From the IMG/VR virus record IMGVR_UViG_3300047471_001174: 64,000 nucleotides of DNA; one strand, 5' to 3'. Within the stretch, counting starts at the first letter, position 1; every line of letters begins with the position of its first letter. The stretch is from an uncultured virus (IMG/VR IMGVR_UViG_3300047471_001174). Its lineage: Duplodnaviria; Heunggongvirae; Uroviricota; Caudoviricetes. Of the stretch, positions 1 through 64,000 are shown in pieces. The notes beneath the pieces are model-generated. The model was not told the origin of the DNA and made no database searches. It was given only the letters and a program-made list of their open reading frames with translations. A program made the translations under genes and the position numbers.

Positions 1-249
1 TGTTCGAATATGGCCCATTCGGAGGTAGGCCATGAACTGGCACCCTCGAGTAGGAGCAAAAAGAATGGAGCCCGACTCGGTCAGCAGCTCGAGCAGGAAT
101 CGTTGCACCAATTTGTCTATGCCGGCAATGATCATCCCGTCATTGCCCGGCAGCATCAGTGCGGCCGTCAGTAACCCGTTCTGAGTGCTGGGCCACTGCC
201 AGGCCAGCACGTCGACGGTCCGTCCTACATAGTCGGCGATTCCGCTCAT
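1..249 (-). CDS. Baseplate wedge protein, gp25/GPW-like (runs off the left edge)
   Basis: Not in the ORF track; translated by hand from ATG at 249, which overlaps the upstream stop (ATGA). MSGIADYVGR...GIDKLVQRFLLELLTESGSILFAPTRG fits the gp25-like L.Q....L.T..G...F.P..G pattern, in baseplate context. Confidence 0.65.
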   Translation of the reverse strand, partial: MSGIADYVGRTVDVLAWQWPSTQNGLLTAALMLPGNDGMIIAGIDKLVQRFLLELLTESGSILFAPTRGCQFMAYLRMGHIRT

Positions 250-710
250 GACTGGGGCTCCGATTTGCCAATCGCTACAAGTTGCTGCAGCTGTTGCAGT
301 ACAGCCAGGCCGAAGGTCCCATAATCGAGCCCGTGGCCCCGTTTCCTGGTCGCTGCGTGAGCGAAGGCCCGGGCTTTGTTGGACGTGTGTCGCTGGAGAA
401 AGGCTCGCTGCATCGTAGCCGTGTAATCAATGACCGTTTGTAAGACCTGCGCATCACCCTGTGAGCCGGGCTTGGCTGCCGTCGTAATGTCGATGTACTG
501 TTGATTGGAACTGCTCCTGTCGAACAGCTTAACCATGTTGACGTAGTCAGTGACGTCGCCGGGCCATGGGCTCGATGACGGGCTGATAGCTGGGACCATC
601 CACAGGGACGCACCGCCATTCTGTTCCGCGTCGGCCAACTTGGACGACAGGCTTTGCAGCTTCTGGATCAGTGCGTTGAATTCCGGAGGAACGTCGACGG
701 CAGTGGGCAT
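246..710 (-). CDS. Hypothetical protein (154 aa)
   Basis: Translationally coupled to both neighbours; no recognised motif. Confidence 0.75.
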   Translation of the reverse strand: MPTAVDVPPEFNALIQKLQSLSSKLADAEQNGGASLWMVPAISPSSSPWPGDVTDYVNMVKLFDRSSSNQQYIDITTAAKPGSQGDAQVLQTVIDYTATMQRAFLQRHTSNKARAFAHAATRKRGHGLDYGTFGLAVLQQLQQLVAIGKSEPQS

Positions 711-1444
711 TAGAACGGAGAGAGCTCCGACTCCTTATCCAGTGTTTGTTGAATGCGAGCCTTGCGTTGGGAGATGGCTCCTGGCGACAAGCGTAACAAC
801 TTGGCAATTTCGTGATTAGGCAAACGGGGTTGTCCGTGTAAACCTAGAGAATGTTCCATGATCTTTTGATTGATCGGATCCATGTCCGAGTAAACTGCCT
901 CTGTCCACGCAGTCGAACCCGGCTGAACTCCTGGCACGTATGACGACACATAGTTTTGGCCGGACGCAGCCAGATCGCTCTCGGCCGCCGGGAAGATGGC
1001 ACCGCGAAACTGCTGCACCTTTTCGATGGGTAACTTCGTATGGCTGGCAATTTCCTGCATGGTCGGCGCCCGGCCCAGGTCCTCGCTCAATTCATCCTCG
1101 GCCCGTCGAACTGTTTGATGCGATATGAGCCAGTGCTCGGGGATGGGGATGGCTTGAGCTTGTCTGGCGTTCAGCCGTTTAAGCCGCTGTAGATTTCGAG
1201 TCAAATGCGTTCCTACGCTGGCCCGGGCCGGATCGTACGATTCCATCGCCTGCAGAGCCAACAGTTTGGCGTGCCCGCCCAGAACCGGGTCGCTCTTCGG
1301 CCCGATGTTCAACGTGACAGCCTTGGTGATCGCGGGCTGGATCGTATCCAGCAGATGACTCGTGGTCTGCTGAGACGGTTTTGTCTTCCAAGCTACCCAC
1401 GCGGGGCGATAGGCAGGTTCAAGAAAATCGGTCGGAGTGGGCAT
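710..1444 (-). CDS. Sigma-70-family RNA polymerase sigma factor (FliA/WhiG-like, regions 2-4)
   Basis: Region 2-like LLALQAMESYDPAR; region 3 ELSEDLGRAPTMQEIA; region 4 HTH MDPINQKIMEHSLGL...NHEIAKLLRLSPGAISQ. Confidence 0.85.
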   Translation of the reverse strand: MPTPTDFLEPAYRPAWVAWKTKPSQQTTSHLLDTIQPAITKAVTLNIGPKSDPVLGGHAKLLALQAMESYDPARASVGTHLTRNLQRLKRLNARQAQAIPIPEHWLISHQTVRRAEDELSEDLGRAPTMQEIASHTKLPIEKVQQFRGAIFPAAESDLAASGQNYVSSYVPGVQPGSTAWTEAVYSDMDPINQKIMEHSLGLHGQPRLPNHEIAKLLRLSPGAISQRKARIQQTLDKESELSPF

Positions 1445-1446
1445 TG

Positions 1447-1464
1447 TAACTTTTCAAAAAGTTA
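1447..1464. promoter_or_regulatory. 18-bp palindrome, copy 1 (TAACTTTT-CA-AAAAGTTA)
   Basis: Perfect 8-bp inverted repeat filling the lipase-sigma junction; one of five copies. Confidence 0.7.
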
Positions 1465-2400
1465 AGTATCGAACTGCTTCGAAATAAGCGAGAAAAGAGG
1501 GACGGATCGGCCTTGTAACAGGCTGGCCACCTGCGAATTGGCTATTCCTGTTACTTCCGGTGCAACTGCTTGTTGGTACGCACCGCCCAGGCCGATCGCA
1601 TGGGCATCCACGATTGCGTCCATATTGCCATGCAGGATCAACTCGGCCAACGCGGCTCCCTGACGAAATTGACTGATGAACTTTGAACAGGTATCAACTG
1701 TGCGTTCCTTGTTTACGAATTTCAAATCCCCAATGCTCTCGTAGTCAAGGACGCCGATCGGATGCCCCAGTTCCTGGGCAGCCAGCTCGGCGATCTCCGT
1801 GCAGGGCGGTGTCAATGGAACAATGTCGCCGGCATTCTCGTATCGGTGAATCGAGATTGGCATCCCGAATATCTTATTGGCCGATGCGGCACCTACGCTG
1901 CGAGCTGCTCCAAACGTTGTAACGAGTGACGGTCGGCCGGTCAGTCTGTAAAACTGAATTGCTGCGAGCGTGGCCATTGCCCCGCCTTTGCTGTGACCAG
2001 TGAAATACACGCCAGGGGTATCGTCGGTAATAAGCGATTGAACCGTGGGCCACATTGAATCTATTGCTTCGGCAAATCCTGAATGCACAAATACCCCATT
2101 CCAGTCTGTCTGGACGGCGTCGAAGTCCTGCATCCAGTCGAGCAGCCTCTCCTTCCACGGTCGTGTGTGATCATTCACAGAGATCGTACCGCGGAACGCA
2201 ACCGTCGTACCGATATCCATTTTGCCGACAAGAGCCGCGTTGATGTTGTCCCTTCCACTGGCGATTGACACGGTCGTTCCCAGCAACCCGGCAGCCTCTG
2301 CCCATGGGCCACTGACCGTAGTTGTCTCGTCAGAATCGTTGACGGCTTTGGCCAGATTGCACATGGCCAACATGCGTCCCTCGAGTGTCTGAGCGATCAT
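1462..2400 (-). CDS. Class 3 lipase (alpha/beta hydrolase)
   Basis: VAFRGT, VHSGF, nucleophile elbow GHSKGG, TFGA, DIVP and a C-terminal His (DAH). Confidence 0.85.
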   Translation of the reverse strand: MIAQTLEGRMLAMCNLAKAVNDSDETTTVSGPWAEAAGLLGTTVSIASGRDNINAALVGKMDIGTTVAFRGTISVNDHTRPWKERLLDWMQDFDAVQTDWNGVFVHSGFAEAIDSMWPTVQSLITDDTPGVYFTGHSKGGAMATLAAIQFYRLTGRPSLVTTFGAARSVGAASANKIFGMPISIHRYENAGDIVPLTPPCTEIAELAAQELGHPIGVLDYESIGDLKFVNKERTVDTCSKFISQFRQGAALAELILHGNMDAIVDAHAIGLGGAYQQAVAPEVTGIANSQVASLLQGRSVPLFSLISKQFDT

Positions 2401-2409
2401 GACAGTCTT

Positions 2410-4203
2410 TCAAATGTTTCCGATGTTAAAGGCGGGGAGCATCGGTGTTCCCACAAAGCGTGTATTGTACAACGGATTGGACGCCTGGCAGTACCCTGAC
2501 TGCGTTTCGGACAGGCTTCGAAGGTGCGACAGCTGATAGGTTGTTGCAGCTTGTTGGGAGTCTGCATCGATCAGAATCGACGATCGCACGACCAACCCGT
2601 AGACGTCCTGGGCCAATGCATCCTGGTTTTTGGACAAGAACAATTCCGATGAACCCATCAGTTTGATCGTCGAACCCGGAGCAATATCGAATCGCAGTCG
2701 GCTGGCAATCGTGCCGACACGACCGGCCAGGGCCCGTTGTACGTACATTGACTGGGCAAACCGGTTCAGATAGTTGAATTGCGTCTTAGCGAGGTCGACA
2801 CCGGCTTGGGCCGCATTGTTGGCATTGGCTGGTTTCTGTGGATTCTCAGCGGCATTAACCACTGCTCCGACCTGTACGCCAGGTGGAGCACTGTTTCTAG
2901 CTGCAGACGGTTCAATCTCCTGGATCCATTCGGGGGCTTGCAGAAAGACAATCGCCCCATTTGCTGCGTCGGGTATATCCAGCGGTTGGAACAATCCGTT
3001 AAAGCTGACTTTGGTGATGTTAGCGTCCGTCGACGACCGGCCCCGGTTATTTGCCACCACAACAGCCTTGATCGGATAGTGCAACGCTGCCTGCATGTTC
3101 TCGGCAAAGTAGTCGTCGACAGCCAGTGTTCTCCACGGCGTCTGATTGCCCGTAAAACTCAAGCCGGGTGTAAGCGGCACGACCAGAGCCCGGTCGATCA
3201 TTGGCACGACGTGCAGGTCGAAGTTCGGGCTGATCTCTCCAACAAGATGATCCCACAACGTCCCGGCGCCATAGACTTGATTGATCTGTTTCATGATCGA
3301 AGATCGGATAGCCCCGGCCACCGCCTCGTCACCAGACGGTGAACTGGTCTGCAGCGGGCTGCCCGGTTTCCCGAAGTTGTACGGAAACAGGGCCTTCCTG
3401 GTCTCTGCAGTCATGCCCAGGCCGCCTTCCATCCTAGCCAGAGCATTCTTAGCCAGATTATTCACGGCCGAGTTGGCTACCAGATTTGTTGAAAAATCCC
3501 CGCCGAAGTCCATTGGACGTGAGCCGGCGTACACGTAGAAGAAATCCTTGAGTGCTCCCCAGACGTCCTGTGTGAGCTGGGGCAGATCGAGCAGGTCAGG
3601 GCCCACGTCGCTGACCAGAAACGGCTGTGTCGCCGCATCCCCGGTACCGGGCGCCAATCGCGACAGGGGAAATGCTAGGTTAGCTGCTCCCGATGGATGT
3701 ACGTACTGGCTCAACAGGCTTGTGTTAGCCAGATCAACCAACCAGTGAATCAGCTGGACAACCACGAAGATTCGTCCGTCGATCTTCTGATAATTGAACC
3801 CGACCAGCTTGCCGTCAAACAGCACCTGATACCCAAGATAGTTGGCCGCACTGGCATCTCCGCTGGTCTGGGCTATTGACGTGTTAGCTGCCGTCTTTTT
3901 GGTTGTCGATGTGGCTCCCGGCCACTGTGTGCCGGCCGCGTCATAATCGCCAGAAAATTTTCCGACGACCAACGCCTTCTGCATGGCTTTCAACTGGCCC
4001 GCTGTTGAATTGAACGGGTCCAGCTTGTCACCTGGCACAGGCTTTCCGACGGCCAATAGGCAAGTTGCTTGAGGCATTTCGTTAAGCGCAAAATAGCTGG
4101 CATGCTGAACCAGTCGATATTTCAGCACCTTGCCGCCGTCCAGGGTGACCCACAATTGGACATCGATGCCCCCGGTCAACGCCCATCGTTTACTAACTGC
4201 CAC
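2410..4203 (-). CDS. Putative baseplate hub protein (gp27/GpD-like)
   Basis: Position downstream of the tape measure; C-terminal RFDIAPGSTIKL is typical of hub/late-control D proteins. Function inferred. Confidence 0.5.
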   Translation of the reverse strand: MAVSKRWALTGGIDVQLWVTLDGGKVLKYRLVQHASYFALNEMPQATCLLAVGKPVPGDKLDPFNSTAGQLKAMQKALVVGKFSGDYDAAGTQWPGATSTTKKTAANTSIAQTSGDASAANYLGYQVLFDGKLVGFNYQKIDGRIFVVVQLIHWLVDLANTSLLSQYVHPSGAANLAFPLSRLAPGTGDAATQPFLVSDVGPDLLDLPQLTQDVWGALKDFFYVYAGSRPMDFGGDFSTNLVANSAVNNLAKNALARMEGGLGMTAETRKALFPYNFGKPGSPLQTSSPSGDEAVAGAIRSSIMKQINQVYGAGTLWDHLVGEISPNFDLHVVPMIDRALVVPLTPGLSFTGNQTPWRTLAVDDYFAENMQAALHYPIKAVVVANNRGRSSTDANITKVSFNGLFQPLDIPDAANGAIVFLQAPEWIQEIEPSAARNSAPPGVQVGAVVNAAENPQKPANANNAAQAGVDLAKTQFNYLNRFAQSMYVQRALAGRVGTIASRLRFDIAPGSTIKLMGSSELFLSKNQDALAQDVYGLVVRSSILIDADSQQAATTYQLSHLRSLSETQSGYCQASNPLYNTRFVGTPMLPAFNIGNI

Positions 4204-5113
4204 TGTTCACCCTGAGTAGTTCCAGCTGGTGCAAGTAGGCCAGCAAAAAGCCGATCATGCGATTGCTTGTCTCAGGCGCCAACTCCCACAAGTTACGGTA
4301 GGTGTTCCACGGCTCTTCCGACTGCGTCGTAAACACGGCAGCCAACGTCGACTGGCTCATGGACTGCAGGATATTGACCATGTCGCAGATCGAACGCTTA
4401 GGTGTTGCGGTAGTCGTAACATTCCATGTGTCACCGATCAGCCCGTAAAATTGGAAGGTGTACCCCGAGTCGCCCAGTGCGATCGGTTGAGACAAGTTAC
4501 TTATGAAATTGTACGTGTTAAGCCACAGTTTGCTGTTTGGTTGTTTTGTCACGGCCACAGTCGCCATGCTAACACCCACACGCCCGGCGAATGAGCCGTA
4601 CTGTCGGCCCATAATGCCAGGTGCGGCAGAACCGAGTTGGGTGATCGCCGCGACAGGCGAGGGCTCTATTGCGAACTGTGGTCCCAACTCTTGCGTCACA
4701 GTAACTGTCCACTGTGCTCGCATGATTCCGTCTGAGTCTGGCGGATCCTCTTGGCCCAGCACGTAAAGGGTTGAACTGGGTCGAGACGTCTGCATTCCGA
4801 TCTGAGGCGAGTAGGTCGACGGCAGATAAAAAATCGGATCTGTGCTGTTCAAGTAGGTGACCCGCGGGTCGAATTGCAGAGCGTAGTTCGCATAACGCGA
4901 ATCGTGAATCATCCCGAGCAGTTGGCGGGATCTGTAATTGAGCATGGTCCTGTCTGGGGTCGATCCGCACAGGGCTGCTCTGACCGACGCCAACGGCGTG
5001 GGCAAGACTAATGGGCGGAATGTCGGATCTACTATTTCGTCCCCCGGGACATCGCTGAAAATCCCGGAGTCGCCAGGCAGATTGACGAACAGTGTTCGAA
5101 TGTGATTGATCAT
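4193..5113 (-). CDS. Putative tail/baseplate protein carrying the ITQLGSAAPGIMGRQY peptide
   Basis: 306-aa coupled ORF in the baseplate cluster. Confidence 0.7.
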   Translation of the reverse strand: MINHIRTLFVNLPGDSGIFSDVPGDEIVDPTFRPLVLPTPLASVRAALCGSTPDRTMLNYRSRQLLGMIHDSRYANYALQFDPRVTYLNSTDPIFYLPSTYSPQIGMQTSRPSSTLYVLGQEDPPDSDGIMRAQWTVTVTQELGPQFAIEPSPVAAITQLGSAAPGIMGRQYGSFAGRVGVSMATVAVTKQPNSKLWLNTYNFISNLSQPIALGDSGYTFQFYGLIGDTWNVTTTATPKRSICDMVNILQSMSQSTLAAVFTTQSEEPWNTYRNLWELAPETSNRMIGFLLAYLHQLELLRVNSGS

Positions 5114-5115
5114 GA

Positions 5116-5709
5116 CTAGAATCCTGCTCCGGCAATCGCCACACCTTTTTGGAAACTCGCCGGAGCGCCGCCTTGTCCGAATCCCTGCAAACCACCGGGG
5201 CCAAATAACCCTGGGTTGTTACCCAACACCTCAGGGACAGTCCGGATCATCATGGTAAACTCGGCCATCTGAAATTCAGGATTGAGCATGTTCAATTGCA
5301 TGTCAGTCAGGAATCCGCGGATCACTGTAGTGCCGACCGTAACCTCGATTTCATTGTTCGCGTTCTGCTGATTGGATAGGCGATTCTGATCGAAATAGGC
5401 CATCGCATAGTCGAGGCCTGTCCCGCTTTCGAAGTCGCAGAAAACACCGTACGACACGGGACCACCAATCGCCAGACCGCTGATAACGATTGAGCCTACT
5501 CGGTCACCAAATACGTAGACATACACGACGTTTCCCAGACTGTGCTGCAGCTGGTAGTTGCAAGACTTTGACACGCCCACTCGAGAGATTAACACTCGGT
5601 GCGTATCGAAGCTCAGGATGGGATTGAGCTTGATGAATCGAATGAGACCGGCGGCCGGATTGGTACGCATCACCGTGATACGTCCAGGGAAGCCGTCTAG
5701 AATCAGCAT
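5116..5709 (-). CDS. Putative baseplate/tail-tube initiator protein
   Basis: 197-aa beta-rich ORF directly after the tape measure; call rests on gene order. Confidence 0.5.
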   Translation of the reverse strand: MLILDGFPGRITVMRTNPAAGLIRFIKLNPILSFDTHRVLISRVGVSKSCNYQLQHSLGNVVYVYVFGDRVGSIVISGLAIGGPVSYGVFCDFESGTGLDYAMAYFDQNRLSNQQNANNEIEVTVGTTVIRGFLTDMQLNMLNPEFQMAEFTMMIRTVPEVLGNNPGLFGPGGLQGFGQGGAPASFQKGVAIAGAGF

Positions 5710-5716
5710 ATGTCAC

Positions 5717-8700
5717 CTAACCAACCGCGGCCGCGTCACCGGGGCCGGCGAATTTAAGAGTTTTACCGGACACGTTGCGCAACTCACCCTTACCGTCGGC
5801 GATCTTGAGAACGAGCTCGCCTGTAACCTTCATGGTCGACGCACTCGCATCCGCTACCTTATCGTCGTCGGCCTTCTTTTTCTTAGCCTCTTCCTCCGCC
5901 ATTTTGATAATCCGCTGTTCCATGATCTTCGCCTGGGCTGCTGCACCGCCTCCGCCCAAGACTTCACCGTCTTCACCCATGATGGCTTTCTCACCCGCCG
6001 CATTTCGTCCAGCGACAAGCAGCCGCATATCTCGCATTGTCTTTTCACCGCCGGCCAATGCCTTGATCCCGGCATCCATTTTGCCGGTACTGATCATGTC
6101 CTCTGCGTCTTCTTTAGAAATCCCCTTTTTCAACAACAACTGACGCATCAATTCCTTCGGGTCTTGACGGCCACGCAACTTGTCCAAGTCCTTTTTCAGG
6201 TCAGCATCGTTCCCGTTCCTGGCCAGGTCTGCCGGCCCGGCTTCGATTCGTGTCAGCACGTCCATTCCGCTCTTAATGTCATCGTGAGCTTGTTGAGCCG
6301 CTCGGCGGACATCGCCCACCTTGCTTGGGTCCACCCCGTGCAAATCGCCGGCAGCCAGTTTGGCCACGTCACCACCTGTGTACCGGTCGGCCAGCATCTG
6401 CAGTTTTTCTCTTCCTTCGGCCAGTCGCTCCGCGGCTCGGAGTCCGCGACGGCCGCCCTTTTTAAGGATGAAATCGTCACCAGAGATCGCCGCGGCGAGC
6501 AGGTTGCTCGTACTACCCATCATGTTTCCGGCATACTCACGCATCGCCCGACCGCTGGCCGACCCCCAGAATTTATCTCTGTCAGCCGGAGACAGATTCT
6601 GATCGCGGAAAATTTTGCGAGCATCGTGAAAGTCTTTGACAGCGTCACGGGCTTCTTTCCCCACCTTGGGGCCCATCGTGTTGTACAGGTCGCCGACGCC
6701 TTTGATATCTTCCAGGGCTTTCAGCACTCCCGGATTATTCTTGTCAGCACTGACCAGCTCGTCCCTGATCGCGATTAGCTTAGCGTGGTTGGCTGGCGAC
6801 TGGTCCTTCTCGTAATCGGCATAGGCCGAGTCGAATCGATCCTGTAGATTTTTCAAGCGTTGCAGCTGAGGGCCCAAAGCCTGACCGGCCGCTCCCAGAT
6901 CGATACCCCCCGTTATCTTGAGGATGTAGTCCTGCATTCTCATACCCTTCTTCATTCCCTGTAATCCACCCATCAGATTACCGAGGATCGAATCCGGGGC
7001 CGCGAACTTCGATAGAGGCGTCTGAAGCAATTGGCGAGCTGTGTCGAGCTTCATCTGTTTACTGGCCGCGGCGATGTTATCCGGATGGTTATTTTGAAGA
7101 GCATTTACAAAATATCCAACCTTCGCACCGTACGCGTTATCTGACGCGGCCTGATCGAGGGATCCGTACGCGATATCTCCAATGGTTCCATGGGCGTTAC
7201 CAAGACGACCGCCAACAGCCGTGCTGATCGCTGAACCCAATACGCGACTTCTCTCGACAGGTTTAGACATGTCTTCTCGAGACATGCTGAACAGAGCCTC
7301 TGTTCCTTTTTCGGCCGCCGTAGTGGCCAGGGCGTCGATCTGCTCGTGCGTCATCCCGGGATTTTTTTCTCGCAGCTGATTGAAGATGTTATTCCGCAGA
7401 TGCTGTCGTGTGGTCTCCTTCGCGTCGATTGGCTGCAGCTGCCGGGTAATCCCGCCGATGTTGAACTGGTGCAGGGTTTCCTGATTTGCCGTAGTTTGAC
7501 CCAGTGCCGCACGAATTTGGCCGGGTGTGAAGCCCACGCCCTGCATCATCTCCATAAACTCGCCCGGCTTTTGATGCATGGCATCCATCGCATCGCCACG
7601 AATGATGGACTGAGCGAACTGTTCAGCTTGCGACCCGGCGGCGAATTGACCGCCCCCGCTTGATGCACGCAGACGCATCATCACTGCCAACTGATTAGCC
7701 ATCACTGAGCCAGTCGCTCCGGCCCGTTTCGTCATGTCGAGCTGGGCCTGGGCATTGCGATCCAGCTGACCGAACGTGGGGACCAGCCCCTGCAGGCCAG
7801 CGTAGAAGGCCATGCCGCCCTGAGCGATCTGTGGGCCAAATACCGGGTTGAGACCCATCTGATGAGCGAACACGGCGCCTTGCATAGTCATCTGTTGGGC
7901 TGCTTCCAGCGGGATCCCTGCGACCTTGGCCAGGTTGTGCGTGCTGCGAACAATCTGTGTCAACTTGCCTGGGTCGAACTGAGCCATTCCACCCATCGTC
8001 AGTGACTCGAGACTGTGCAGCAGTTGGGCCATCGGGGCATTCGGCTGCCCATTATCTCCAAAGATTTCCCGCATGGCCGTGATGGTCTGCGAATACTTCT
8101 GAATTGTATCTTTGACTTTCCCCGCGTCGAAAGCCCGCAGTTTTTCGGAGACTTTTGGCGTCAGTGCTAACTTGTCGATCTCAGATCCGGACATACCACT
8201 GATGTCGTGGCCCATTTCACGCAACACTGACGACCGGTCAAATGACGGCATCAATCCTCGCCGTGTCAGCTCGTCGAACGCCTGACCAGCTCGGCCGGCT
8301 GTGACTCCGTACATTCTTGTGGCATCGCCCGTGTTATACATCGACATGACGCTGTCACGGACGGCCGCGGCTGATGCGGCAGACATTCCCATCTGGCCAG
8401 TGACCGGATCCAGCCGGTACCGTCCACCCATCATCAGGTTGTGGTTCAATAGCGACGCACTGCCGATTCGGCCACCAAGGCCTTCCAGCACGTCCGGCAT
8501 CAGCTGGGCCATCATAGGGGCCCCTTTAGCCAAGAAGGCTGACAGGGCCTGGGCCGAACCCATTGTGGACACATTCCAAGGCGTTCCGGCCAGGTGGGCC
8601 ATTCCACGCATTGAGTGCATCATTGTCTGGGCTTCGGCGTGCCGAGACATGTCCATCGAATGCTCATACATCCGCTGAAACTGCAACCGCTGCGACACGT

Positions 8701-8920
8701 CGTACATGTTCTGCGAGTGGCCAAAACCCAGCGGGAACATCCCCTGCTGGCTCATCGCCTGCTGCAGATACGGTTGAGCCGCCATCTGCATGCCCATTCC
8801 GAACATGCCGTTCCCGAACGCGTTGCCAAACATGTTAAAAGGCTGATAGGCCGCACCGGTCGCAAGTGGTGCGTACCCGCCGATAGTCGGCATCATGTTG
8901 GGCGATTGAAACATCGACAT
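5717..8920 (-). CDS. Putative tail tape measure protein
   Basis: 1067 aa, A/G/M/Q-rich helical composition, follows the tail chaperone pair. Confidence 0.7.
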   Translation of the reverse strand: MSMFQSPNMMPTIGGYAPLATGAAYQPFNMFGNAFGNGMFGMGMQMAAQPYLQQAMSQQGMFPLGFGHSQNMYDVSQRLQFQRMYEHSMDMSRHAEAQTMMHSMRGMAHLAGTPWNVSTMGSAQALSAFLAKGAPMMAQLMPDVLEGLGGRIGSASLLNHNLMMGGRYRLDPVTGQMGMSAASAAAVRDSVMSMYNTGDATRMYGVTAGRAGQAFDELTRRGLMPSFDRSSVLREMGHDISGMSGSEIDKLALTPKVSEKLRAFDAGKVKDTIQKYSQTITAMREIFGDNGQPNAPMAQLLHSLESLTMGGMAQFDPGKLTQIVRSTHNLAKVAGIPLEAAQQMTMQGAVFAHQMGLNPVFGPQIAQGGMAFYAGLQGLVPTFGQLDRNAQAQLDMTKRAGATGSVMANQLAVMMRLRASSGGGQFAAGSQAEQFAQSIIRGDAMDAMHQKPGEFMEMMQGVGFTPGQIRAALGQTTANQETLHQFNIGGITRQLQPIDAKETTRQHLRNNIFNQLREKNPGMTHEQIDALATTAAEKGTEALFSMSREDMSKPVERSRVLGSAISTAVGGRLGNAHGTIGDIAYGSLDQAASDNAYGAKVGYFVNALQNNHPDNIAAASKQMKLDTARQLLQTPLSKFAAPDSILGNLMGGLQGMKKGMRMQDYILKITGGIDLGAAGQALGPQLQRLKNLQDRFDSAYADYEKDQSPANHAKLIAIRDELVSADKNNPGVLKALEDIKGVGDLYNTMGPKVGKEARDAVKDFHDARKIFRDQNLSPADRDKFWGSASGRAMREYAGNMMGSTSNLLAAAISGDDFILKKGGRRGLRAAERLAEGREKLQMLADRYTGGDVAKLAAGDLHGVDPSKVGDVRRAAQQAHDDIKSGMDVLTRIEAGPADLARNGNDADLKKDLDKLRGRQDPKELMRQLLLKKGISKEDAEDMISTGKMDAGIKALAGGEKTMRDMRLLVAGRNAAGEKAIMGEDGEVLGGGGAAAQAKIMEQRIIKMAEEEAKKKKADDDKVADASASTMKVTGELVLKIADGKGELRNVSGKTLKFAGPGDAAAVG

Positions 8921-9426
8921 CAGCGTTTCCTGTTCCTAGTTCGCGGCTTGACCCTGGACAGGGCCAGTTTGCGAGCTTCTTCCTCTCGTTCCTTGTTACT
9001 CTGCAGAGCGCTAAGTCGGCGTTGATTCAGTTCCTCGACCAGCAGATTCACCTGCTGACGATAAGCCGGATCGTTCATGTCACCGACAGCTGTATTGTAC
9101 TGCTCGGCGATCGCTTCGTGTTCCCTCTTTTCAACCGCCGTGTTGTCATGCCACGGATAAATCCGCTTGGTGACGGCGTCGTAGGCGTCTGCCGCGTCCT
9201 TCAAAAACTGGATATTTAAGTTGTTGTCCGGGATACTGCCGACCAGAGCAAGGCTGTGCCGATGTTTGAATTTGACGTAATCTCTATCGGTTTGATCGCC
9301 CAGCTCATCCAGAATAAACCGAAGACGTCGCCACCAGGCCGGGTCTTCGAATCTCGATTTACTGAAATCGATCAGCCCGGCAGCGTACGCTCGCATACTC
9401 AGGATGAGGCTCCGGTCGGTTCCCAA
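8920..9426 (-). CDS. Tail assembly chaperone, T part (probably a -1 frameshift extension)
   Basis: Overlaps the end of the upstream ORF in the -1 frame, starting exactly at a G GAT TTT site; lies just before the tape measure. Confidence 0.6.
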   Translation of the reverse strand: MGTDRSLILSMRAYAAGLIDFSKSRFEDPAWWRRLRFILDELGDQTDRDYVKFKHRHSLALVGSIPDNNLNIQFLKDAADAYDAVTKRIYPWHDNTAVEKREHEAIAEQYNTAVGDMNDPAYRQQVNLLVEELNQRRLSALQSNKEREEEARKLALSRVKPRTRNRKR

Positions 9427-10532
9427 AAATCCGGTGTATCAGCCATCTCCTCCAGTTTGCCGACCAGACGGCCGAAATGGCCGCAGGCTTTTTGAATGAT
9501 ACGGAAAGTCGATTCGTTACGCATGGCTACGCTTCTGACATGCAATTCGATCCAGTCCATCGGGGCGAGCGATTGCTCGGCTGGCACTTTCTGAGACCAG
9601 AAGGTCTTGGCGCCGGGGTTGGTATCCGCATCATACCCGTCCGGAAAATCAACCGTTTTGTCGGGGCGGTCAACCCGTTTGATCTGCAGGGCCAGGCGGA
9701 AACGGTTAATCATCTCCCATCGTTCTTGCATCAGCTGCAACTCGTCGCTCTCGACCTTTCGAGACACAGCCTTGTAAATGGCATCAAGCTCAAATGACGT
9801 CAGTGTGCGAAACGTGATCTTCAGCCCGCCGTCGTAGAGGCTGTAGATCTTCTCAAATGGCACGTCACCCAGGCTGGCATGAAGGAAGACCATCTTGTCA
9901 GTCGATTCAACAGACACGTCATCTAACACGGCCTGGTCCCAGCCGCAGTGCGGACAGTTTCGATTGGCCGCGTCAGCACCGGTTGGCGACACGGATGCAG
10001 CGGGCGATGCCGTGGCGACTGGAGCTGCTTTAGCCGCGGCCGGCGGCGGGCTCGAGTCGTCGAAAATCTCGACGCTTCGCTGCGCTTGGTCAAACGCCGT
10101 CTGAATGGCCAACGGTTTCCCCGGTTCACCGAGAGCTTCCCCTTGCTCCTGTCTGGCAAGCTCAGCCTGAGCCGCAGCGATCTCCGCCCTGATCTGGGCC
10201 TGTTTCTCTTTCGGCAGCTGGTCCAGGGGGATGGGATTGTACTTCCCGGTCGGTTTGAAATCCGGCGGAACAGACGGCACGAACGACTGGCTTTCCTGCA
10301 CGATCCTCTGCACCATTTCACCGGTGTTCGACGGCAGGCCCTGGCTCGTGTCTACACCGATAGCCTGAAGTTGAGCCTCTTCGTTTGGGTTTAACTTAGT
10401 GACGCGATAGACACCGCCAGCGATCAGCGGCATCCTCCCCAGTGTGTTTGGAGCTGTGGGGCCGCCACCCGGCATAGCCGACATCAGGTCGCCTGGGGTT
10501 TTGAGAGTGTGGGGCGTGACGAACTCGCTCAT
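9399..10532 (-). CDS. Tail assembly chaperone G-like protein with a CxxC motif
   Basis: Start moved to ATG 10532 (MSEFV) to avoid overlap with the upstream gene. Contains CPHC and ITFRTLT, and ends ...PDFWEPTGASS. Confidence 0.6.
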   Translation of the reverse strand: MSEFVTPHTLKTPGDLMSAMPGGGPTAPNTLGRMPLIAGGVYRVTKLNPNEEAQLQAIGVDTSQGLPSNTGEMVQRIVQESQSFVPSVPPDFKPTGKYNPIPLDQLPKEKQAQIRAEIAAAQAELARQEQGEALGEPGKPLAIQTAFDQAQRSVEIFDDSSPPPAAAKAAPVATASPAASVSPTGADAANRNCPHCGWDQAVLDDVSVESTDKMVFLHASLGDVPFEKIYSLYDGGLKITFRTLTSFELDAIYKAVSRKVESDELQLMQERWEMINRFRLALQIKRVDRPDKTVDFPDGYDADTNPGAKTFWSQKVPAEQSLAPMDWIELHVRSVAMRNESTFRIIQKACGHFGRLVGKLEEMADTPDFWEPTGASS

Positions 10533-10542
10533 TTGATACCTT

Positions 10543-13242
10543 TCAACCGAGGGACAGGAACGTGTTAAGTGAGAATTTTTGCCAGCTGCCAGTCGCAGGC
10601 AGCCCGCTATTCGACGTGTACGGATTACTCTGGCTGGCTGTTCGATCGACGGCAACACCATTTGGGCCAGTTAACGTGGACGCTGCCGGAGACAGCATGG
10701 CCTGGCTGCTCGTACCGAATCCGATCAAGCCGGGGAACGGGTAAAGCTGATTGTTCTGGTAGGTAATTCCCTTCTCGTTCCACGGAGATCCTCCGGTTGC
10801 ATCACCAGCACGAACCATCCTTTGCCACCGCGACTCGACCAGCATGAACGACTGAGTGCCGTATTGAATCCCATCATCGCGGTAGCTGAAACCGATCTGA
10901 GGGACCAGGGCCTTGTCTCCCTGCTCGCCGGTCTGGTAATAGGCTTGGCTGAAGTAGCCCCAAGACTTTTGTCCGTCTTGCACCACCGACTGAGCACTTT
11001 GATTGTCTTTGGACAGATCGTTCGTGACCTCGGATAAGGATCTTCCCTCGAGAACGCCCATGCGTCCGTCTGGGGCGGGCGTACTGACTTCTCCTGTCAC
11101 GTCGACATTGCCAGAGACGAGCATACCCCCGCTAAGAACGGCCGTTGTTCCATTGATCGTGAGCGGGGTACAGATGATCGCGGCGATTCCTGAATAAAGA
11201 TTGACCTGCTGAATGTTGCCGTTGCTTCCGAAAATATCTCGAGAGACGTTCGTGATGAACCGGTCAAAGTCCCGGGCATTGATCTGCACGTCAGCCGCAC
11301 CTTGCCCGGCGTCCAATATGATGTTGCCCGAAGCCACGTCGCCAACACCCGTGCTGATGTAAACACCGGCCGTCCAGACTGACAGCGGGGCTGCCTTGCT
11401 CTTGAGCAGGATGCCAGACGATTGCACGTTTTCGCCGATTTTTCCGTCGAAGCCCTGAGTTGGCCCAGAGCCTGTGCTCTCAACCAACACGCCGACAGCC
11501 TGCATCTGCATGTTGGCCTGGGCCTTGATCCGTACGTCTTTGTTGGTCGCCGTGATGTCTATCGAATTTCGAGCCCGGGCGATCAGATCGTCACCGGCCC
11601 AGGCCACCAGGTTGCGACCGGGCATCATGTAGATGCTGCCGGGGCAGCTCATGTAGATGTTTCCCCCGGTCATCGAGATCTCTGACCCGTACCCGTCGCC
11701 GAAGACAACGCCCCCGTCTGGCAGTTGATGGATGTACGATTCAGACTGGAAGAAGTCAGTCTGCCCGTATCGGCTGTCGACGTTGAGCTGTTTCGCTGGC
11801 GGCAACGGCAGGGAGCTGGCCGCGTTTGTTCCAGTCAATCGGGAGAAGTCTAGCTTAGCCTGATTCGACCATCCGGAATCCGATTCTTGGGGCAGGTTGA
11901 AATCCCCGGTATGGTAGGCGAACGGATGCAAGGCCTTCCAGTTGCCGTTGTACGCTCGGAAATCATTGGTCGTAGCCGCTCCGAACAGAGGAGCAGGATC
12001 CGGCGCCTGCTGCACGGGCAGGTTGCCAACCTGGTGCGGTGGCCCCGACCCGAACTGACCAGACGCCTTGTAGTTCTGCGTGTTATCGCTGTCATTCCGC
12101 TGATCTTCTGGCAAACGAATCCGTTTGGGGACGGGGATGTTCACGCGTTTGGTGAAGGAGATCGAGTGGGCACTTCGCAACAGATAAGAGCCATCCAGGC
12201 CGACGCTCTCGTCAAACAGTCCGCGGTCCAATGTCGTCTTTGGCACATCCTGGTATCGCTGCACACCGCCAGTCCGGCCCGGCACGATCAACGCCCGTCG
12301 GCCGCCCTGACCGAGATAGCCGCCGTAGCGCTGGCAACGGTAGAAGGGCTGTGTGTCCGGGTAGGTGGGCTCTAGCTTCGACGTCAGCCCCTGGTATTGG
12401 ATTCCCTGGTCATTCGTATTCATCGTCAGCATGCCGGTTTTTGGGTCCAGACTGCCGACTGACTCCCACGGGTAGACAGCCATCCCCTCGTAGTCGGCGA
12501 TCTCCCCCTCGTCATCACGGATTTGCCGCTCATGACTGACTGTCTGCCAGTCCATGTTCCACCCGGCCAGTCGCATGTAGCTGTCGAAGTAGTTCAGGAA
12601 CAGGCCACACGTCTCGTTAACCCGCAGATAGGCCTGGAAGGAATCCATGAACAGGCCGATTCCCGTCTCGGACATGTACCCGAACTCACCGCTGCCCGTA
12701 CCGTCCAACGGGCGGCCGCAAGAGAAGTCTTGGACAAACCCCTTGTTGGACAGGTACTTGATGAAAGCCGAGTAGGCCCCGTCGACCATGAAGCCGACGC
12801 CAGAGCCGTAGTTGATTTTGTCGGGCAGGAAGTTCGAATTGACCGCCGCGGACAGGGACGGCACCACACCGAGGATGACGCCAAACGACATGCCGGCCAT
12901 CTTCAACACGAGGACGCGGGCCCCGACAGGCAGAGTCGACATGCATCGAACGCCAGCCGGCTGTAGACCTGTCGAGCTTAACTGACAGCAGTACTGGAAG
13001 CCTTGCCCGGCCTCCATCTGTACGCTGTACCAGTTGTTGTAGGGGATGGCGACCCGGATGAAGCCCATTTTGATGGGCGCGGACGGGTCAGGCTGTGACA
13101 GTCGATCAACAGCCCGAGAGAGCCAGGGATTTTCGGCGAAGTCACCAGGCGTATCACGCCCGGCAGCGAGGCCTGATAATTTGCGAGCCAATTCCTGGAT
13201 ACGGGGGTCGGCCGCGGCCCTAAAAAAATCAACCAGATCCAT
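10543..13242 (-). CDS. Baseplate central spike protein (gp5/VgrG-like)
   Basis: OB-fold-like N-terminal part (LPVGARVLV...GVILGVV) and later beta-helix-like repeats (DGYGSEISMTGGNIYMSCPGSIYMMPG); strong GGAGGTGA RBS. Confidence 0.6.
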   Translation of the reverse strand: MDLVDFFRAAADPRIQELARKLSGLAAGRDTPGDFAENPWLSRAVDRLSQPDPSAPIKMGFIRVAIPYNNWYSVQMEAGQGFQYCCQLSSTGLQPAGVRCMSTLPVGARVLVLKMAGMSFGVILGVVPSLSAAVNSNFLPDKINYGSGVGFMVDGAYSAFIKYLSNKGFVQDFSCGRPLDGTGSGEFGYMSETGIGLFMDSFQAYLRVNETCGLFLNYFDSYMRLAGWNMDWQTVSHERQIRDDEGEIADYEGMAVYPWESVGSLDPKTGMLTMNTNDQGIQYQGLTSKLEPTYPDTQPFYRCQRYGGYLGQGGRRALIVPGRTGGVQRYQDVPKTTLDRGLFDESVGLDGSYLLRSAHSISFTKRVNIPVPKRIRLPEDQRNDSDNTQNYKASGQFGSGPPHQVGNLPVQQAPDPAPLFGAATTNDFRAYNGNWKALHPFAYHTGDFNLPQESDSGWSNQAKLDFSRLTGTNAASSLPLPPAKQLNVDSRYGQTDFFQSESYIHQLPDGGVVFGDGYGSEISMTGGNIYMSCPGSIYMMPGRNLVAWAGDDLIARARNSIDITATNKDVRIKAQANMQMQAVGVLVESTGSGPTQGFDGKIGENVQSSGILLKSKAAPLSVWTAGVYISTGVGDVASGNIILDAGQGAADVQINARDFDRFITNVSRDIFGSNGNIQQVNLYSGIAAIICTPLTINGTTAVLSGGMLVSGNVDVTGEVSTPAPDGRMGVLEGRSLSEVTNDLSKDNQSAQSVVQDGQKSWGYFSQAYYQTGEQGDKALVPQIGFSYRDDGIQYGTQSFMLVESRWQRMVRAGDATGGSPWNEKGITYQNNQLYPFPGLIGFGTSSQAMLSPAASTLTGPNGVAVDRTASQSNPYTSNSGLPATGSWQKFSLNTFLSLG

Positions 13243-13333
13243 CTACTCACCTCCGGTGGGGTGCGGTTAGTCGCGCCAGTGGCGCTAGGGCTTGCAGCTT
13301 ATCACAAACCCAACTCAACCCGGAAACTTATTT

Positions 13334-13801
13334 TCAGCCGCCGCCGTGGTCGGTGTACTCCATCGCGGAGAAGATGGCCGAGCTGCTTTCATTGACCACC
13401 ATGTCGCCGGCACTGACGCCAAAGCCCACGTTGGTGATCACCACATACTTGCACAGGAACGTCGGTGAATTGCTCGCACAGCGGCTGACCAGGTTGAAGG
13501 CGATGTTGTTCATGGCCGCCTGGCAGACGTCGCCGTAGGTCGCGTAGAAGGCTTGCAGCAGAACAGACGGGCCGATCACTCGAGCCAGGCTGATCTGTCC
13601 TTGGGTTCGTCCGCCGATGTAGTACACCACGTCCTGTCCCACTTCGTACAGACGGGTGACGGACTGGGCGTAACCGAAGTTGGCTGTCTGAACCAGGGCA
13701 CCGGCCTGGATCTGGCCATTCGAGAAGGTGATGCTGGCGTTTTGTGCCGCGAACGAACCGGCGAACCGACTTGCAGCACCCGAGAAAATGTCAGCAGCCA
13801 T
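13334..13801 (-). CDS. Tail tube protein
   Basis: About 155 aa after the sheath; Q.V.RLYEVG....YYI.GR..G...L.R pattern; AAGGAGG RBS before ATG 13801. Confidence 0.75.
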   Translation of the reverse strand: MAADIFSGAASRFAGSFAAQNASITFSNGQIQAGALVQTANFGYAQSVTRLYEVGQDVVYYIGGRTQGQISLARVIGPSVLLQAFYATYGDVCQAAMNNIAFNLVSRCASNSPTFLCKYVVITNVGFGVSAGDMVVNESSSAIFSAMEYTDHGGG

Positions 13802-13857
13802 ATTCACGCCTCCTTGCGTGGGACTCTCGTTCAGCGAACCGAACGAGCGATTATCGA

Positions 13858-16659
13858 CTAGAACGAAAGGTTAATCACGAACTGATTCAAAGGAGCCGGT
13901 GCCGTACCAGTGACAGTCATGTTGACCGTGTCAGCTGACAGGGCACTGATTTCGATACTCGCGATCGTCGCGTCGATGATCTGCCCGCCCAGACTCGGGG
14001 TGAACAGTTCCGATTTCAACACTTCGATCAGAGCTCGTCCTTCGACCGTCAAGATGTTCAGCAGGGTTGGAACCGCGTTGACCACACCGATGAACGGAGC
14101 GAAGGTCTCAGCGAATCGGTAAGAGATCGAGTCGATGTTCGAAACGATCATCTCTTCGCGTTCGTCGAGAATCGCGTACGGGCCCGTCGTCACAGCGTGT
14201 CTCGTGTAGATGTCGCCCGACTGCGGGTTGGACGTCACGATCCAAACACCGTTGCCAGCCATCTGGTCGAGCTGGTCGCGGTCAAACTTGTTGACCGTGC
14301 GGGGTACGGAAGTGAATCCGGTGATCTGAAGATTCGTCATGCCTTGCTGCGGGACAACACCGCTGCGGAGCCCGGCGAGAGCACAGCACAGAAAGTACCC
14401 GTCGATTGTGGCCGAACCGGTGTTGATCGTGTCGGGCCAGACAGCTCGTACTCGAGTTGAACCGAACGCACCAGCCTGCACTTGGATGGCTGTCGCCTCG
14501 TCGGTCGGCGCCAGATTTCTCCAGATCTCGACCTTCTGTGGCGTTGAAACCGGAACCGAGCTGGACGTCGACAGCAACAGGGAGTCTTGATTGAGCACCT
14601 GTGCAACCGAGAAGTCGGTGAAGGTGAAGTTACCGAATCCGTCACCGACGTACAGGTAGCGAACGATGTCACCGGCTCGAACGCCATTCGTTACGAACTG
14701 CCCGTTGAGAGCCGGAACGGTGAGCAGATTGTATTGGATGCCGACTGCGTTCGGATTGTCGATGATGGTTGCCAGAACGGTATTGCCGTCAGTCGACGTG
14801 GCGGAACTTACGACGGCCGAAGTCGGCACATCCTGCAAGGCGGTCCACATGACACGCCACTGGTTGATGGTCGGGGACGAGTAGGCTTGCACATGCCCCT
14901 GCCACAACTGCAGAACCTGCTGGTTGTGCGTCAGTGGCACAAGGCCATAAACGTCCGTTCTTCCGGCGATGACTTGCAAAGCGGCCTGCCAGGCAGCAAT
15001 CGAGGTCGGGTCCGACACAGCCGTGTAACCGACCGCGGAACCGTTGCTGTTGGACAAAGCCAGGAACACACCATACGACAGCGGATTATCCGGATCCAAC
15101 TGGCCCGGAATGGCCGTCAGGACGCCGGACGGATCGCTCAAGCTGTTGAACGTGCTCACCAGGTTGGTCAGCCACGCCCTGTACTGGACATAGACGCGAC
15201 CGTAGTTCTGCGACACAGACGAGTTGACCGGCAAGGCCAGCATGACGCCGCCGCTGGTCCACGTCGGGTCGTACCCGACAATCCCGCCCTGGATGCAGAT
15301 TTGCGTTTCGGACGTGTTCCAGTTGGTCTGAGGAGCGAACCCGAGACGGTTGGCCGAGATCTGCAACGCAGGCTTGAGGATGTACAGAGACACGTCGACC
15401 GATGTGCCGGCCGGGATGTTCGGGTTCAGGTTGTTGGCCAGCACGATCGTCTTCATTGCCCCGGCGGCCTGGGCGGTCACATTGACCGTGTATCGATTGC
15501 CCAGTCGAAGGCCAGTGCCGGCAAACGAGATCGTCGTGCCTTGCGTCCCGATCGGGACAGCGAAGCCTGTGGTGGGTACGGTGGTCGGTCCGCTGATGTC
15601 CAGCCCGAGCGAGTCGGCCACGGAGATCTGCGGTTCAGACGAGGAAGAGAACAGCCCTCCCTGGGTCACTGTAACGATGTAGGTCGTGTTGTTCAAACCG
15701 GTGTAGGTTCCACCCGAGGTGGGCACGGACGGCGTGTAAGACTGGTTGACGGTAACCAGCCAGGTCTGTCCGACAAGCAGGTCAACCGCCGAGATGTGGC
15801 CCTGAGCTTGAGCCGAGATCGAGCAGTGGGCCGACTCGTCTTCGTGGAACGTGACTAGCAGGCCGCGGGTACCGATGGCGGTTGGCGTGCCGACCGCGGC
15901 AGGCACAACAGACGCCTGATTATCAGTGCCGCTGCCTGAGGTCACCTTGACCGTGGCCGTGGTGTAATTTCCGTGCGACGACGAACGGGTGACGGTGATC
16001 GAGTAGGTTTCGCTGACGTAACCGCTGGCCAGACCGTTGTAGCCGGCCCCGTTGACCTGAACGCTGACGCAGTTTTCGGGTCCGGAGACACGCATCACGC
16101 TCGCGCTGAACGACTGAGCTGACGGATTGCCCGGGTCGACGAATGCCCCGCTGACGCTTGCGGCGATCACATCACCGACGAAGCCCTGCACGGTACTCCA
16201 TGTGGTGTACGTGGTGGGACCGATAACGGTTCGCACCCTGGCGATGTCACCAATCTGGACGTCGCGGGAATTGAACTGGCTCGATCGCGGGTAAGTCGTA
16301 CCGTTCGAGATAAATGAAAGGCTCTGTGACTTGATCTCGTTTGGGTAGTTGGCGACCGTTTTGATATCGCCACCGCCTGTCGCCACCTCAGAGAAGTAGT
16401 TAAGCAGGGCGTTCTGGATCCAGACCTGAGTGTAGGTCAGGTCGATCAGGCTGCCGGCCGGCTGATTGGGCCAGGAGTAGCAGTTCTGCGTGGTTGGATC
16501 GTAGTACCCAAGGAAGCCCTGTTCCTTTTCCGAGGCCTGCGAGTATCGGACAAGCTGGCCATTTGGAGCGGTGATGTGGGCATTCAGCGGATGCGCGACC
16601 GAGGTCGGCAGATTGTTCAGCTGTTGAAAGACTTGGACTTGCGGGAGCACGTAGCTCAT
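13858..16659 (-). CDS. Contractile tail sheath protein
   Basis: 933 aa; N-terminal YVLPQVQVFQ; C-terminal GYFLCCALAGLRSG...IYTRHAVTT...PAPLNQFVINL sheath-like signature. Confidence 0.85.
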   Translation of the reverse strand: MSYVLPQVQVFQQLNNLPTSVAHPLNAHITAPNGQLVRYSQASEKEQGFLGYYDPTTQNCYSWPNQPAGSLIDLTYTQVWIQNALLNYFSEVATGGGDIKTVANYPNEIKSQSLSFISNGTTYPRSSQFNSRDVQIGDIARVRTVIGPTTYTTWSTVQGFVGDVIAASVSGAFVDPGNPSAQSFSASVMRVSGPENCVSVQVNGAGYNGLASGYVSETYSITVTRSSSHGNYTTATVKVTSGSGTDNQASVVPAAVGTPTAIGTRGLLVTFHEDESAHCSISAQAQGHISAVDLLVGQTWLVTVNQSYTPSVPTSGGTYTGLNNTTYIVTVTQGGLFSSSSEPQISVADSLGLDISGPTTVPTTGFAVPIGTQGTTISFAGTGLRLGNRYTVNVTAQAAGAMKTIVLANNLNPNIPAGTSVDVSLYILKPALQISANRLGFAPQTNWNTSETQICIQGGIVGYDPTWTSGGVMLALPVNSSVSQNYGRVYVQYRAWLTNLVSTFNSLSDPSGVLTAIPGQLDPDNPLSYGVFLALSNSNGSAVGYTAVSDPTSIAAWQAALQVIAGRTDVYGLVPLTHNQQVLQLWQGHVQAYSSPTINQWRVMWTALQDVPTSAVVSSATSTDGNTVLATIIDNPNAVGIQYNLLTVPALNGQFVTNGVRAGDIVRYLYVGDGFGNFTFTDFSVAQVLNQDSLLLSTSSSVPVSTPQKVEIWRNLAPTDEATAIQVQAGAFGSTRVRAVWPDTINTGSATIDGYFLCCALAGLRSGVVPQQGMTNLQITGFTSVPRTVNKFDRDQLDQMAGNGVWIVTSNPQSGDIYTRHAVTTGPYAILDEREEMIVSNIDSISYRFAETFAPFIGVVNAVPTLLNILTVEGRALIEVLKSELFTPSLGGQIIDATIASIEISALSADTVNMTVTGTAPAPLNQFVINLSF

Positions 16660-16702
16660 GGGCAGCTTCCTTGCAACTTAGACTCCGGCAATCCCAGCCG
16701 GA

Positions 16703-17347
16703 TTATTTCAACCCGAACAACGCCTTCAAGCCGATTCGTCTCAGAACGGGAGCCTCATACCGGAGTTCCCAGTTCTCATCGTATGCGATCCCGACTGTAA
16801 TTGGAACGCAAAAGTTCTGTTGAGCCTCTTCCAGAACGGAAATTTCACCAACTTGCATAACCTGATATTTCTGCAGATTCAACTCAGTGGTAATCGCTCT
16901 GGTGAATTTCGTCAACCGTCGCTGCACCTCGGTGGCCAGTAATTCCACCCCGGCGCCTGTCCCGTAGATGCAGAAAATCGTGTGGCTACCAACCCAGATT
17001 GTGCTGAATTTCTGGTCCATTGTCCGGGCGTCAAACCCGGCAAAATCGCCGACAGACAGCCTGGCGTTCTGGTAGGCGTTCCTTTTGATCAGGACGGCCG
17101 GACGTCGTTCAGTTCGGTTGGGGTCGTAGTCGTAAGCGTCGGCAATCAAGATTGTCGCGGCTTCTTCCGTAGACCACAGGAAGGCCCGGAGATCGGGCTC
17201 CTCAATCTGATCCGGCTCATTAAAACAGCGGATAAGATAATCGCGAAAAAATCCTGTCAGGACCAATGGACGCATGCCCAACGACGTCAAATTGCTGGCC
17301 AGGTGCCCGAGGAAGCTGGCCTGACCGTTGTTTGTGGGCTGAGTCAT
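16703..17347 (-). CDS. Putative tail terminator/completion protein
   Basis: 214 aa directly upstream of the sheath; RRPAVLIKR motif; call rests on gene order. Confidence 0.55.
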   Translation of the reverse strand: MTQPTNNGQASFLGHLASNLTSLGMRPLVLTGFFRDYLIRCFNEPDQIEEPDLRAFLWSTEEAATILIADAYDYDPNRTERRPAVLIKRNAYQNARLSVGDFAGFDARTMDQKFSTIWVGSHTIFCIYGTGAGVELLATEVQRRLTKFTRAITTELNLQKYQVMQVGEISVLEEAQQNFCVPITVGIAYDENWELRYEAPVLRRIGLKALFGLK

Positions 17348-17562
17348 TTGGGGGTCGCACCAAACATCTGGCGAAACACGGATGCCGGATCAACCGAGAA
17401 CTTTTTAATGCTGATCGTGGAAAGGAATGGTGACTTGGCCGAATCGGGAATGCTGTGTGCTTTTGGGACCGTTGGTGCTTTCGGCAGTACGGGCTTTGGT
17501 AGCTCCGGGCCTAAAGCGGGAGACCGGGGAAACTGACCAAAATTGTCTGGGATACGGGGCAT
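17344..17562 (-). CDS. Small Pro-rich hypothetical protein
   Basis: Coupled on both sides (TAATG and ATGA overlaps). Confidence 0.6.
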   Translation of the reverse strand: MPRIPDNFGQFPRSPALGPELPKPVLPKAPTVPKAHSIPDSAKSPFLSTISIKKFSVDPASVFRQMFGATPK

Positions 17563-18464
17563 TAGTTCGGCAATTGGATGTTGGGCAGATGGTCAGGAAT
17601 CGTGATCTGGTAAACGGTATCAGAGAAGGGAACGACTCGCAACTCGGCCACAATGACGATCGGCACGCCGCGGAACTCTGCCTGGTTAACGATTCTGTGC
17701 ACGTAGTATCGGCGATCGTCGTCTTCACTGACCCAGACGTCGTCCTCGCCCAGTTGGGGAGCTCCCAGCATCCGGGCCATGACGGCGACACTGTCCGTGG
17801 TCTGTGTGCGACCGCCCGCGTCAATCTGAGTGTGGTGAGCGTCGAGTCCCAGGTCGGCGTAAACGCACGGCAGGGGCAGGTAATATCCGCCTACCCATTT
17901 TGTTCCGTAGCACGTGGCACAATAGGGTTGTCGAACCTCGCCGGTCTGGTAATCGAGACAGACCGGACACTTTGTGCCGTGGTACTTCCGTTTGAGTAGA
18001 AAGCCTCGAGTGCTGGCAAATCTGTGGCGAATCGATTCCTTGCGGGTGACTTCCCTGGCCAGTCTCCATCCACGGACGCCGAGGGCGCCAACGCCTGATT
18101 GGGGATTCGAATAGTAGATGCCCGCGCTGTCGCTCAAAACTACTCGGTAGTGGGTCCAGTTTGTTTTGCCGAAAACTCGTTGATCAGGGTCGATTGCGTA
18201 GAAGGTGTCCTGGATCGACATGCCGACGTCTTCCCAGTCGTCTGCCGTAGCGACGCCTGATCGACCAACCTGTAATTGGAACGTGAAGGGCCCGGGGTCA
18301 TTGAAGTCAGGGCGTAGATCCCACGTGACTCGTGTCCCGCCGGCGAAGATGTTGTTCACAACGACGCGCAAAAACGGGTTGCAATCCGAGATACATGGAG
18401 CCACTGGACAGGGCGTAAGAGCGGCCGCCGGGGATGTCGTCGCGGGTAGTAAGACGATGGGCAT
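17562..18464 (-). CDS. Putative neck/head-closure protein with a Zn finger
   Basis: CPVC...CATCYGT.WVGGY motif preceded by an FN3-like segment; neck position. Confidence 0.55.
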   Translation of the reverse strand: MPIVLLPATTSPAAALTPCPVAPCISDCNPFLRVVVNNIFAGGTRVTWDLRPDFNDPGPFTFQLQVGRSGVATADDWEDVGMSIQDTFYAIDPDQRVFGKTNWTHYRVVLSDSAGIYYSNPQSGVGALGVRGWRLAREVTRKESIRHRFASTRGFLLKRKYHGTKCPVCLDYQTGEVRQPYCATCYGTKWVGGYYLPLPCVYADLGLDAHHTQIDAGGRTQTTDSVAVMARMLGAPQLGEDDVWVSEDDDRRYYVHRIVNQAEFRGVPIVIVAELRVVPFSDTVYQITIPDHLPNIQLPN

Positions 18465-18469
18465 TCAAA

Positions 18470-18487
18470 TAACTTTTTGAAAAGGTA
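18470..18487. promoter_or_regulatory. 18-bp palindrome, copy 2 (TAACTTTT-TG-AAAAGGTA)
   Basis: In a 27-bp intergenic gap; central dinucleotide inverted relative to copies 1, 3 and 4. Confidence 0.65.
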
Positions 18488-18491
18488 TTGA

Positions 18492-19211
18492 TTACACCAC
18501 GACTGTGAGCGGGGTGAAATGCGGGCCAAAACTGCCCGATCCACCAACTGTACCAATTTTTGTTGCCACGAGCATGTAAGCCCCGGGCGCCATAGCCATC
18601 GGAAGAATCCAATGTCCGTTGATGTCAGTTGTGCTCTGCCCGACGATGTAAGTTGCCGACCGTCGACCGGCGTTGAAATCTGCCAGTCGAAAGGCCTGGA
18701 TGACTGCTCCCTCGATACCACTACCTTGGGGATCTGTGTACTGCAGGTTGTTTGTACCGCCGTAATTGTGATCGACCAGAACGGGCCCAGCACCACCGAC
18801 CAGCGTTTGTAACGACGCCATAAGTGTAAGGATGGCCTGCGAGTCGGCCGCGTTGATCAGGTAGGACGGAACGAATTGCACGTCATACGTCGGTGCCAGG
18901 ATTCGTTTTCCGGTTGTCTCGGCAAAGGTCAGGGTTCGTCTGCCGGCCAAGGCAAACATGTTGTTTGGCAGATCGAGTCGATAGATACCGCCCTCGCGTT
19001 CTTTGACCCCGCCCGCCACATTGTTATTGGGGTGGGAAGTCACAATCGACGGCAGGTCTGTTAACACGATCGGCGTGTCAGCCGTGTTTCCGCCGCCCGA
19101 CCAGGCGCAAGCCGGAAAATCGGTAGCAACTTTGCCTGTAACGGCAGCACCCGAATCGTCTGCGAAAAAGACGTCGGCCGAGATCTGCACAGAACCTGGG
19201 GCAATGATCAC
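18492..19211 (-). CDS. Putative virion structural protein with Ig/transthyretin-like domains
   Basis: GIYRLDLP and QSTTDINGHWIL..APGAYMLV beta-sandwich patterns. Confidence 0.55.
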   Translation of the reverse strand: MIIAPGSVQISADVFFADDSGAAVTGKVATDFPACAWSGGGNTADTPIVLTDLPSIVTSHPNNNVAGGVKEREGGIYRLDLPNNMFALAGRRTLTFAETTGKRILAPTYDVQFVPSYLINAADSQAILTLMASLQTLVGGAGPVLVDHNYGGTNNLQYTDPQGSGIEGAVIQAFRLADFNAGRRSATYIVGQSTTDINGHWILPMAMAPGAYMLVATKIGTVGGSGSFGPHFTPLTVVV

Positions 19212-19432
19212 TGCAATGTCTTTCTGCGTCTGAGCAAAAGACCGCTACTGACAGATCCGGGACTCCCAACAAATCCGTATCGACGACCCATGATCCCCGG
19301 GGCAGCTGAACCCAATTGGGTGATCCCTCCGGATGTCGGAGGCGGCGGAGTGGGACCGATAGGCTGAGAAAAGCTGTACTGTCGGCCCATGATGCCGGGT
19401 GCAGCCGATCCCAATTGAGTTAAAGGGGGCAT
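19208..19432 (-). CDS. 74-aa protein with two TQLGSAAPGIMGR(Q/R)Y repeats
   Basis: Internal repeat conserved at the protein level with synonymous differences; coupled to the downstream gene. Confidence 0.75.
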   Translation of the reverse strand: MPPLTQLGSAAPGIMGRQYSFSQPIGPTPPPPTSGGITQLGSAAPGIMGRRYGFVGSPGSVSSGLLLRRRKTLQ

Positions 19433-19436
19433 TTTT

Positions 19437-20348
19437 TCAAGTAATCGTGAAGGTGTCGCCGCTGACAGGAGCGGCCGTCAGGGGGGTGACTGTAAACACG
19501 CCGCCCGACGTGTTGCTGATGATGTTCGTTCCTTGGCCTCTCAAAGCAACAGTTGTCGTATCCTTGTCGAAGATGATGATTCGCTGGAAGAACTGATTGG
19601 CACCCGAGGCGGCCGGCGACAGGCTGGACGTCACGATGCTGGACGTCGAACTGCCAACGCCCACTGTAGCGATACCGATCGCACGTGCCGATCGATCCAG
19701 TCGAGCGGCTCCGCCCGTGTTACCGGCGATTTCTTCAATGTCCGATTTCATGTTGCCGTTTGCGCTCAGGGCTGACGGAATCCTGGCAGTAAGGCTGGCA
19801 ATTGTTGCCCCAGAGAACGCCGTCGAGTCGGAAAGAATCACGGGCAACACAGCCGCGGCAATTGTCGCGGGCGTTGCCAGCGGATTGGGGGCTGTCCCGA
19901 GGAAGTCTTCGACGTCCACTTTCGGGTAATGGCTTGCATCGACTCCAATACCCGCACTGTCCCCGGCCCATTGGACCACATTGACGTCAGTCGCCGCACC
20001 TGAGCTGTTGACCAGGGGCAGACCGCTGACCGCTCCGGCCGCGTGGTCCGGAATAGACCCAGCAAAGAAGTCTTTCGTGTCCCTCCAAACAATGGCGTTA
20101 TCCGTGATGGAGCTGACTGTGGCGGTGATCATGATCGACGCCATGTCATTCAAAGCCAGCGTCGGCAATGTGACTTGTGCTGTGTATTTGCCTGTGGCCA
20201 AATGGGTGATCGTGACAGTCGCACCGTTGAGAACCCCGTTTACGTAGAGCGCTCCGGCCGGCAGAGAATCTGCGTCAGACTGCACTCCCGTTGCAAAAGC
20301 ACGAACGGTAAACGCAATAGTAACTGATTGGGCTGACCTGACGCTCAT
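19437..20348 (-). CDS. Putative virion fibre/structural protein
   Basis: 303 aa, T/S/A-rich; ends TAAPVSGDTFTI. Confidence 0.6.
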   Translation of the reverse strand: MSVRSAQSVTIAFTVRAFATGVQSDADSLPAGALYVNGVLNGATVTITHLATGKYTAQVTLPTLALNDMASIMITATVSSITDNAIVWRDTKDFFAGSIPDHAAGAVSGLPLVNSSGAATDVNVVQWAGDSAGIGVDASHYPKVDVEDFLGTAPNPLATPATIAAAVLPVILSDSTAFSGATIASLTARIPSALSANGNMKSDIEEIAGNTGGAARLDRSARAIGIATVGVGSSTSSIVTSSLSPAASGANQFFQRIIIFDKDTTTVALRGQGTNIISNTSGGVFTVTPLTAAPVSGDTFTIT

Positions 20349-22042
20349 AACATGCCTCTTCCTTGAATAATGCTCGACTCGAAAAGAGATCCACCACCGC
20401 CGCCGCCGCCACCTCCACCTGCATCGGTATGCTGTGCAGCCCCCACATCCAGCTTCGTTGAGGTGCTCACGCCTGGAAAGGCTCCAATGGCGCCCAGTGC
20501 ACGCAAGAGAGCGCCGCCGCCGGCCGTTGAATTGAGCGAGAAGTCACCTCCGGCCGAATTGTTGAACGGGTTCGCTGACAAAGTAATGTTACCAAGCTGC
20601 GAGTCGAGTGAAATGTTAGTCGCAAAATTAGGCGTGTTGCTGCCAGCCGCACAATTGAGGAGAAGCATGATGTTTGTCGCGGCGGTGCAATTGTACCCGA
20701 CTCCCGTGTTGCCGTAACTAAGGCAATTCACGCAGGTCACGTTGACGTTGATCGCCAGGGCGGCAGCACGAAAACCGTCACCAGCATTCCCGAAAGCCGT
20801 GCAATTGATAAACACTCCGAGAAAGCCTGATGAAAAGAATCCGTGGCCGCTCCCCCCGCTGTTGTTTACTGACAGGCAACCTACAGCCATCGGCACGTTT
20901 ACGATGCCTCCAAACGAGTTTGACCATGCGACGCAGAAAATAATCGGACCGCTTCCGATTATGGTGTTGCTGGTTGTGCAGCCGGTTGTATCGCACAGAA
21001 CAGCACCGCCAGCGCCTGCGTTGATTCCGCTCGCCGTGCAATTTTTTGCCGTCACATAATAGGCGCGGAGTACGTTGATTCCGGTCGATGTCGTCTTCAA
21101 CGCGCCATCAACAATGAGGAAATTCGCGAGTGATTGACCGGTCGCCTTAACAAGCGTAAAGGCCGAAATCGCACCGCTTGCCTGCAGGATTGGCCTGGTA
21201 CTGCCCGTTGGATTGTCGGTCCTCAAAGCGCTGTACCCTATGACAGTCGTCATCTGTGAGTTCGCCGTGGCATTGGGCAACGTTATGCAACCGCCGCTCA
21301 CGTTACCGGTGGCCGATGTGATCGAATAGGTGTTGTTGCCTTTGATGTAGACATGGTTCCCGGCAACCATGTTTGCGCCGGCCTGACCGGGCGACAAGAG
21401 ACAGCCGCCAACCGTAACCGTAACGCTCGACCCGCTGGCGAGCACCGCACCACCTGTCACCGTGCACGAGACACCAGCCGTCACTGCCGTCACTTCATAA
21501 ATTCCAGTCGTGTTACCGCCGCCGCTGATAAACAGCCCGTTGCCGAGCCACGACTTCGCCGCTGATGCTGTGGTGACAGTTGTGGTGGCTGTCGTTGTGG
21601 CCGTGCTTGTCGTAAACGAAGCGGTCCCGGCCTGAGAGTAGTCGACTCCACCAGTCCCCGAGGCTGTCCCAGATACGTACGAGCCGTTAACGCAACCAGC
21701 GACAGTATTGACCGCATACGGCCCGGGTGTTGAGTAGAGGACCGCGGCGCCGATAGCAGCGTTTACTGTCGCAACGCCAGCGGCGACTGACGTGATTTTG
21801 TACCAGCCGGGAAGCCAATTCGTTCCCGATTGAATGAAAACCCAAGACCCCACGTCACCGGCCACGAACGTGTAACTAGCAGACGAGATCTTGTAGACAC
21901 CAGGGGTAGTCGTGTCGCACGATAAATTCGTGAGAAAATTGGCGCTGCCCGGATTGAACCATCCAGAATTCAAATCGTTTCCCGCGTTCCCATCGGAACC
22001 CAGCGGGGCGACTTCCAAGCATCCAGCGGCTGCAAGAGCCAT
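20345..22042 (-). CDS. Right-handed beta-helix (pectin lyase-like) fibre/spike protein
   Basis: Repeats NCTAFGNAGDGF and NCLSYGNTGVGY; GDFSL...LDVGAAQ C-terminal motif; poly-Gly tail. Confidence 0.7.
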   Translation of the reverse strand: MALAAAGCLEVAPLGSDGNAGNDLNSGWFNPGSANFLTNLSCDTTTPGVYKISSASYTFVAGDVGSWVFIQSGTNWLPGWYKITSVAAGVATVNAAIGAAVLYSTPGPYAVNTVAGCVNGSYVSGTASGTGGVDYSQAGTASFTTSTATTTATTTVTTASAAKSWLGNGLFISGGGNTTGIYEVTAVTAGVSCTVTGGAVLASGSSVTVTVGGCLLSPGQAGANMVAGNHVYIKGNNTYSITSATGNVSGGCITLPNATANSQMTTVIGYSALRTDNPTGSTRPILQASGAISAFTLVKATGQSLANFLIVDGALKTTSTGINVLRAYYVTAKNCTASGINAGAGGAVLCDTTGCTTSNTIIGSGPIIFCVAWSNSFGGIVNVPMAVGCLSVNNSGGSGHGFFSSGFLGVFINCTAFGNAGDGFRAAALAINVNVTCVNCLSYGNTGVGYNCTAATNIMLLLNCAAGSNTPNFATNISLDSQLGNITLSANPFNNSAGGDFSLNSTAGGGALLRALGAIGAFPGVSTSTKLDVGAAQHTDAGGGGGGGGGGSLFESSIIQGRGML

Positions 22043-22356
22043 TAGTACTTCTCCAAAGAAAATCCGGCAGGCAATTTTCCGTTAAACAACGACTTAAAGA
22101 ACGCTCTGGCCTCTGATTTTGTTCTTGCCAAACACCCGTCATCCGGGCGTTGTGGGGATCGCCACCGCGGCATTGTTTGCATCGCTGGCACTGACTGGGT
22201 GTTATTCAATTTCTTGTTTTGAGGCGGGGCAGCTACAGCCTGCAACGCTTTAACGGCGGCGTCAGGCAGGCTCTGTTTGACTGATTCGGGTAGTTTTGAA
22301 ATATCAACGCCATTCGGGAAAAACCGAACAGCTCCGAGATTTGATTTGTCTGCCAT
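22042..22356 (-). CDS. Hypothetical protein (104 aa)
   Basis: Coupled ORF. Confidence 0.65.
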   Translation of the reverse strand: MADKSNLGAVRFFPNGVDISKLPESVKQSLPDAAVKALQAVAAPPQNKKLNNTQSVPAMQTMPRWRSPQRPDDGCLARTKSEARAFFKSLFNGKLPAGFSLEKY

Positions 22357-22481
22357 TACTTGCCGTCCTCGATGATTTTCATGAAGTCACGAATGCCGCC
22401 CGATCGGCCTCGATTATAGCCGTACAAGTAGGCAGACAGCCACAGAGTTACGGTCATAACGCAAAATGTGAGTTCAACCAT
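22356..22481 (-). CDS. 41-aa single-pass membrane protein (below the ORF-track cutoff)
   Basis: Translated by hand: MVELTFCVMTVTLWLSAYLYGYNRGRSGGIRDFMKIIEDGK. GAGGAG RBS; TAATG overlap with the next gene. Confidence 0.65.
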   Translation of the reverse strand: MVELTFCVMTVTLWLSAYLYGYNRGRSGGIRDFMKIIEDGK

Positions 22482-22509
22482 GTCGAGTCTCCTCGAGCAA
22501 AAGTGGCGT

Positions 22510-25500
22510 TTAATTCATGGTCAGCGTGTAGTAGCTCACGAGTTCTTTGGGATTGTCCGTGTCGACTTTATAAAAACCGAACAACTCGAATATGTGCAGA
22601 GTTTTGGTGATGGAGTTGTAGTAGATCCTGACGTCTTGCCCATAACCCAAATCCGGATATGGGGTCGTGTCCAGGTTCCCGAACTGCCAGATTTTTCCGG
22701 TAGGCACTCGCCAGACACCGTTGACGTCCTGAGTGATCTCGGCCATTGCCATCCCGCGACCGCCTGGCACGAATGCCCTGCCGACTCCGTATACTTTGCT
22801 CCCGACTACGAACATATTCGACCACCACTCCATCACGTTGAACCCAGCCGGGAACCAGCCGCTCATGTCCAACTCTGAGTAGTCCAGGGATGCGTCGAAT
22901 GACGTCCCGTCCGTTGACGTACTCACCCGGCTGATGGCCACCTCTTGGTTCGCCAAGTGGTAAGCAATCCAGCCGGTTAGCCCCGGCAGCTCTCCTGGAG
23001 CAAATATCGTCGCGTACCCTGTGTGGTCGACGGCGTAGGGAGGCCCCACTGACGGGTATGGGTGCGAGACGCCGCCCGAGCCCGGGATCGGAAAAGTCGG
23101 AATCATCACGCCCCGGTTGGTCCATGTGACCAGATCGCTGGAGTCGTACATGACCGTTTCTTGGATGCCGCTGGCAATGCCCGAACCGGATGGGCCACCG
23201 CTTTGAATTTCTGAATGGACGTAGCAGCGTACCTTTGAGTTGGCTGCGTCCCAGCAGAACATGCCGGCTTCCACGTCAACGGAGACACGGTCTGGCCAAC
23301 CGTCGCTGGAGTGATAGGTCGCGTTACCCGGTATAACCTGGGTCCATGACACCGGCTTGATTGACGGACTTGAGGAGAAGCCCATGTAGACCCCGTCGCC
23401 CGTGCTCAGCGGATGGTCCGCCGTCAGCATCCAAATGTAGTCACCGTGGACATTGGCCAGTGACGGACTCCAGTCGCGCAAACGTCGACAGTTGCACCAG
23501 AACAATCCTTCCGATCCGAGCTCATTGGTCGTGATGAAGCTGGAATTGACAAGAGTAACATTCGAGAAAGGCGCTGGCCCGGCGCTTGTGTCGGCCGCAA
23601 ATGTGTTAGCGTTGAACGGCAGCAGAGCTCCGCGATTGTGCGCCTTCAGGATCTGATTGTCTGTCATCGCCCCCTGCGGACCGCGGGAAAACATGGCCTG
23701 TTGCATGTAGCCGCTCATGATTCCGCTCTGACTAAATCCTCCCAGCGAGATTCCTGTACAGAATGAGAACGTGGCGCGAGCCGTAATTGACGCTTCCGCC
23801 CGGACCAGGTTGTTCGATGAGTCGACTACGACAACGAACTGAACGTTGCGGGCTGCGTCCACGCCCCACGCGACGCTGTAGATTTGGTTCGCCACGATTG
23901 TCGTATTATTGAACGTCGTGGTGATGACCGAGGCAACGGGGGATGTGTGGTCGTACGTTTGGATTTTGAACTTGTGTGTATTATCCGCGCCACAGAAATA
24001 GCTGTTGGCTCTGGCGAAGCAATAGGACGCCCCTGTCGGAAGGGTGGAGTACCGGACGCGGGCGAACGCGGTCCACGAGCCCAACCCGCCGACGTAACGC
24101 GAGATTTCCAACTGCCCAGCGGAGTCCGCGTTAGGAACCGACAACGATGGAAGCGTGCCGAATGATCCTGAACCGTCAAAGAACGCCATGACTGTGCTGC
24201 TAGGACCGACGGCCGCGCTGGATACGTTGGTGAAGTTGTCCAGCAGGTTGATTACCGCCGGATTCTCTGACGTGCCCGCAGGCATGGAATCCGCACGTGT
24301 CCCGGACGAGATCGCTTCCGTGAGCTGCCACCAATTGTCGAGGCCAGTGAACTTCAGTACGTCTTCGAAGCCCGTTAGTTGTCCGGCGGGATTCTGAATG
24401 ATCGTCCAATTGGTCGGCTTTCCATTTGTGGTCAGTGATCCATAGAACGTCGCGGTTCCCAGGTCGATATTGCTCTTGTAAAGCGTTAATGCCGTAGCCG
24501 ACGTGGCCGCGGTTCCAGTGAGGTTCTCGGAGATCGCGGTCGGAACATTTACGATTGTCGTGTGATCCAAAACATTCAGGTCACAAGACAAACCCTTGAA
24601 CTGAGCATCGACACCCTCGGTGGCGCTTGCTGCGACATGCGTAATCGAGTTGTTTCTGTAGATGTTGCCGATGAAAACGGATGTCTCGCCTGCCAGCAGC
24701 CCATCATTGCCGTACATTCTCAACGCTGATTTCTTGACCCCTGTGAACGTGCCGTTCTGGTAAAGGTTCCACATGCTGGGGAAAGACAACTGCGGACTGA
24801 CACCGAACCTTGACCATGTCCCGTAGGCATAGGTAGTGCCGGAGCAGGTTGTCTTGTCTACGACGCAGTCCAACGCCCCACCAAAGAACTGCACAGCCAC
24901 GGCCGCTGTGACGTTGGTATCGTTGACTTGTAACGTGTTGTTGTAGATGAACGCCCTGGAGACGATTCCGAAGATGTTCACAATTGAAGTCGCGTCTGGC
25001 TGTAGTAACCACGGATGATCGATCACGATCTCTCCAGTGGTCGCGTTCGTGCTCACGACGTTCGCCCACTGCCCCTGGCCAGTCCCACCTGAGATATGCA
25101 TCTGTCTATTGCCATCCCACGCAGAATTGATGCTAGCGGGCGCGATGAACAATGAGTTGGGAGACGCGGATACCACGGGTCCGCTGAAGGACTCATGGTT
25201 CTGCTCAAAGCAGATCTGCTCGCCCTTATTCGTGTCCCCGGAACTGTCCTGCATGTTGGTGGTAGTATTGCCGCCGATGTACAAGCAGTCTGCCCAGCTC
25301 TGCGACCCGAAGAAAAGACGTCCTTCAGTGTGAAACGCGACCGGATCAATCAGACTGCACGGGCAGTTCCTCATGATCACGTAGGCGCCGCCCCACAGTG
25401 AGACCGGGCCTCCGCTGTTTAGATCCAGACCGCATAGCAACGTGCAGGTGTCGATCAGAACGTTGTTAGTATGGTTTCCGAATACAGCATATGCTCCGGT

Positions 25501-26721
25501 CTTGAAGGTGCAGTTCATGAGAACCATCCCGGTGCCGGCGGCCGGAACGTTGCAGCACCCTCCGCCGCCTGCCGATCCGTCTCCAGCCGCCAGATGCACG
25601 TCAATCGTGCAGTTCACGAAATAAACGCACCCGGTTATGCCGACGAAGGTGTTGCCAAACGTTCCGGTCGCGCACGTCAAACTGACGCCGTCCATCTTGC
25701 CTTGTTGGTTCCCCAGCCACGTAATGGCGAATCCGCTATTGAATCCCGTTGTCGTCGCCAACGTCGTATTGGTCCCCTTGAAACAAATTGAATTGCCAGC
25801 AGCCCCATTAGGGATGAGCTTCGCCGAGAACAGATACGTCGCGTTACTGTTGAACAAGATCGTGGTAGGTCCACCGTGTGCTGCACAAGCCGCAATCCCT
25901 GTTGTGATCGCCGCCGTGTCATCGCCTCCGGATGGTGCACCCATCGTATAAACAAAGGCACTGTAATTGATCCCAAGGGCCGTCGTCGTTGTGATGACCA
26001 ACTGCTGCGGGCACAGTGACCAACCGTAGATCCCACCGTGCCAATTGTGGCACCAGACGTTATATGTCCCTGTCGCTACAGCCGGGATGGTCGCTGTGAC
26101 CAAATAGGGGTCGACATACGTCGTAGTCAGATATCGCCCGCCTGAGCCGCTTACCGGGATCAGATAAACGCCGCAGTTAGGCGACCCTGCGTTGTTAGAG
26201 AGATTGCGACCACCAATGTACAGCACATCGGTGCCGTCTCCGATGCCCGATTGACCTCCGGTAGATAGGGTCTGTAGCCAGCACGCCTCTGTTTTGTTGA
26301 TCGCGACCGGCAAGCTGCGTCCGTGGGAGTTCTGTGCCCACAGAATATACATGCTGTTCGCCGGCAACGAGGGACTTGTCGCTATCGACGCGCGACCGGT
26401 GGTCTGCGCCAGCGACGTCGCGGCGACCAATGTGGCGTTGCCGCTATTGGTCTGACCGAACATGGAAAACGTGTCAGTAGAGCCGAGTTGAGCGGCCATC
26501 AGGCTCAACGCGTTGTCAGGCCCAGCCTGCTTGTTGTAGGCGTATACAATCGGCGCCAAACCGCTGGCTGACCCACTCATGGTCGGCGAAAATACGTCAG
26601 AACCGACGGGCAACGCCGGATTATCTGCCGGCGCTACCGCGACAAGCGTTGGAAATATCCCACCGCCACCGCCGCCACCGCCACCGCCAGTGGTCTGCAT
26701 AACTAAAACGCTGTTAGGCAT
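22510..26721 (-). CDS. Large multidomain tailspike/depolymerase (beta-helix, LamG/ConA-like, propeller glycosidase-like)
   Basis: GGDDTAAI start of a pectate-lyase-like helix; NWWQLTE...RAD LamG-like segment; C-terminal SSDLVTW and STDGTSF Asp-box-like motifs. Confidence 0.65.
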   Translation of the reverse strand: MPNSVLVMQTTGGGGGGGGGGIFPTLVAVAPADNPALPVGSDVFSPTMSGSASGLAPIVYAYNKQAGPDNALSLMAAQLGSTDTFSMFGQTNSGNATLVAATSLAQTTGRASIATSPSLPANSMYILWAQNSHGRSLPVAINKTEACWLQTLSTGGQSGIGDGTDVLYIGGRNLSNNAGSPNCGVYLIPVSGSGGRYLTTTYVDPYLVTATIPAVATGTYNVWCHNWHGGIYGWSLCPQQLVITTTTALGINYSAFVYTMGAPSGGDDTAAITTGIAACAAHGGPTTILFNSNATYLFSAKLIPNGAAGNSICFKGTNTTLATTTGFNSGFAITWLGNQQGKMDGVSLTCATGTFGNTFVGITGCVYFVNCTIDVHLAAGDGSAGGGGCCNVPAAGTGMVLMNCTFKTGAYAVFGNHTNNVLIDTCTLLCGLDLNSGGPVSLWGGAYVIMRNCPCSLIDPVAFHTEGRLFFGSQSWADCLYIGGNTTTNMQDSSGDTNKGEQICFEQNHESFSGPVVSASPNSLFIAPASINSAWDGNRQMHISGGTGQGQWANVVSTNATTGEIVIDHPWLLQPDATSIVNIFGIVSRAFIYNNTLQVNDTNVTAAVAVQFFGGALDCVVDKTTCSGTTYAYGTWSRFGVSPQLSFPSMWNLYQNGTFTGVKKSALRMYGNDGLLAGETSVFIGNIYRNNSITHVAASATEGVDAQFKGLSCDLNVLDHTTIVNVPTAISENLTGTAATSATALTLYKSNIDLGTATFYGSLTTNGKPTNWTIIQNPAGQLTGFEDVLKFTGLDNWWQLTEAISSGTRADSMPAGTSENPAVINLLDNFTNVSSAAVGPSSTVMAFFDGSGSFGTLPSLSVPNADSAGQLEISRYVGGLGSWTAFARVRYSTLPTGASYCFARANSYFCGADNTHKFKIQTYDHTSPVASVITTTFNNTTIVANQIYSVAWGVDAARNVQFVVVVDSSNNLVRAEASITARATFSFCTGISLGGFSQSGIMSGYMQQAMFSRGPQGAMTDNQILKAHNRGALLPFNANTFAADTSAGPAPFSNVTLVNSSFITTNELGSEGLFWCNCRRLRDWSPSLANVHGDYIWMLTADHPLSTGDGVYMGFSSSPSIKPVSWTQVIPGNATYHSSDGWPDRVSVDVEAGMFCWDAANSKVRCYVHSEIQSGGPSGSGIASGIQETVMYDSSDLVTWTNRGVMIPTFPIPGSGGVSHPYPSVGPPYAVDHTGYATIFAPGELPGLTGWIAYHLANQEVAISRVSTSTDGTSFDASLDYSELDMSGWFPAGFNVMEWWSNMFVVGSKVYGVGRAFVPGGRGMAMAEITQDVNGVWRVPTGKIWQFGNLDTTPYPDLGYGQDVRIYYNSITKTLHIFELFGFYKVDTDNPKELVSYYTLTMN

Positions 26722-26746
26722 TCGTGTCTTCTTTCAACTCGTTGAA

Positions 26747-27745
26747 TTACCAGCCCCAGCCCAGACCGCCGGCACCATTGTAAAGGCCAGCCCAGCGGTA
26801 CTCTGATCCGGCGATGCCCATTGCCCGTTGAGCGTTAACCGAGACCTTCTTGGTGATCGTGAAATCACGCCATTGGCTTAACATCTGTTCGGCCGCCTGA
26901 ATGTACTGCTGTTCCTTGTTCATGTCGTCGATCGCCACCCCGGCTGCCTGGTAGGCCAACTGGTTTCGACGGTAGGTGTGGGCGGCCGTTTGTAGCAAGT
27001 ATCCTTGAATACCCCATAACCACGCCTCCTTGAAAGGAAATGTGTGGGTGCTGTACCGCGGCGGGACCGGAGGAGGGATGTCGTTCCATTCAATGATCGG
27101 TCGCGAGATGGCCATGCCCAGTTCGGCGTTGTCGAACTCAACTCGCTGCAACAGATTGTTTTCAACGAACGAGCTGTCTCGCATGGCCATGCGGATCTCG
27201 CTGAGGGTCGGGGGCCCCGGGTTGCTCATCGCGTCAGCGTCAAATAATGACCGGCTGATGCAGATGTAGGCCCGCTTCCCGAACATTTGAGCGGGACCAT
27301 TGAAGAGCCCCCAGTCAGTCACATAGACCCCGCTGCGGTTGTAAACCTGCGGAGGCACGGCTACCTGGATCTGGCCCTGGGCACTGCTCAGTACGGTGCC
27401 AGCTACCTCGATAAAGGGAGCCCCGCAGAGCGATTCACCGGTCACCTCGCCGAATCGGACACGGACAGGTGCCCCGTCATCGGCGTCGAGCAAGATGGAT
27501 GACGAACTGATGCCAAAATCTACGTTGGGCATGCAGCTCGTCAGGTCGATCGGGGTTCCGTCGTCGTTACGGACGGTAAAATTCAAGACAGCAGCAACGC
27601 CAGACGAGAATTCGAAGGCCTGCTCGCGTGTCAGGATTGGGCAGCCGTCGAGAGTCGACGTTGGCGCGGCTACGTTGTTCAAATCGTCGCATGTGACGTC
27701 TGATGCGGGCGAAGTCGCGCTATTCGGCGGGACGATAATTGGCAC
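26747..27745 (-). CDS. Putative head-tail adaptor/neck protein
   Basis: EIRMAMRD...NNLL and RNQLAYQAAGVAIDD..K motifs in a helical C-terminal domain; N-terminal BppU/Ig-like part (DDGTPIDLT). Confidence 0.55.
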   Translation of the reverse strand: MPIIVPPNSATSPASDVTCDDLNNVAAPTSTLDGCPILTREQAFEFSSGVAAVLNFTVRNDDGTPIDLTSCMPNVDFGISSSSILLDADDGAPVRVRFGEVTGESLCGAPFIEVAGTVLSSAQGQIQVAVPPQVYNRSGVYVTDWGLFNGPAQMFGKRAYICISRSLFDADAMSNPGPPTLSEIRMAMRDSSFVENNLLQRVEFDNAELGMAISRPIIEWNDIPPPVPPRYSTHTFPFKEAWLWGIQGYLLQTAAHTYRRNQLAYQAAGVAIDDMNKEQQYIQAAEQMLSQWRDFTITKKVSVNAQRAMGIAGSEYRWAGLYNGAGGLGWGW

Positions 27746-27801
27746 AGATGCATCCTTGCAGGCCAGTGGCTGGGTAGACTCAGAATACCAAATTCAACGG
27801 C

Positions 27802-29736
27802 TCATGCCAGTGTTGATAGCTGAAATACGGGTTTCGGATCTCCAGGTCGGTCCTTAAAACTGAAAATGGTCGAACAATCCATGCATCTGATCTGAATTGC
27901 CGCGGTGATCGTCTCGCCAGACGTAATTTCGACTTCTGATGTGACGTTTTGATGTCGACAGTGAGTCACGGACGGAGTTTTGCTCGCCAGTGCGGCCCGC
28001 AGAGTATCCATCTCCTGCTCTTCGAGTGATTTGACGGATTTTTCAGCCGTCTGCGGCTTGATCTCCTCTTTTTTGTCGCTCAAAACAGTCAGTGAGGGCC
28101 ATCTGGACGGCTTGTCAGGGCAATCTTCAGTCGCCCACAGGGCCTTGTCCTCTACCGGGCACGTGCAAATGCTGCAAATATCTCCATTGCGATGCGGGCA
28201 CATCAAACAGGCATGAAGACGCAGGTCGTAAACCGCCTCATCGACGTCTGGCTCACCCGCCATCTCGTATTTGAACCGGGCTTTGGTGTAATTTTTTGCC
28301 GACGTCCACCATGACGGCACTTCTCGCTTGTCTTTCGAGTCGCAAGAGAACACGTGCAGGCCGTTATTGTACGGGTGTGCTTCGACAGCCGTCCATCTTG
28401 TATGCGCACGAAGGAATTCACCCATCGCCAGGTTCATCCCGGGCTGCCCGTCGGCACCGGTATCCCCGTAGGTCGCCAATCCGGCGACGACAAGCCAGCG
28501 AGATGACCAGGTTTCGCAGTTTTTCAGGACTGCAGCGAGGTCGGCTGACGTTTTGCAGGCGCCGATGAAGAGCAAACTCGTCTCATGCGGCCGGTCCGGT
28601 AACCACATATCAGCGTCAATCGTGATTTCGTGGTTCATCCCTCTGGAGAACGCAGCCAATTTGCCGAACTGCTCGGTCGATCGTACGTAGCTCGTCACTT
28701 TGTCCGGTCTTCCGGACAGCAAAGCGACTGTTGACGGGCCCACTCGATCAACAACCTCGGTCACACGGTCACAATCCATGGCCAGTCGTCTGAGCGTCGA
28801 GCAATGTTCGTTGATGTAGCTCGTGTGCTGCACCACCTGGCGGTACATCGTCTCCAGGGACGGCGGTAAAACGGCCTGTGATTCGGCGATCGCCCGATCA
28901 AATTCAGCCTGGGACAGGACCGGACGGAACAGGTCCATCAAAATGTCCTGGTCGAGGGCCAGATTCTTGTACCAGATCAGGTAGTTTCGGAACTTGTCGA
29001 CCGTCATCGGCGGATTGGGATTGGGCAGCCAGTCACCGCGGAACAGGTGCCACCAACGAAGGAACGGCAGACAGAGCACGCGGTTTTTTCTCTGTCGAAA
29101 CACCTCGTGAATCATCCCCTCAGTGCCGCCAAAGCCTTTCAATCCCTCAGGGATCCCCGGCCAAGAAGCCTTGATGCAGGCACAAAGTCCCATACCGTGC
29201 ATGGGAATCTCGAACGGAGGTCCGTTTGGATCCTTGCTTCGCTCGTCCGTTTCCCAGACCCCGTACATGAAGTCAGTGCCCCACTTCTCGGCCAGGTGAT
29301 CATTGCGAGCGTCGCCCAGCTGATCGTAGAGCAGGGGTCCGTGCCATAGATCTCGGTTGAACGGGTTCGCTCGAGCAAAGGTCATCAGCTTTTGAAGGAC
29401 GCCAATCTCTAGCAGGACGTGCGAATCAATGGCGCAGACCACTTGGCCCGTTGCCTGGGAGAAGATCTCATTGTGCGGCGGGGCTGTCCCGACAGGGTCA
29501 GGAAAAGCCGAGTAGGTCACGCCAATCGACTCGCAAAACACTTTGAGTCTTTGCCCCTGCGGCGTGTAGGGCTTGTTATCGATGACCAGAATCTCGAGCT
29601 CGTCCGGCGTCATCCCGTGATGCATCCGCAAGCTTTGAATGGTCATTGCCGCCGTGGCGTAGTCGTCCGCTACGGCCATTCCCACGGTCAGTTTCTTAAG
29701 CTCGGCCGCAGCTATCTCACACGCAGTACAGGCCAT
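27802..29736 (-). CDS. GT-A (GT2-like) glycosyltransferase with a methyltransferase-like domain and a Cys cluster
   Basis: LTVGM...ILVIDN...CAIDSHVLL (DxH) and GFGGTEG; C-terminal CLMCPH...CSICTC...CP...W. Confidence 0.7.
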   Translation of the reverse strand: MACTACEIAAAELKKLTVGMAVADDYATAAMTIQSLRMHHGMTPDELEILVIDNKPYTPQGQRLKVFCESIGVTYSAFPDPVGTAPPHNEIFSQATGQVVCAIDSHVLLEIGVLQKLMTFARANPFNRDLWHGPLLYDQLGDARNDHLAEKWGTDFMYGVWETDERSKDPNGPPFEIPMHGMGLCACIKASWPGIPEGLKGFGGTEGMIHEVFRQRKNRVLCLPFLRWWHLFRGDWLPNPNPPMTVDKFRNYLIWYKNLALDQDILMDLFRPVLSQAEFDRAIAESQAVLPPSLETMYRQVVQHTSYINEHCSTLRRLAMDCDRVTEVVDRVGPSTVALLSGRPDKVTSYVRSTEQFGKLAAFSRGMNHEITIDADMWLPDRPHETSLLFIGACKTSADLAAVLKNCETWSSRWLVVAGLATYGDTGADGQPGMNLAMGEFLRAHTRWTAVEAHPYNNGLHVFSCDSKDKREVPSWWTSAKNYTKARFKYEMAGEPDVDEAVYDLRLHACLMCPHRNGDICSICTCPVEDKALWATEDCPDKPSRWPSLTVLSDKKEEIKPQTAEKSVKSLEEQEMDTLRAALASKTPSVTHCRHQNVTSEVEITSGETITAAIQIRCMDCSTIFSFKDRPGDPKPVFQLSTLA

Positions 29737-29744
29737 GATTGCTT

Positions 29745-30362
29745 TCAGGGTAAAGGATGACCGAGGCAGTCGGTCGTTGTCGGACTGAGCGTTGCCGAGA
29801 TCGCCGTATCAACGCAACAGCCGGTACCGGAACTGACTGCTGCAATCATCACGTTGCTCGCGGTACAGTTCCACGAACTGTTCAATTTGTAAAAGACCGG
29901 GTTCTCTGACGAGACGTTCAGACGAAGAACCCAAACACCACCGGGGCCATTCGGTATCGGGTGTCCCTGATTATCTGTAACGGACGAGCCGTTCGGATAC
30001 CACTGCAAAATAGCAGCGCCTGGAACCAGACCACCGAATGTGCATGTTGCCCCGCCGGGCGGCCCACAACGCGAGGGCCAGAAACAAGTCGCATTCCCAG
30101 GCCCGACAACGTAAACCCCGTTGTACGATGCACAACTGCCGCCAGTGACAGATATGCTGTCAAAAAATCCGTTGATGTTCGCTTTCCAGTACTTTGTCTT
30201 GCACGGGCAGCCGCAGCACGGACACTGGCCCAGCATGAAGAATTTCCGCCGGTCACGCGCGAAACGATCCCAGTTTCTCGGCAGCGTGGGGTCGAGAAAT
30301 GGTTCCGTTTGATCGACAAGTTCTTGCGACCACAAGTCGTTATCAGGAAGAATTATCGACAT
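29745..30362 (-). CDS. Cys-rich hypothetical virion-associated protein
   Basis: CPCCGCPC plus multiple further Cys residues. Confidence 0.65.
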   Translation of the reverse strand: MSIILPDNDLWSQELVDQTEPFLDPTLPRNWDRFARDRRKFFMLGQCPCCGCPCKTKYWKANINGFFDSISVTGGSCASYNGVYVVGPGNATCFWPSRCGPPGGATCTFGGLVPGAAILQWYPNGSSVTDNQGHPIPNGPGGVWVLRLNVSSENPVFYKLNSSWNCTASNVMIAAVSSGTGCCVDTAISATLSPTTTDCLGHPLP

Positions 30363-31972
30363 CAGCAGAGTCTCGCGGCTGTCACGGCCAACCCGTTCGT
30401 ATCTGGCTCCCAGGTCAGTTCGACATATGGTGGGTTGCCATCGGGATCCAATTGGGGAATGTCACCGAATCGATTCCAAGCTGTGATCGTGTAACTGTTC
30501 GCCGTTTCAACGCCCGTGTTGGTCAGGCCCTGCGAGTTATACGTGCCGGCGTAGATCGTGACGACCGCTGATGTACCGACCAACCAGCCTGCAGTCGGTA
30601 GCCCGACGCATTTTCCTTTGAGCGTCAATAGAGGCACGCGTTGAATTTTGGCCGTCGTCCCACCCACATACGACGGACCGATGTAAGCAAACCCGTGAAC
30701 CGTCTTGAACAATTTCCACGAGCCAGAGGTGGTACCCAGCATGGCTCCAAATGTCATTGATCCGGCGCTCGGATCCATCAGGCCAATGCATGGTGACACA
30801 TTCGTGCAGACACCATAGTGGCCTGGGGCGACTGCCTGACCCCCGTTGATGTAGTGCAGATAGGTGCTGCCGTACGCGTTAGGCCGTTTCCCCAGGATGA
30901 CGTCCGTAGCGTTGATGACCAGCCCATTGTAGGCCCGGAAGACACCATAAGCCGGACAGGTATCTTCGCCGTCGTTTCTCCACCAGTTGAGTGTCTGGCC
31001 TTGCGTGCCTGTTTGAGCCCCCTGCGGGCCGCCCGTCCCTCCGCCAGGGCCGCCTGAGCCGCCTCCAGCAGGACCGGCCGGACCAACCCCGGCCCCCGCC
31101 CCTGCCGCACCTGGGGGTCCTGGCGGGCCGGCTGGGCCTGCGGGGCCGGCTGGGCCGGTTGTGCCCGCGGCACCTTGAGCACCGGTTGCTCCGGCGCCTG
31201 GTGACGCGTACGGGGTCGGGATCGACACGTCAAAGGGGCATTCATTGATCGGGTCAGGGGAGCTGGGCACCTGACAGTCGAAGGCGACCAGCAGGCTCTG
31301 GACCCGTCGGATGAATGGCAGGTTACAGCGACTCGTATCGAAGACAGGCCCCAGGACGTCCGTGACGATGTGATCCGGGGACATGTAGGTGATCTTCAGC
31401 GTGGCAAGTTTTGCTTGCGGGCTGGGCGACGCATAGACCTTGAAACCACCAGTGGACCCACCGGTCGGGATTGTCAGGATTTGCAGGCTGTTTCCAGACT
31501 TCCAGCTCGATCGGTTCACCAGTTGTTGAACGGCCGTGCTCAGGTCGTGCGTTGTGTAGGTCTGTTCGGCGATCAACGGGGACGAATTAAAGACCCCGGT
31601 TGGAATCTGCTCCGGGGCGTACGGGGCGATCGTTGCCCGATTCAAAAAATCCGGATAGCTGACGATGGGAATGCTGTTGTTTTCGTTGCAGATGGCAAAC
31701 TGAACAGCCGTGTTCTGCGCATTGTCCAGGACACCGGCACAAGTGAATGTCAGATGGGCCGACTGAATCGTCGCACCCTGGTTGATGGGGATGTTGCGAA
31801 ACAGGAAGAAACTGTTCCAGTAGTGATCGTCCGACTCACGGTGGCCCAGGCCGACACTCAACCCGATGTTGTTAAACACAGGGTTATTGCCATGACCGTG
31901 GCCCGACTCGATTTGCCCGTCATCAGCCGGATTCAGAGCGCTGACGGCAATCGTCTTTGTGAGCAGGGGCAT
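30362..31972 (-). CDS. Collagen-like fibre protein with an N-terminal beta-sandwich
   Basis: G-X-Y run GATGAQGAAGTTGPAGPAGPAGPPGPPGAAG; IPINQGATIQSAHLTF domain. Confidence 0.7.
   Translation of the reverse strand: MPLLTKTIAVSALNPADDGQIESGHGHGNNPVFNNIGLSVGLGHRESDDHYWNSFFLFRNIPINQGATIQSAHLTFTCAGVLDNAQNTAVQFAICNENNSIPIVSYPDFLNRATIAPYAPEQIPTGVFNSSPLIAEQTYTTHDLSTAVQQLVNRSSWKSGNSLQILTIPTGGSTGGFKVYASPSPQAKLATLKITYMSPDHIVTDVLGPVFDTSRCNLPFIRRVQSLLVAFDCQVPSSPDPINECPFDVSIPTPYASPGAGATGAQGAAGTTGPAGPAGPAGPPGPPGAAGAGAGVGPAGPAGGGSGGPGGGTGGPQGAQTGTQGQTLNWWRNDGEDTCPAYGVFRAYNGLVINATDVILGKRPNAYGSTYLHYINGGQAVAPGHYGVCTNVSPCIGLMDPSAGSMTFGAMLGTTSGSWKLFKTVHGFAYIGPSYVGGTTAKIQRVPLLTLKGKCVGLPTAGWLVGTSAVVTIYAGTYNSQGLTNTGVETANSYTITAWNRFGDIPQLDPDGNPPYVELTWEPDTNGLAVTAARLC
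31100..31200 (-). repeat. Collagen G-X-Y coding repeat (approximate bounds)
   Basis: About 10 consecutive G-X-Y triplets. Confidence 0.75.
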
Positions 31973-32123
31973 CCTTAACCTGTTGTTTCGATTTTGTGAC
32001 GCGGGTTACAAAGAGATCGAATTGGTGCAGCAAGTCGCGAAATTCCTTACCCTCGTGCACACCGTCGATGTACGGTCGGCATTGCACGGCTTCCAGGTAA
32101 CCAAGGGTCAGTCGGAATCGCAT
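31923..32123 (-). CDS. Possible small hypothetical protein (66 aa)
   Basis: Fills the gap and starts at the edge of palindrome copy 3, but overlaps the next gene by 50 nt. Confidence 0.4.
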   Translation of the reverse strand: MRFRLTLGYLEAVQCRPYIDGVHEGKEFRDLLHQFDLFVTRVTKSKQQVKDAPAHKDDCRQRSESG

Positions 32124-32140
32124 AACTTTTCAAAAAGGTA
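32123..32140. promoter_or_regulatory. 18-bp palindrome, copy 3 (TAACTTTT-CA-AAAAGGTA)
   Basis: 2 nt downstream of the glycosyltransferase stop codon. Confidence 0.65.
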
Positions 32141-32142
32141 AA

Positions 32143-33303
32143 TCAGATCTTACACAATCCGGGAGAAACTTGCCCCTTCAAGGCCATCAGGTCGGCTCTA
32201 ACGCTCCACCCGGGAACGTCACCTTGCGCAGGTTCGTTAAGCACGTTCACGGCTTGGAACCGGCAGGTTATCCGCGGGTCGAGGCTAGCAAACTCGGAAT
32301 TCGTAAACCATTCGAACGATTCCGGACTGTGATACGATCGACAGTTTGGCGGGCTCTCGTCAGTGGCACTTGGCACATCAATCAACAGCCAGCCGCCGGG
32401 GATCAACGCCCTGTACGCCGTGTTCATGAACCGGATGCATTCAACGAGCGTCCAGCTGTGCATTACATTCGTTGAAACAACAACCGTGAGGGAGTTGTCT
32501 TGAGGCTGCCAGTCGTCGAGCCAGCCATTCACGTAACAGCCTGGATAACCACGGCGTCGAGACCACTCAGAGACCAGCGGTCGCAGGTACTTAGACCGGT
32601 TCTCCCACGACTGCTGCTGAATCATCGAATGGCGTTTGAATACCGTGTTGTCGTTGTGGATCCTGTACAGGTAATGGCAGGCCCCGGTTGACGCGAATTT
32701 CATCCCGGCCAGGTAGGTTCGGCAAATCAGGTCATGGTCGTCGCCTACAACCATGTTGCAGTCGTGACCGCCCAGTTTCTCGTAGGCTTTTCGCGTCCAG
32801 CAGCGGACATGGTCGGGGGCAAAAGCCAGGTCACACAGTGACCGGGCCGTCACGTCGAAAGACTCTGCCGCGTAGAACGTCCGGCCGTACACGTCCATCG
32901 GGTAGTTTCGCCAGCCGTAAGCCGGGTCGTACAGGACCGGTACCTTGGTGTCGTCCATGAAACTGGCCGTGTCGCTGTAGATGAAATCCGCCCCCAGATC
33001 AGCCTGTCTCTGGATGGCTGCCAAGGCGCCCGGCAGAAGGATGTCGTCGTGATCAAGCTCGATCAAGACGTCCCCCAACCCCTGACCGAAGGCAAACCGC
33101 TTTATAGCCCCAATGAGCGGCTCGCCGACGTACGGGACGACTCTGACCCGGGAATCGGCCAGGACACTGTCTGGCAGGCGTCCAGCGACCTCTGGCGATG
33201 GGGTAATGACCCATTCGAAGGGCATGTTGCCCTGCAGTTGAAGAGACGCATGGGTCTCGGCCAGGAACTGGGGATTGTGCGTCGGAGTGATAATGGAGAG
33301 CAT
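32143..33303 (-). CDS. GT2 glycosyltransferase with a C-terminal class I methyltransferase-like fragment
   Basis: MLSIITPTHN, ELDHDD (DxD), GDDHDL, LYRIH; then AYRALIPGGWLLIDVP. Start moved to ATG 33303. Confidence 0.85.
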   Translation of the reverse strand: MLSIITPTHNPQFLAETHASLQLQGNMPFEWVITPSPEVAGRLPDSVLADSRVRVVPYVGEPLIGAIKRFAFGQGLGDVLIELDHDDILLPGALAAIQRQADLGADFIYSDTASFMDDTKVPVLYDPAYGWRNYPMDVYGRTFYAAESFDVTARSLCDLAFAPDHVRCWTRKAYEKLGGHDCNMVVGDDHDLICRTYLAGMKFASTGACHYLYRIHNDNTVFKRHSMIQQQSWENRSKYLRPLVSEWSRRRGYPGCYVNGWLDDWQPQDNSLTVVVSTNVMHSWTLVECIRFMNTAYRALIPGGWLLIDVPSATDESPPNCRSYHSPESFEWFTNSEFASLDPRITCRFQAVNVLNEPAQGDVPGWSVRADLMALKGQVSPGLCKI

Positions 33304-33387
33304 GAGCCCAGCATAAAACGATAGGAGTCGACAGTCCATACGAACTGTCGACTCCATCGCCCAAACCGCACCAGGAGAATTCGACGA

Positions 33388-33795
33388 CTAGGGGCTGCCT
33401 TGACCCGGAGGGCCAAAGACCACGTTGGCCAGGAACGGGGCCGTTCCGTCCGGTCCAATCGCCGGCCCGGCACTTTGCCAGCACGGTGAGAGTTGGACGA
33501 CCTGCCCGTTGAAGACCGTAATGGCCGAGCTCTCTTTGTGCCCCTTGTCCCAGAAGATGGGCTGCGGGGTGTACTTGATCTCGAGCAGGCCCTGATTGAT
33601 CGCGTTGGCCAGGGCGAAGACCGATCGCTCGCCGCCCAAACCGTTGGACACGTAGTCCATGATGTAACCGAAGCAAGTGTATTCCTGTTCGACGCCGAGC
33701 AGCTTGCCGTGCGGAGGCAGGAAATCAAAGTAATACGCTTGCGTGCCGATGTTCCTGACGGAAGACATCATGCAGTCTGTTTGAAACGTAGCCAT
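33388..33795 (-). CDS. Hypothetical protein, possibly a virion component
   Basis: 135-aa ORF with a GGAG RBS. Confidence 0.7.
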   Translation of the reverse strand: MATFQTDCMMSSVRNIGTQAYYFDFLPPHGKLLGVEQEYTCFGYIMDYVSNGLGGERSVFALANAINQGLLEIKYTPQPIFWDKGHKESSAITVFNGQVVQLSPCWQSAGPAIGPDGTAPFLANVVFGPPGQGSP

Positions 33796-33829
33796 TATTC
33801 AAGCTCCAGGATTGGAGATGGGATTGAAA

Positions 33830-34255
33830 CTAAGCAGCCCCGGACATTGCCGCCTCGGCCTGCTTCAGAATGACCACCGAAGTATACAACTCGGGGTCAC
33901 GCATCAGGTCGGCAGCCACGGCAGACCAGTTGGCTCGCTCGTTGGCTACCGCTGATTTCTCGTAGTCCGTCACGATGCCAGCCTGACGAAGCACCTTGCC
34001 GACGTGCTGGCTGATCTTCTGGTACGGACGGTTTTCGGGTTCGTGAACGGCGCGAAGCTGGCGACCCATCATGAGCAGGTCAGCCGCGTCCTGTTCGTTG
34101 TCGACTTGAATGCCCAAGCTGGCAAGCTTGCGGAAGAAGACCTGGGCGTGCACCTTGGTTTCAAGGTTGTCGAAGGCCATTTTGTAGATGGCGGTCTGCT
34201 CGGCCTGCGAGATCGGGGCCGCGGCAGGGGCGGGAATGGTTTGTGCTTCTGACAC
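33830..34255 (-). CDS. Putative head-associated protein with K-x-A motifs
   Basis: AAGGAGG RBS before GTG 34255; contains RKLAS, EKSAV and LKQAE. Confidence 0.7.
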   Translation of the reverse strand: MSEAQTIPAPAAAPISQAEQTAIYKMAFDNLETKVHAQVFFRKLASLGIQVDNEQDAADLLMMGRQLRAVHEPENRPYQKISQHVGKVLRQAGIVTDYEKSAVANERANWSAVAADLMRDPELYTSVVILKQAEAAMSGAA

Positions 34256-34339
34256 TGTGACCTCCTTGTCGGTGTGCGGGTTGCCGTCCTGTGGCATCAA
34301 CTGAATTTATGATTGCAGAAGAATGTAGGGGTGTCAAGC

Positions 34340-34376
34340 GGCTGATAGCTAAAAAAAGGGGCCCAAGATGGGCCCC
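34340..34376 (-). terminator. Intrinsic terminator followed by conserved AGCTATCAGCC
   Basis: GGGGCCCA-TCT-TGGGCCCC hairpin plus T7; the 20-mer CCTTTTTTTAGCTATCAGCC is identical at 54047-54066. Confidence 0.8.
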
Positions 34377-34380
34377 CGGA

Positions 34381-34788
34381 TCAACAGTCGGTCAATAGGA
34401 CTGCGGTATCCGTAAGTCGAGATTTCAATTCAGCGTCGCCCTCTACTACCATATCAACATGAAACTCGCAGGCGGCACGCAGTTGCGCATCCCACCGCGG
34501 CGTGTTGAAATACTCGTGTTCCATCAAGACATGCCAGGCTGCCCTACAAAACGAGGCTAACGTAAGCGCCTCCAGCATGTCGTTGACCTCGACCGCATCC
34601 GCATCGGTCCCGTTGCCGCCCCAAAGTTTGATGGCCACCCAGGGCTCCAACTTCTTATTTAGAAAAGCTATAACGGTATCGCGACATTGCAGCTCGATCC
34701 GCGATTCCGCTGACAAGTAGCTAGGCAGTACGGCCATGTTCCGCTGGCCCGGTGCCATACGGTTAAACCAGCGGTGTTGTTCGGTCAT
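34381..34788 (-). CDS. Hypothetical protein (island 1)
   Basis: AAAGGA RBS; ends just before the terminator. Confidence 0.7.
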   Translation of the reverse strand: MTEQHRWFNRMAPGQRNMAVLPSYLSAESRIELQCRDTVIAFLNKKLEPWVAIKLWGGNGTDADAVEVNDMLEALTLASFCRAAWHVLMEHEYFNTPRWDAQLRAACEFHVDMVVEGDAELKSRLTDTAVLLTDC

Positions 34789-34832
34789 GATTCAGTCCTT
34801 TAAGCGGAAGGGAAAGGAACTCCACAATTCGG

Positions 34833-35255
34833 TTAATCGCGGTCAAGACCGTGGCTATGAGCGTAATCATGCTCACGATCGGAAGCCTCAACCCGTTTCA
34901 GTTCATAAGCGTCGGATGGCCACTTATGACCGTGACGTGCAACAGCGCGATCCACGAGACGTCCGATATTTGGCCAGAGGACAACTGCTCGGTCAGCGAG
35001 GTCGATCAGTTTAGCCTCGATATCGTTCATCAATTTGATCACCATATCCGACTGGCATGTCGGATATTCTCGCATTCGATTCACACCCTGATGATATTTA
35101 ACCACCAGATCGATGTACGACGACCTGAACAGATTGCTCGACACCCGCCTGAATATCTTGAGCGACTCAACCTCGACAAAATCATCCTTGCTTCTGTCCA
35201 CGTCGGCGACAAGATGCCGCAGGTATCCAATCATTCCCTTTCGTGTCGTACACAT
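34833..35255 (-). CDS. Hypothetical protein (island 1)
   Basis: AAGGA RBS. Confidence 0.7.
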   Translation of the reverse strand: MCTTRKGMIGYLRHLVADVDRSKDDFVEVESLKIFRRVSSNLFRSSYIDLVVKYHQGVNRMREYPTCQSDMVIKLMNDIEAKLIDLADRAVVLWPNIGRLVDRAVARHGHKWPSDAYELKRVEASDREHDYAHSHGLDRD

Positions 35256-35267
35256 GATTCAATCCTT

Positions 35268-35550
35268 GCCTGTAGCGGGAAATGGGTAAAAAACAATAGC
35301 ATGCAGAGCCTGGAATACCACCAGGTTGACTGCGTCACGGTCTTGTCGTGACTGGCCCGCGGCACGTTGCGGGCGAAATTGCGGGGTCTTAAGTGCTCTT
35401 ACATGTCACAGCAATGTGCGACAATCGACGCGCGAGGATTTATGTCTCTCGGGACCCCAACGTCGGATGCCCGATCTACTCTGGTCAGGCTCGCAGAGAA
35501 AGAGCCAAGGAATAATCCTTGCTCTTACATAGTCTATGCCCGCTACAAGC
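35268..35550 (-). ncRNA. Candidate structured non-coding RNA or long 5' leader
   Basis: Longest intergenic region in the window, with multiple hairpins and a 12-bp long-range inverted repeat. No family recognised. Confidence 0.35.
35526..35540 (-). promoter_or_regulatory. Candidate phage promoter GGCATAGACTATGTA
   Basis: 12/15 match to 55985-55999; both precede a small-gene island and a hairpin. Confidence 0.45.
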
Positions 35551-35567
35551 GTTTTATTTAGCCACCC

Positions 35568-35602
35568 AAAAAGACAAGGCCCCGCAATTTGCAGGGCCTT
35601 GT
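35568..35602 (-). terminator. Intrinsic terminator after the major capsid gene
   Basis: ACAAGGCCCTGC-AAATT-GCGGGGCCTTGT followed by CTTTTT. Confidence 0.8.
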
Positions 35603-35623
35603 GATTTGACTGACTCAGGACGA

Positions 35624-36562
35624 CTACACGTAGTCGACGCGGGCCACCGACGCCGAGTGGGCGAGGGTCATGCCGATTTCTTCGTAACAGAAGAAATCAA
35701 GCAAAAATGCCTTGGTTTCGATGTACATGGTAGTCGGGACCAGCTCATAGAATTTCCCGAAAAAGGCGGGATCTGCAAACTGGTAGATAGTCGAATTGGG
35801 AACGAGCGTTTTCTTGATCGTGATGATCCAGTTGAGCCCGATGTACTTCTGCTGGGTCCAACCGTTGAGCATGATGTCTTCGGCCGTGTCACCACCGACT
35901 TCGTTACGTCCGAACTTACAGACGTCTTCGATCGTCACGTGGTTGGCGAGGGCCGTGTGGGGCACCAGGTTGAACGGCGTGTTCTTGATGATCTTCTTGC
36001 TGTCGAACAGCGAGTCACGAGTGATACCGCCCGGATAGCGTTGCCACTGTGCAACACCGCTGGTCGGCACGGTCGTGCCCTGCGAGATCATCGCCGTATT
36101 TGCCATACCGATGAAGCGCGAGTCTTCCTCTGCTAGCAAATCTTTGAGAGCATTGTCCGAAAGGACCTGACGGATGTCCATGATCCAGGTCATGAGCTCC
36201 GAGGTGTCCTTCTGGAAGCGAGGGGTGAACAGACGGCCGAAGCCGACCATGTACCTGTCGCCCTTGATGATGTACCCGTCCGGCAACGTGCCGAACCCGA
36301 CCGTGACAGCGGCCGGCGAATCCGGTTCCTTGTCAACGATCATGACGGGCTTGTCCGTGTTCATCTGGCGGACAAGGTCTGACGGGCCCACAGGAATGGG
36401 CGGAACGATACGGCGGGCGAACCCTTGTTCACGCATTTTCGTGCGTGTGAAGTCATTCGCCGCGTCAATGGCTTTCTTCTCTTGGTTCCGGTCACCTGAT
36501 CGGAGCTGTTCGAAGAACGCCATATTCAACTCACGCGTTTCGTCCTGAGTTTCGCGGGACAT
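35624..36562 (-). CDS. Major capsid protein (HK97 fold, encapsulin/linocin-like size)
   Basis: 312 aa; AAGGAGG RBS and downstream terminator; follows protease, scaffold and decoration genes; C-terminal FFCYEEIGMT...VARVDY fits the HK97 P-domain end. Confidence 0.8.
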   Translation of the reverse strand: MSRETQDETRELNMAFFEQLRSGDRNQEKKAIDAANDFTRTKMREQGFARRIVPPIPVGPSDLVRQMNTDKPVMIVDKEPDSPAAVTVGFGTLPDGYIIKGDRYMVGFGRLFTPRFQKDTSELMTWIMDIRQVLSDNALKDLLAEEDSRFIGMANTAMISQGTTVPTSGVAQWQRYPGGITRDSLFDSKKIIKNTPFNLVPHTALANHVTIEDVCKFGRNEVGGDTAEDIMLNGWTQQKYIGLNWIITIKKTLVPNSTIYQFADPAFFGKFYELVPTTMYIETKAFLLDFFCYEEIGMTLAHSASVARVDYV

Positions 36563-36629
36563 CGAAAAAGCCTCCTTGCTTAGAACTTACGGGCCTAAAC
36601 CAGGCCCGGGATTGACGAGGAAATCACGA

Positions 36630-37172
36630 CTAGACGACCGGCAAGAAGCAGGTCCAGAAGGCCAGGGAGTTGAATCCGTAGCCGTTACCGACAACACCAC
36701 GCGACACAACACCGACAATGGTGTCGGTGCCCGCGATACCGATGGTCAACTGACCGCCAGTAGCCGACGAGTTGTTGGCAATCGCTTTGAGGGCAGCGTT
36801 CGGAACATAGCTCGCTGCCTGTGTGAGGTCGTAAAAGGTCGAAGCCAGCTCATACGCACCCGTGGCGACCAGGCACAAGACCTGACCGGCGGGGACGCCA
36901 GCGACGAAAGCACCGACGTCCGTAACTGCGTTGCCACCGGCAACCGTGACGTCAGGATCGGTATTGTTGGGCATCACGAACAGCGGCATCTGGAACCCCG
37001 ACACGCCCAGCTCAAGCTGGCCGACCGAGTTCAAGTGGGCCACCATCCCGGGGATCACCGTGACCGTGACGTTGGCTGAAACGGCCGCGTGGAAGTCCAA
37101 CGCGTTCATGTTCGCAGCCCAGCCCTTGAGCGCGTTCAACGTATTTGCGGTCATTTGACCAGGAACGGACAT
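36630..37172 (-). CDS. Putative capsid decoration/cement protein
   Basis: About 180 aa, beta-rich, strong AAGGAGG RBS, immediately upstream of the capsid gene. Confidence 0.6.
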   Translation of the reverse strand: MSVPGQMTANTLNALKGWAANMNALDFHAAVSANVTVTVIPGMVAHLNSVGQLELGVSGFQMPLFVMPNNTDPDVTVAGGNAVTDVGAFVAGVPAGQVLCLVATGAYELASTFYDLTQAASYVPNAALKAIANNSSATGGQLTIGIAGTDTIVGVVSRGVVGNGYGFNSLAFWTCFLPVV

Positions 37173-37236
37173 TTTCAACCTCCTTGTTGATTGTAACGGG
37201 CTGTTACTCAGCCCGAGAACTTACTGGGAACCACGC

Positions 37237-37656
37237 TTAACGATTGTTCAAAATGGCCTCACGGAACTTGGTGTCGGCCGCAGACTTCTGCCCGCGGACG
37301 GCTCCAACGAACGGCGACGTGCCGGCCGTTTCGAAGCTTTCACCGTCGCCTTCGCCCTGGCCCAGACTGACCGCGGCCAGTTTGACGCGTTCGGCTCGCT
37401 CTTCTGCAAACTTGGTCAAAATCGAGTTGATCAAGTCGGGCAGCTGGATCGGATCAGCAAACAGCTTTTCCGCGGCCGCCTTGTCGATGGCCGGCACCAG
37501 GTTCAACTTGATACAGCGTTCGACCAACGCGGGAGCGGTCGATGCACACTTCTGCAACTGACCGTCGAGCTGTGCCAACAGAGGCATGGTTTGTTCCGAG
37601 AACTTACCAGCGATCTCGGCGAACTTGACGATCTTCTCGCCCAATTCAGGTTTCAC
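37237..37656 (-). CDS. Putative scaffold-like head assembly protein
   Basis: Helical 139 aa with KCAS, KAAA, KLAA and KSAA; GGAGG RBS. Confidence 0.55.
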   Translation of the reverse strand: MKPELGEKIVKFAEIAGKFSEQTMPLLAQLDGQLQKCASTAPALVERCIKLNLVPAIDKAAAEKLFADPIQLPDLINSILTKFAEERAERVKLAAVSLGQGEGDGESFETAGTSPFVGAVRGQKSAADTKFREAILNNR

Positions 37657-37700
37657 TTTAACACCCTCCGTGGCAGTATGATAAATGAACGAGTTTTGAA

Positions 37701-38963
37701 CTACTTGATGCTGGCCGAACGCGAGACGATTTCAGTGATAAATGATCGCATCTGATTGACCGCCGACTTGGTCGTGTCAGCCTGTTTGGCTGCTGGGGTG
37801 GCCGAGCCCATCTTGGGCGGGGGACCACCCATGCCCGGCGGGGGACCGCCGGCACCGGGAGGAGGACCACCAGCACCGGGCGGAGGTCCGCCAGCGCTCG
37901 GGTCCATGCCAGGGGGAGGGCCACCGGCGGCTGCTCCGGGATCCATCCCGGGAGGAGGCCCACCGGCACCCGGGGGACCACCAGCGCCACCAGCCGCAGC
38001 CTGTTGAAGCATCTCAGGCGAGATACCGAGGGCTTGCAGCAATTGGATGACTTGTTCGACAGGCACGGACGCTCCGTCACCACCGGCGCCCGGGGGACCA
38101 CCACCATCACCGGGAGGGCCACCAGCGCCTGGGGGAGCCTCTTCGTGAGGCGATTCCGGGGGAGCTGACGAGTTCGATTCGTCCGGCGAAGCACCCGCTG
38201 AGGCGTCCGAGGACGAGGCCTGTCTGTAATTGTGGATGACCTTGGCGACCTTCTCAGCCTCGCTCGAAGCATTGATCATGACTTCGACGAGTGCCGCATT
38301 GACCACGGAGTCCAAGGCTTGCTTGTCCATTCCCAGCATTCCTGCCAGGTCATAGCCCGCGGCTGCCGCGGCGTCGGGACTGACCGGTGTCTCAGTCGCC
38401 TGTTTCGCGGGAGCGACCGGAGCCGCTGTAGCTGCAGGAGCTGCGGCGGTCTTGGCCGAGGTCATTTCAAGGGTAACTGCGGTCATCAGATCGTTGCCGA
38501 TCTTGGCGAACTGCTCGTTCAGGGCATTCAACCCCTGCATCGATGCACTGCCAAACTTCGGAACGATGGCCGAGTTGTCGGTCCTGGCCGGGTGGGTCGA
38601 TTCGCCACCGATCGGATGATCGGGGTGGCCGCCGTCTTTGTCGTAATCGTCTTCGACGCCCGGGTCTTCACCCGTCGGCGTCTGCTTGATCCCGATGTTG
38701 GTGCCGTCAGCGGCACCCATCGTGCCGACATGCGGGGTCAGTTCGGATTTGTCATCGACGGCCTGGCCAACCACATCGCGTTTGATCACTTCCGTGTTCT
38801 CGGCGCTGCGGGCACCAGTTTCGGGCGGGTGGGTCCCATTCTCCAGTCCTTCGGACGGGTGGGTCGTCTTGCCCATGCTGGCGTCGTTGGATTGCTTCTG
38901 AACAACTTTGTTCAGCAATTCGTCAACGAGATCCATCACTCGAGCTTCTTTGGTCGCGGCCAT
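37701..38963 (-). CDS. Putative scaffold/core protein, largely disordered, with Gly-Pro repeats
   Basis: Acidic N-terminal half, GGPPPG repeats, many K-x-A/S sites; lies between the protease and capsid genes. Confidence 0.6.
   Translation of the reverse strand: MAATKEARVMDLVDELLNKVVQKQSNDASMGKTTHPSEGLENGTHPPETGARSAENTEVIKRDVVGQAVDDKSELTPHVGTMGAADGTNIGIKQTPTGEDPGVEDDYDKDGGHPDHPIGGESTHPARTDNSAIVPKFGSASMQGLNALNEQFAKIGNDLMTAVTLEMTSAKTAAAPAATAAPVAPAKQATETPVSPDAAAAAGYDLAGMLGMDKQALDSVVNAALVEVMINASSEAEKVAKVIHNYRQASSSDASAGASPDESNSSAPPESPHEEAPPGAGGPPGDGGGPPGAGGDGASVPVEQVIQLLQALGISPEMLQQAAAGGAGGPPGAGGPPPGMDPGAAAGGPPPGMDPSAGGPPPGAGGPPPGAGGPPPGMGGPPPKMGSATPAAKQADTTKSAVNQMRSFITEIVSRSASIK
37815..38135 (-). 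repeat. GGPP(P)G low-complexity coding repeats (approximate bounds)
   Basis: About ten GGPP units in the translation. Confidence 0.75.
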
Positions 38964-38994
38964 CCTTGGTTCTCCCTTGTTCGTCCGTGAACTG

Positions 38995-41610
38995 TTAATG
39001 GTGATTCTGATGTAATGCAGTCACTGCTGTCAACGCAAAATCGTCAGTTAGTTCTGCGATTTTGCAAAGTGCTGCCAATTTGTAGACGGCATAGCGCTCG
39101 GCGATTTGCATCCCGTCAGCCGCGCTCGAAGCTGATTCAGTGATGTCGGATGCCTGTTTACTTTTTACAAAGTTATTGTCGGTCGTGCCATTTAACGCGG
39201 CCAACCAGCGTCGATTTTCGATGTGCTCGGGCAGTACCGAGAAGTCAGCCGCCTGTTTTCGTGCCCACGTTTTTGCCGCGGATGTAGTTGTACGAGCTGG
39301 CTGAAAAATGTGGCCCGCAAGTTTTTCCGGAAAATCGGCTGATCGAATCAGTCGCGTGTAAATTCCGGTCAGTGCTACTTGTGCGGCCTTCTCAACCTTG
39401 GCGTCGCCCGACCACAATTCACAGAAGGTGTGCAGCGGCAGAATGATTCCCTCGTCCGCCAGGGCAGTCAGCGCCTCGGCGAATTTGGTCGTACCGGGTT
39501 TCCCTAACTGGGCTGTCGAGAACTGTGCCGCCGGCGTCGCACCATACACGGGCGATACCGGTACAGACTGTTCGAGGACGGCGAAGGCACACGCCAATTT
39601 GAACTGCGGCTCGACGTGTGGTCGGCCTCGCATGGCGTAAGAGAAGGCGATATCCAGCGGCACGGTCAGACCGATCTGTTCAGCCAATTCGGCACCGCCG
39701 ACCGCTGAGCCACTTGCCGCTTTCATCAGGTAGTCAGCCATTCCACCGTAAGCGATTCGATCAGCCGGACGGACCACATTCGAAAAGTCGATGAATGTTG
39801 GATCCGGATTATCGACATGCAGGACATGGCCGTCTTCGCACACGCGGGTCAACCTGTTACGGCATCCGCCATGTTTGCAATGGCCGCCCTCGTCTTCACC
39901 CAGGCAGTACTCCTCACGGGTCGGTGCCAGGTTACCACACGACGAGCACTCATCGTTGGGTACGGTGCAGTTATGGCTAATGACACCGGCCAGAGAGTAC
40001 GAATGGTCGTATTCGACTTCGAAATTCCAGACATCCACATTCTCCGCTTCTGTAATTCCGATTGATTTAACTCGATAAGCTGTCGTGTCGCCGACCGGAT
40101 ATAAACAAACCTGATGCTCCTTTTTCTTCTCTTTCGCTGATCGCAAATAAGGATTGTTCGAAATTTTCTGCGAATGCCCAACCAGAGTCTCCAGATCGAA
40201 ATTGGAAACATTAAGGGTGTATTCGATGCCTGAACCCTGATAGCCGGAAGTCTCGCATTTTGCGTGATCGATTTTGTAAATCGATGCGGCGATTCCGAGA
40301 GTCAGCAACAGATCACGACCCTGCATGATCAAACCGTAATTGCAAGAAGACCAGTGTCCACCTTTTTTGTCACACCAACCGTCGCCGTCAAGCCAACGAC
40401 CCATAAATTCTCGTTTAGCTTCGTTGGTGGCGTTGAGCAACTCCGCGGGGATCGTTTTATTCCACACACCAGACCCGTGCAACCGCACGCACCAACGAGC
40501 CAATTCAGAGGAATTAACCAGGATCGAAAATGAAACCTTGCTGTTCTTTTTAGGTTCCAGATTGCACGTCACGTCCGGCCAGTACGCTTCAACCGCAGCC
40601 GGAACACCTCTTACGGCCCAGTCCGCAGCGTTGACAGTGTAAACCACGATATTTGGATTATCTTTGCAATAACTAACGTTACCTTCTGCGATATATGTTC
40701 CCAGCAAAGCGGCCAGGGGAATACTTGAGATGCCCGCCACACCGGGCACACGCGGAAGCTTTCGACAGTTAAGCCGGTCGCCTGGCTGCAAATGCTCAGA
40801 GCATTGCCATTCAAAAGCGGTCGCACCCTCGGAAACTTCACGAGCCCATTGGCCTGCCGGTCGTTGTCCTTGAGACATCGCCGCGTACTGCGACAACAAC
40901 TTGGCGTACATCGGGTGATCGGATGTCAACTGCAATGGTTCAGGTAAACCGTCAAGTTTGATCGATAACAATTTGCCAGAATACTTTCTGCGTCGCAATT
41001 CAGTGACCTTCTGCCATCGGTCAGCGTGCGTAGGCACCAACATGCCAGGACGAATTGATTTGATCGGGATATAACCATTTGGCGTGCAGATCAGCGATTC
41101 AGGATCCCAGATGCAAGCCATGCTGCCAGCCAGCTCACCGGTCTTTTCGAGTTGCTGAAGTTCGCGATCGGCTACCAGGCCACCATTACGGTCAGCCGCC
41201 TCTTTTGTCCCATTCAAAAAGATCAAAAGCTCAACACGATCCATCGGGTCGTGGTAAGCCGCTCTCTTAATCACCCCGTACGACTTGCGGGGATCCTTGT
41301 TCTGGTGATTGCGGTAGTACCGGGCACGCTTCACAAACGTGTCGATCGTTCGAATCAGGTTGGCCCGTTTGAATCCATCTCCGTTACGGTTGGCCAGATA
41401 ACGTTCGGTGGCCCCCATCGCAATCTGATGAATGGGGACGTCTCCGGGCTTCAAATCCGAGTGATCGACCAGGTTGGCAAATGCGTAACCGGCTCGCTTG
41501 ATCAGCGAGTTACGGTCACTGCCAATCAGTCCGCGGCTGGATACCTTGACCATCTCGGTCAGGGCAGTGCCGAAGTCCCAGCCGGCCGGGCTAATCACTT
41601 TGGTCATCAT
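38995..41610 (-). CDS. Putative prohead (maturation) serine protease, intein-interrupted (about 489 aa after splicing)
   Basis: YRNH (candidate His) and GSMA-C (candidate Ser) fit the assemblin/HK97-type protease pattern, followed by CSSC...C..HC; located upstream of scaffold and capsid. Confidence 0.65.
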   Translation of the reverse strand: MMTKVISPAGWDFGTALTEMVKVSSRGLIGSDRNSLIKRAGYAFANLVDHSDLKPGDVPIHQIAMGATERYLANRNGDGFKRANLIRTIDTFVKRARYYRNHQNKDPRKSYGVIKRAAYHDPMDRVELLIFLNGTKEAADRNGGLVADRELQQLEKTGELAGSMACIWDPESLICTPNGYIPIKSIRPGMLVPTHADRWQKVTELRRRKYSGKLLSIKLDGLPEPLQLTSDHPMYAKLLSQYAAMSQGQRPAGQWAREVSEGATAFEWQCSEHLQPGDRLNCRKLPRVPGVAGISSIPLAALLGTYIAEGNVSYCKDNPNIVVYTVNAADWAVRGVPAAVEAYWPDVTCNLEPKKNSKVSFSILVNSSELARWCVRLHGSGVWNKTIPAELLNATNEAKREFMGRWLDGDGWCDKKGGHWSSCNYGLIMQGRDLLLTLGIAASIYKIDHAKCETSGYQGSGIEYTLNVSNFDLETLVGHSQKISNNPYLRSAKEKKKEHQVCLYPVGDTTAYRVKSIGITEAENVDVWNFEVEYDHSYSLAGVISHNCTVPNDECSSCGNLAPTREEYCLGEDEGGHCKHGGCRNRLTRVCEDGHVLHVDNPDPTFIDFSNVVRPADRIAYGGMADYLMKAASGSAVGGAELAEQIGLTVPLDIAFSYAMRGRPHVEPQFKLACAFAVLEQSVPVSPVYGATPAAQFSTAQLGKPGTTKFAEALTALADEGIILPLHTFCELWSGDAKVEKAAQVALTGIYTRLIRSADFPEKLAGHIFQPARTTTSAAKTWARKQAADFSVLPEHIENRRWLAALNGTTDNNFVKSKQASDITESASSAADGMQIAERYAVYKLAALCKIAELTDDFALTAVTALHQNHH
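39970..41115 (-). mobile_element. Intein with LAGLIDADG homing endonuclease (382 aa)
   Basis: Starts CIWDPES; block B LTSDHP; LLGTYIAEG and FMGRWLDGDG; ends VWNFEVEYDHSY...SHN followed by Cys. Confidence 0.93.
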
Positions 41611-41616
41611 GGGAGT

Positions 41617-42717
41617 TTATCTCTTCAGGAGATCTGTCAGACCGGGTTTAAGAACTGGAGCGACGGGTGGTTGATAGTAGCTGGCCAGAGCAGGCAAAGC
41701 CGCGTATCCGAGCATACGCCCGCCGAAGCCGGCGCCTCGTCTTAGCATGCCGCCAGCTGAACTGGCTTCTACCGCGTTGGCTTTCATTCCAGCGTTGCCG
41801 ATCGCTGTCATTGTTTTGTCATACCAGCCCGGTGGACCGTGCAATCCGCCAAGCTCTTTCATGTAGGAACTGCCCATCCCTCGAGGGGAGTGTATCCCGC
41901 CGCCCCAAAATGGAGCTTTGTCAGTCTGCAAATTGGTTAATGCTGCTTCCATTTTCTTTGCGATATCGTCGGGTGCACCCATCCAGGTTGACGGCGATCC
42001 GACATTTGGATGAACATTCAGCGTGCTGGCTAGTCCGCCAAAATCCTTTTTACCCAAAAACTCGCTAGCACCGGTTCGGATATTTTTCGTAGTCAATGGA
42101 TTGTGAGCATTTCTCCAATTGTTGAACCCGATCCCGCTCTCGATCCCTATCGCGGCTGGGGCAACTACTTTGGCTGTCGTGCCAGCATAATCACCACCGA
42201 GCGTCTGGGCCAGCAATCCAGCTCGAGTCGGATCCGTCGCGTCAGGCTTCATAGGAGGGAGATACTGGCGGATCAAACCGCCAGAGGCATCCGCCTCACT
42301 CTTTGCCGTATCGATCGACTTCGATGCGCCAAACAACTTCTTCAGAGCAGGCCCGTGCTGAGCTAACAGTCCGAGACCCCCGCCCACCGCACCGCCGGCC
42401 AATCCGCCCATGAGGGCACTTCGGCCCGGGTTACGTCGATCCTCGTCGGGGCTCGTCAGACCGGAGAGACCACCCATTGCTGCCCCCAAGGCAGCCCCAC
42501 CCAATCCGGCGTGAATGGGCGTCGCGTTCTCGCTGTAGAATTTGCCAACCTGTGGTGCTGTCTTGTCGAGGAACTCGGTTGCCTTGTTCACATACGGCTC
42601 GACGTAGTCCGACAAACCAGCCGCCTGCTTGGTAAGACGAATCAGAACGATTCGCTTCGCCAGCATCTCGGCAGCTTCCTTGATCGTCGTGGCTTCCAGC
42701 GGCGTTGCGGGCGTCAT
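41617..42717 (-). CDS. Putative internal head/ejection protein with glycine-zipper helices
   Basis: LTKQAA, then AGLGGAALGAAMGGLSG and MGGLAGGAVGGGLG. Confidence 0.55.
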   Translation of the reverse strand: MTPATPLEATTIKEAAEMLAKRIVLIRLTKQAAGLSDYVEPYVNKATEFLDKTAPQVGKFYSENATPIHAGLGGAALGAAMGGLSGLTSPDEDRRNPGRSALMGGLAGGAVGGGLGLLAQHGPALKKLFGASKSIDTAKSEADASGGLIRQYLPPMKPDATDPTRAGLLAQTLGGDYAGTTAKVVAPAAIGIESGIGFNNWRNAHNPLTTKNIRTGASEFLGKKDFGGLASTLNVHPNVGSPSTWMGAPDDIAKKMEAALTNLQTDKAPFWGGGIHSPRGMGSSYMKELGGLHGPPGWYDKTMTAIGNAGMKANAVEASSAGGMLRRGAGFGGRMLGYAALPALASYYQPPVAPVLKPGLTDLLKR

Positions 42718-43991
42718 TTCGTGTCCTTCTTTTCAGGCGCCGCCCCGAGTGGCGGCCGTAGTCCGCGAAGATCCTTCTCCAGACCGACCAGTTGTGACGT
42801 CTCGTGCGGTGCCCGGTTGCGCTGCAGGACAGATCGAAGCTCAGGTCCGAGAGCGATCGAGTGCATGGCGACAGTTGGTGCTGTCTGCGAGATTTGATTG
42901 TAGGCGTGCAGAACCTCTTCCGGCTCGTAGCCCTTGATCACTTCGTCATTCGACATCATGTCTCGCAGCATGGCCGTGATCTGGATGTTACGCATAGCGT
43001 TTTCGTGATCCGGATCGTCTAACGCGGTGACAGCAGACTCAACTCTTTCGCCCGTAGATTTGGGCTTAGGCAATGTTGACCCGAAAGTGGTTCCAAGCGC
43101 TGTCCCGAAAATAGATCCTCCAGCCCCCACTTTTTCAGACCCACTTTTATGGGCCCCAGAGGGGCCGTATACCTCCTCTCGGGCCGTCTTAATACTGGCT
43201 TCAAGTTCAACCAGTTCACGACGGGCGTTAACGGCCAACTCGCAGGCGGCCAGGGCTTCTTTGATCAGTGTGTACGGGGCCTCTGTCCAGACAACCGAGT
43301 GCATCACTCGGGGGACAACTGCCGCCTGCTTCTCACGTCCCAGGCTGGCACCCACGACCTGCATCAGAGCTTCGGCCGCGGGATCTGACGCGACTGCGTA
43401 ATGCACCTCGGAAAACGGCAGACAATTGGCCCGTTTGAAGTATCCGGTCAGCGTCTGCATCGAGGCGACCATGTTGTCACGGGCGGCCGACGACTTGGGA
43501 CGGACGTCTTGAATGCGGCGTTGGCCGTCAAGGATCGTCTTCCAGGCGGCGTCTTTGCGTTGCGCCGGGGTAAGAACAAGAGGCTCCGCACTGGCTGCTT
43601 TTCGCGCAGGAGGGCTAGTCAGACACGGTGCTAACCAGTGCGGAGCTTTTCGGTAATCGTCCGAGACGGCTGTTTTGCTCAGGCGCTCGGACGGTGTTTC
43701 AATTTTGTCAGGCCAGATCTGTTGGGCGGCCTTCTCGTGGTCAGCCAGCGGGATATCCTCAAACCGCTCCATGATGCTGGCAGCTGCCATCTTCCTCTGG
43801 GCGTTCACGCGACCCGTGTTGTACGCGCTGCAAAGCAGCTGCAGATGCCCGCGGGGCAATTCCAGCTCTTGAGCCACTTTGACCACGGCGTCAGTCGGGT
43901 CATCCCCATTGTCGACGTGTCCGACAACGTTTTTGACAGCCGACAGAAGCTGAGTCTCAGCTTGTTTCGAGAGGGTCTTCATGCTTGCCAT
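42714..43991 (-). CDS. Putative internal head protein with many K-x-A motifs
   Basis: SKQA, RKMA, EKAA, SKTA, RKAA, FKRA, EKQA, IKTA. Confidence 0.6.
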   Translation of the reverse strand: MASMKTLSKQAETQLLSAVKNVVGHVDNGDDPTDAVVKVAQELELPRGHLQLLCSAYNTGRVNAQRKMAAASIMERFEDIPLADHEKAAQQIWPDKIETPSERLSKTAVSDDYRKAPHWLAPCLTSPPARKAASAEPLVLTPAQRKDAAWKTILDGQRRIQDVRPKSSAARDNMVASMQTLTGYFKRANCLPFSEVHYAVASDPAAEALMQVVGASLGREKQAAVVPRVMHSVVWTEAPYTLIKEALAACELAVNARRELVELEASIKTAREEVYGPSGAHKSGSEKVGAGGSIFGTALGTTFGSTLPKPKSTGERVESAVTALDDPDHENAMRNIQITAMLRDMMSNDEVIKGYEPEEVLHAYNQISQTAPTVAMHSIALGPELRSVLQRNRAPHETSQLVGLEKDLRGLRPPLGAAPEKKDTK

Positions 43992-44991
43992 CCTTGGCTG
44001 TTAGCAACTTGGATTCGCGCTTCGGTGCTTCCGGGAACTTCCTGTGTCGCATGTGTTCGACAGACGCCAGATTGCCTGTCACGACCGCGTAAACCTGTTG
44101 ATCGCGTAACTCGGCCGCAAAACCGTCATACTCAAGCAACTGCGGTGACCTGGCTCTCAACCAATCCTCAGCCATGTCACCCTTGATGAATTCGATCGCC
44201 TCTAACGTATGTCGCACAGCACCCGCGACCATTTCGATTCGATCTGTCTCGTCTTCCTTGGCCTTCATATCGGCTTTGGCCTGACGAGCCATGTCCAACA
44301 GCTGTTCTATTTTATACTTGTTGGGCGTGTAGCAGTAAACCGCCAGAGCCGCTTTGCGGATGATTCCGTCGACGGCATAGTCGGTGACATAGTTGATGAC
44401 TTCTTCTGGTGTCTGCGGATGTTCCAGCTCTCGACAGCCTGTCAGCATGAAGTTAAGGACGCTGACACCCCCGTGGTAAGCTAGCATTTTAATGGCCAGT
44501 TCGTAGTTATTGAGTTGTCGGCTGGCTTCGGGGCCAAGGATATGCCGCAAGATCCAGTCTTGATCGCTGATCCTGTCCGAGACATTGAAGAACAGCTTCT
44601 CGTACCATTCAATCGAGATGGGTAACATGCCCGTGTATCTCGCGATATCGGGAATGGATTGTCTGGCCAGGAACCGCGATTGCAGAAACAATCGCATATC
44701 GGCCCCGTCGACATCCTGATGCAATTTCAACGCGTGGTAGCAACCCGGGTACTCGAAAAACAGATTCTTTTTACGCTCTTCGTTGTCGCCGCGGTTCTGC
44801 AGCATGTACTGTCGCATGGTGCGGACGTACGAGTCGTCGAATCGCTTGTTGCGTAATGGGCACGGTGAATGGTTGACCATGTCCAGGACTCGTTCCCACC
44901 GCCAGTCAGGCCGCAGGGTCGCGTCCCCAAAAACCATGTCGTCAGTAGTGAGTTCGGGCCCTTTGTAGGCCAAGTCGGTGAGAACAGGCAT
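43957..44991 (-). CDS. Hypothetical helical protein (344 aa)
   Basis: Long ORF in the operon; RPDWRW near the N-terminus; function not recognised. Confidence 0.7.
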   Translation of the reverse strand: MPVLTDLAYKGPELTTDDMVFGDATLRPDWRWERVLDMVNHSPCPLRNKRFDDSYVRTMRQYMLQNRGDNEERKKNLFFEYPGCYHALKLHQDVDGADMRLFLQSRFLARQSIPDIARYTGMLPISIEWYEKLFFNVSDRISDQDWILRHILGPEASRQLNNYELAIKMLAYHGGVSVLNFMLTGCRELEHPQTPEEVINYVTDYAVDGIIRKAALAVYCYTPNKYKIEQLLDMARQAKADMKAKEDETDRIEMVAGAVRHTLEAIEFIKGDMAEDWLRARSPQLLEYDGFAAELRDQQVYAVVTGNLASVEHMRHRKFPEAPKRESKLLTAKDGKHEDPLETS

Positions 44992-45000
44992 TCTTGCTCG

Positions 45001-45441
45001 TCAGTTAAGATCGCTGGCGCCGTTAATCGAAGCGGCAAATTCCTTGGGACCAGACCCCTGCGGGGCGATCTGAAGATAGATCATGTGAGGATTGCCGAAT
45101 CCGATATCGCCGTCCATATTGAAGAACGGCCAGCCCAATCCGCCCTGAGCGAAGGCTGACACAAAGTGAATCGGGTAGATGTTGGTCAAGGGAGGCATGA
45201 CCATGTACAGCGGGGCCGGATCAGGGCCTGGACCACTACCCTGGTCATTGGCGATCGAGATCTTTTCGCAGGCGGTCACGCGGTTGTACACGTTAACAGT
45301 GAACGTGCATCCGGCACCACCAGTTTGCAAAACGATCAGCTTGCCGATGAATGTTCGGCTGGGGAACGGAATCGGAAAACAGTTGACCTGGCCCCCTGAC
45401 ACATTCAGGTCAGAAGCCAGTGTTTCATAAGGAACGGCCAT
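45001..45441 (-). CDS. Hypothetical beta-sandwich protein (146 aa)
   Basis: GAGG RBS; downstream of palindrome copy 4. Confidence 0.7.
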   Translation of the reverse strand: MAVPYETLASDLNVSGGQVNCFPIPFPSRTFIGKLIVLQTGGAGCTFTVNVYNRVTACEKISIANDQGSGPGPDPAPLYMVMPPLTNIYPIHFVSAFAQGGLGWPFFNMDGDIGFGNPHMIYLQIAPQGSGPKEFAASINGASDLN

Positions 45442-45455
45442 CGATTTTCCCTCGT

Positions 45456-45473
45456 TAACTTTTCAAAAAGTTA
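45456..45473. promoter_or_regulatory. 18-bp palindrome, copy 4 (TAACTTTT-CA-AAAAGTTA)
   Basis: Identical to copy 1; 2 nt after the upstream stop codon. Confidence 0.7.
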
Positions 45474-45475
45474 CG

Positions 45476-47977
45476 TCAGTCAGCACGAGCCACGTCTTCA
45501 ACGTTCGGCGATCCCATTTCACCCATGTCAGGGTTCATCGAGTTCTGACGAAGTTTCAACGTGACGTCGCCGCATTCTTCAAACGCATTTCGCATGGCAT
45601 CGATGAGATCGGGCGTCTCGGCCGCACCGTAGTGCTCTTTGACGTCATCCATGTGCCAGTAGAAGCTGAACAGAATACGCCCGATTCGGTCAAGCCCAGT
45701 CATCAGGTCGCTCAAGTAGCGATCGACCACGCTCTCCTGTCGAACCGAGTTGAGCAGGTTGCTCAAGATGGTCGTATCGAAGACTTCCTTCTGGCCAGAT
45801 GCCGCCGCATTTTGGACGCCCTGGGATGACGAATCCTGACCCTGAGAGAAGCTTCCCGACCCGGCCTGGTCTGTGCCGTAGGCGCCGGGGCCAGTCCCTG
45901 GATCGGGGATACGAGTGGGATCGTAGATCCAGGGATTGGTTGAGTAGGCATTGAGTCCTGGAACTTCCAGGTACTCCTCCTGCGGATACTTGTTGATCGC
46001 TCCGCCGTACCACGGGAAGCCGGATCCGGTCGGTGGCGGCCCTTCTCGGGGAGCACTCGGGCCCTGATCAAGCAGGTCGCCGCCGTAGCCGGGCCACGCG
46101 TCAGCCCGCTTCTGGTAGAACGGTCCGTACAGAATCCTGAACTTGGCCGAACCGGCTTTGGTCACTTTGTCCATGGCCGCGTCTGCATCATCAATCCCCA
46201 GCCCAAGGTCAGCAACCATCGCCACGTAAGCGGCTTGTTTGCTCATGCGGCGCGTGCCAAACTTTGTCGACAGAGCGATTTCGTCTGACCCAACCGTCCA
46301 GAGCTTGAGGGACGCTGTTTTCTGGTAGATCTGATTCTGCACGTCAATCAGGTTGCCAGGCTGGAGCGGCGAAATTGAGTCTTCGTCACTGTCATCTTCT
46401 GGGTCAAATGGGTCTTGGATCTTGAGGATTTTAGCGCTGTCGGGGATCCACAGTTCGCCACCAACGGCGTGGATGCTGGAGCCCTTACGGCCGTTCAAAT
46501 GCAGCAAGGCATTGTAATCCGTGTAACCCGACGGATTGGGCGGCGTGTCGCGGTCGCCCAATCCGTTGGTGCTGTAATTTCGCGACATGTGAGCGTACTG
46601 TGGTCGCTTGTGTCCGGTCTCGTATTGGACTCGGTAACAGTCATCATCCAGAACGCTGTTCACTGTAAACGGCAATGTACCGCGGCCGTCACCGGTCAGC
46701 GCGACATACGTGCTGTCCTTGGTCATCTTGGCGGACGACAATCCGTCGAACCAGGTCTTGAAATCGAACTGGCTTTCAATCGGCTGGCGAACGTAAATGT
46801 TCGTAGCGTCCGAGTTGATCCAGTTGCGGGCTGAACTTTGACCTTCCGCTCGGACGACAGTCACGAAGGTGTGCTGCCCCTTGCCGGAGTATGGGCGATG
46901 GATGATCAGGCACTTCTCGAACTTGCCGGCCCCGGCCAGCACCTCAGCCAGGGAAGATCGAGTTGGATTCGTGTAGGCCGTATGGATCGCCGTGTTGTAC
47001 AGGGTCGACTTGTCCTGCGGCAAGCGTTTGTCGGTGATCACGACGGCGCCGCGGCGGGTGTCGCCAGTGGCCTCTTCGCGTGATCGATCGGGAATGTTGT
47101 GCGTAAAACGTTCATTCGGATCGACCCGCATAATCTTCAAAGCCCCCAGCTTAACGGGGTCCTGGGGGGTCAGGTCGGGCAGTATGCTCGATCGGGAACG
47201 CGCGACTGCCACCTTCTGCGGCTTGAACGAGAGAATGCTGCCTCGATCCGACGCCTCTTTGGTCAGTCGGGCTTTGATGGTCAGTAGAGCCTTCTCAAAG
47301 ACGTCCGCTCCGTAACACCGGTGCATGGCCGCCTTGACGTTCGGGAATCGGTCACACAGATCGATGGCCATTTTCACGGCCATCGGAGATTCGCTCAGCA
47401 GGTTTTGGGCTGTCGCGATCTTCGCGTAACGAGTGTCACGCAGAGGGTTGGTCGTACAGAGACGAGCATAGACGGGCATGAACGGCTTGGCCCACTCTTG
47501 GATACGCGGCATGTCGCATGAGTATTTGCTACCGCGGTAAGCGTTCGTGAATGGACGCAGGTCCGGCCACATCCCGCCCATCTGGAACACATCCTTCTGC
47601 GACGCCTCGCCCATGATGTGTGGCGACTTGCTGAGCAGGAAGTTGACCCAGTTCTCCTTCATGGGGACAAACTGCCCCTCGTCCTTGTTCTGAACGAAGA
47701 GCAATTCCTGGCCGCGAAGTTCCCCATTCAGGAAAAACAAAGGCATGTACAGTCGCTTGGTATCAGCCTGGAAACCATAAACGCCGACAGCTCGTGACAT
47801 GTCGTCGTTGCGGTCAAGCAGCTGGAAGCCCAGCATGTGCTCGAGCAGCCTGGGGGCTTTTTCACTCAGGAAGTTATAGCCCAGCGAGGCGAACGATTGT
47901 TCGAAGTTCCCTTCAGGATCGCCGCCGATGTTAGCGCGTTTCGCGAGCGACTGGCTACCTGCAAGCAGAATGGACAT
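45476..47977 (-). CDS. Large putative head/core protein (833 aa) with K-x-A motifs
   Basis: AKRA, AKIA, TKEA, QKTA, SKQA, QKRA; no enzyme motif recognised. Confidence 0.65.
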   Translation of the reverse strand: MSILLAGSQSLAKRANIGGDPEGNFEQSFASLGYNFLSEKAPRLLEHMLGFQLLDRNDDMSRAVGVYGFQADTKRLYMPLFFLNGELRGQELLFVQNKDEGQFVPMKENWVNFLLSKSPHIMGEASQKDVFQMGGMWPDLRPFTNAYRGSKYSCDMPRIQEWAKPFMPVYARLCTTNPLRDTRYAKIATAQNLLSESPMAVKMAIDLCDRFPNVKAAMHRCYGADVFEKALLTIKARLTKEASDRGSILSFKPQKVAVARSRSSILPDLTPQDPVKLGALKIMRVDPNERFTHNIPDRSREEATGDTRRGAVVITDKRLPQDKSTLYNTAIHTAYTNPTRSSLAEVLAGAGKFEKCLIIHRPYSGKGQHTFVTVVRAEGQSSARNWINSDATNIYVRQPIESQFDFKTWFDGLSSAKMTKDSTYVALTGDGRGTLPFTVNSVLDDDCYRVQYETGHKRPQYAHMSRNYSTNGLGDRDTPPNPSGYTDYNALLHLNGRKGSSIHAVGGELWIPDSAKILKIQDPFDPEDDSDEDSISPLQPGNLIDVQNQIYQKTASLKLWTVGSDEIALSTKFGTRRMSKQAAYVAMVADLGLGIDDADAAMDKVTKAGSAKFRILYGPFYQKRADAWPGYGGDLLDQGPSAPREGPPPTGSGFPWYGGAINKYPQEEYLEVPGLNAYSTNPWIYDPTRIPDPGTGPGAYGTDQAGSGSFSQGQDSSSQGVQNAAASGQKEVFDTTILSNLLNSVRQESVVDRYLSDLMTGLDRIGRILFSFYWHMDDVKEHYGAAETPDLIDAMRNAFEECGDVTLKLRQNSMNPDMGEMGSPNVEDVARAD

Positions 47978-48016
47978 GTGGCGTCATCCTTGACGAGAAG
48001 TTCGATCAGCAAAAAT

Positions 48017-48223
48017 TTACGGCCCGAGTAACGCTCTCACTCCGATGATGATGACAGCGACAACGACAAAAAATCCAACACCGAGAATACCTACTATGAG
48101 CGGCAAAATCGTCGGAGGCATCGCTTGACCGGTCCCCTGGTTCATTGCCCAGATCATCCAACCTGTATCCCCAAGCACGAAAATTCCGACAAAGATCCAG
48201 TACAGTATCCAGGTCAGACTCAT
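48017..48223 (-). CDS. Small two-TM membrane protein (68 aa)
   Basis: Two hydrophobic stretches; AAAGGA RBS. Confidence 0.7.
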   Translation of the reverse strand: MSLTWILYWIFVGIFVLGDTGWMIWAMNQGTGQAMPPTILPLIVGILGVGFFVVVAVIIIGVRALLGP

Positions 48224-48244
48224 TGCGAAATCCTTTCAGACCGA

Positions 48245-51200
48245 TTATAGGCCCAAATTTTTCGCTCGGATAGCTTGAAGGCGTTCTCTGGCCAGAGAAA
48301 TTGGAGAAGCGGTCGCCTTTTTCTCTGCCAATTCTTTCACACGCAGACGGACGCGTTCTAGCTCGGCCGCCTTATTCAAAGCCGACGACACTGGGTAATC
48401 TTCGTGGAGAGCGATATAAGCCGGAGCTCTCAACGCACCCGACTGCAACTTCTCCTGGGACTTCACCCGGGCAACCCGCCCCACGAAATCGTCAGGTCGA
48501 TCATGCATCTGGCGACGAACATCGTCAGAAAAGCCAGTGCCAACACGGCCGAGAATAGGACCATCAGGCTCAGCAGAGTACTCAAAGCCGCCGGCATGAG
48601 TTCCAGCAAGACGGCCTTCGCCAGGGAAAATACCGCGGATGTGAACGTCGTGATCTTCAATGTACTTAGCCTTCTGGGGCTTGCCCGTTGGAGAGTGGAT
48701 AACGATTCCTTCCTCAGTTTTCGGGTGATCCCCGCTACCAATGTCTTTCCACAACTTCAGCGCATCTTCCGGTGTCTTGGCTTCGTCGGTCAAGTGAAAA
48801 ATGTCCTGCGGCAGCGACGGCAGAATGCTCTTCAAGTGTTCCCGACGTTCAGAATATGGCGTCTTGGAGAAGTCAATTGGCGTGTTGCCAACCTGTTGAA
48901 TGTCGAACAGTGCGTTACGGAGCCGAACGCCTGAGGTCTCTTGTTTTGCCAGCGAGTGAGCAATCGTTGAGTTGAGGATACCACCAAGTTCGCTGGGATG
49001 AATAACCGTTTCTTTTCCTTCGGAGTCTTGCTTGACCCCGTGTAACTCACCGCGCAGGATGCTGTTGTGGTACTCAGGAGGGATCTCAATCCGAGGCCGG
49101 CCATGTAACACCTTCTCCGTGTGAATGATTGGTTTTCCTGTCGGCTTTGATGCCCGGTACGAATACAGTTCGAGCTGATCCTTGAGCAGTTTGACCAGGC
49201 TCGATGCACCGTCAATCTTGGCCTGCACCGACGAACCGGGTTCTAACTCCTTCAACTTTCCTTCGACCTGTTCGGTCGGAACTTTCTTGTAGTGGATCTT
49301 CTGGTACGGCAGCGGCTCGGTCGGCGTCGTGTTGAGCAGCAGGTGATTGTTTTCACCGAAGCTTTTTGGCGCCACCACAGTGAACCGCTCGGGATGCTTC
49401 ATGTGAGCTGTCGTAAAATGCAGTTTGCCCGGACCCGACTCGGTCACCAGGGCCTTGCCCTTGATCTGACTCTTGACCGTACCGGCCCCGTATTCGCCCT
49501 CGGGAATCGTGCCCGACCAGCCCCCGTAGGAATGCTCGTGAATTGGCTGGTGGACAGCCAGATGCTTCTTCCCAGACTCGGGTAAACCCTTCGGCACGGC
49601 CCAAGAGTGCAGCCCCTGCTCCGGATCGCCAATCCTCAGATCAGTGTGGGGACCGGCTTTGGTGGCGTTATGGAGCTGTGTAAACAGGTCATAGAGCTTG
49701 CCCGTTTCGAGCTTGGATAAGTCTCCCATCTCGTCGCGAGAAGGAATTCCCAAGGCGTCATCGCTCGACTTGCCAAACGCGTTCATGACGGCCGTCTGAG
49801 GCTGCATTACGGCTGTTCCTGCGTCATTGGCCAACCAGTCTCCCATTCGAATATACCACGGTCGATTGGTGTCCTGACGCCAGCCGGCCGGCATCCCGTA
49901 GTGCAAACCTTCGGCCTCTTGACGATACGCATTGGTGTCATATGCTGCATCGTTTTCGAAGCCTGGAATTCCGGTCTTTTTACCGAGCCACCCAATCGGC
50001 TCGGCAACTGCGGCGCCGATACCGAGAGGCAAGAGCTTTGAGGCGGCACCTACTCCTAATCTGGGAACGGCTCGCACCAACGTATTTTTTGCTATCTGCT
50101 GCCCAGCTACATTAACCCCGAGATTGGTAGCCAGGCCAGGCGCTATGGCTTTCGCTTGATCCCATACTCCGGGTTGTGCGGCTGGTGCAACCGGATTAGG
50201 CAGACCGGGAAGATCAGTCCGCATCTGTTGGCCAAACTGCTGCGGCGTCATCGTGTTCTTGAAACCGGCAGTTGCCGGTGCCATCCCGGCGTCGTACCCG
50301 GGCCCACGCAGCAGATTACCGGCATGATGGAAGAAGTCACCGAACCCGTTGATCGAACTATCGCCCAGCACAGATTGAGGCTTCGCCTGCAAAGCCGGCG
50401 ACGGTGGAGGAGCAATCGGTTTTATTTGAGGCTGTGGTGGCGCCAGTGGTTTGATGGGAGCCGGTTTCGGGTCGAGAGCCGGGGCAATCGGGCTGCCAGC
50501 TGCGATTTTCATAGTCGATCTCTGCGGTGTAACCACAGTCGGCCGGATAACGCCAATGCGGCCAAAATCCACAGTACGGGCCAGGCCGGGAACATAGCTG
50601 GTACCCTTTTCGTCGCTGCCGCCGCCACGGTGGACCGAGTCCAGGAAGCTTGCCTGCAGCCCTGAACCTAGATTCCTTGTCATGGCGTCCGGGTCGTGCT
50701 GCAAGTTGTACATACCGCGAACCATGAGCGGATGGAATAGCGGCGGATCTTTGTGCACGTGAACCGATTCAACTCCAAAATGCTTGAAGTCCGGCAACAT
50801 GCTCGATTTGACCTTCGTACCAATCGTGTGGTGCAGGTAGGGCTTCTCGAGATACTGGCCGATTGCCTGGTGGACAGGCAGCGTGTGACTGCCTTCTCTC
50901 GGCTCGTAATCCCGTTCGATCGTGTCGAATGGGACAACGTCGTCTGGCGCGTGTTCGCCGATCTCCGCGTCGAGCTCGACGTGATTGATCAGACCACGAC
51001 TGATGAGTTCGAGATTTCGGCGATTGTTTCGAACACCAGAGTCGGTCAATGCTTTACGCATGGCATCCACAAAGTACCGGCGACCTTCACCAATTCCCTT
51101 GTGCTTGACGATCTCGGCCGGGCTGGGAATGCCCTCACTGAGCACGTCGCCAGCTTCAACCGCGTCGCCCGGGGCAACTGTCAAAGCCAGCCCGTGCGGC

Positions 51201-52396
51201 ACGTAATGCTCCAGTCCGTTCACCTGCACGTGCAAACCGCCGCCAGGTGCCTTGGTAATCTGCTGCACACGCCCGTCTACTTCTGAATGCGTTGCCCCGC
51301 CAGGAAATACCTTGGGGATCTGAACCAGGGCGTTGATCCAGGCAAAGCCTGACACTGATTTGGATGCTCCGGCAACGCCCCCTGCGTGCTTGGCGGACAA
51401 GGTGGCCTGCGACAACGGCTCAGAGATCGCCTGACCGGCCTGCAGACCGGAGAACGTTCCTTTGGGCGGCAGACCGCCAGTTTCTCGAATGCCAACATCG
51501 CGTGAGTAGAGACCCCCATCAGGTGCCCCGCCAACAGTCGGGCTGCGTACCAGAATTCTCTGAATGCCGCCATCATGCAGGGACTTCAGAACCTTGGGCG
51601 TCAGAACCGTGTTCCGCCCAAAACCACCAGCCGGATGGGCCAGCAAGGCCCCCACATTGTCGTTATCGTCGACAGGGACTGGCAGGCCTCGGACCGTATC
51701 GACCGGAGCGTCATCCTCATGCGTCACAATCAGCCGGTGGGTCGCTTGATTGAGTTGTTTCGCCAGGAAGCCTGACTGGGCTGTGCCCAGCTTCACACTG
51801 ACAATGCCGTGACGAGCACCATAGGCCCCAGCCCAATACTCGGCCGGCGACAGGCCCTCAGGGTAACTCCGCAGGACGGGGATGGGCACTGGCCGGTCGC
51901 GATGGTCGACATACAGCAGATCGGACCCACGCAGAGAATTGAGAGCCATCTTCTTGCCGCGAGCGCCTGACTTGATCTGCAAGGCGATCGGATTGTTCTC
52001 TTTCAAACTCTCGTCGTAGACGGCGTTCTCTTGTTCTGACTGGGCCTGACCCAGGAGTTTGACGATCTGGGACTCGCGTGCATCATCTGACAGGTTGTCA
52101 TTGTCGAGCAGTGACTGAACCTGGCTTTTGATGCGATCGCGAATGACATTGGCTGACCCGGCCCGTCGCATGGCATTGAGCCCGAACGAATAGCCGCCGA
52201 GTTGCTGAGCTGCGTCTTCACCCAGCTGGGTCAACTTGTGTGAGATGTCCCGGTACTTGTCGGGGTGACGTTCAGCCACATCCCGCAGCAGGTCGGTCAA
52301 GCCCCTTGAATCCAGGGTCTTACCGTTACGCAGATCTTCGGGCAGAGCCTCGTTGACCAGCAGCTGACCCATTTTCCCTATGAAGGTCGCGGGCAT
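48245..52396 (-). CDS. Polyprotein: RNAP beta' C-terminal half, spacer, LigD-type 3'-phosphoesterase, ATP-dependent DNA ligase
   Basis: Start moved to ATG 52396. RNAP part: SGARG, bridge helix GLSPAEYW...GARHG...TAQSGFLAKQL, trigger loop AGQAISEPLSQATLSAKHAGG. Phosphoesterase: QLH...HTDLR...SWAVPKG...LAV...H...GTIPEGEYGAG. Ligase: KIDG, GEL, FDI, EGIVI, KAK, VGTGFSD, LRAP. Confidence 0.9.
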   Translation of the reverse strand: MPATFIGKMGQLLVNEALPEDLRNGKTLDSRGLTDLLRDVAERHPDKYRDISHKLTQLGEDAAQQLGGYSFGLNAMRRAGSANVIRDRIKSQVQSLLDNDNLSDDARESQIVKLLGQAQSEQENAVYDESLKENNPIALQIKSGARGKKMALNSLRGSDLLYVDHRDRPVPIPVLRSYPEGLSPAEYWAGAYGARHGIVSVKLGTAQSGFLAKQLNQATHRLIVTHEDDAPVDTVRGLPVPVDDNDNVGALLAHPAGGFGRNTVLTPKVLKSLHDGGIQRILVRSPTVGGAPDGGLYSRDVGIRETGGLPPKGTFSGLQAGQAISEPLSQATLSAKHAGGVAGASKSVSGFAWINALVQIPKVFPGGATHSEVDGRVQQITKAPGGGLHVQVNGLEHYVPHGLALTVAPGDAVEAGDVLSEGIPSPAEIVKHKGIGEGRRYFVDAMRKALTDSGVRNNRRNLELISRGLINHVELDAEIGEHAPDDVVPFDTIERDYEPREGSHTLPVHQAIGQYLEKPYLHHTIGTKVKSSMLPDFKHFGVESVHVHKDPPLFHPLMVRGMYNLQHDPDAMTRNLGSGLQASFLDSVHRGGGSDEKGTSYVPGLARTVDFGRIGVIRPTVVTPQRSTMKIAAGSPIAPALDPKPAPIKPLAPPQPQIKPIAPPPSPALQAKPQSVLGDSSINGFGDFFHHAGNLLRGPGYDAGMAPATAGFKNTMTPQQFGQQMRTDLPGLPNPVAPAAQPGVWDQAKAIAPGLATNLGVNVAGQQIAKNTLVRAVPRLGVGAASKLLPLGIGAAVAEPIGWLGKKTGIPGFENDAAYDTNAYRQEAEGLHYGMPAGWRQDTNRPWYIRMGDWLANDAGTAVMQPQTAVMNAFGKSSDDALGIPSRDEMGDLSKLETGKLYDLFTQLHNATKAGPHTDLRIGDPEQGLHSWAVPKGLPESGKKHLAVHQPIHEHSYGGWSGTIPEGEYGAGTVKSQIKGKALVTESGPGKLHFTTAHMKHPERFTVVAPKSFGENNHLLLNTTPTEPLPYQKIHYKKVPTEQVEGKLKELEPGSSVQAKIDGASSLVKLLKDQLELYSYRASKPTGKPIIHTEKVLHGRPRIEIPPEYHNSILRGELHGVKQDSEGKETVIHPSELGGILNSTIAHSLAKQETSGVRLRNALFDIQQVGNTPIDFSKTPYSERREHLKSILPSLPQDIFHLTDEAKTPEDALKLWKDIGSGDHPKTEEGIVIHSPTGKPQKAKYIEDHDVHIRGIFPGEGRLAGTHAGGFEYSAEPDGPILGRVGTGFSDDVRRQMHDRPDDFVGRVARVKSQEKLQSGALRAPAYIALHEDYPVSSALNKAAELERVRLRVKELAEKKATASPISLARERLQAIRAKNLGL

Positions 52397-52418
52397 CTTG
52401 CCTACCTGCTGGTCTCTG

Positions 52419-52436
52419 TAACTTTGTAAAAAGTTA
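52419..52436. promoter_or_regulatory. 18-bp palindrome, copy 5 (TAACTTTG-TA-AAAAGTTA)
   Basis: Overlaps the upstream TAA stop; about 22 nt before the polyprotein ATG. Confidence 0.6.
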
Positions 52437-52673
52437 TTGGGTTGGTTCGGACATGACCAGGTTGTCGACGATGACTGTTTTATCGATCCCCAGTGTCTGC
52501 AGGGCCTTGTTGAATTTTTCCGGATCCTCGGCCGTTTCAACGAAAATGGCCCCATCGGGGCCGTACAAACTGGCCAGCGAGATGGGGGTTCCGTCGTCTC
52601 GGTAAATGACGACCTGACTGACTTCCAACCGCACGGGCGGCTTACCGAATCGTTCGATGGCTTCGATGTACAT
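52434..52673 (-). CDS. Hypothetical protein (79 aa)
   Basis: Start moved to ATG 52673 (TGATG coupling). Confidence 0.7.
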   Translation of the reverse strand: MYIEAIERFGKPPVRLEVSQVVIYRDDGTPISLASLYGPDGAIFVETAEDPEKFNKALQTLGIDKTVIVDNLVMSEPTQ

Positions 52674-53410
52674 CAGGCAATCTGGTCCTGTATGGCGGGC
52701 AGGTGACGCATGATAAGGCTGGCCGCGGCGGCCGACGTCGAGAGTGGGAGAATGCTTTCTTCCGAGTTGCACTCACCCTGGTCCATGAATTTGCGGGCCG
52801 TCTCGTCCGCCAGGGACGCCTTGTCGGTCGCCTGGTGCTGATGCTGCTGATGCTGCTGCTGTTGCCCGGGGCCGGCCGGCTGCATCGGCTGAATCGGCGA
52901 TATCGAGCTGGCCGGGGGCTGTGGAGCTCCCGTCATGCCAGCATTCTGTGCACTGGGTTGCTGTCCCTGTTCCTCGGTCGTGACCATGTCAGACGCCGGG
53001 ATTTGAAGACCCAGTGCGTCGATGATCTTGGCCAGCATGACGTTCAAACGGTGAAGCTCAACACCAACGTCGAGCTTCATTGGTTTGCCTCCGGGGCCCA
53101 TGCCACCACCGGCACCCCCGCCACCACCGCCCATTTGGGGCAGAATCTGCTGTAACTCTTGTCGCAGGACATTTCGAATCATTTCCTGGTCTACGGCGCC
53201 ACCGCCGGAACCAGACGAGCCAGACTGCGAGCCGATCCCGGAGATCTGTGACGGATCGACAGGGCCGCCCTGTGCGGCACCTGGGTCACCGCCGGGCTGG
53301 CCACCTTGCTGGCCAGCCATCTGTGACGGATCCATTGGAGTAAACGCGACCTTTGCGCTTGCAACAGCCGTTTTTGCCATTCGCAGCGCAGCAAGATTCA
53401 AGATGGACAT
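52673..53410 (-). CDS. Gly/Gln/Pro-rich putative head protein
   Basis: Start moved to ATG 53410; AKTAV and AKVAF near the N-terminus; low-complexity body. Confidence 0.65.
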   Translation of the reverse strand: MSILNLAALRMAKTAVASAKVAFTPMDPSQMAGQQGGQPGGDPGAAQGGPVDPSQISGIGSQSGSSGSGGGAVDQEMIRNVLRQELQQILPQMGGGGGGAGGGMGPGGKPMKLDVGVELHRLNVMLAKIIDALGLQIPASDMVTTEEQGQQPSAQNAGMTGAPQPPASSISPIQPMQPAGPGQQQQHQQHQHQATDKASLADETARKFMDQGECNSEESILPLSTSAAAASLIMRHLPAIQDQIA

Positions 53411-53446
53411 AGCCAGTGGCTCCAATGGACTGAATCAAAAAAGGAA

Positions 53447-53773
53447 TTAGCTGGCCGGAATGAGTTCCGGGGTGCCAATGGTCACAACCAGACCGACGGC
53501 TACCGAGGCCGAAACGGTCACCGGGACGGACGGAGCGGTGATGACCGTACCGTCAGCCAACGTGGCTGTGACGGTAAAGGCTGTCGAGCCAACGGCGACT
53601 GCGACAACTTCGCACGACAGACCGTCAGCCGACGGAATCAGCTTGACGACCGCTGGGTCGGCACCGGCCCAGACAGGAACAACGGTCAGTGGAACTGCGT
53701 GGCCCGCGGCGTTCACAGCGCCCACGGCACCGGCAACTTGCTGAAGATCAGTCAATGAAACAGAAGCAGACAT
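53447..53773 (-). CDS. Ig-like (Big-type) small protein, possible virion decoration
   Basis: PVWAGADPAVV...AVAVGSTAFTVTA; AAGGAGG RBS. Confidence 0.65.
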   Translation of the reverse strand: MSASVSLTDLQQVAGAVGAVNAAGHAVPLTVVPVWAGADPAVVKLIPSADGLSCEVVAVAVGSTAFTVTATLADGTVITAPSVPVTVSASVAVGLVVTIGTPELIPAS

Positions 53774-53794
53774 GTTTCGCCTCCTTGCGATTGG

Positions 53795-53995
53795 TTATTT
53801 GAATGTCGGACGACCGATGCTTACGACGAGTCTGGCCGGTTTGTGGTCGACTCGTTTCTGCATCAAAACTACGTACTTTCGATGATACCTGAAAGTGCCT
53901 GAGACCAGGTCATACCCGTGGTTTTTCCAATAGCGGATCTGGCCTAGCAGATCGCCGTACGAGGATGATTCGAGTTGCAGCAGGTCAGGAGTCAT
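53795..53995 (-). CDS. Hypothetical protein (66 aa)
   Basis: GAGGA RBS. Confidence 0.65.
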   Translation of the reverse strand: MTPDLLQLESSSYGDLLGQIRYWKNHGYDLVSGTFRYHRKYVVLMQKRVDHKPARLVVSIGRPTFK

Positions 53996-54008
53996 GCTTG
54001 TAGTCCTC

Positions 54009-54038
54009 AGTATACGCTGACAAGGTCAAGGGGAGCAA
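54009..54038 (-). promoter_or_regulatory. Possible sigma-70-type promoter TTGCTC-N18-TATACT
   Basis: Near-consensus -10 box just downstream of a terminator. Confidence 0.35.
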
Positions 54039-54046
54039 GATGGTCA

Positions 54047-54091
54047 GGCTGATAGCTAAAAAAAGGCTGATAGGGAAATTCCCTACCAGCC
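54047..54091 (-). terminator. Intrinsic terminator followed by conserved AGCTATCAGCC
   Basis: GGCTGGTAGGG-AATTT-CCCTATCAGCC plus T7. Confidence 0.8.
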
Positions 54092-54101
54092 GCTACATCC
54101 G

Positions 54102-54545
54102 TCAGCCTGTTGTTCCAGGTTCGGGCTGACGAGCTCTGAGATCGAGCTTAGCCCTCTTCATCGCCAAAGGACCCATAATCGGATCGGCCATGAGCAGATT
54201 GGCAACCCGTTCAGTTACCCGTTGAACGTGGGCTTTCGGGTCTGAACTGTCCTGCAGAGCTGATTTCGCTAACAGTCGGCAGGACGTCTGGCAAAGCATC
54301 ACCGTCGCGTCCAGATCGGCTAGCATCTCGTCGTCGGCATCATTTGCCGAATCCGAGTGCAGCTGCTCATGACCCAGGCTCACCCCGGTGGACTGATAAA
54401 GTATTCGAATGATGCGAGACTCGTCAAAAACTTTGTCTTGCAGCATCTGCTGGGCCTCGCTGTCTAGCCGCTTTGCCATTTCAGACAACGCGGCTATTGC
54501 CAGCCTCGCCACTGTATGGGCAAAACGATTAGTCGGTTTCTTCAT
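54102..54545 (-). CDS. Hypothetical helical protein (island 2)
   Basis: GGGAG RBS before ATG 54545. Confidence 0.65.
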   Translation of the reverse strand: MKKPTNRFAHTVARLAIAALSEMAKRLDSEAQQMLQDKVFDESRIIRILYQSTGVSLGHEQLHSDSANDADDEMLADLDATVMLCQTSCRLLAKSALQDSSDPKAHVQRVTERVANLLMADPIMGPLAMKRAKLDLRARQPEPGTTG

Positions 54546-54771
54546 GGCTACTCCCGTCGTATTTGTCGTCGACAAGGTCAGCGTGGAGCATCACAACCAG
54601 ACCATGACGAATCGCTAAAACTGTTCTGCGACGTATGTCAAAACATGGCGATTTCGGCGACGCTGCCGGTATGTCCATAATCGATCGTAATTTCGATCGC
54701 CCCAAAGCCAGATCGCGAAACCGTTGATCTTCCCGAGCCCATCCGTCAGTCAAATCAATTTGTTTGGTCAT
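54529..54771 (-). CDS. Hypothetical protein (island 2)
   Basis: AAAAGGTG RBS. Confidence 0.6.
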   Translation of the reverse strand: MTKQIDLTDGWAREDQRFRDLALGRSKLRSIMDIPAASPKSPCFDIRRRTVLAIRHGLVVMLHADLVDDKYDGSSHEETD

Positions 54772-54811
54772 CTTTACACCTTTTAAGCGGGGGGGGGATG
54801 AAGCAGCCCGG

Positions 54812-55015
54812 TTAGACCGGGCTGTAGACTGCGTTGATTCGCATCATGTCGAATGCATCGAGATACTCAATCACGCGTTCCCGACACAAACGGATGCGGC
54901 ACAGACGCCGCAAATTTTGAGCTGTCAGTGTCTGTCGCGAAATCTTGTCTTCTTCGTCGTCCAGGCGATGGAGTCGTTTGGCCAAGCTCGGACGGAGACG
55001 ATCACTGGAAACCAT
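54812..55015 (-). CDS. Hypothetical protein (island 2)
   Basis: GAAAGGA RBS before ATG 55015. Confidence 0.6.
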   Translation of the reverse strand: MVSSDRLRPSLAKRLHRLDDEEDKISRQTLTAQNLRRLCRIRLCRERVIEYLDAFDMMRINAVYSPV

Positions 55016-55041
55016 TTGAAATCCTTTCAATTAGTTACAGG

Positions 55042-55071
55042 AACGAAAATGGCCCGGATTATTCCGGGCCA
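55042..55071 (-). terminator. Probable intrinsic terminator overlapping the stop codon of the alpha-CTD-like gene
   Basis: TGGCCCGGA-ATAA-TCCGGGCCA followed by TTTTCGTT. Confidence 0.55.
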
Positions 55072-55454
55072 GCCAATTTCTTCTGGTAGTCTCTGACGGC
55101 TATCGCCTCACCGCGCAATCGTGAGTATGCCTCTGGATCAATGTAACCGCCAGGGTCGCCTCGGAGCGACAAACCGAGGTCTTTGAGAAACCGGCGGATA
55201 TATTCGACTGTCCAGAATCCGAAACCTCGGATCATTAACAAATCCGGTATGCTCATTTCGCACAATTCTTCGATCGACTTCTCCAATTTCTCGACCTTGG
55301 TTCGTGTCATTTTGTTTAGACCAGAAAAATCGCTCATAACCCGAGGCACAGCGATTGCCGGTTCATGCTGGTCAAGAACAACAGCCATATCACGTAACAT
55401 TTTGGCCTGAGCCTCGTGCCATGTCGCCAATAGTCTGGCCTTTGCGCCGGTCAT
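55059..55454 (-). CDS. RNA polymerase alpha-CTD-like (helix-hairpin-helix) protein
   Basis: SIEELCEMSIPDLLMIRGFGFWTVEYIRRFLKDLGLSL matches the alpha-CTD pattern I.DL...TE.ELLK.PNLGKKS..EI...L...GLSL. Confidence 0.7.
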   Translation of the reverse strand: MTGAKARLLATWHEAQAKMLRDMAVVLDQHEPAIAVPRVMSDFSGLNKMTRTKVEKLEKSIEELCEMSIPDLLMIRGFGFWTVEYIRRFLKDLGLSLRGDPGGYIDPEAYSRLRGEAIAVRDYQKKLAGPE

Positions 55455-55927
55455 GCTGACACCTCAAGCGGATCGTCTTTCACACGTAAGACTTCACCGA
55501 GCAACTGACCCGATTTCGAATAGAGCGTTGCAGTATTCAAACAGTTGACGCGATCGAACAGCGTGTCCGGGTCAAGATCCGTTTCCAACTCGAGTGTGAC
55601 CAGCCTCGTTCGTTCGTACTGGTCCATGCGTCGCTCGAGCTTAACCGTCATCTCGACCAGATTGATCTCGAAGTTGGGCTCCTGGGCCTCGACCGGCAAA
55701 TACCGAAGTGAGGGAACCCACACCCCACCGACATTAGCTTCTCCCAGGCCGCCCAGCGACATGGGGCCGATCAACGACCGAAAACATCTGTTGTCTGTTC
55801 GAGCTCTCACGAGAAAATCAGCCGCTTCGGGACTTGTTGGGATAATGTGCGGCCGTCGCTCGTTCACGACTTCACCATCCGGGCGCCGTTTGAATTGGTC
55901 GGCGTACGTCATTCTGAATAGGGGCAT
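55451..55927 (-). CDS. Hypothetical protein (island 2)
   Basis: AAAAGGA RBS; ATGA coupling. Confidence 0.7.
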   Translation of the reverse strand: MPLFRMTYADQFKRRPDGEVVNERRPHIIPTSPEAADFLVRARTDNRCFRSLIGPMSLGGLGEANVGGVWVPSLRYLPVEAQEPNFEINLVEMTVKLERRMDQYERTRLVTLELETDLDPDTLFDRVNCLNTATLYSKSGQLLGEVLRVKDDPLEVSA

Positions 55928-55951
55928 GTGTGTGTCCTTTTAGCGGGATAC

Positions 55952-55985
55952 AAAAGAAAATGGGCGACACCGAAGTGCCGCCCAT
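55952..55985 (-). terminator. UUCG-loop hairpin with U-rich tail (terminator or 5' leader hairpin)
   Basis: ATGGGCGGCAC-TTCG-GTGTCGCCCAT followed by TTTCTTTT. Confidence 0.7.
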
Positions 55986-55999
55986 ACAAGGTTTATGCC
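55985..55999 (-). promoter_or_regulatory. Candidate phage promoter GGCATAAACCTTGTA
   Basis: 12/15 match to 35526-35540. Confidence 0.45.
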
Positions 56000-56012
56000 T
56001 TGAAAACGCTGG

Positions 56013-56318
56013 TTATTTAGCTTGTTTTTGTTTCTTCTGCACCTTCTTTTTACTCAGTCTGATAAGCTTTTCTGTGGGGAAATACACAGGAACCATGGAG
56101 TCCTCCCCGACAATGTTTTTTCGCGGACTTCGTCTGACAGTGACCAACCCGCTCTCGATAATCTGTCGGAGCACCGCGTTCGCTTTACGCAGGCTGTAAC
56201 CTGAACTGATTCGAAGCTCCTTCGAAGTAAAACCTCCGTCGTTGTCTTTCTTTGATGCGGTCAGGCGATTCATCTCGCTGACCAGTTGGTCTAAAGTGAT
56301 TTCGCTGTTTGTCGTCAT
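56013..56318 (-). CDS. Small basic winged-HTH-like protein
   Basis: FTSKELRISSGYSLRKANAVLRQIIESGLV; Lys-rich tail. Confidence 0.55.
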   Translation of the reverse strand: MTTNSEITLDQLVSEMNRLTASKKDNDGGFTSKELRISSGYSLRKANAVLRQIIESGLVTVRRSPRKNIVGEDSMVPVYFPTEKLIRLSKKKVQKKQKQAK

Positions 56319-57181
56319 AGTTCAATGATCTCCGTGGCAGATGGGGCAATGGACCAGATGCGTTCACGAATGAACAGCACGTTCGAATCTCTCGCGTACC
56401 GGATCACGAGCCCGCCAAACTGAGGGGTACTGATTCGGCCGCCAGGAATTTTCCACACGAACGGCGTCTTGCCCTGCCAACAGGCAGTCACAACAGCACG
56501 AGCTTTGCCGTTGTGCGTGGGAATGTTCGTCTCGATTGCTCGATGACGGTGGCTGCGAACGATGATGTCTGGTGGGCGTCGTCCCCATCGTCCAGCCTCA
56601 GTGAACGACTCGACAAGCTCCTTGTGGATGGCCGTCGACTCGTACGCCTGACTACCTGTCGTCCCAATGTGGTGCAACAGGTGAACCAGCCCGGTGCCGA
56701 CCATCGTCCACAGGTCGTATCGAGCGAACAGGCCGTCCTCGTTGGGAATTGCCCCCAACGCCTTGGCCACTTCTTCTTCCTTCTCCGCAGACTTCCCCAC
56801 ATGGGCCTCAGTCCCGCGGATGTGGTAGTAACGCCCATCACAGCCATCGACGATCGGTCTCATCAGATCAATTGCCATCTGAGCCTGTGTGGCCAGATTG
56901 TGCGTGATCTGCGTCGTCGAGTTGTGATGGACACCGTCAATGCAATCGCCGTTGTGAACAACGGCGTACGGTTCGCCATGAGTCGCGTCGGGCACGTGCT
57001 GGCCCCAGAACTCGTCCCAGTGGCCTTTGATGATCTTCTGCAGTGGTGATGGATGGACAACATTTGCCTGGTCAAGTTTGACCGGGCCTGGCATGATCGC
57101 CAGCCCACACCCGCAGTGCGTGTCGCTGATGACGACCAGATTGTTAATCGGTTGTTTCTTACTGGCTCGCTTTTTTGGCAT
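56315..57181 (-). CDS. Calcineurin-like metallophosphoesterase
   Basis: ISDTH, NGDCID, RGTEAH, LHH, SHRH motifs. Confidence 0.85.
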   Translation of the reverse strand: MPKKRASKKQPINNLVVISDTHCGCGLAIMPGPVKLDQANVVHPSPLQKIIKGHWDEFWGQHVPDATHGEPYAVVHNGDCIDGVHHNSTTQITHNLATQAQMAIDLMRPIVDGCDGRYYHIRGTEAHVGKSAEKEEEVAKALGAIPNEDGLFARYDLWTMVGTGLVHLLHHIGTTGSQAYESTAIHKELVESFTEAGRWGRRPPDIIVRSHRHRAIETNIPTHNGKARAVVTACWQGKTPFVWKIPGGRISTPQFGGLVIRYARDSNVLFIRERIWSIAPSATEIIEL

Positions 57182-57197
57182 TTACCGTTCCCTCGGG

Positions 57198-57392
57198 TTA
57201 GGTTTCGACTGTTGAAATTCCGTCAGCTTCTCCAGCCTGATCGTCATCACCGTCATCGATTGAACCGTCGGTCAGGGGGCCGGCAGTTAGAACTTGGAGA
57301 GACTTGTCGGCATCCTCCGACGATCGTTTACCCTTCCGTGATTGCGATTTAACCGGGAGTCTTCGCAGTTCGTCCTTGAGCTTGCGTGGCAT
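57198..57392 (-). CDS. Small protein with basic N-terminus and acidic C-terminus
   Basis: Fills the gap; GGAAGG RBS. Confidence 0.5.
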   Translation of the reverse strand: MPRKLKDELRRLPVKSQSRKGKRSSEDADKSLQVLTAGPLTDGSIDDGDDDQAGEADGISTVET

Positions 57393-57441
57393 TTTTGCCT
57401 TCCTGGTCCATGTAAGAAAAACGTACTTAAACTTCTGACAT

Positions 57442-57819
57442 CTAAACTTTCTTCGCCGGTCGTTTTGTTCTTTTTCGTTTCGTCCTTTTCTGTTCTGGAA
57501 TCCACTTCTGTAAATCGAACAGATCCGGTCGGGTTTCTTCGAAATGCATCAGAGTGAACAAACCCCAAGTCGCATGCGCCAAGTGGTCTTCAGTCTTGTC
57601 CCCCGATCGCCACTGATCGATATGCTTCATCAGGTGATTCAGCAGGTCGCTGGCCGGAAATCCTTTCAGCCAGTTACCCACACCATATTTCTCTGCTCCC
57701 TCTGCGTATGTCTCGGCCAGTCGTCGTAGGCCAATCGGTGAAACCAGATCGTATCTCACTCCCGCCGCATCTGAACTCCGCACTGCACCCGTTTTGAACT
57801 TCATTCTCTTTGACGTCAC
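57442..57819 (-). CDS. dATP/dGTP diphosphohydrolase N-terminal domain-like protein (DUF5664-type)
   Basis: RYDLV...GAEKY...NW.KG...H...W..G...DHLAHA.W pattern. Confidence 0.75.
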   Translation of the reverse strand: MTSKRMKFKTGAVRSSDAAGVRYDLVSPIGLRRLAETYAEGAEKYGVGNWLKGFPASDLLNHLMKHIDQWRSGDKTEDHLAHATWGLFTLMHFEETRPDLFDLQKWIPEQKRTKRKRTKRPAKKV

Positions 57820-58313
57820 GGCTTCATTGCCTTTCCGTTTCGACGAACAAAAAATTCGTCATCATGAGTAAACAATCTTTCAGTAACGAAGCGAAGTTCA
57901 ACCCCCGCCTCACGCATCATGCCATCAGCTCTCGCGATGATGTCACCCCACGTACCGTTGTCAGCGTCAGCCGGTCGGTGGGTCACCAGCAGTTTGATGC
58001 CGGCCTGGATGATCGCTCGGGCACAATTAGCGCACGAGGCCCAGGCCGCGTACATCACCAGGTCACTGGTCTTAATCCCCAGTCTCGCGCACTCATAAAT
58101 CGAGTTGCGTTCCGCGCACTCGACGTACTCATACTTGAGTGGGCGTTCCCACCTGTCAGCCGATACGACGACTCCGGGGGGAAATTTGTTCACAGCTTGG
58201 CAAACCACATCGCCGCCAGGTTCAACCAGCAGCGCTGCGTTTTGCGTGCGGGGGTCAGGTGATTGATCGCGAGCCAGAAGATACGCCTGTACTAGATATT
58301 CGGCGTCAGTCAT
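57816..58313 (-). CDS. dCMP deaminase family protein
   Basis: SPDP.TQ..A; ERPLKY...CAERN; SCANCARAIIQAGIK. Confidence 0.85.
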   Translation of the reverse strand: MTDAEYLVQAYLLARDQSPDPRTQNAALLVEPGGDVVCQAVNKFPPGVVVSADRWERPLKYEYVECAERNSIYECARLGIKTSDLVMYAAWASCANCARAIIQAGIKLLVTHRPADADNGTWGDIIARADGMMREAGVELRFVTERLFTHDDEFFVRRNGKAMKP

Positions 58314-58449
58314 CGCATACCAGCCCTTCTAGGTTGTCAGCCACCCAGCAAATAGACCATATCAAGGGCTGATCCCATAGACGAAATTCCAAATAATCGG
58401 GAGGAATTTTCGGGGCTGGCTGTAATTCACGGCAGGCTTCGGACTTACG

Positions 58450-59022
58450 TCATTTAGATAATTGTCGCTGTCTGTAATAATTGCGGTGATATTGGTTGTG
58501 ACATTGTCGGCAACGGCAACTTACGCCATTCCAACTAGCCTTGTCCGTGTAGAACTCACATTTCAATTTGTACTGGACACAGCTAGGGCACCACGCGTGG
58601 CCGGCCGGAGCGTGTACGTTTTTATTACGTTTTTGCTTTTTGGCGTTTTCAACCCGAGAAATGATCTGAAGATTTCCGATCGCGTAATGCCCGTCTTCTT
58701 TTCGATCCACAGAAGCCGATTCAATCAGATTTCCATCAGTAACCCATGCGGTATAAGCCGGAACAGCCCAGGTCATGAATTCGTCGCGAGTCATCCGGAG
58801 TTCAACACCAACATACGTCTTATTTTTCCCGTACGGGTTTCTGACACGATACTTGATCAAATTCCAAGCTTTAACCGCTCGGCCGTGGGGGGTTTTTGCG
58901 AAAGCTTGTTGCTTGATGCTGTCACAATCTTTGCAATGATGATTAAGCCCAGCGCCTTTTTTACCGTACGCGCTAGTCGCTTTCAATTTACCGCAGTATG
59001 TGCAAATTTTGCGTCGAGTCAT
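58450..59022 (-). CDS. Free-standing HNH/His-Me-finger-like homing endonuclease with terminal Zn ribbons
   Basis: CxxC pairs at both ends; SVDRKEDGHYAIGNLQIISRVEN core; visibly more AT-rich than its flanks. Confidence 0.65.
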   Translation of the reverse strand: MTRRKICTYCGKLKATSAYGKKGAGLNHHCKDCDSIKQQAFAKTPHGRAVKAWNLIKYRVRNPYGKNKTYVGVELRMTRDEFMTWAVPAYTAWVTDGNLIESASVDRKEDGHYAIGNLQIISRVENAKKQKRNKNVHAPAGHAWCPSCVQYKLKCEFYTDKASWNGVSCRCRQCHNQYHRNYYRQRQLSK

Positions 59023-59034
59023 ACAACTCCCCCC

Positions 59035-62000
59035 TCAATGGAGAATTGTCACCGAATCCTGCACGGTCAACTCTCCGCGTCGATAAGCGGCAATAGCGTC
59101 TTGCTTATTGCGAAATGTGATACTTCGACCAATTCTATCCGGTCTGGTTGATTCGAACAATCCCATTAGCATTTCGTGCCGTGGCATGAACATGGGCGTT
59201 CGAAAGTCGGCCGGGCTGATCAAATTGCGAGACGGCAGCATTCGCTCGACAGCGTCCTGCACTTCCGCATCACTCACAGGCACATGGTAGTTCATCTGAT
59301 CGCCATCAAAGTCCGCACCAAATCCAACCGTCACCAGCGGTGACAAGTGAACGGCGTTACCTTTCACCAGCTGCGGCCAAGCGGCCATGATCCCGTACTT
59401 ATGATGGATGGGCGCCCGGCTGTAGATAACTGGTCGCGTCTCCAGCTCATCAAGCAGGGCTTTCTTCGCCAGCGGGGTCTGATCCTTGTGAGCCTGCAGG
59501 GCATTCGTCAACGGCATGCCTTGGCGTTTAAGGCGACGGACTATGAAGTTTTTGTAGACGGTCCAGGCTCGTTCTTCGGGAAGTCCAATGGAATCCATGT
59601 CGAGGTCGGCGTTGGGCTGTACAGTGGCACGCCCAACAATATCCACAGGGGTACTGAGTAATCGGGACTGGACTGAGCCCCACTTGGGACTACTTCCGAA
59701 GATCCCGGCAAGCAGGCCTTTGACTCCCTTCTCGACCAGTTTCGGATGGCTTGGGTCGCCCAGGCCAGTGACTGCTTTGAACGAGTTATATAACGCAAGG
59801 CGTTCTTGACCCACGTTTTCACCCACCACCCCCTTCAGCTTCTTGAGCGTCGTATTCGCGTCAATCAGCTCTTTGTAAAGGTAATTGGCATCGGAAATAA
59901 TTGGTTGGCCCGAATCGGAAATCTTCGCCACCTGACGAAAGAGGGGGGGAAGAATTGGTGCTTTGTCGAGCATCCAGTCTGACGGGTGGATCCCCAGCGA
60001 CTTGGCTGCTTTGAGATACCCTAGTTTGCGAACGGCCACATCACGGGCTGTTTTCTTGCCCGACTTGATCTGCATCCTGGCGAGCAAAAGCTCCTTGTCC
60101 AGATTGATCCCCTGCAGGGCTTTGAACAGAGCTTGCGGTCCTGTACCGTGCGAACCGATCGATTCAGTCCCAGCCAGAACCCCTTCGAATTTGTTCTTAG
60201 TCAGGGCCAGCAGTTTACGTATAGGCTCTTCCATCACCGGATTGGGCATCGGGTCGGCCAGCGTTACGTGCGACCATCGGCGGCCCATATGCCCGCCAGT
60301 CAAAGCTGGATCGAACAAGCCGCCGGCCACCGGGCTCAGATCACCGTCAAAGTTGACCGTGTTCCCATTTTGCAATTCGCGGCCGCCCGACAACTGGTCA
60401 ATGTCCTTGTTCGTCAAGGCCATGACGTTCATGCTGGCCCCGTTGCGAACTGGGTTGATCCCAGCAGCTTTCAATTCGTTGATGAATTCCTCGTAAACAA
60501 GCGGGATACCGGGCTCGGGCGGGCGGTGCCCCTGCATGAAGGCCAGCCAATATGGTTCGTTTCGCTGGCCTCGTAACAATTGCGAATCACGCAGCAGATT
60601 CAACGCACCGTGAGACAACAGGGCATTCGTTTCCCCCATGGACAGCTTCTTACTTGACTCACCGTCACCACCCTTGGCCGGTACACCGCTGAGTGTGTAA
60701 CCACCCGAGGCACCGCGACCCTGTTCTTTGTCTTCGGCGATATGGTGCAGCTTCATGATCCACTGCACGCCAGTCTTCACGCCGGGGATGTATCTGTTGG
60801 TACCTGGGTCGAAGACCGTCTCTGTGTCGGGTACGCCATGCTTCTGGGCTTCCTGTTCGACGAAGGCTCGCAGGTCGGCAATGTTCGAAAAATCCTCAAT
60901 TTTGTACGGCTTGCCAGTCTTTTCCGCAATCTTGCCGAGTGTGGCTTCGTGGATCTTCACCGGATTGAGTCGCGACGGGATACCAGCCGGATTCAGTAAC
61001 ATGTCGAATGGGCGACCCGTGCTGTCACGCGGCATCAAGTCGTCCGACAGAATCTTGCCGATAACACCCTTGGCGCCGAATCGGTCACTCAACTTGTCTG
61101 ACTCCTGTGTCGACCGCATAGACGTCACAGTGACCATCGGTCCTTTGTCTGTCTTCACTACGTCGCGGACGATACCGGGTGAGTTGTACGACCAGGTCAC
61201 CGACGCGTCGGTGTGCTGTAGCTGGCCCTTGCGATGCACTTTGCTTTGCGAGTGCTCTCGCCCCTTTGCCAGCAGAATGAGTGGGTGGCCGTAATCAACA
61301 ACCGTGCCCGGCTTGACGACCCCATCCTCGTCGATCGTGTCCAACTGCTTTCGGTCAAACTTCGACGGGAACAGCGACACGTATGGCGCTTTGCCTTTCT
61401 TATCGAGTGCGTCACCCCAGGTCGCGTCGTGCTGGTACAAATGTTCTGATCGCAGTTTCTTGGCGAAGCTCTCCGACACCAGCTGGGCGTCTTCGTAGGT
61501 GCCGGCTCCATACGGCATGTATCCGATGTAGGCGTTCTTGCCGATCGCGATTGCCCCGTTGTCGTTGGTGAAGTTGGACTTAGCCAGAAGATCGTCCGGA
61601 CCGACACGCTGGCCCGGTTGCACCATTGGCGTATTGTGCAGTCGGCTACGGCGATTGAACGGAAACGAGTCATACAACTCGTAGTTCTGCGTCGTTCCGT
61701 CGTCGTGCTTGACCGTGATGGCTTCCGGCGATACGGCAGTGACCTGACCACCCTGCTTGGCTCGCACGGCACCCATGAATCCACCGAAGTGTTCGTCAAA
61801 ACTCTTCTGCCCGCCCGTTCCCGGAACAGCCGACTGAACGAATGGGGCTTCGGGGTTCTCGAGCGGCAGGGCTTGCGTCAACATACGGGCACCCATCACT
61901 GCCCGCTGGCCCTTCAAAGCCGACTTCATCGGCACCAGATTGGTGACGTCGCTGAAGACGTGTTCGAAATGCGGCAGCTCGTATTTGACATCGGCTTTGG

Positions 62001-63453
62001 ACACATACTGCAGCTTACCATTCAACATGGCTATGATTCGTTTGCCCGGTTTGGCCATTTCACCCGGGAAGGCGATGGCTGAATCAGCCACGTCCTGCGG
62101 GGTACGCCACTCGAGTTGCCCCGTGTGCAGATTGGTGAATTGTTTGGCGAGCTGCCCATCAGCCTTACGACGGACCTGTCCGGCGATATTCAGAATAACG
62201 CCAGCCGCCTCGCTTTCGGGCGTCTTCAGTGGATCCATGAATCCGAGATGGCTTGGCTGTACGGCTCGGGACTCCAACGGAATGGCTGTCGTGCTTGGTA
62301 GTCCACCGACACCCATGCTGGTGATCGTTGACATCTTGTCCAGCAGTTCGAGCGGTGATGTTTCCTCAAGACCCGTACCGACACCGCTGGTGAGGATGAC
62401 CGAGTTCAATTGCTTCTGGAACGGTCGGGAACCAATGCCCTGCAGATTGCCACGCTGACTGGCTTTGAACAACAGCTGACGGCGAATGTTGCCAGCATCG
62501 CGACGAATCCGTTCCGAGAACAAATCCTCGGGCGCCATGATTTTCTGGTAGGCCAGGTGGTCACGATCGTCGGGCTCAACTTCGCCCTTTTGCAATTGAA
62601 GCAGTTTCTGTGTCGTTCGAAGAATGGTCTCCGGTCCGACATTGGTAAATGGGTGCCCGAGCGTTCGTTTAGTGACTTCCGGATCGAGCTCCATGGCCTG
62701 AAAGGCATTTACCAGTTGCTCAGTCGTGTGCGCCTCGGTCTGATTCTCGGGGATCCGCGGGAGAAATTTCCCGGCCAGTTTCTTTACGTCAGCCGGATCG
62801 TTATGCGTCAAGTTGGTCGCGGCCAACTCGGGGCCCCAGGCGTCACGCAATTGATGGTGGGTCACGCCCATTGCGGTGAGCAACGACACTAGCGGCGTCT
62901 TGGACTGGGCTACGCGAATGTAGAACACGCCTTTGTCAGGATCTAGAAAGTAGCGGTGGCTCAGCCCCTTCCCAGGCATAACGTTCGTGTGGGCTTCAAT
63001 CTCGCCGTTGCCTCGAATACGGGTAAAGACACCAGGCAACAACCGCATCTGATTTCGAACGGCGTATTCAGTCCCATTGTGGATGAACGTACCACGGTCC
63101 GTCCGGTAAGGCACGTTAGCCAGTGTCACCCGTTTCTGGTCGACCAGCTGGCCTGTGACGTTATCCAGAAGCTGGAATGTGCCTTTCAGCGTCCGGCCAA
63201 GCGTGTCACCTGTCAGAATGGCTTTCTTCTGGTCCTTTAGAGAATACTCGTCCGGGCCAGAATAGTGGACGTCGGTCAGCTTTAACGTGTGCTTGGAGTT
63301 CGCCAGGGGCTCCAGGCCTTGCGCAGCCGTCAAGGTGTGGTCAAACAGCCTTTGACGCGCTTTGGACATGTCTGTGAGGCTGTCAGGCTCATCCTCGTGG
63401 GCCGCAGGGCGCATCGGCTGGAGCAGGCTGCCGGAGCCAGACAGGATTGACAT
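59035..63453 (-). CDS. Multisubunit RNA polymerase, fused beta plus beta' N-terminal half
   Basis: Beta motifs: GTFIHNG, HLGFMDPLKTPE, RAVMGARM, YEDA, DKLSDRFGAKGV, LNPAGIPSR, KLHH..EDK. Beta' motifs: GLFD, LPP..R, RAPIHH and catalytic GADFDGDQM at 59296-59319. Confidence 0.95.
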   Translation of the reverse strand: MSILSGSGSLLQPMRPAAHEDEPDSLTDMSKARQRLFDHTLTAAQGLEPLANSKHTLKLTDVHYSGPDEYSLKDQKKAILTGDTLGRTLKGTFQLLDNVTGQLVDQKRVTLANVPYRTDRGTFIHNGTEYAVRNQMRLLPGVFTRIRGNGEIEAHTNVMPGKGLSHRYFLDPDKGVFYIRVAQSKTPLVSLLTAMGVTHHQLRDAWGPELAATNLTHNDPADVKKLAGKFLPRIPENQTEAHTTEQLVNAFQAMELDPEVTKRTLGHPFTNVGPETILRTTQKLLQLQKGEVEPDDRDHLAYQKIMAPEDLFSERIRRDAGNIRRQLLFKASQRGNLQGIGSRPFQKQLNSVILTSGVGTGLEETSPLELLDKMSTITSMGVGGLPSTTAIPLESRAVQPSHLGFMDPLKTPESEAAGVILNIAGQVRRKADGQLAKQFTNLHTGQLEWRTPQDVADSAIAFPGEMAKPGKRIIAMLNGKLQYVSKADVKYELPHFEHVFSDVTNLVPMKSALKGQRAVMGARMLTQALPLENPEAPFVQSAVPGTGGQKSFDEHFGGFMGAVRAKQGGQVTAVSPEAITVKHDDGTTQNYELYDSFPFNRRSRLHNTPMVQPGQRVGPDDLLAKSNFTNDNGAIAIGKNAYIGYMPYGAGTYEDAQLVSESFAKKLRSEHLYQHDATWGDALDKKGKAPYVSLFPSKFDRKQLDTIDEDGVVKPGTVVDYGHPLILLAKGREHSQSKVHRKGQLQHTDASVTWSYNSPGIVRDVVKTDKGPMVTVTSMRSTQESDKLSDRFGAKGVIGKILSDDLMPRDSTGRPFDMLLNPAGIPSRLNPVKIHEATLGKIAEKTGKPYKIEDFSNIADLRAFVEQEAQKHGVPDTETVFDPGTNRYIPGVKTGVQWIMKLHHIAEDKEQGRGASGGYTLSGVPAKGGDGESSKKLSMGETNALLSHGALNLLRDSQLLRGQRNEPYWLAFMQGHRPPEPGIPLVYEEFINELKAAGINPVRNGASMNVMALTNKDIDQLSGGRELQNGNTVNFDGDLSPVAGGLFDPALTGGHMGRRWSHVTLADPMPNPVMEEPIRKLLALTKNKFEGVLAGTESIGSHGTGPQALFKALQGINLDKELLLARMQIKSGKKTARDVAVRKLGYLKAAKSLGIHPSDWMLDKAPILPPLFRQVAKISDSGQPIISDANYLYKELIDANTTLKKLKGVVGENVGQERLALYNSFKAVTGLGDPSHPKLVEKGVKGLLAGIFGSSPKWGSVQSRLLSTPVDIVGRATVQPNADLDMDSIGLPEERAWTVYKNFIVRRLKRQGMPLTNALQAHKDQTPLAKKALLDELETRPVIYSRAPIHHKYGIMAAWPQLVKGNAVHLSPLVTVGFGADFDGDQMNYHVPVSDAEVQDAVERMLPSRNLISPADFRTPMFMPRHEMLMGLFESTRPDRIGRSITFRNKQDAIAAYRRGELTVQDSVTILH

Positions 63454-63468
63454 GGTAAGATGGGCTAA

Positions 63469-64000
63469 TTAGCCCTCCGGGGTGGCGACCAGGAACGGAG
63501 CCGTTGAAACCTGGCGACGTCTCTGGCGTTCTTTCTCGGCCAGATCCAGTCGGTTCGCCTCACTCTGGCTCTTGGCCACACTGTACCCGAGATGGCCGCC
63601 GATGGCCGCCGTAAGGGCGGCGACGGTTGCAGCAGTGCCGGCCCCGAAGGTTGGCCAGTTGGCCTGCTTCTGCCAGATGTCGAAGATTTCATCCAGTTGC
63701 TGTGACAGCTTGGACGCCTTGTCATCCGCCCGTTTGCCTGTACCAATCGGCTGATGGCTCAAAGCCGATTCAAAATCTGACTTGGCCGAATCGACTTCTT
63801 CCTGCAGCCCTTTGTGCCGTTGTTTGTTGAGCAGGTAGTCCATCAATTTGTAACCACCGAAAGTGGCCCCAACAGCACCAGTCGCATGCAGCGGCATGGC
63901 CCACCAGGTGTTCTTGTACGGTTCGAGTACGGCGATTTTTTCTTCTCGCTGAGGTCTTGTCGGCACCTTGAAAGGCAGGACGTTGGCTGCGGCAGACGAC
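63469..64000 (-). CDS. Putative internal head protein with K-x-A motifs and hydrophobic helices (5' end outside the window)
   Basis: Frame is open to the window edge; EKIA, GKRA, QKQA; GAVGATFGGY and AALTAAIGG segments. Confidence 0.65.
   Translation of the reverse strand, partial: SSAAANVLPFKVPTRPQREEKIAVLEPYKNTWWAMPLHATGAVGATFGGYKLMDYLLNKQRHKGLQEEVDSAKSDFESALSHQPIGTGKRADDKASKLSQQLDEIFDIWQKQANWPTFGAGTAATVAALTAAIGGHLGYSVAKSQSEANRLDLAEKERQRRRQVSTAPFLVATPEG

Follow-up and report, generated by a model that had tools for sequence, protein, structure and literature searches.

An RNA polymerase β′ subunit fused to a phosphoesterase–ligase cassette in an uncultured soil phage: a possible carrier of a virion-delivered repair enzyme

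The polyvalent proteins (Iyer, Burroughs, Anand, de Souza, and Aravind 2017, PMC5512222) combine disparate enzymes in a single phage polypeptide, which is proposed to enter the virion, undergo processing, and be injected together with the DNA. In the available portions of that text, LigD and DNA ligase have no occurrences, and the 2H domains are described as never being seen alongside RNA ligases. In the phages phiKZ and SPN3US, the head contains a multisubunit RNA polymerase (RNAP), which is later ejected, and cleavage of the head proteins takes place at a short motif, further copies of which lie in the portions removed, according to the available sections of PMC10052503. Virion preparations of the Salmonella phage Arash yielded the most spectra for gp206 (β; 3516), with 1210 for gp216 (β′) and 1333 for the capsid protein, which places the RNAP subunits with the most abundant proteins of these preparations, although carry-over may account for some of the 116 “virion” proteins listed, as the authors note in the accessible part of PMC10585845.

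The window analyzed here, a stretch of 64,000 nucleotides, belongs to an uncultured soil phage with a genome of 224 kb. On its minus strand, a single unbroken frame joins the C-terminal half of RNAP β′, a linker, and a LigD-type phosphoesterase (PE)–ligase cassette. The best explanation of this arrangement, which we consider to be about evenly poised between right and wrong, is that the virion RNAP subunit acts as the carrier of a repair enzyme, which would be packaged, released by cleavage, and active once delivered to the host. The frame remains open from position 52555 down to the stop codon at 48245–48247 (1436 aa; P0001), and the gene occupies positions 48245–52396 (minus strand), with an ATG at 52394–52396, encoding 1383 aa (residues 54–1436 of P0001). 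This start (M54), already chosen in the initial annotation, is upheld by the homologue alignments, which open at query residue 62 against homologue residues 5–7, by the end of the upstream gene at 52434 and the AGGTAGG immediately before the ATG, and by the ESM Atlas entry, which begins at residue 54. The in-frame stretch that leads to an earlier ATG (52397–52555, minus strand) is probably untranslated; it overlaps the upstream gene (52434–52772), which is read in a different frame, and the homologues do not conserve it.

The RNAP portion covers residues 54–683 (50507–52396, minus strand) and includes the bridge-helix/trigger-loop region. The Pfam family RNA_pol_Rpb1_5 (PF04998) matches residues 234–408 at 3e-17 (63.3 bits against a cut-off of 28.5 bits), and solved bacterial β′ chains match residues 60–549, the best at 1e-29, which bears out the identification of this half made from the letters alone. 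We take the GARHG... stretch to be the bridge helix and SEPLSQATLSAKHAGG to be the trigger loop. The partner gene (59035–63453, minus strand, 1472 aa) encodes β fused to the N-terminal half of β′, with the Pfam domains Rpb2_2, Rpb2_3, Rpb2_6 (1e-41), and Rpb1_2 (1e-17). A Pfam search of the genome, which very divergent copies might escape, recovered a single place for Rpb2_6 and a single gene for Rpb1_5, and the gene can be identified on this basis as the C-terminal half of β′ of the sole detectable multisubunit RNAP of the phage. It adjoins the head genes.

The RNAP core is followed by a linker of 245 aa (approximately residues 686–928; 49772–50500, minus strand) of low complexity, rich first in proline and then in alanine and glycine, with one moderately hydrophobic, glycine-rich segment at around residues 830–855 and no detectable homologues. 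The protein ends in a tail of approximately 40 aa (48248–48364, minus strand), in which two helices are predicted; nothing similar was found on the other open reading frames of the window.

Between the linker and the tail lies the cassette. Its LigD-type 3′-phosphoesterase barrel spans approximately residues 954–1075 (49331–49696, minus strand), and matches Pfam LigD_N (PF13298) at 3e-12, with 46.9 bits against a cut-off of 31.1 bits. The conserved residues H962, H970, D972, R974, H1006, and Y1010 all align to the catalytic positions of the archaeal and Pseudomonas PE structures (3n9b, 3p4h); in the family alignment, H962, H970, D972, and H1006 show no variation, and R974 and Y1010 almost none. 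The roles of these active-site residues (His/His/Asp/Arg/His/Tyr) are presumably those established by the Shuman laboratory. The nucleotidyltransferase domain of an ATP-dependent DNA ligase follows (approximately residues 1086–1299; 48659–49300, minus strand), with the motif I K1113-I-D-G at 49208–49219, and then the OB domain (approximately residues 1301–1384; 48404–48655, minus strand), which holds GRVGTGFSD. Pfam DNA_ligase_A_M (PF01068) falls just below its cut-off (1.2e-5, 25.6 against 26.2 bits), while phrog_114, the ATP-dependent DNA ligase family, matches at 8e-19. In 22 aligned sequences, the K-x-D-G, E1170, E1282-G1283, and K1295/K1297 (K-x-K) columns are invariant. An AlphaFold model (pLDDT 89.4) underlies the fold assignment, and its best Foldseek matches consist entirely of ATP-dependent DNA ligases, including 3rr5 (1.6e-14), the T4 ligase, and the LigD ligase of M. 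tuberculosis (TMt 0.56). Judged by these active-site residues, the cassette is predicted to be catalytically intact.

The original identification of a phosphoesterase and a ligase is thus sustained by the LigD_N and phrog_114 matches and the aligned catalytic residues, but the label of an NHEJ LigD module was too specific, given the lack of a polymerase domain, the failure to find Ku, and the membership of a mobile, phage-borne family. An AEP-type polymerase domain is absent among the six Pfam matches at E ≤ 1, which leave only the low-complexity linker unassigned. Ku (PF02735) was not found in the genome by a search of limited sensitivity, given that a similar one missed a known weak ligase domain.

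This cassette belongs to a large family, with 2771 representatives at E ≤ 1e-3 and 694 cluster representatives at ≤ 1e-30. Among the 149 matches listed, the module stands alone in 19, is N-terminal in 48, C-terminal in 38, internal in 40, and incomplete in four; none of these has an RNAP-like or linker-like part. The carriers are multi-enzyme proteins with two to six Pfam families, and the domains fused to the module in the 31 representatives scanned are 2H-SAK, InPase, NUDIX, SNF2 helicase, kinase, GNAT, peptidase C39, and lysozyme. Of 35 related large phage records, 10 contain the module (eight of the 26 with a completeness of 90% or more), each time elsewhere in the genome. In L015, it is a gene of its own, located two genes upstream of an unextended β′ C-half; it adjoins the RNAP genes in L034 and L035, and lies between the major-capsid and tail-sheath homologues in L019. 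This distribution marks the cassette as a mobile accessory module that appears to move among phage proteins. The comparison of fused and separate forms proposed in the initial annotation finds the module apart from β′ in all 10 of these records, and its statement that no parallel was known still holds, with no second β′–cassette fusion recovered among the β′ homologues, the 149 listed cassette matches, and the 78 orthologues in IMG/VR.

These data also bear on a rather unlikely alternative, in which the RNAP is not packaged, and the cassette is a replication or repair ligase that became fused to its neighbor through the loss of a stop or start codon, and is perhaps produced in part from an internal start. 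Stand-alone homologues begin a few residues ahead of GIPDR, and the gene contains the internal Met914 and Met923, the former preceded by a weak AGGA, which would suit such a start, as would the unfused arrangement in L015 and L035; the 245-aa linker, on the other hand, is unlike the product of a simple stop-codon loss. The module is missing from 18 of the 26 near-complete relatives, which argues against a core replication gene of the clade, and in L019 it lies within the structural gene block; the border statistics given below also count against this alternative. The fused copy is the only place in the 224-kb genome matched by phrog_114, and no NAD-ligase match was found, in keeping with a housekeeping ligase, although the evidence for a single ligase is weak, because the PF01068 search of the genome overlooked even this known copy. 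The status of the fused ligase as the sole DNA ligase detected fits a housekeeping role as well, and in this respect tells against a carrier.

The 3′ end of the β′ C-half gene is itself variable. The RNAP core ends where the orthologues end, which places the fusion at the natural C-terminus of β′. The extension beyond this point is at least 100 aa long in 17 of the 78 IMG/VR orthologues and shorter than 40 aa in 59. The long extensions are mutually unrelated, which suggests that this phage clade has a cargo slot of variable content, and some of them hold kinase, NUDIX, acylphosphatase, or DUF5661 domains. The far edge of the slot is formed by a conserved gene with no assigned function (45476–47977, minus strand, 833 aa), which directly follows the β′ C-half gene in the relatives; the same gene, of approximately 800 aa, comes next in 50 loci.

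The borders of the cargo share a short motif, K-x-[A/G/S]. In this protein, it occurs where the conserved RNAP core ends (K683-I-A, in TMKIAAG; 50501–50509, minus strand), seven residues before the G of the conserved GIPSR start of the module (K929-S-S, in FGKSSDD; 49763–49771, minus strand), a gap that is the modal spacing of the family, and nine residues past the HED end of the module (K1395-A-A, in LNKAAE; 48365–48373, minus strand), with a further K1412-K-A, at EKKATA, after it. The positions first assigned to K683 (50507–50509), K929 (49769–49771), KIDG, and the phosphoesterase agree with those found here. In proteins of the relatives, the motif is present at the C border of the module in 84 of 97 cases, against an expected 12%, and in just five of the 51 proteins whose C-terminus immediately follows the module. 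At the border between the RNAP core and the extension, it occurs in 62 of 65 non-redundant relatives (sequence clusters), against 41.3 expected, some of these first matches being K-P-A in proline-rich linkers, and perhaps not true sites. Within the extensions, the motif is specifically depleted (ratio 0.54, compared with 0.99–1.03 for five controls), a statistic that, like the border counts, is drawn from homologous sequences that are not independent, though most extensions show no relationship to one another.

Enrichment at the borders combined with avoidance inside the extensions is the pattern of a protease site, as read from these sequences. The K-x-A/S junctions pointed out in the initial annotation are thus real features, marked by the same enrichment and depletion in the relatives, and its proposal of a polyprotein cut at these junctions gains comparative support from the C borders, the proteins that end with the module, and the depletion ratio, while its protease was not found: searches for Pfam Peptidase_S77 and S78 in the genome returned nothing. 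There is no Pfam peptidase family in P0001, so any processing must act in trans.

An unlikely reading is that the protein remains intact as a tethered transcription–repair machine, which would heal nicks and 3′-blocked ends met during the transcription of the phage genome. The fusion at the natural C-terminus of β′ and the long flexible linker, which would provide the necessary reach, are compatible with this, as is the proximity of the module to the RNAP genes in L015, L034, and L035, and a precedent exists in the HD domain on the C-terminal part of β in Bacillus jumbo phages (available text of PMC7824862). The motif at the borders and its avoidance elsewhere would, however, be unexplained without cutting, and the module also occurs alone or in unrelated carriers, is missing from the same 18 relatives, and is replaced by unrelated cargos in the extensions of the orthologues. 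This coupled machine, the second option raised at the outset, has gained no specific support.

It is very improbable that the fusion is an assembly chimera or a decaying, functionless pseudo-fusion, for although it is unique in the databases searched, and the low-coverage runs X10 and X11, which cover the stretch piecewise with zero differences, both break near 49817–49875 (small gaps at 49822–49875 and 49817–49853, respectively), every catalytic residue is intact over 1383 codons with no stop, and Logan contigs of two separate runs, X1 (76.9 kb) and X4 (77.4 kb), either of which could be the source sample itself, bridge positions 48000–52800 with zero differences. At least half of the sampled words were present in 18 runs, and no stop, indel, or joint across the fusion was seen in the Logan contigs. 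The single RNAP-to-ligase frame first described is confirmed by the open reading, the Pfam domains, and the contigs that span it.

If the carrier reading is correct, the sequence of events may be outlined as follows. The natural C-terminus of β′ has gained, in frame, a low-complexity linker, the PE–ligase cassette, and a short helical tail. The RNAP would be a virion enzyme, made late alongside the head genes; we infer its packaging in the head from the Arash virion mass spectrometry and the position of the gene, with a further indirect sign in the place of the module within the structural block of L019. The cargo would enter the capsid through its covalent attachment to β′, and a candidate head-maturation protease would cut at K683, K929, and K1395, freeing the RNAP subunit, the linker, and the repair enzyme, which would all enter the host along with the phage DNA. 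There, the enzyme would strip 3′-phosphates or 3′-ribonucleotides and seal nicks in the incoming genome, such as those resulting from damage by host nucleases. Several observations run against the carrier. No other phage yielded the fused form, which could be a recent accident, and the 59 orthologues noted above lack an extension, as does the β′ C-half of the distant Arash; nor was a protease identified.

On a broader scale, and with less assurance than for the single protein, it may be that the C-terminus of the virion β′ is an exchangeable slot throughout this widespread clade of uncultured soil jumbo phages, with unrelated enzymes (the heal-and-seal cassette in this phage, and kinases, NUDIX domains, and many proteins of no assigned function in others) being fused there, released at K-x-[A/G/S] by a putative protease of new specificity, and delivered to the host, the same border code operating in the giant cassette carriers of other phages. 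This would provide a concrete, testable route for the loading of enzymes in large phages, by fusion to an already packaged protein followed by cutting at a simple code, and this code could predict the mature products of hundreds of dark-matter phage proteins. The polyvalent protein idea would widen to take in multisubunit RNAPs as well as the chemistry of DNA ligases and phosphoesterases, and a virion-delivered heal-and-seal enzyme would represent a new counter-measure against host nucleases that nick or 3′-block the incoming DNA.

The chemistry finds its closest parallels in bacterial LigD and the archaeal stand-alone PEs (3p4h, 3p43, 3n9b), which have the same PE barrel and six aligned catalytic residues, and LigD also shares the nucleotidyltransferase and OB fold of the ligase with its motif I lysine, so the expected activity is the healing of 3′ ends followed by sealing. 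Unlike LigD, the phage cassette has no AEP polymerase domain, and comes with no Ku found in the genome; its PE similarity is low (2e-6), and it belongs to an extensive family of phage-borne modules and is joined to a subunit of the RNAP. In phiKZ and SPN3US, the motif is A/S/G-X-E, cut after the Glu, rather than K-x-[A/G/S], there are two highly divergent RNAP sets in four to five genes, in contrast with a single bacterial-like set in two genes here, and the available sections of PMC10052503 describe no RNAP subunit with a repair enzyme attached. The HD phosphohydrolase of the Bacillus jumbo phages is, like the cassette, an active enzyme fused to a phage multisubunit RNAP, at the C-terminal part of β, but the two cases differ in subunit, enzyme, and RNAP lineage, and a linker, border motif, or mobile cassette is not described in the portions of PMC7824862 available. 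Arash has the same gene order (β with the β′ N-half, a gap of small genes, the β′ C-half, and then structural genes), but it is a distant relative (26% identity), its gp216 has 606 aa and no extension, and its RNA ligases and helicase are separate proteins detected in the virion, according to the accessible part of PMC10585845. The polyvalent proteins differ in that their RNAP member is of the single-subunit N4 type, and in their proposed in-chain zincin peptidase, which is frequent, if not universal, and is absent from P0001 (PMC5512222, available text). Like them, however, this protein unites disparate activities, an RNAP subunit, a phosphoesterase, and a ligase, in one frame, and the usual partners of its cassette (2H, InPase, NUDIX, GNAT, and lysozyme) are domains of the polyvalent proteins themselves.

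The C-terminal half of RNA polymerase (RNAP) beta' and a repair cassette, composed of a 3'-phosphoesterase and an ATP-dependent DNA ligase, are encoded by a single gene in this phage. The minus-strand frame is uninterrupted for 1436 codons, from position 52555 to the stop codon at 48245-48247, and its best-supported start is the ATG at 52394-52396 (Met54; residue numbers follow the query protein P0001, that is, the mature numbering plus 53). The alignments of the homologues open at query residue 62, at residues 5-7 of their own, the upstream gene ends at 52434, AGGTAGG sits before this ATG, and the ESM Atlas entry for the protein begins at residue 54, all of which backs the start at 52396 proposed in the initial annotation, whose coordinates all check out against the sequence. 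With a start at Met54, the product is therefore 1383 aa long.

The identity of the domains is equally clear, with Pfam matches to RNA_pol_Rpb1_5 (3e-17), LigD_N (3e-12) and DNA_ligase_A_M (1.2e-5, 25.6 bits versus a cut-off of 26.2 bits), together with weak OB matches, and PHROGs matches to phrog_25354 (3e-30) and the ATP-dependent DNA ligase phrog_114 (8e-19), while residues 60-549 match solved bacterial beta' chains, with E-values down to 1e-29. The remainder of the polymerase is encoded by a fusion of beta with the beta' N-half at 59035-63453 (-; Rpb2_6 1e-41, Rpb1_2 1e-17). The product of this gene covers positions 169-539 of the phrog_25354 profile, and the query gene covers positions 608-1083, so beta' is divided between two genes approximately 6.5 kb apart. 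The intervening region (52673-59022) consists of some 6.5 kb of small ORFs without family matches, and an HNH/endonuclease VII-like gene (58450-59022; phrog_1035, 1e-11) is found directly downstream of the beta/beta' N-half gene. No protein of 789-2513 aa was found to be homologous to the linker (residues 684-930), which also lacks local BLAST matches and has only sub-threshold ones in the ESM Atlas. The C-terminal tail has no counterpart on the other ORFs of the window, that is, no common "address peptide" is seen.

The phosphoesterase aligns best with the stand-alone archaeal enzymes 3p4h (8e-12) and 3p43, and with the Pseudomonas LigD domain 3n9b at 2e-6. Its His, His, Asp, Arg, His and Tyr positions, which presumably have the catalytic roles described in published work, are kept in the alignment to the solved structures. 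Among the 21 short homologues aligned, the invariant residues are H962, H970, D972 and H1006 in the phosphoesterase, and K1113-x-D-G, E1170, E1282-G1283, K1295 and K1297 in the ligase. The AlphaFold model of residues 940-1436 has a mean pLDDT of 89.4, and its top Foldseek matches are all ATP-dependent DNA ligases (archaeal, T4, human LIG1 and LIG4, and Mycobacterium tuberculosis LigD, the last with a TMt of 0.56), with no RNA ligase among the best 50. The earlier assignment to LigD thus holds for the phosphoesterase and ligase domains and their conserved residues, but not for LigD in the strict sense, given that Pfam finds no polymerase domain in the query, and Ku, the partner of LigD, was not found in the complete genome, in a search of limited sensitivity.

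The cassette belongs to a large family, with 2771 cluster representatives at E<=1e-3 and 694 at <=1e-30 in an exhaustive profile-free search, and identities of 43-56% among the representatives listed. In the 149 listed representatives that were classified, excluding the query's own fragment, the module stands alone in 19, and is N-terminal in 48, C-terminal in 38, internal in 40 and incomplete in four; no member of this set is similar to the RNAP or linker portion of the query. The fusion partners, scanned in 31 of the longest representatives, include 2H-SAK, InPase, NUDIX, SNF2 helicase, P-loop kinase, LNS2, GNAT, peptidase C39, lysozyme with LysM, DUF5661 and inteins. In 35 related large phage records, the module is present in 10 (eight of the 26 with a completeness of 90% or more), in frames of 506 to 2984 aa, and lies 12-20 kb from the beta' C-half in nine of these 10 and approximately 45 kb away in the remaining one, according to the record coordinates. 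The cassette is, then, a mobile and accessory element.

The arrangement of these genes varies among the relatives. In L015, a related phage whose RNAP half is 41.6% identical, the cassette is a separate 745-aa gene, followed by a 168-aa gene, a 623-aa beta' C-half with no extension, and a homologue of the 45476-47977 gene of the window. The related record L035 has a 431-aa cassette that stands alone, two small genes downstream of its 1673-aa beta/beta' gene, while in L034 the cassette is upstream of the beta gene, and in L019 it is located between the homologues of the major capsid and tail sheath. The association of the cassette with the RNAP genes or the structural block thus recurs among the relatives, and the covalent fusion is found in this phage only, among the protein relatives, the 149 listed cassette representatives and 78 IMG/VR orthologues. 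The ligase may, alternatively, be a housekeeping enzyme that is not packaged and was fused to the polymerase by accident, given that no other DNA ligase was detected in the genome (the PF01068 search overlooked even the known ligase, and is unusable for ligase counts), but the module is absent from 18 of the 26 near-complete relatives, and this explanation appears rather doubtful.

A protein search restricted to 789-2513 aa recovered 119 relatives of the beta' C-half, nearly all of them with C-terminal extensions or inteins, but universal extensions are an artefact of this filter: in the 78 IMG/VR orthologues with a readable end, the protein ends less than 40 aa past the core in 59 and continues for at least 100 aa in 17, up to a maximum of 841 aa. 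The next gene encodes the same protein of approximately 800 aa in 50 loci, so that the extensions amount to insertions, in frame, between two genes that are conserved. In the window, this neighbor is the 833-aa product of 45476-47977, which has no family match and is 25-35% identical to its counterparts directly downstream of the beta' C-half. Most extensions have a Pro-rich start, and a few contain recognisable enzymes (P-loop kinase, acylphosphatase, NUDIX, DUF4269 and DUF5661); that of the query is unlike all the others compared. Sequence comparison thus provides good support for the beta' C-terminus as a putative carrier of variable cargo. Inteins also interrupt many of the orthologues (P0006, P0043, P0059, P0093, P0104 and others; precomputed Pfam PF14528, PF05203 and PF01079), and the query beta' C-half contains none.

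The initial annotation also proposed a polyprotein with K-x-A/S junctions. At the C border of the module, K-x-[AGS] occurs within the 14 aa after the final HED in 84 of 97 proteins with at least 14 further residues, versus 12% expected, and in just five of 51 that stop no more than 14 aa past the module, while at the N border a Lys stands 7 or 8 residues ahead of the G in GIPDR in 67 of 99. At the border between the RNAP core and its extension, the motif is present within 50 aa in 90 of 96 sequences, in 86 of the 92 non-identical ones (57.5 expected from the composition of the same 50 residues), and in 62 of 65 after clustering at <40% identity (41.3 expected, binomial p ~1.5e-9). Beyond the first 50 aa of the extensions (90 sequences, 47,565 aa, 30-aa block shuffle), the motif is found 267 times versus 495 expected, a ratio of 0.54, compared with 0.99-1.03 for the control motifs R-x-[AGS], [AGS]-x-K, K-[AGS], K-x-x-[AGS] and Q-x-[AGS]. 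Inside the module, the ratio is 0.48, with R-x-[AGS] reaching 1.39, although these are homologous columns and carry less weight. The query has the motif at its three borders (K683, K929 and K1395) and at K1412, K697 (KPA), K860, K966 and six further sites within the RNAP core, a total of 13 versus 21.3 expected.

Enrichment at the borders and specific avoidance elsewhere form the pattern that a putative protease site in a polyprotein would produce. The proposed junctions stand, as borders that carry the motif, and the putative cutting of the precursor at K-x-[AGS] is supported statistically. An uncut protein, in which transcription and repair remain tethered in a single enzyme, is accordingly to be weighed against these borders, and seems unlikely. 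Of the candidate protease families, Peptidase_S77 and S78 were not found in the genome.

An artefact is highly improbable, and chimeric assembly is unlikely on the contig evidence: Logan contigs of the metagenome runs X1 (76.9 kb) and X4 (77.4 kb), which may both be the source sample, though the contigs come from an independent assembler, bridge 48000-52800 without a difference. Eighteen runs contain half or more of the words sampled from 49300-51000, with no RNA data set among the runs listed, and in X10 and X11, neither of them flagged as source, the stretch is covered in pieces, again with no difference, the small gaps at 49822-49875 and 49817-49853 proving nothing. No indel or joint was reported in the contigs of these four runs. 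In all four, two segments of 21 bases in the RNAP part (50965-50985 and 51098-51118) recur, on opposite strands, in short, unrelated contigs (0.9-2 kb); these are probably words conserved in the RNAP of other organisms.

The window is identical to a 224,270-bp IMG/VR record (G001) from soil and rhizosphere metagenomes, which has direct terminal repeats and is rated complete. The gene lies at 176573-180880 (+) of this record, and a simple offset places window position 1 past its end, so the source record of the window is necessarily permuted, or extends further at its terminal repeat. The genome contains a single beta and beta' set, a single phosphoesterase, and one weak match to sigma-70 region 2 (13.7 bits, under the cut-off) in a 75-aa frame (C1:150112-150252, locus L133). 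Megablast of GenBank phages gave no match, and tblastn recovered only distant RNAP or ligase matches, none of them fused.

All the large genes of the window are on the minus strand, and a major-head-protein-like gene (35624-36562, -) and a tail-sheath-like gene (13858-16659, -) lie downstream of the RNAP genes. Enrichment in K-x-[AGS] marks two ORFs located between the head and RNAP genes, 38995-41610, the most enriched of the window (25 versus 12.2 expected), and 42714-43991 (14 versus 6.8). The former encodes 871 aa, with an intein (Hint_2 and LAGLIDADG_3) and exteins without family match, and its product may be a portal, a protease or an internal head protein. The 366-aa ORF at 41617-42717 has two K-x-A-A sites within residues 1-32, and after these come long hydrophobic stretches rich in Gly, similar to the hydrophobic part of the query linker. 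The 420-aa ORF at 37701-38963 is mostly of low complexity (GGPPPG repeats), with several K-x-A sites, and its product is predicted by a model to be disordered and has no ESM Atlas match. Both products look like internal head or scaffold-type proteins.

Under the proposed mechanism, the beta' C-terminus would carry the cargo, the precursor would be cut at K-x-[AGS] inside the capsid, and the products would be delivered with the phage DNA, to heal and seal it as it enters. The chain as a whole, from carrier and cutting to capsid processing and delivery, is evenly poised between right and wrong.

The nearest cultured relative found, the Salmonella phage Arash (26% identity, 180.8 kb), has the same layout, with a beta gene, a gap of small genes, a 606-aa beta' C-half and structural genes. 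In the published virion proteome, gp206 (beta) is the most detected protein (3516 spectra), and gp216 (beta'), with 1210 spectra, is comparable to the capsid protein (1333); the preparation also contained a helicase, two RNA ligases and a sigma factor, and its authors consider the carry-over of abundant proteins possible (PMC10585845). SPN3US and phiKZ provide a precedent for a packaged and ejected multisubunit RNAP, and for prohead-protease cuts at a short motif, A/S/G-X-E (PMC10052503). The partner domains of the cassette are those from which the "polyvalent proteins" described by Iyer et al. 2017 (PMC5512222) are built, although LigD and DNA ligase do not occur in the text of that paper, and its 2H domains are described as never seen with RNA ligases. 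In searches of the open-access literature, no account was found of a ligase or phosphoesterase attached to a subunit of a multisubunit RNAP, or of a LigD-type enzyme in virions. Virion-delivered multi-enzyme proteins are already a known concept, while the carrier, the chemistry of the cargo and the K-x-[A/G/S] border code appear to be new.
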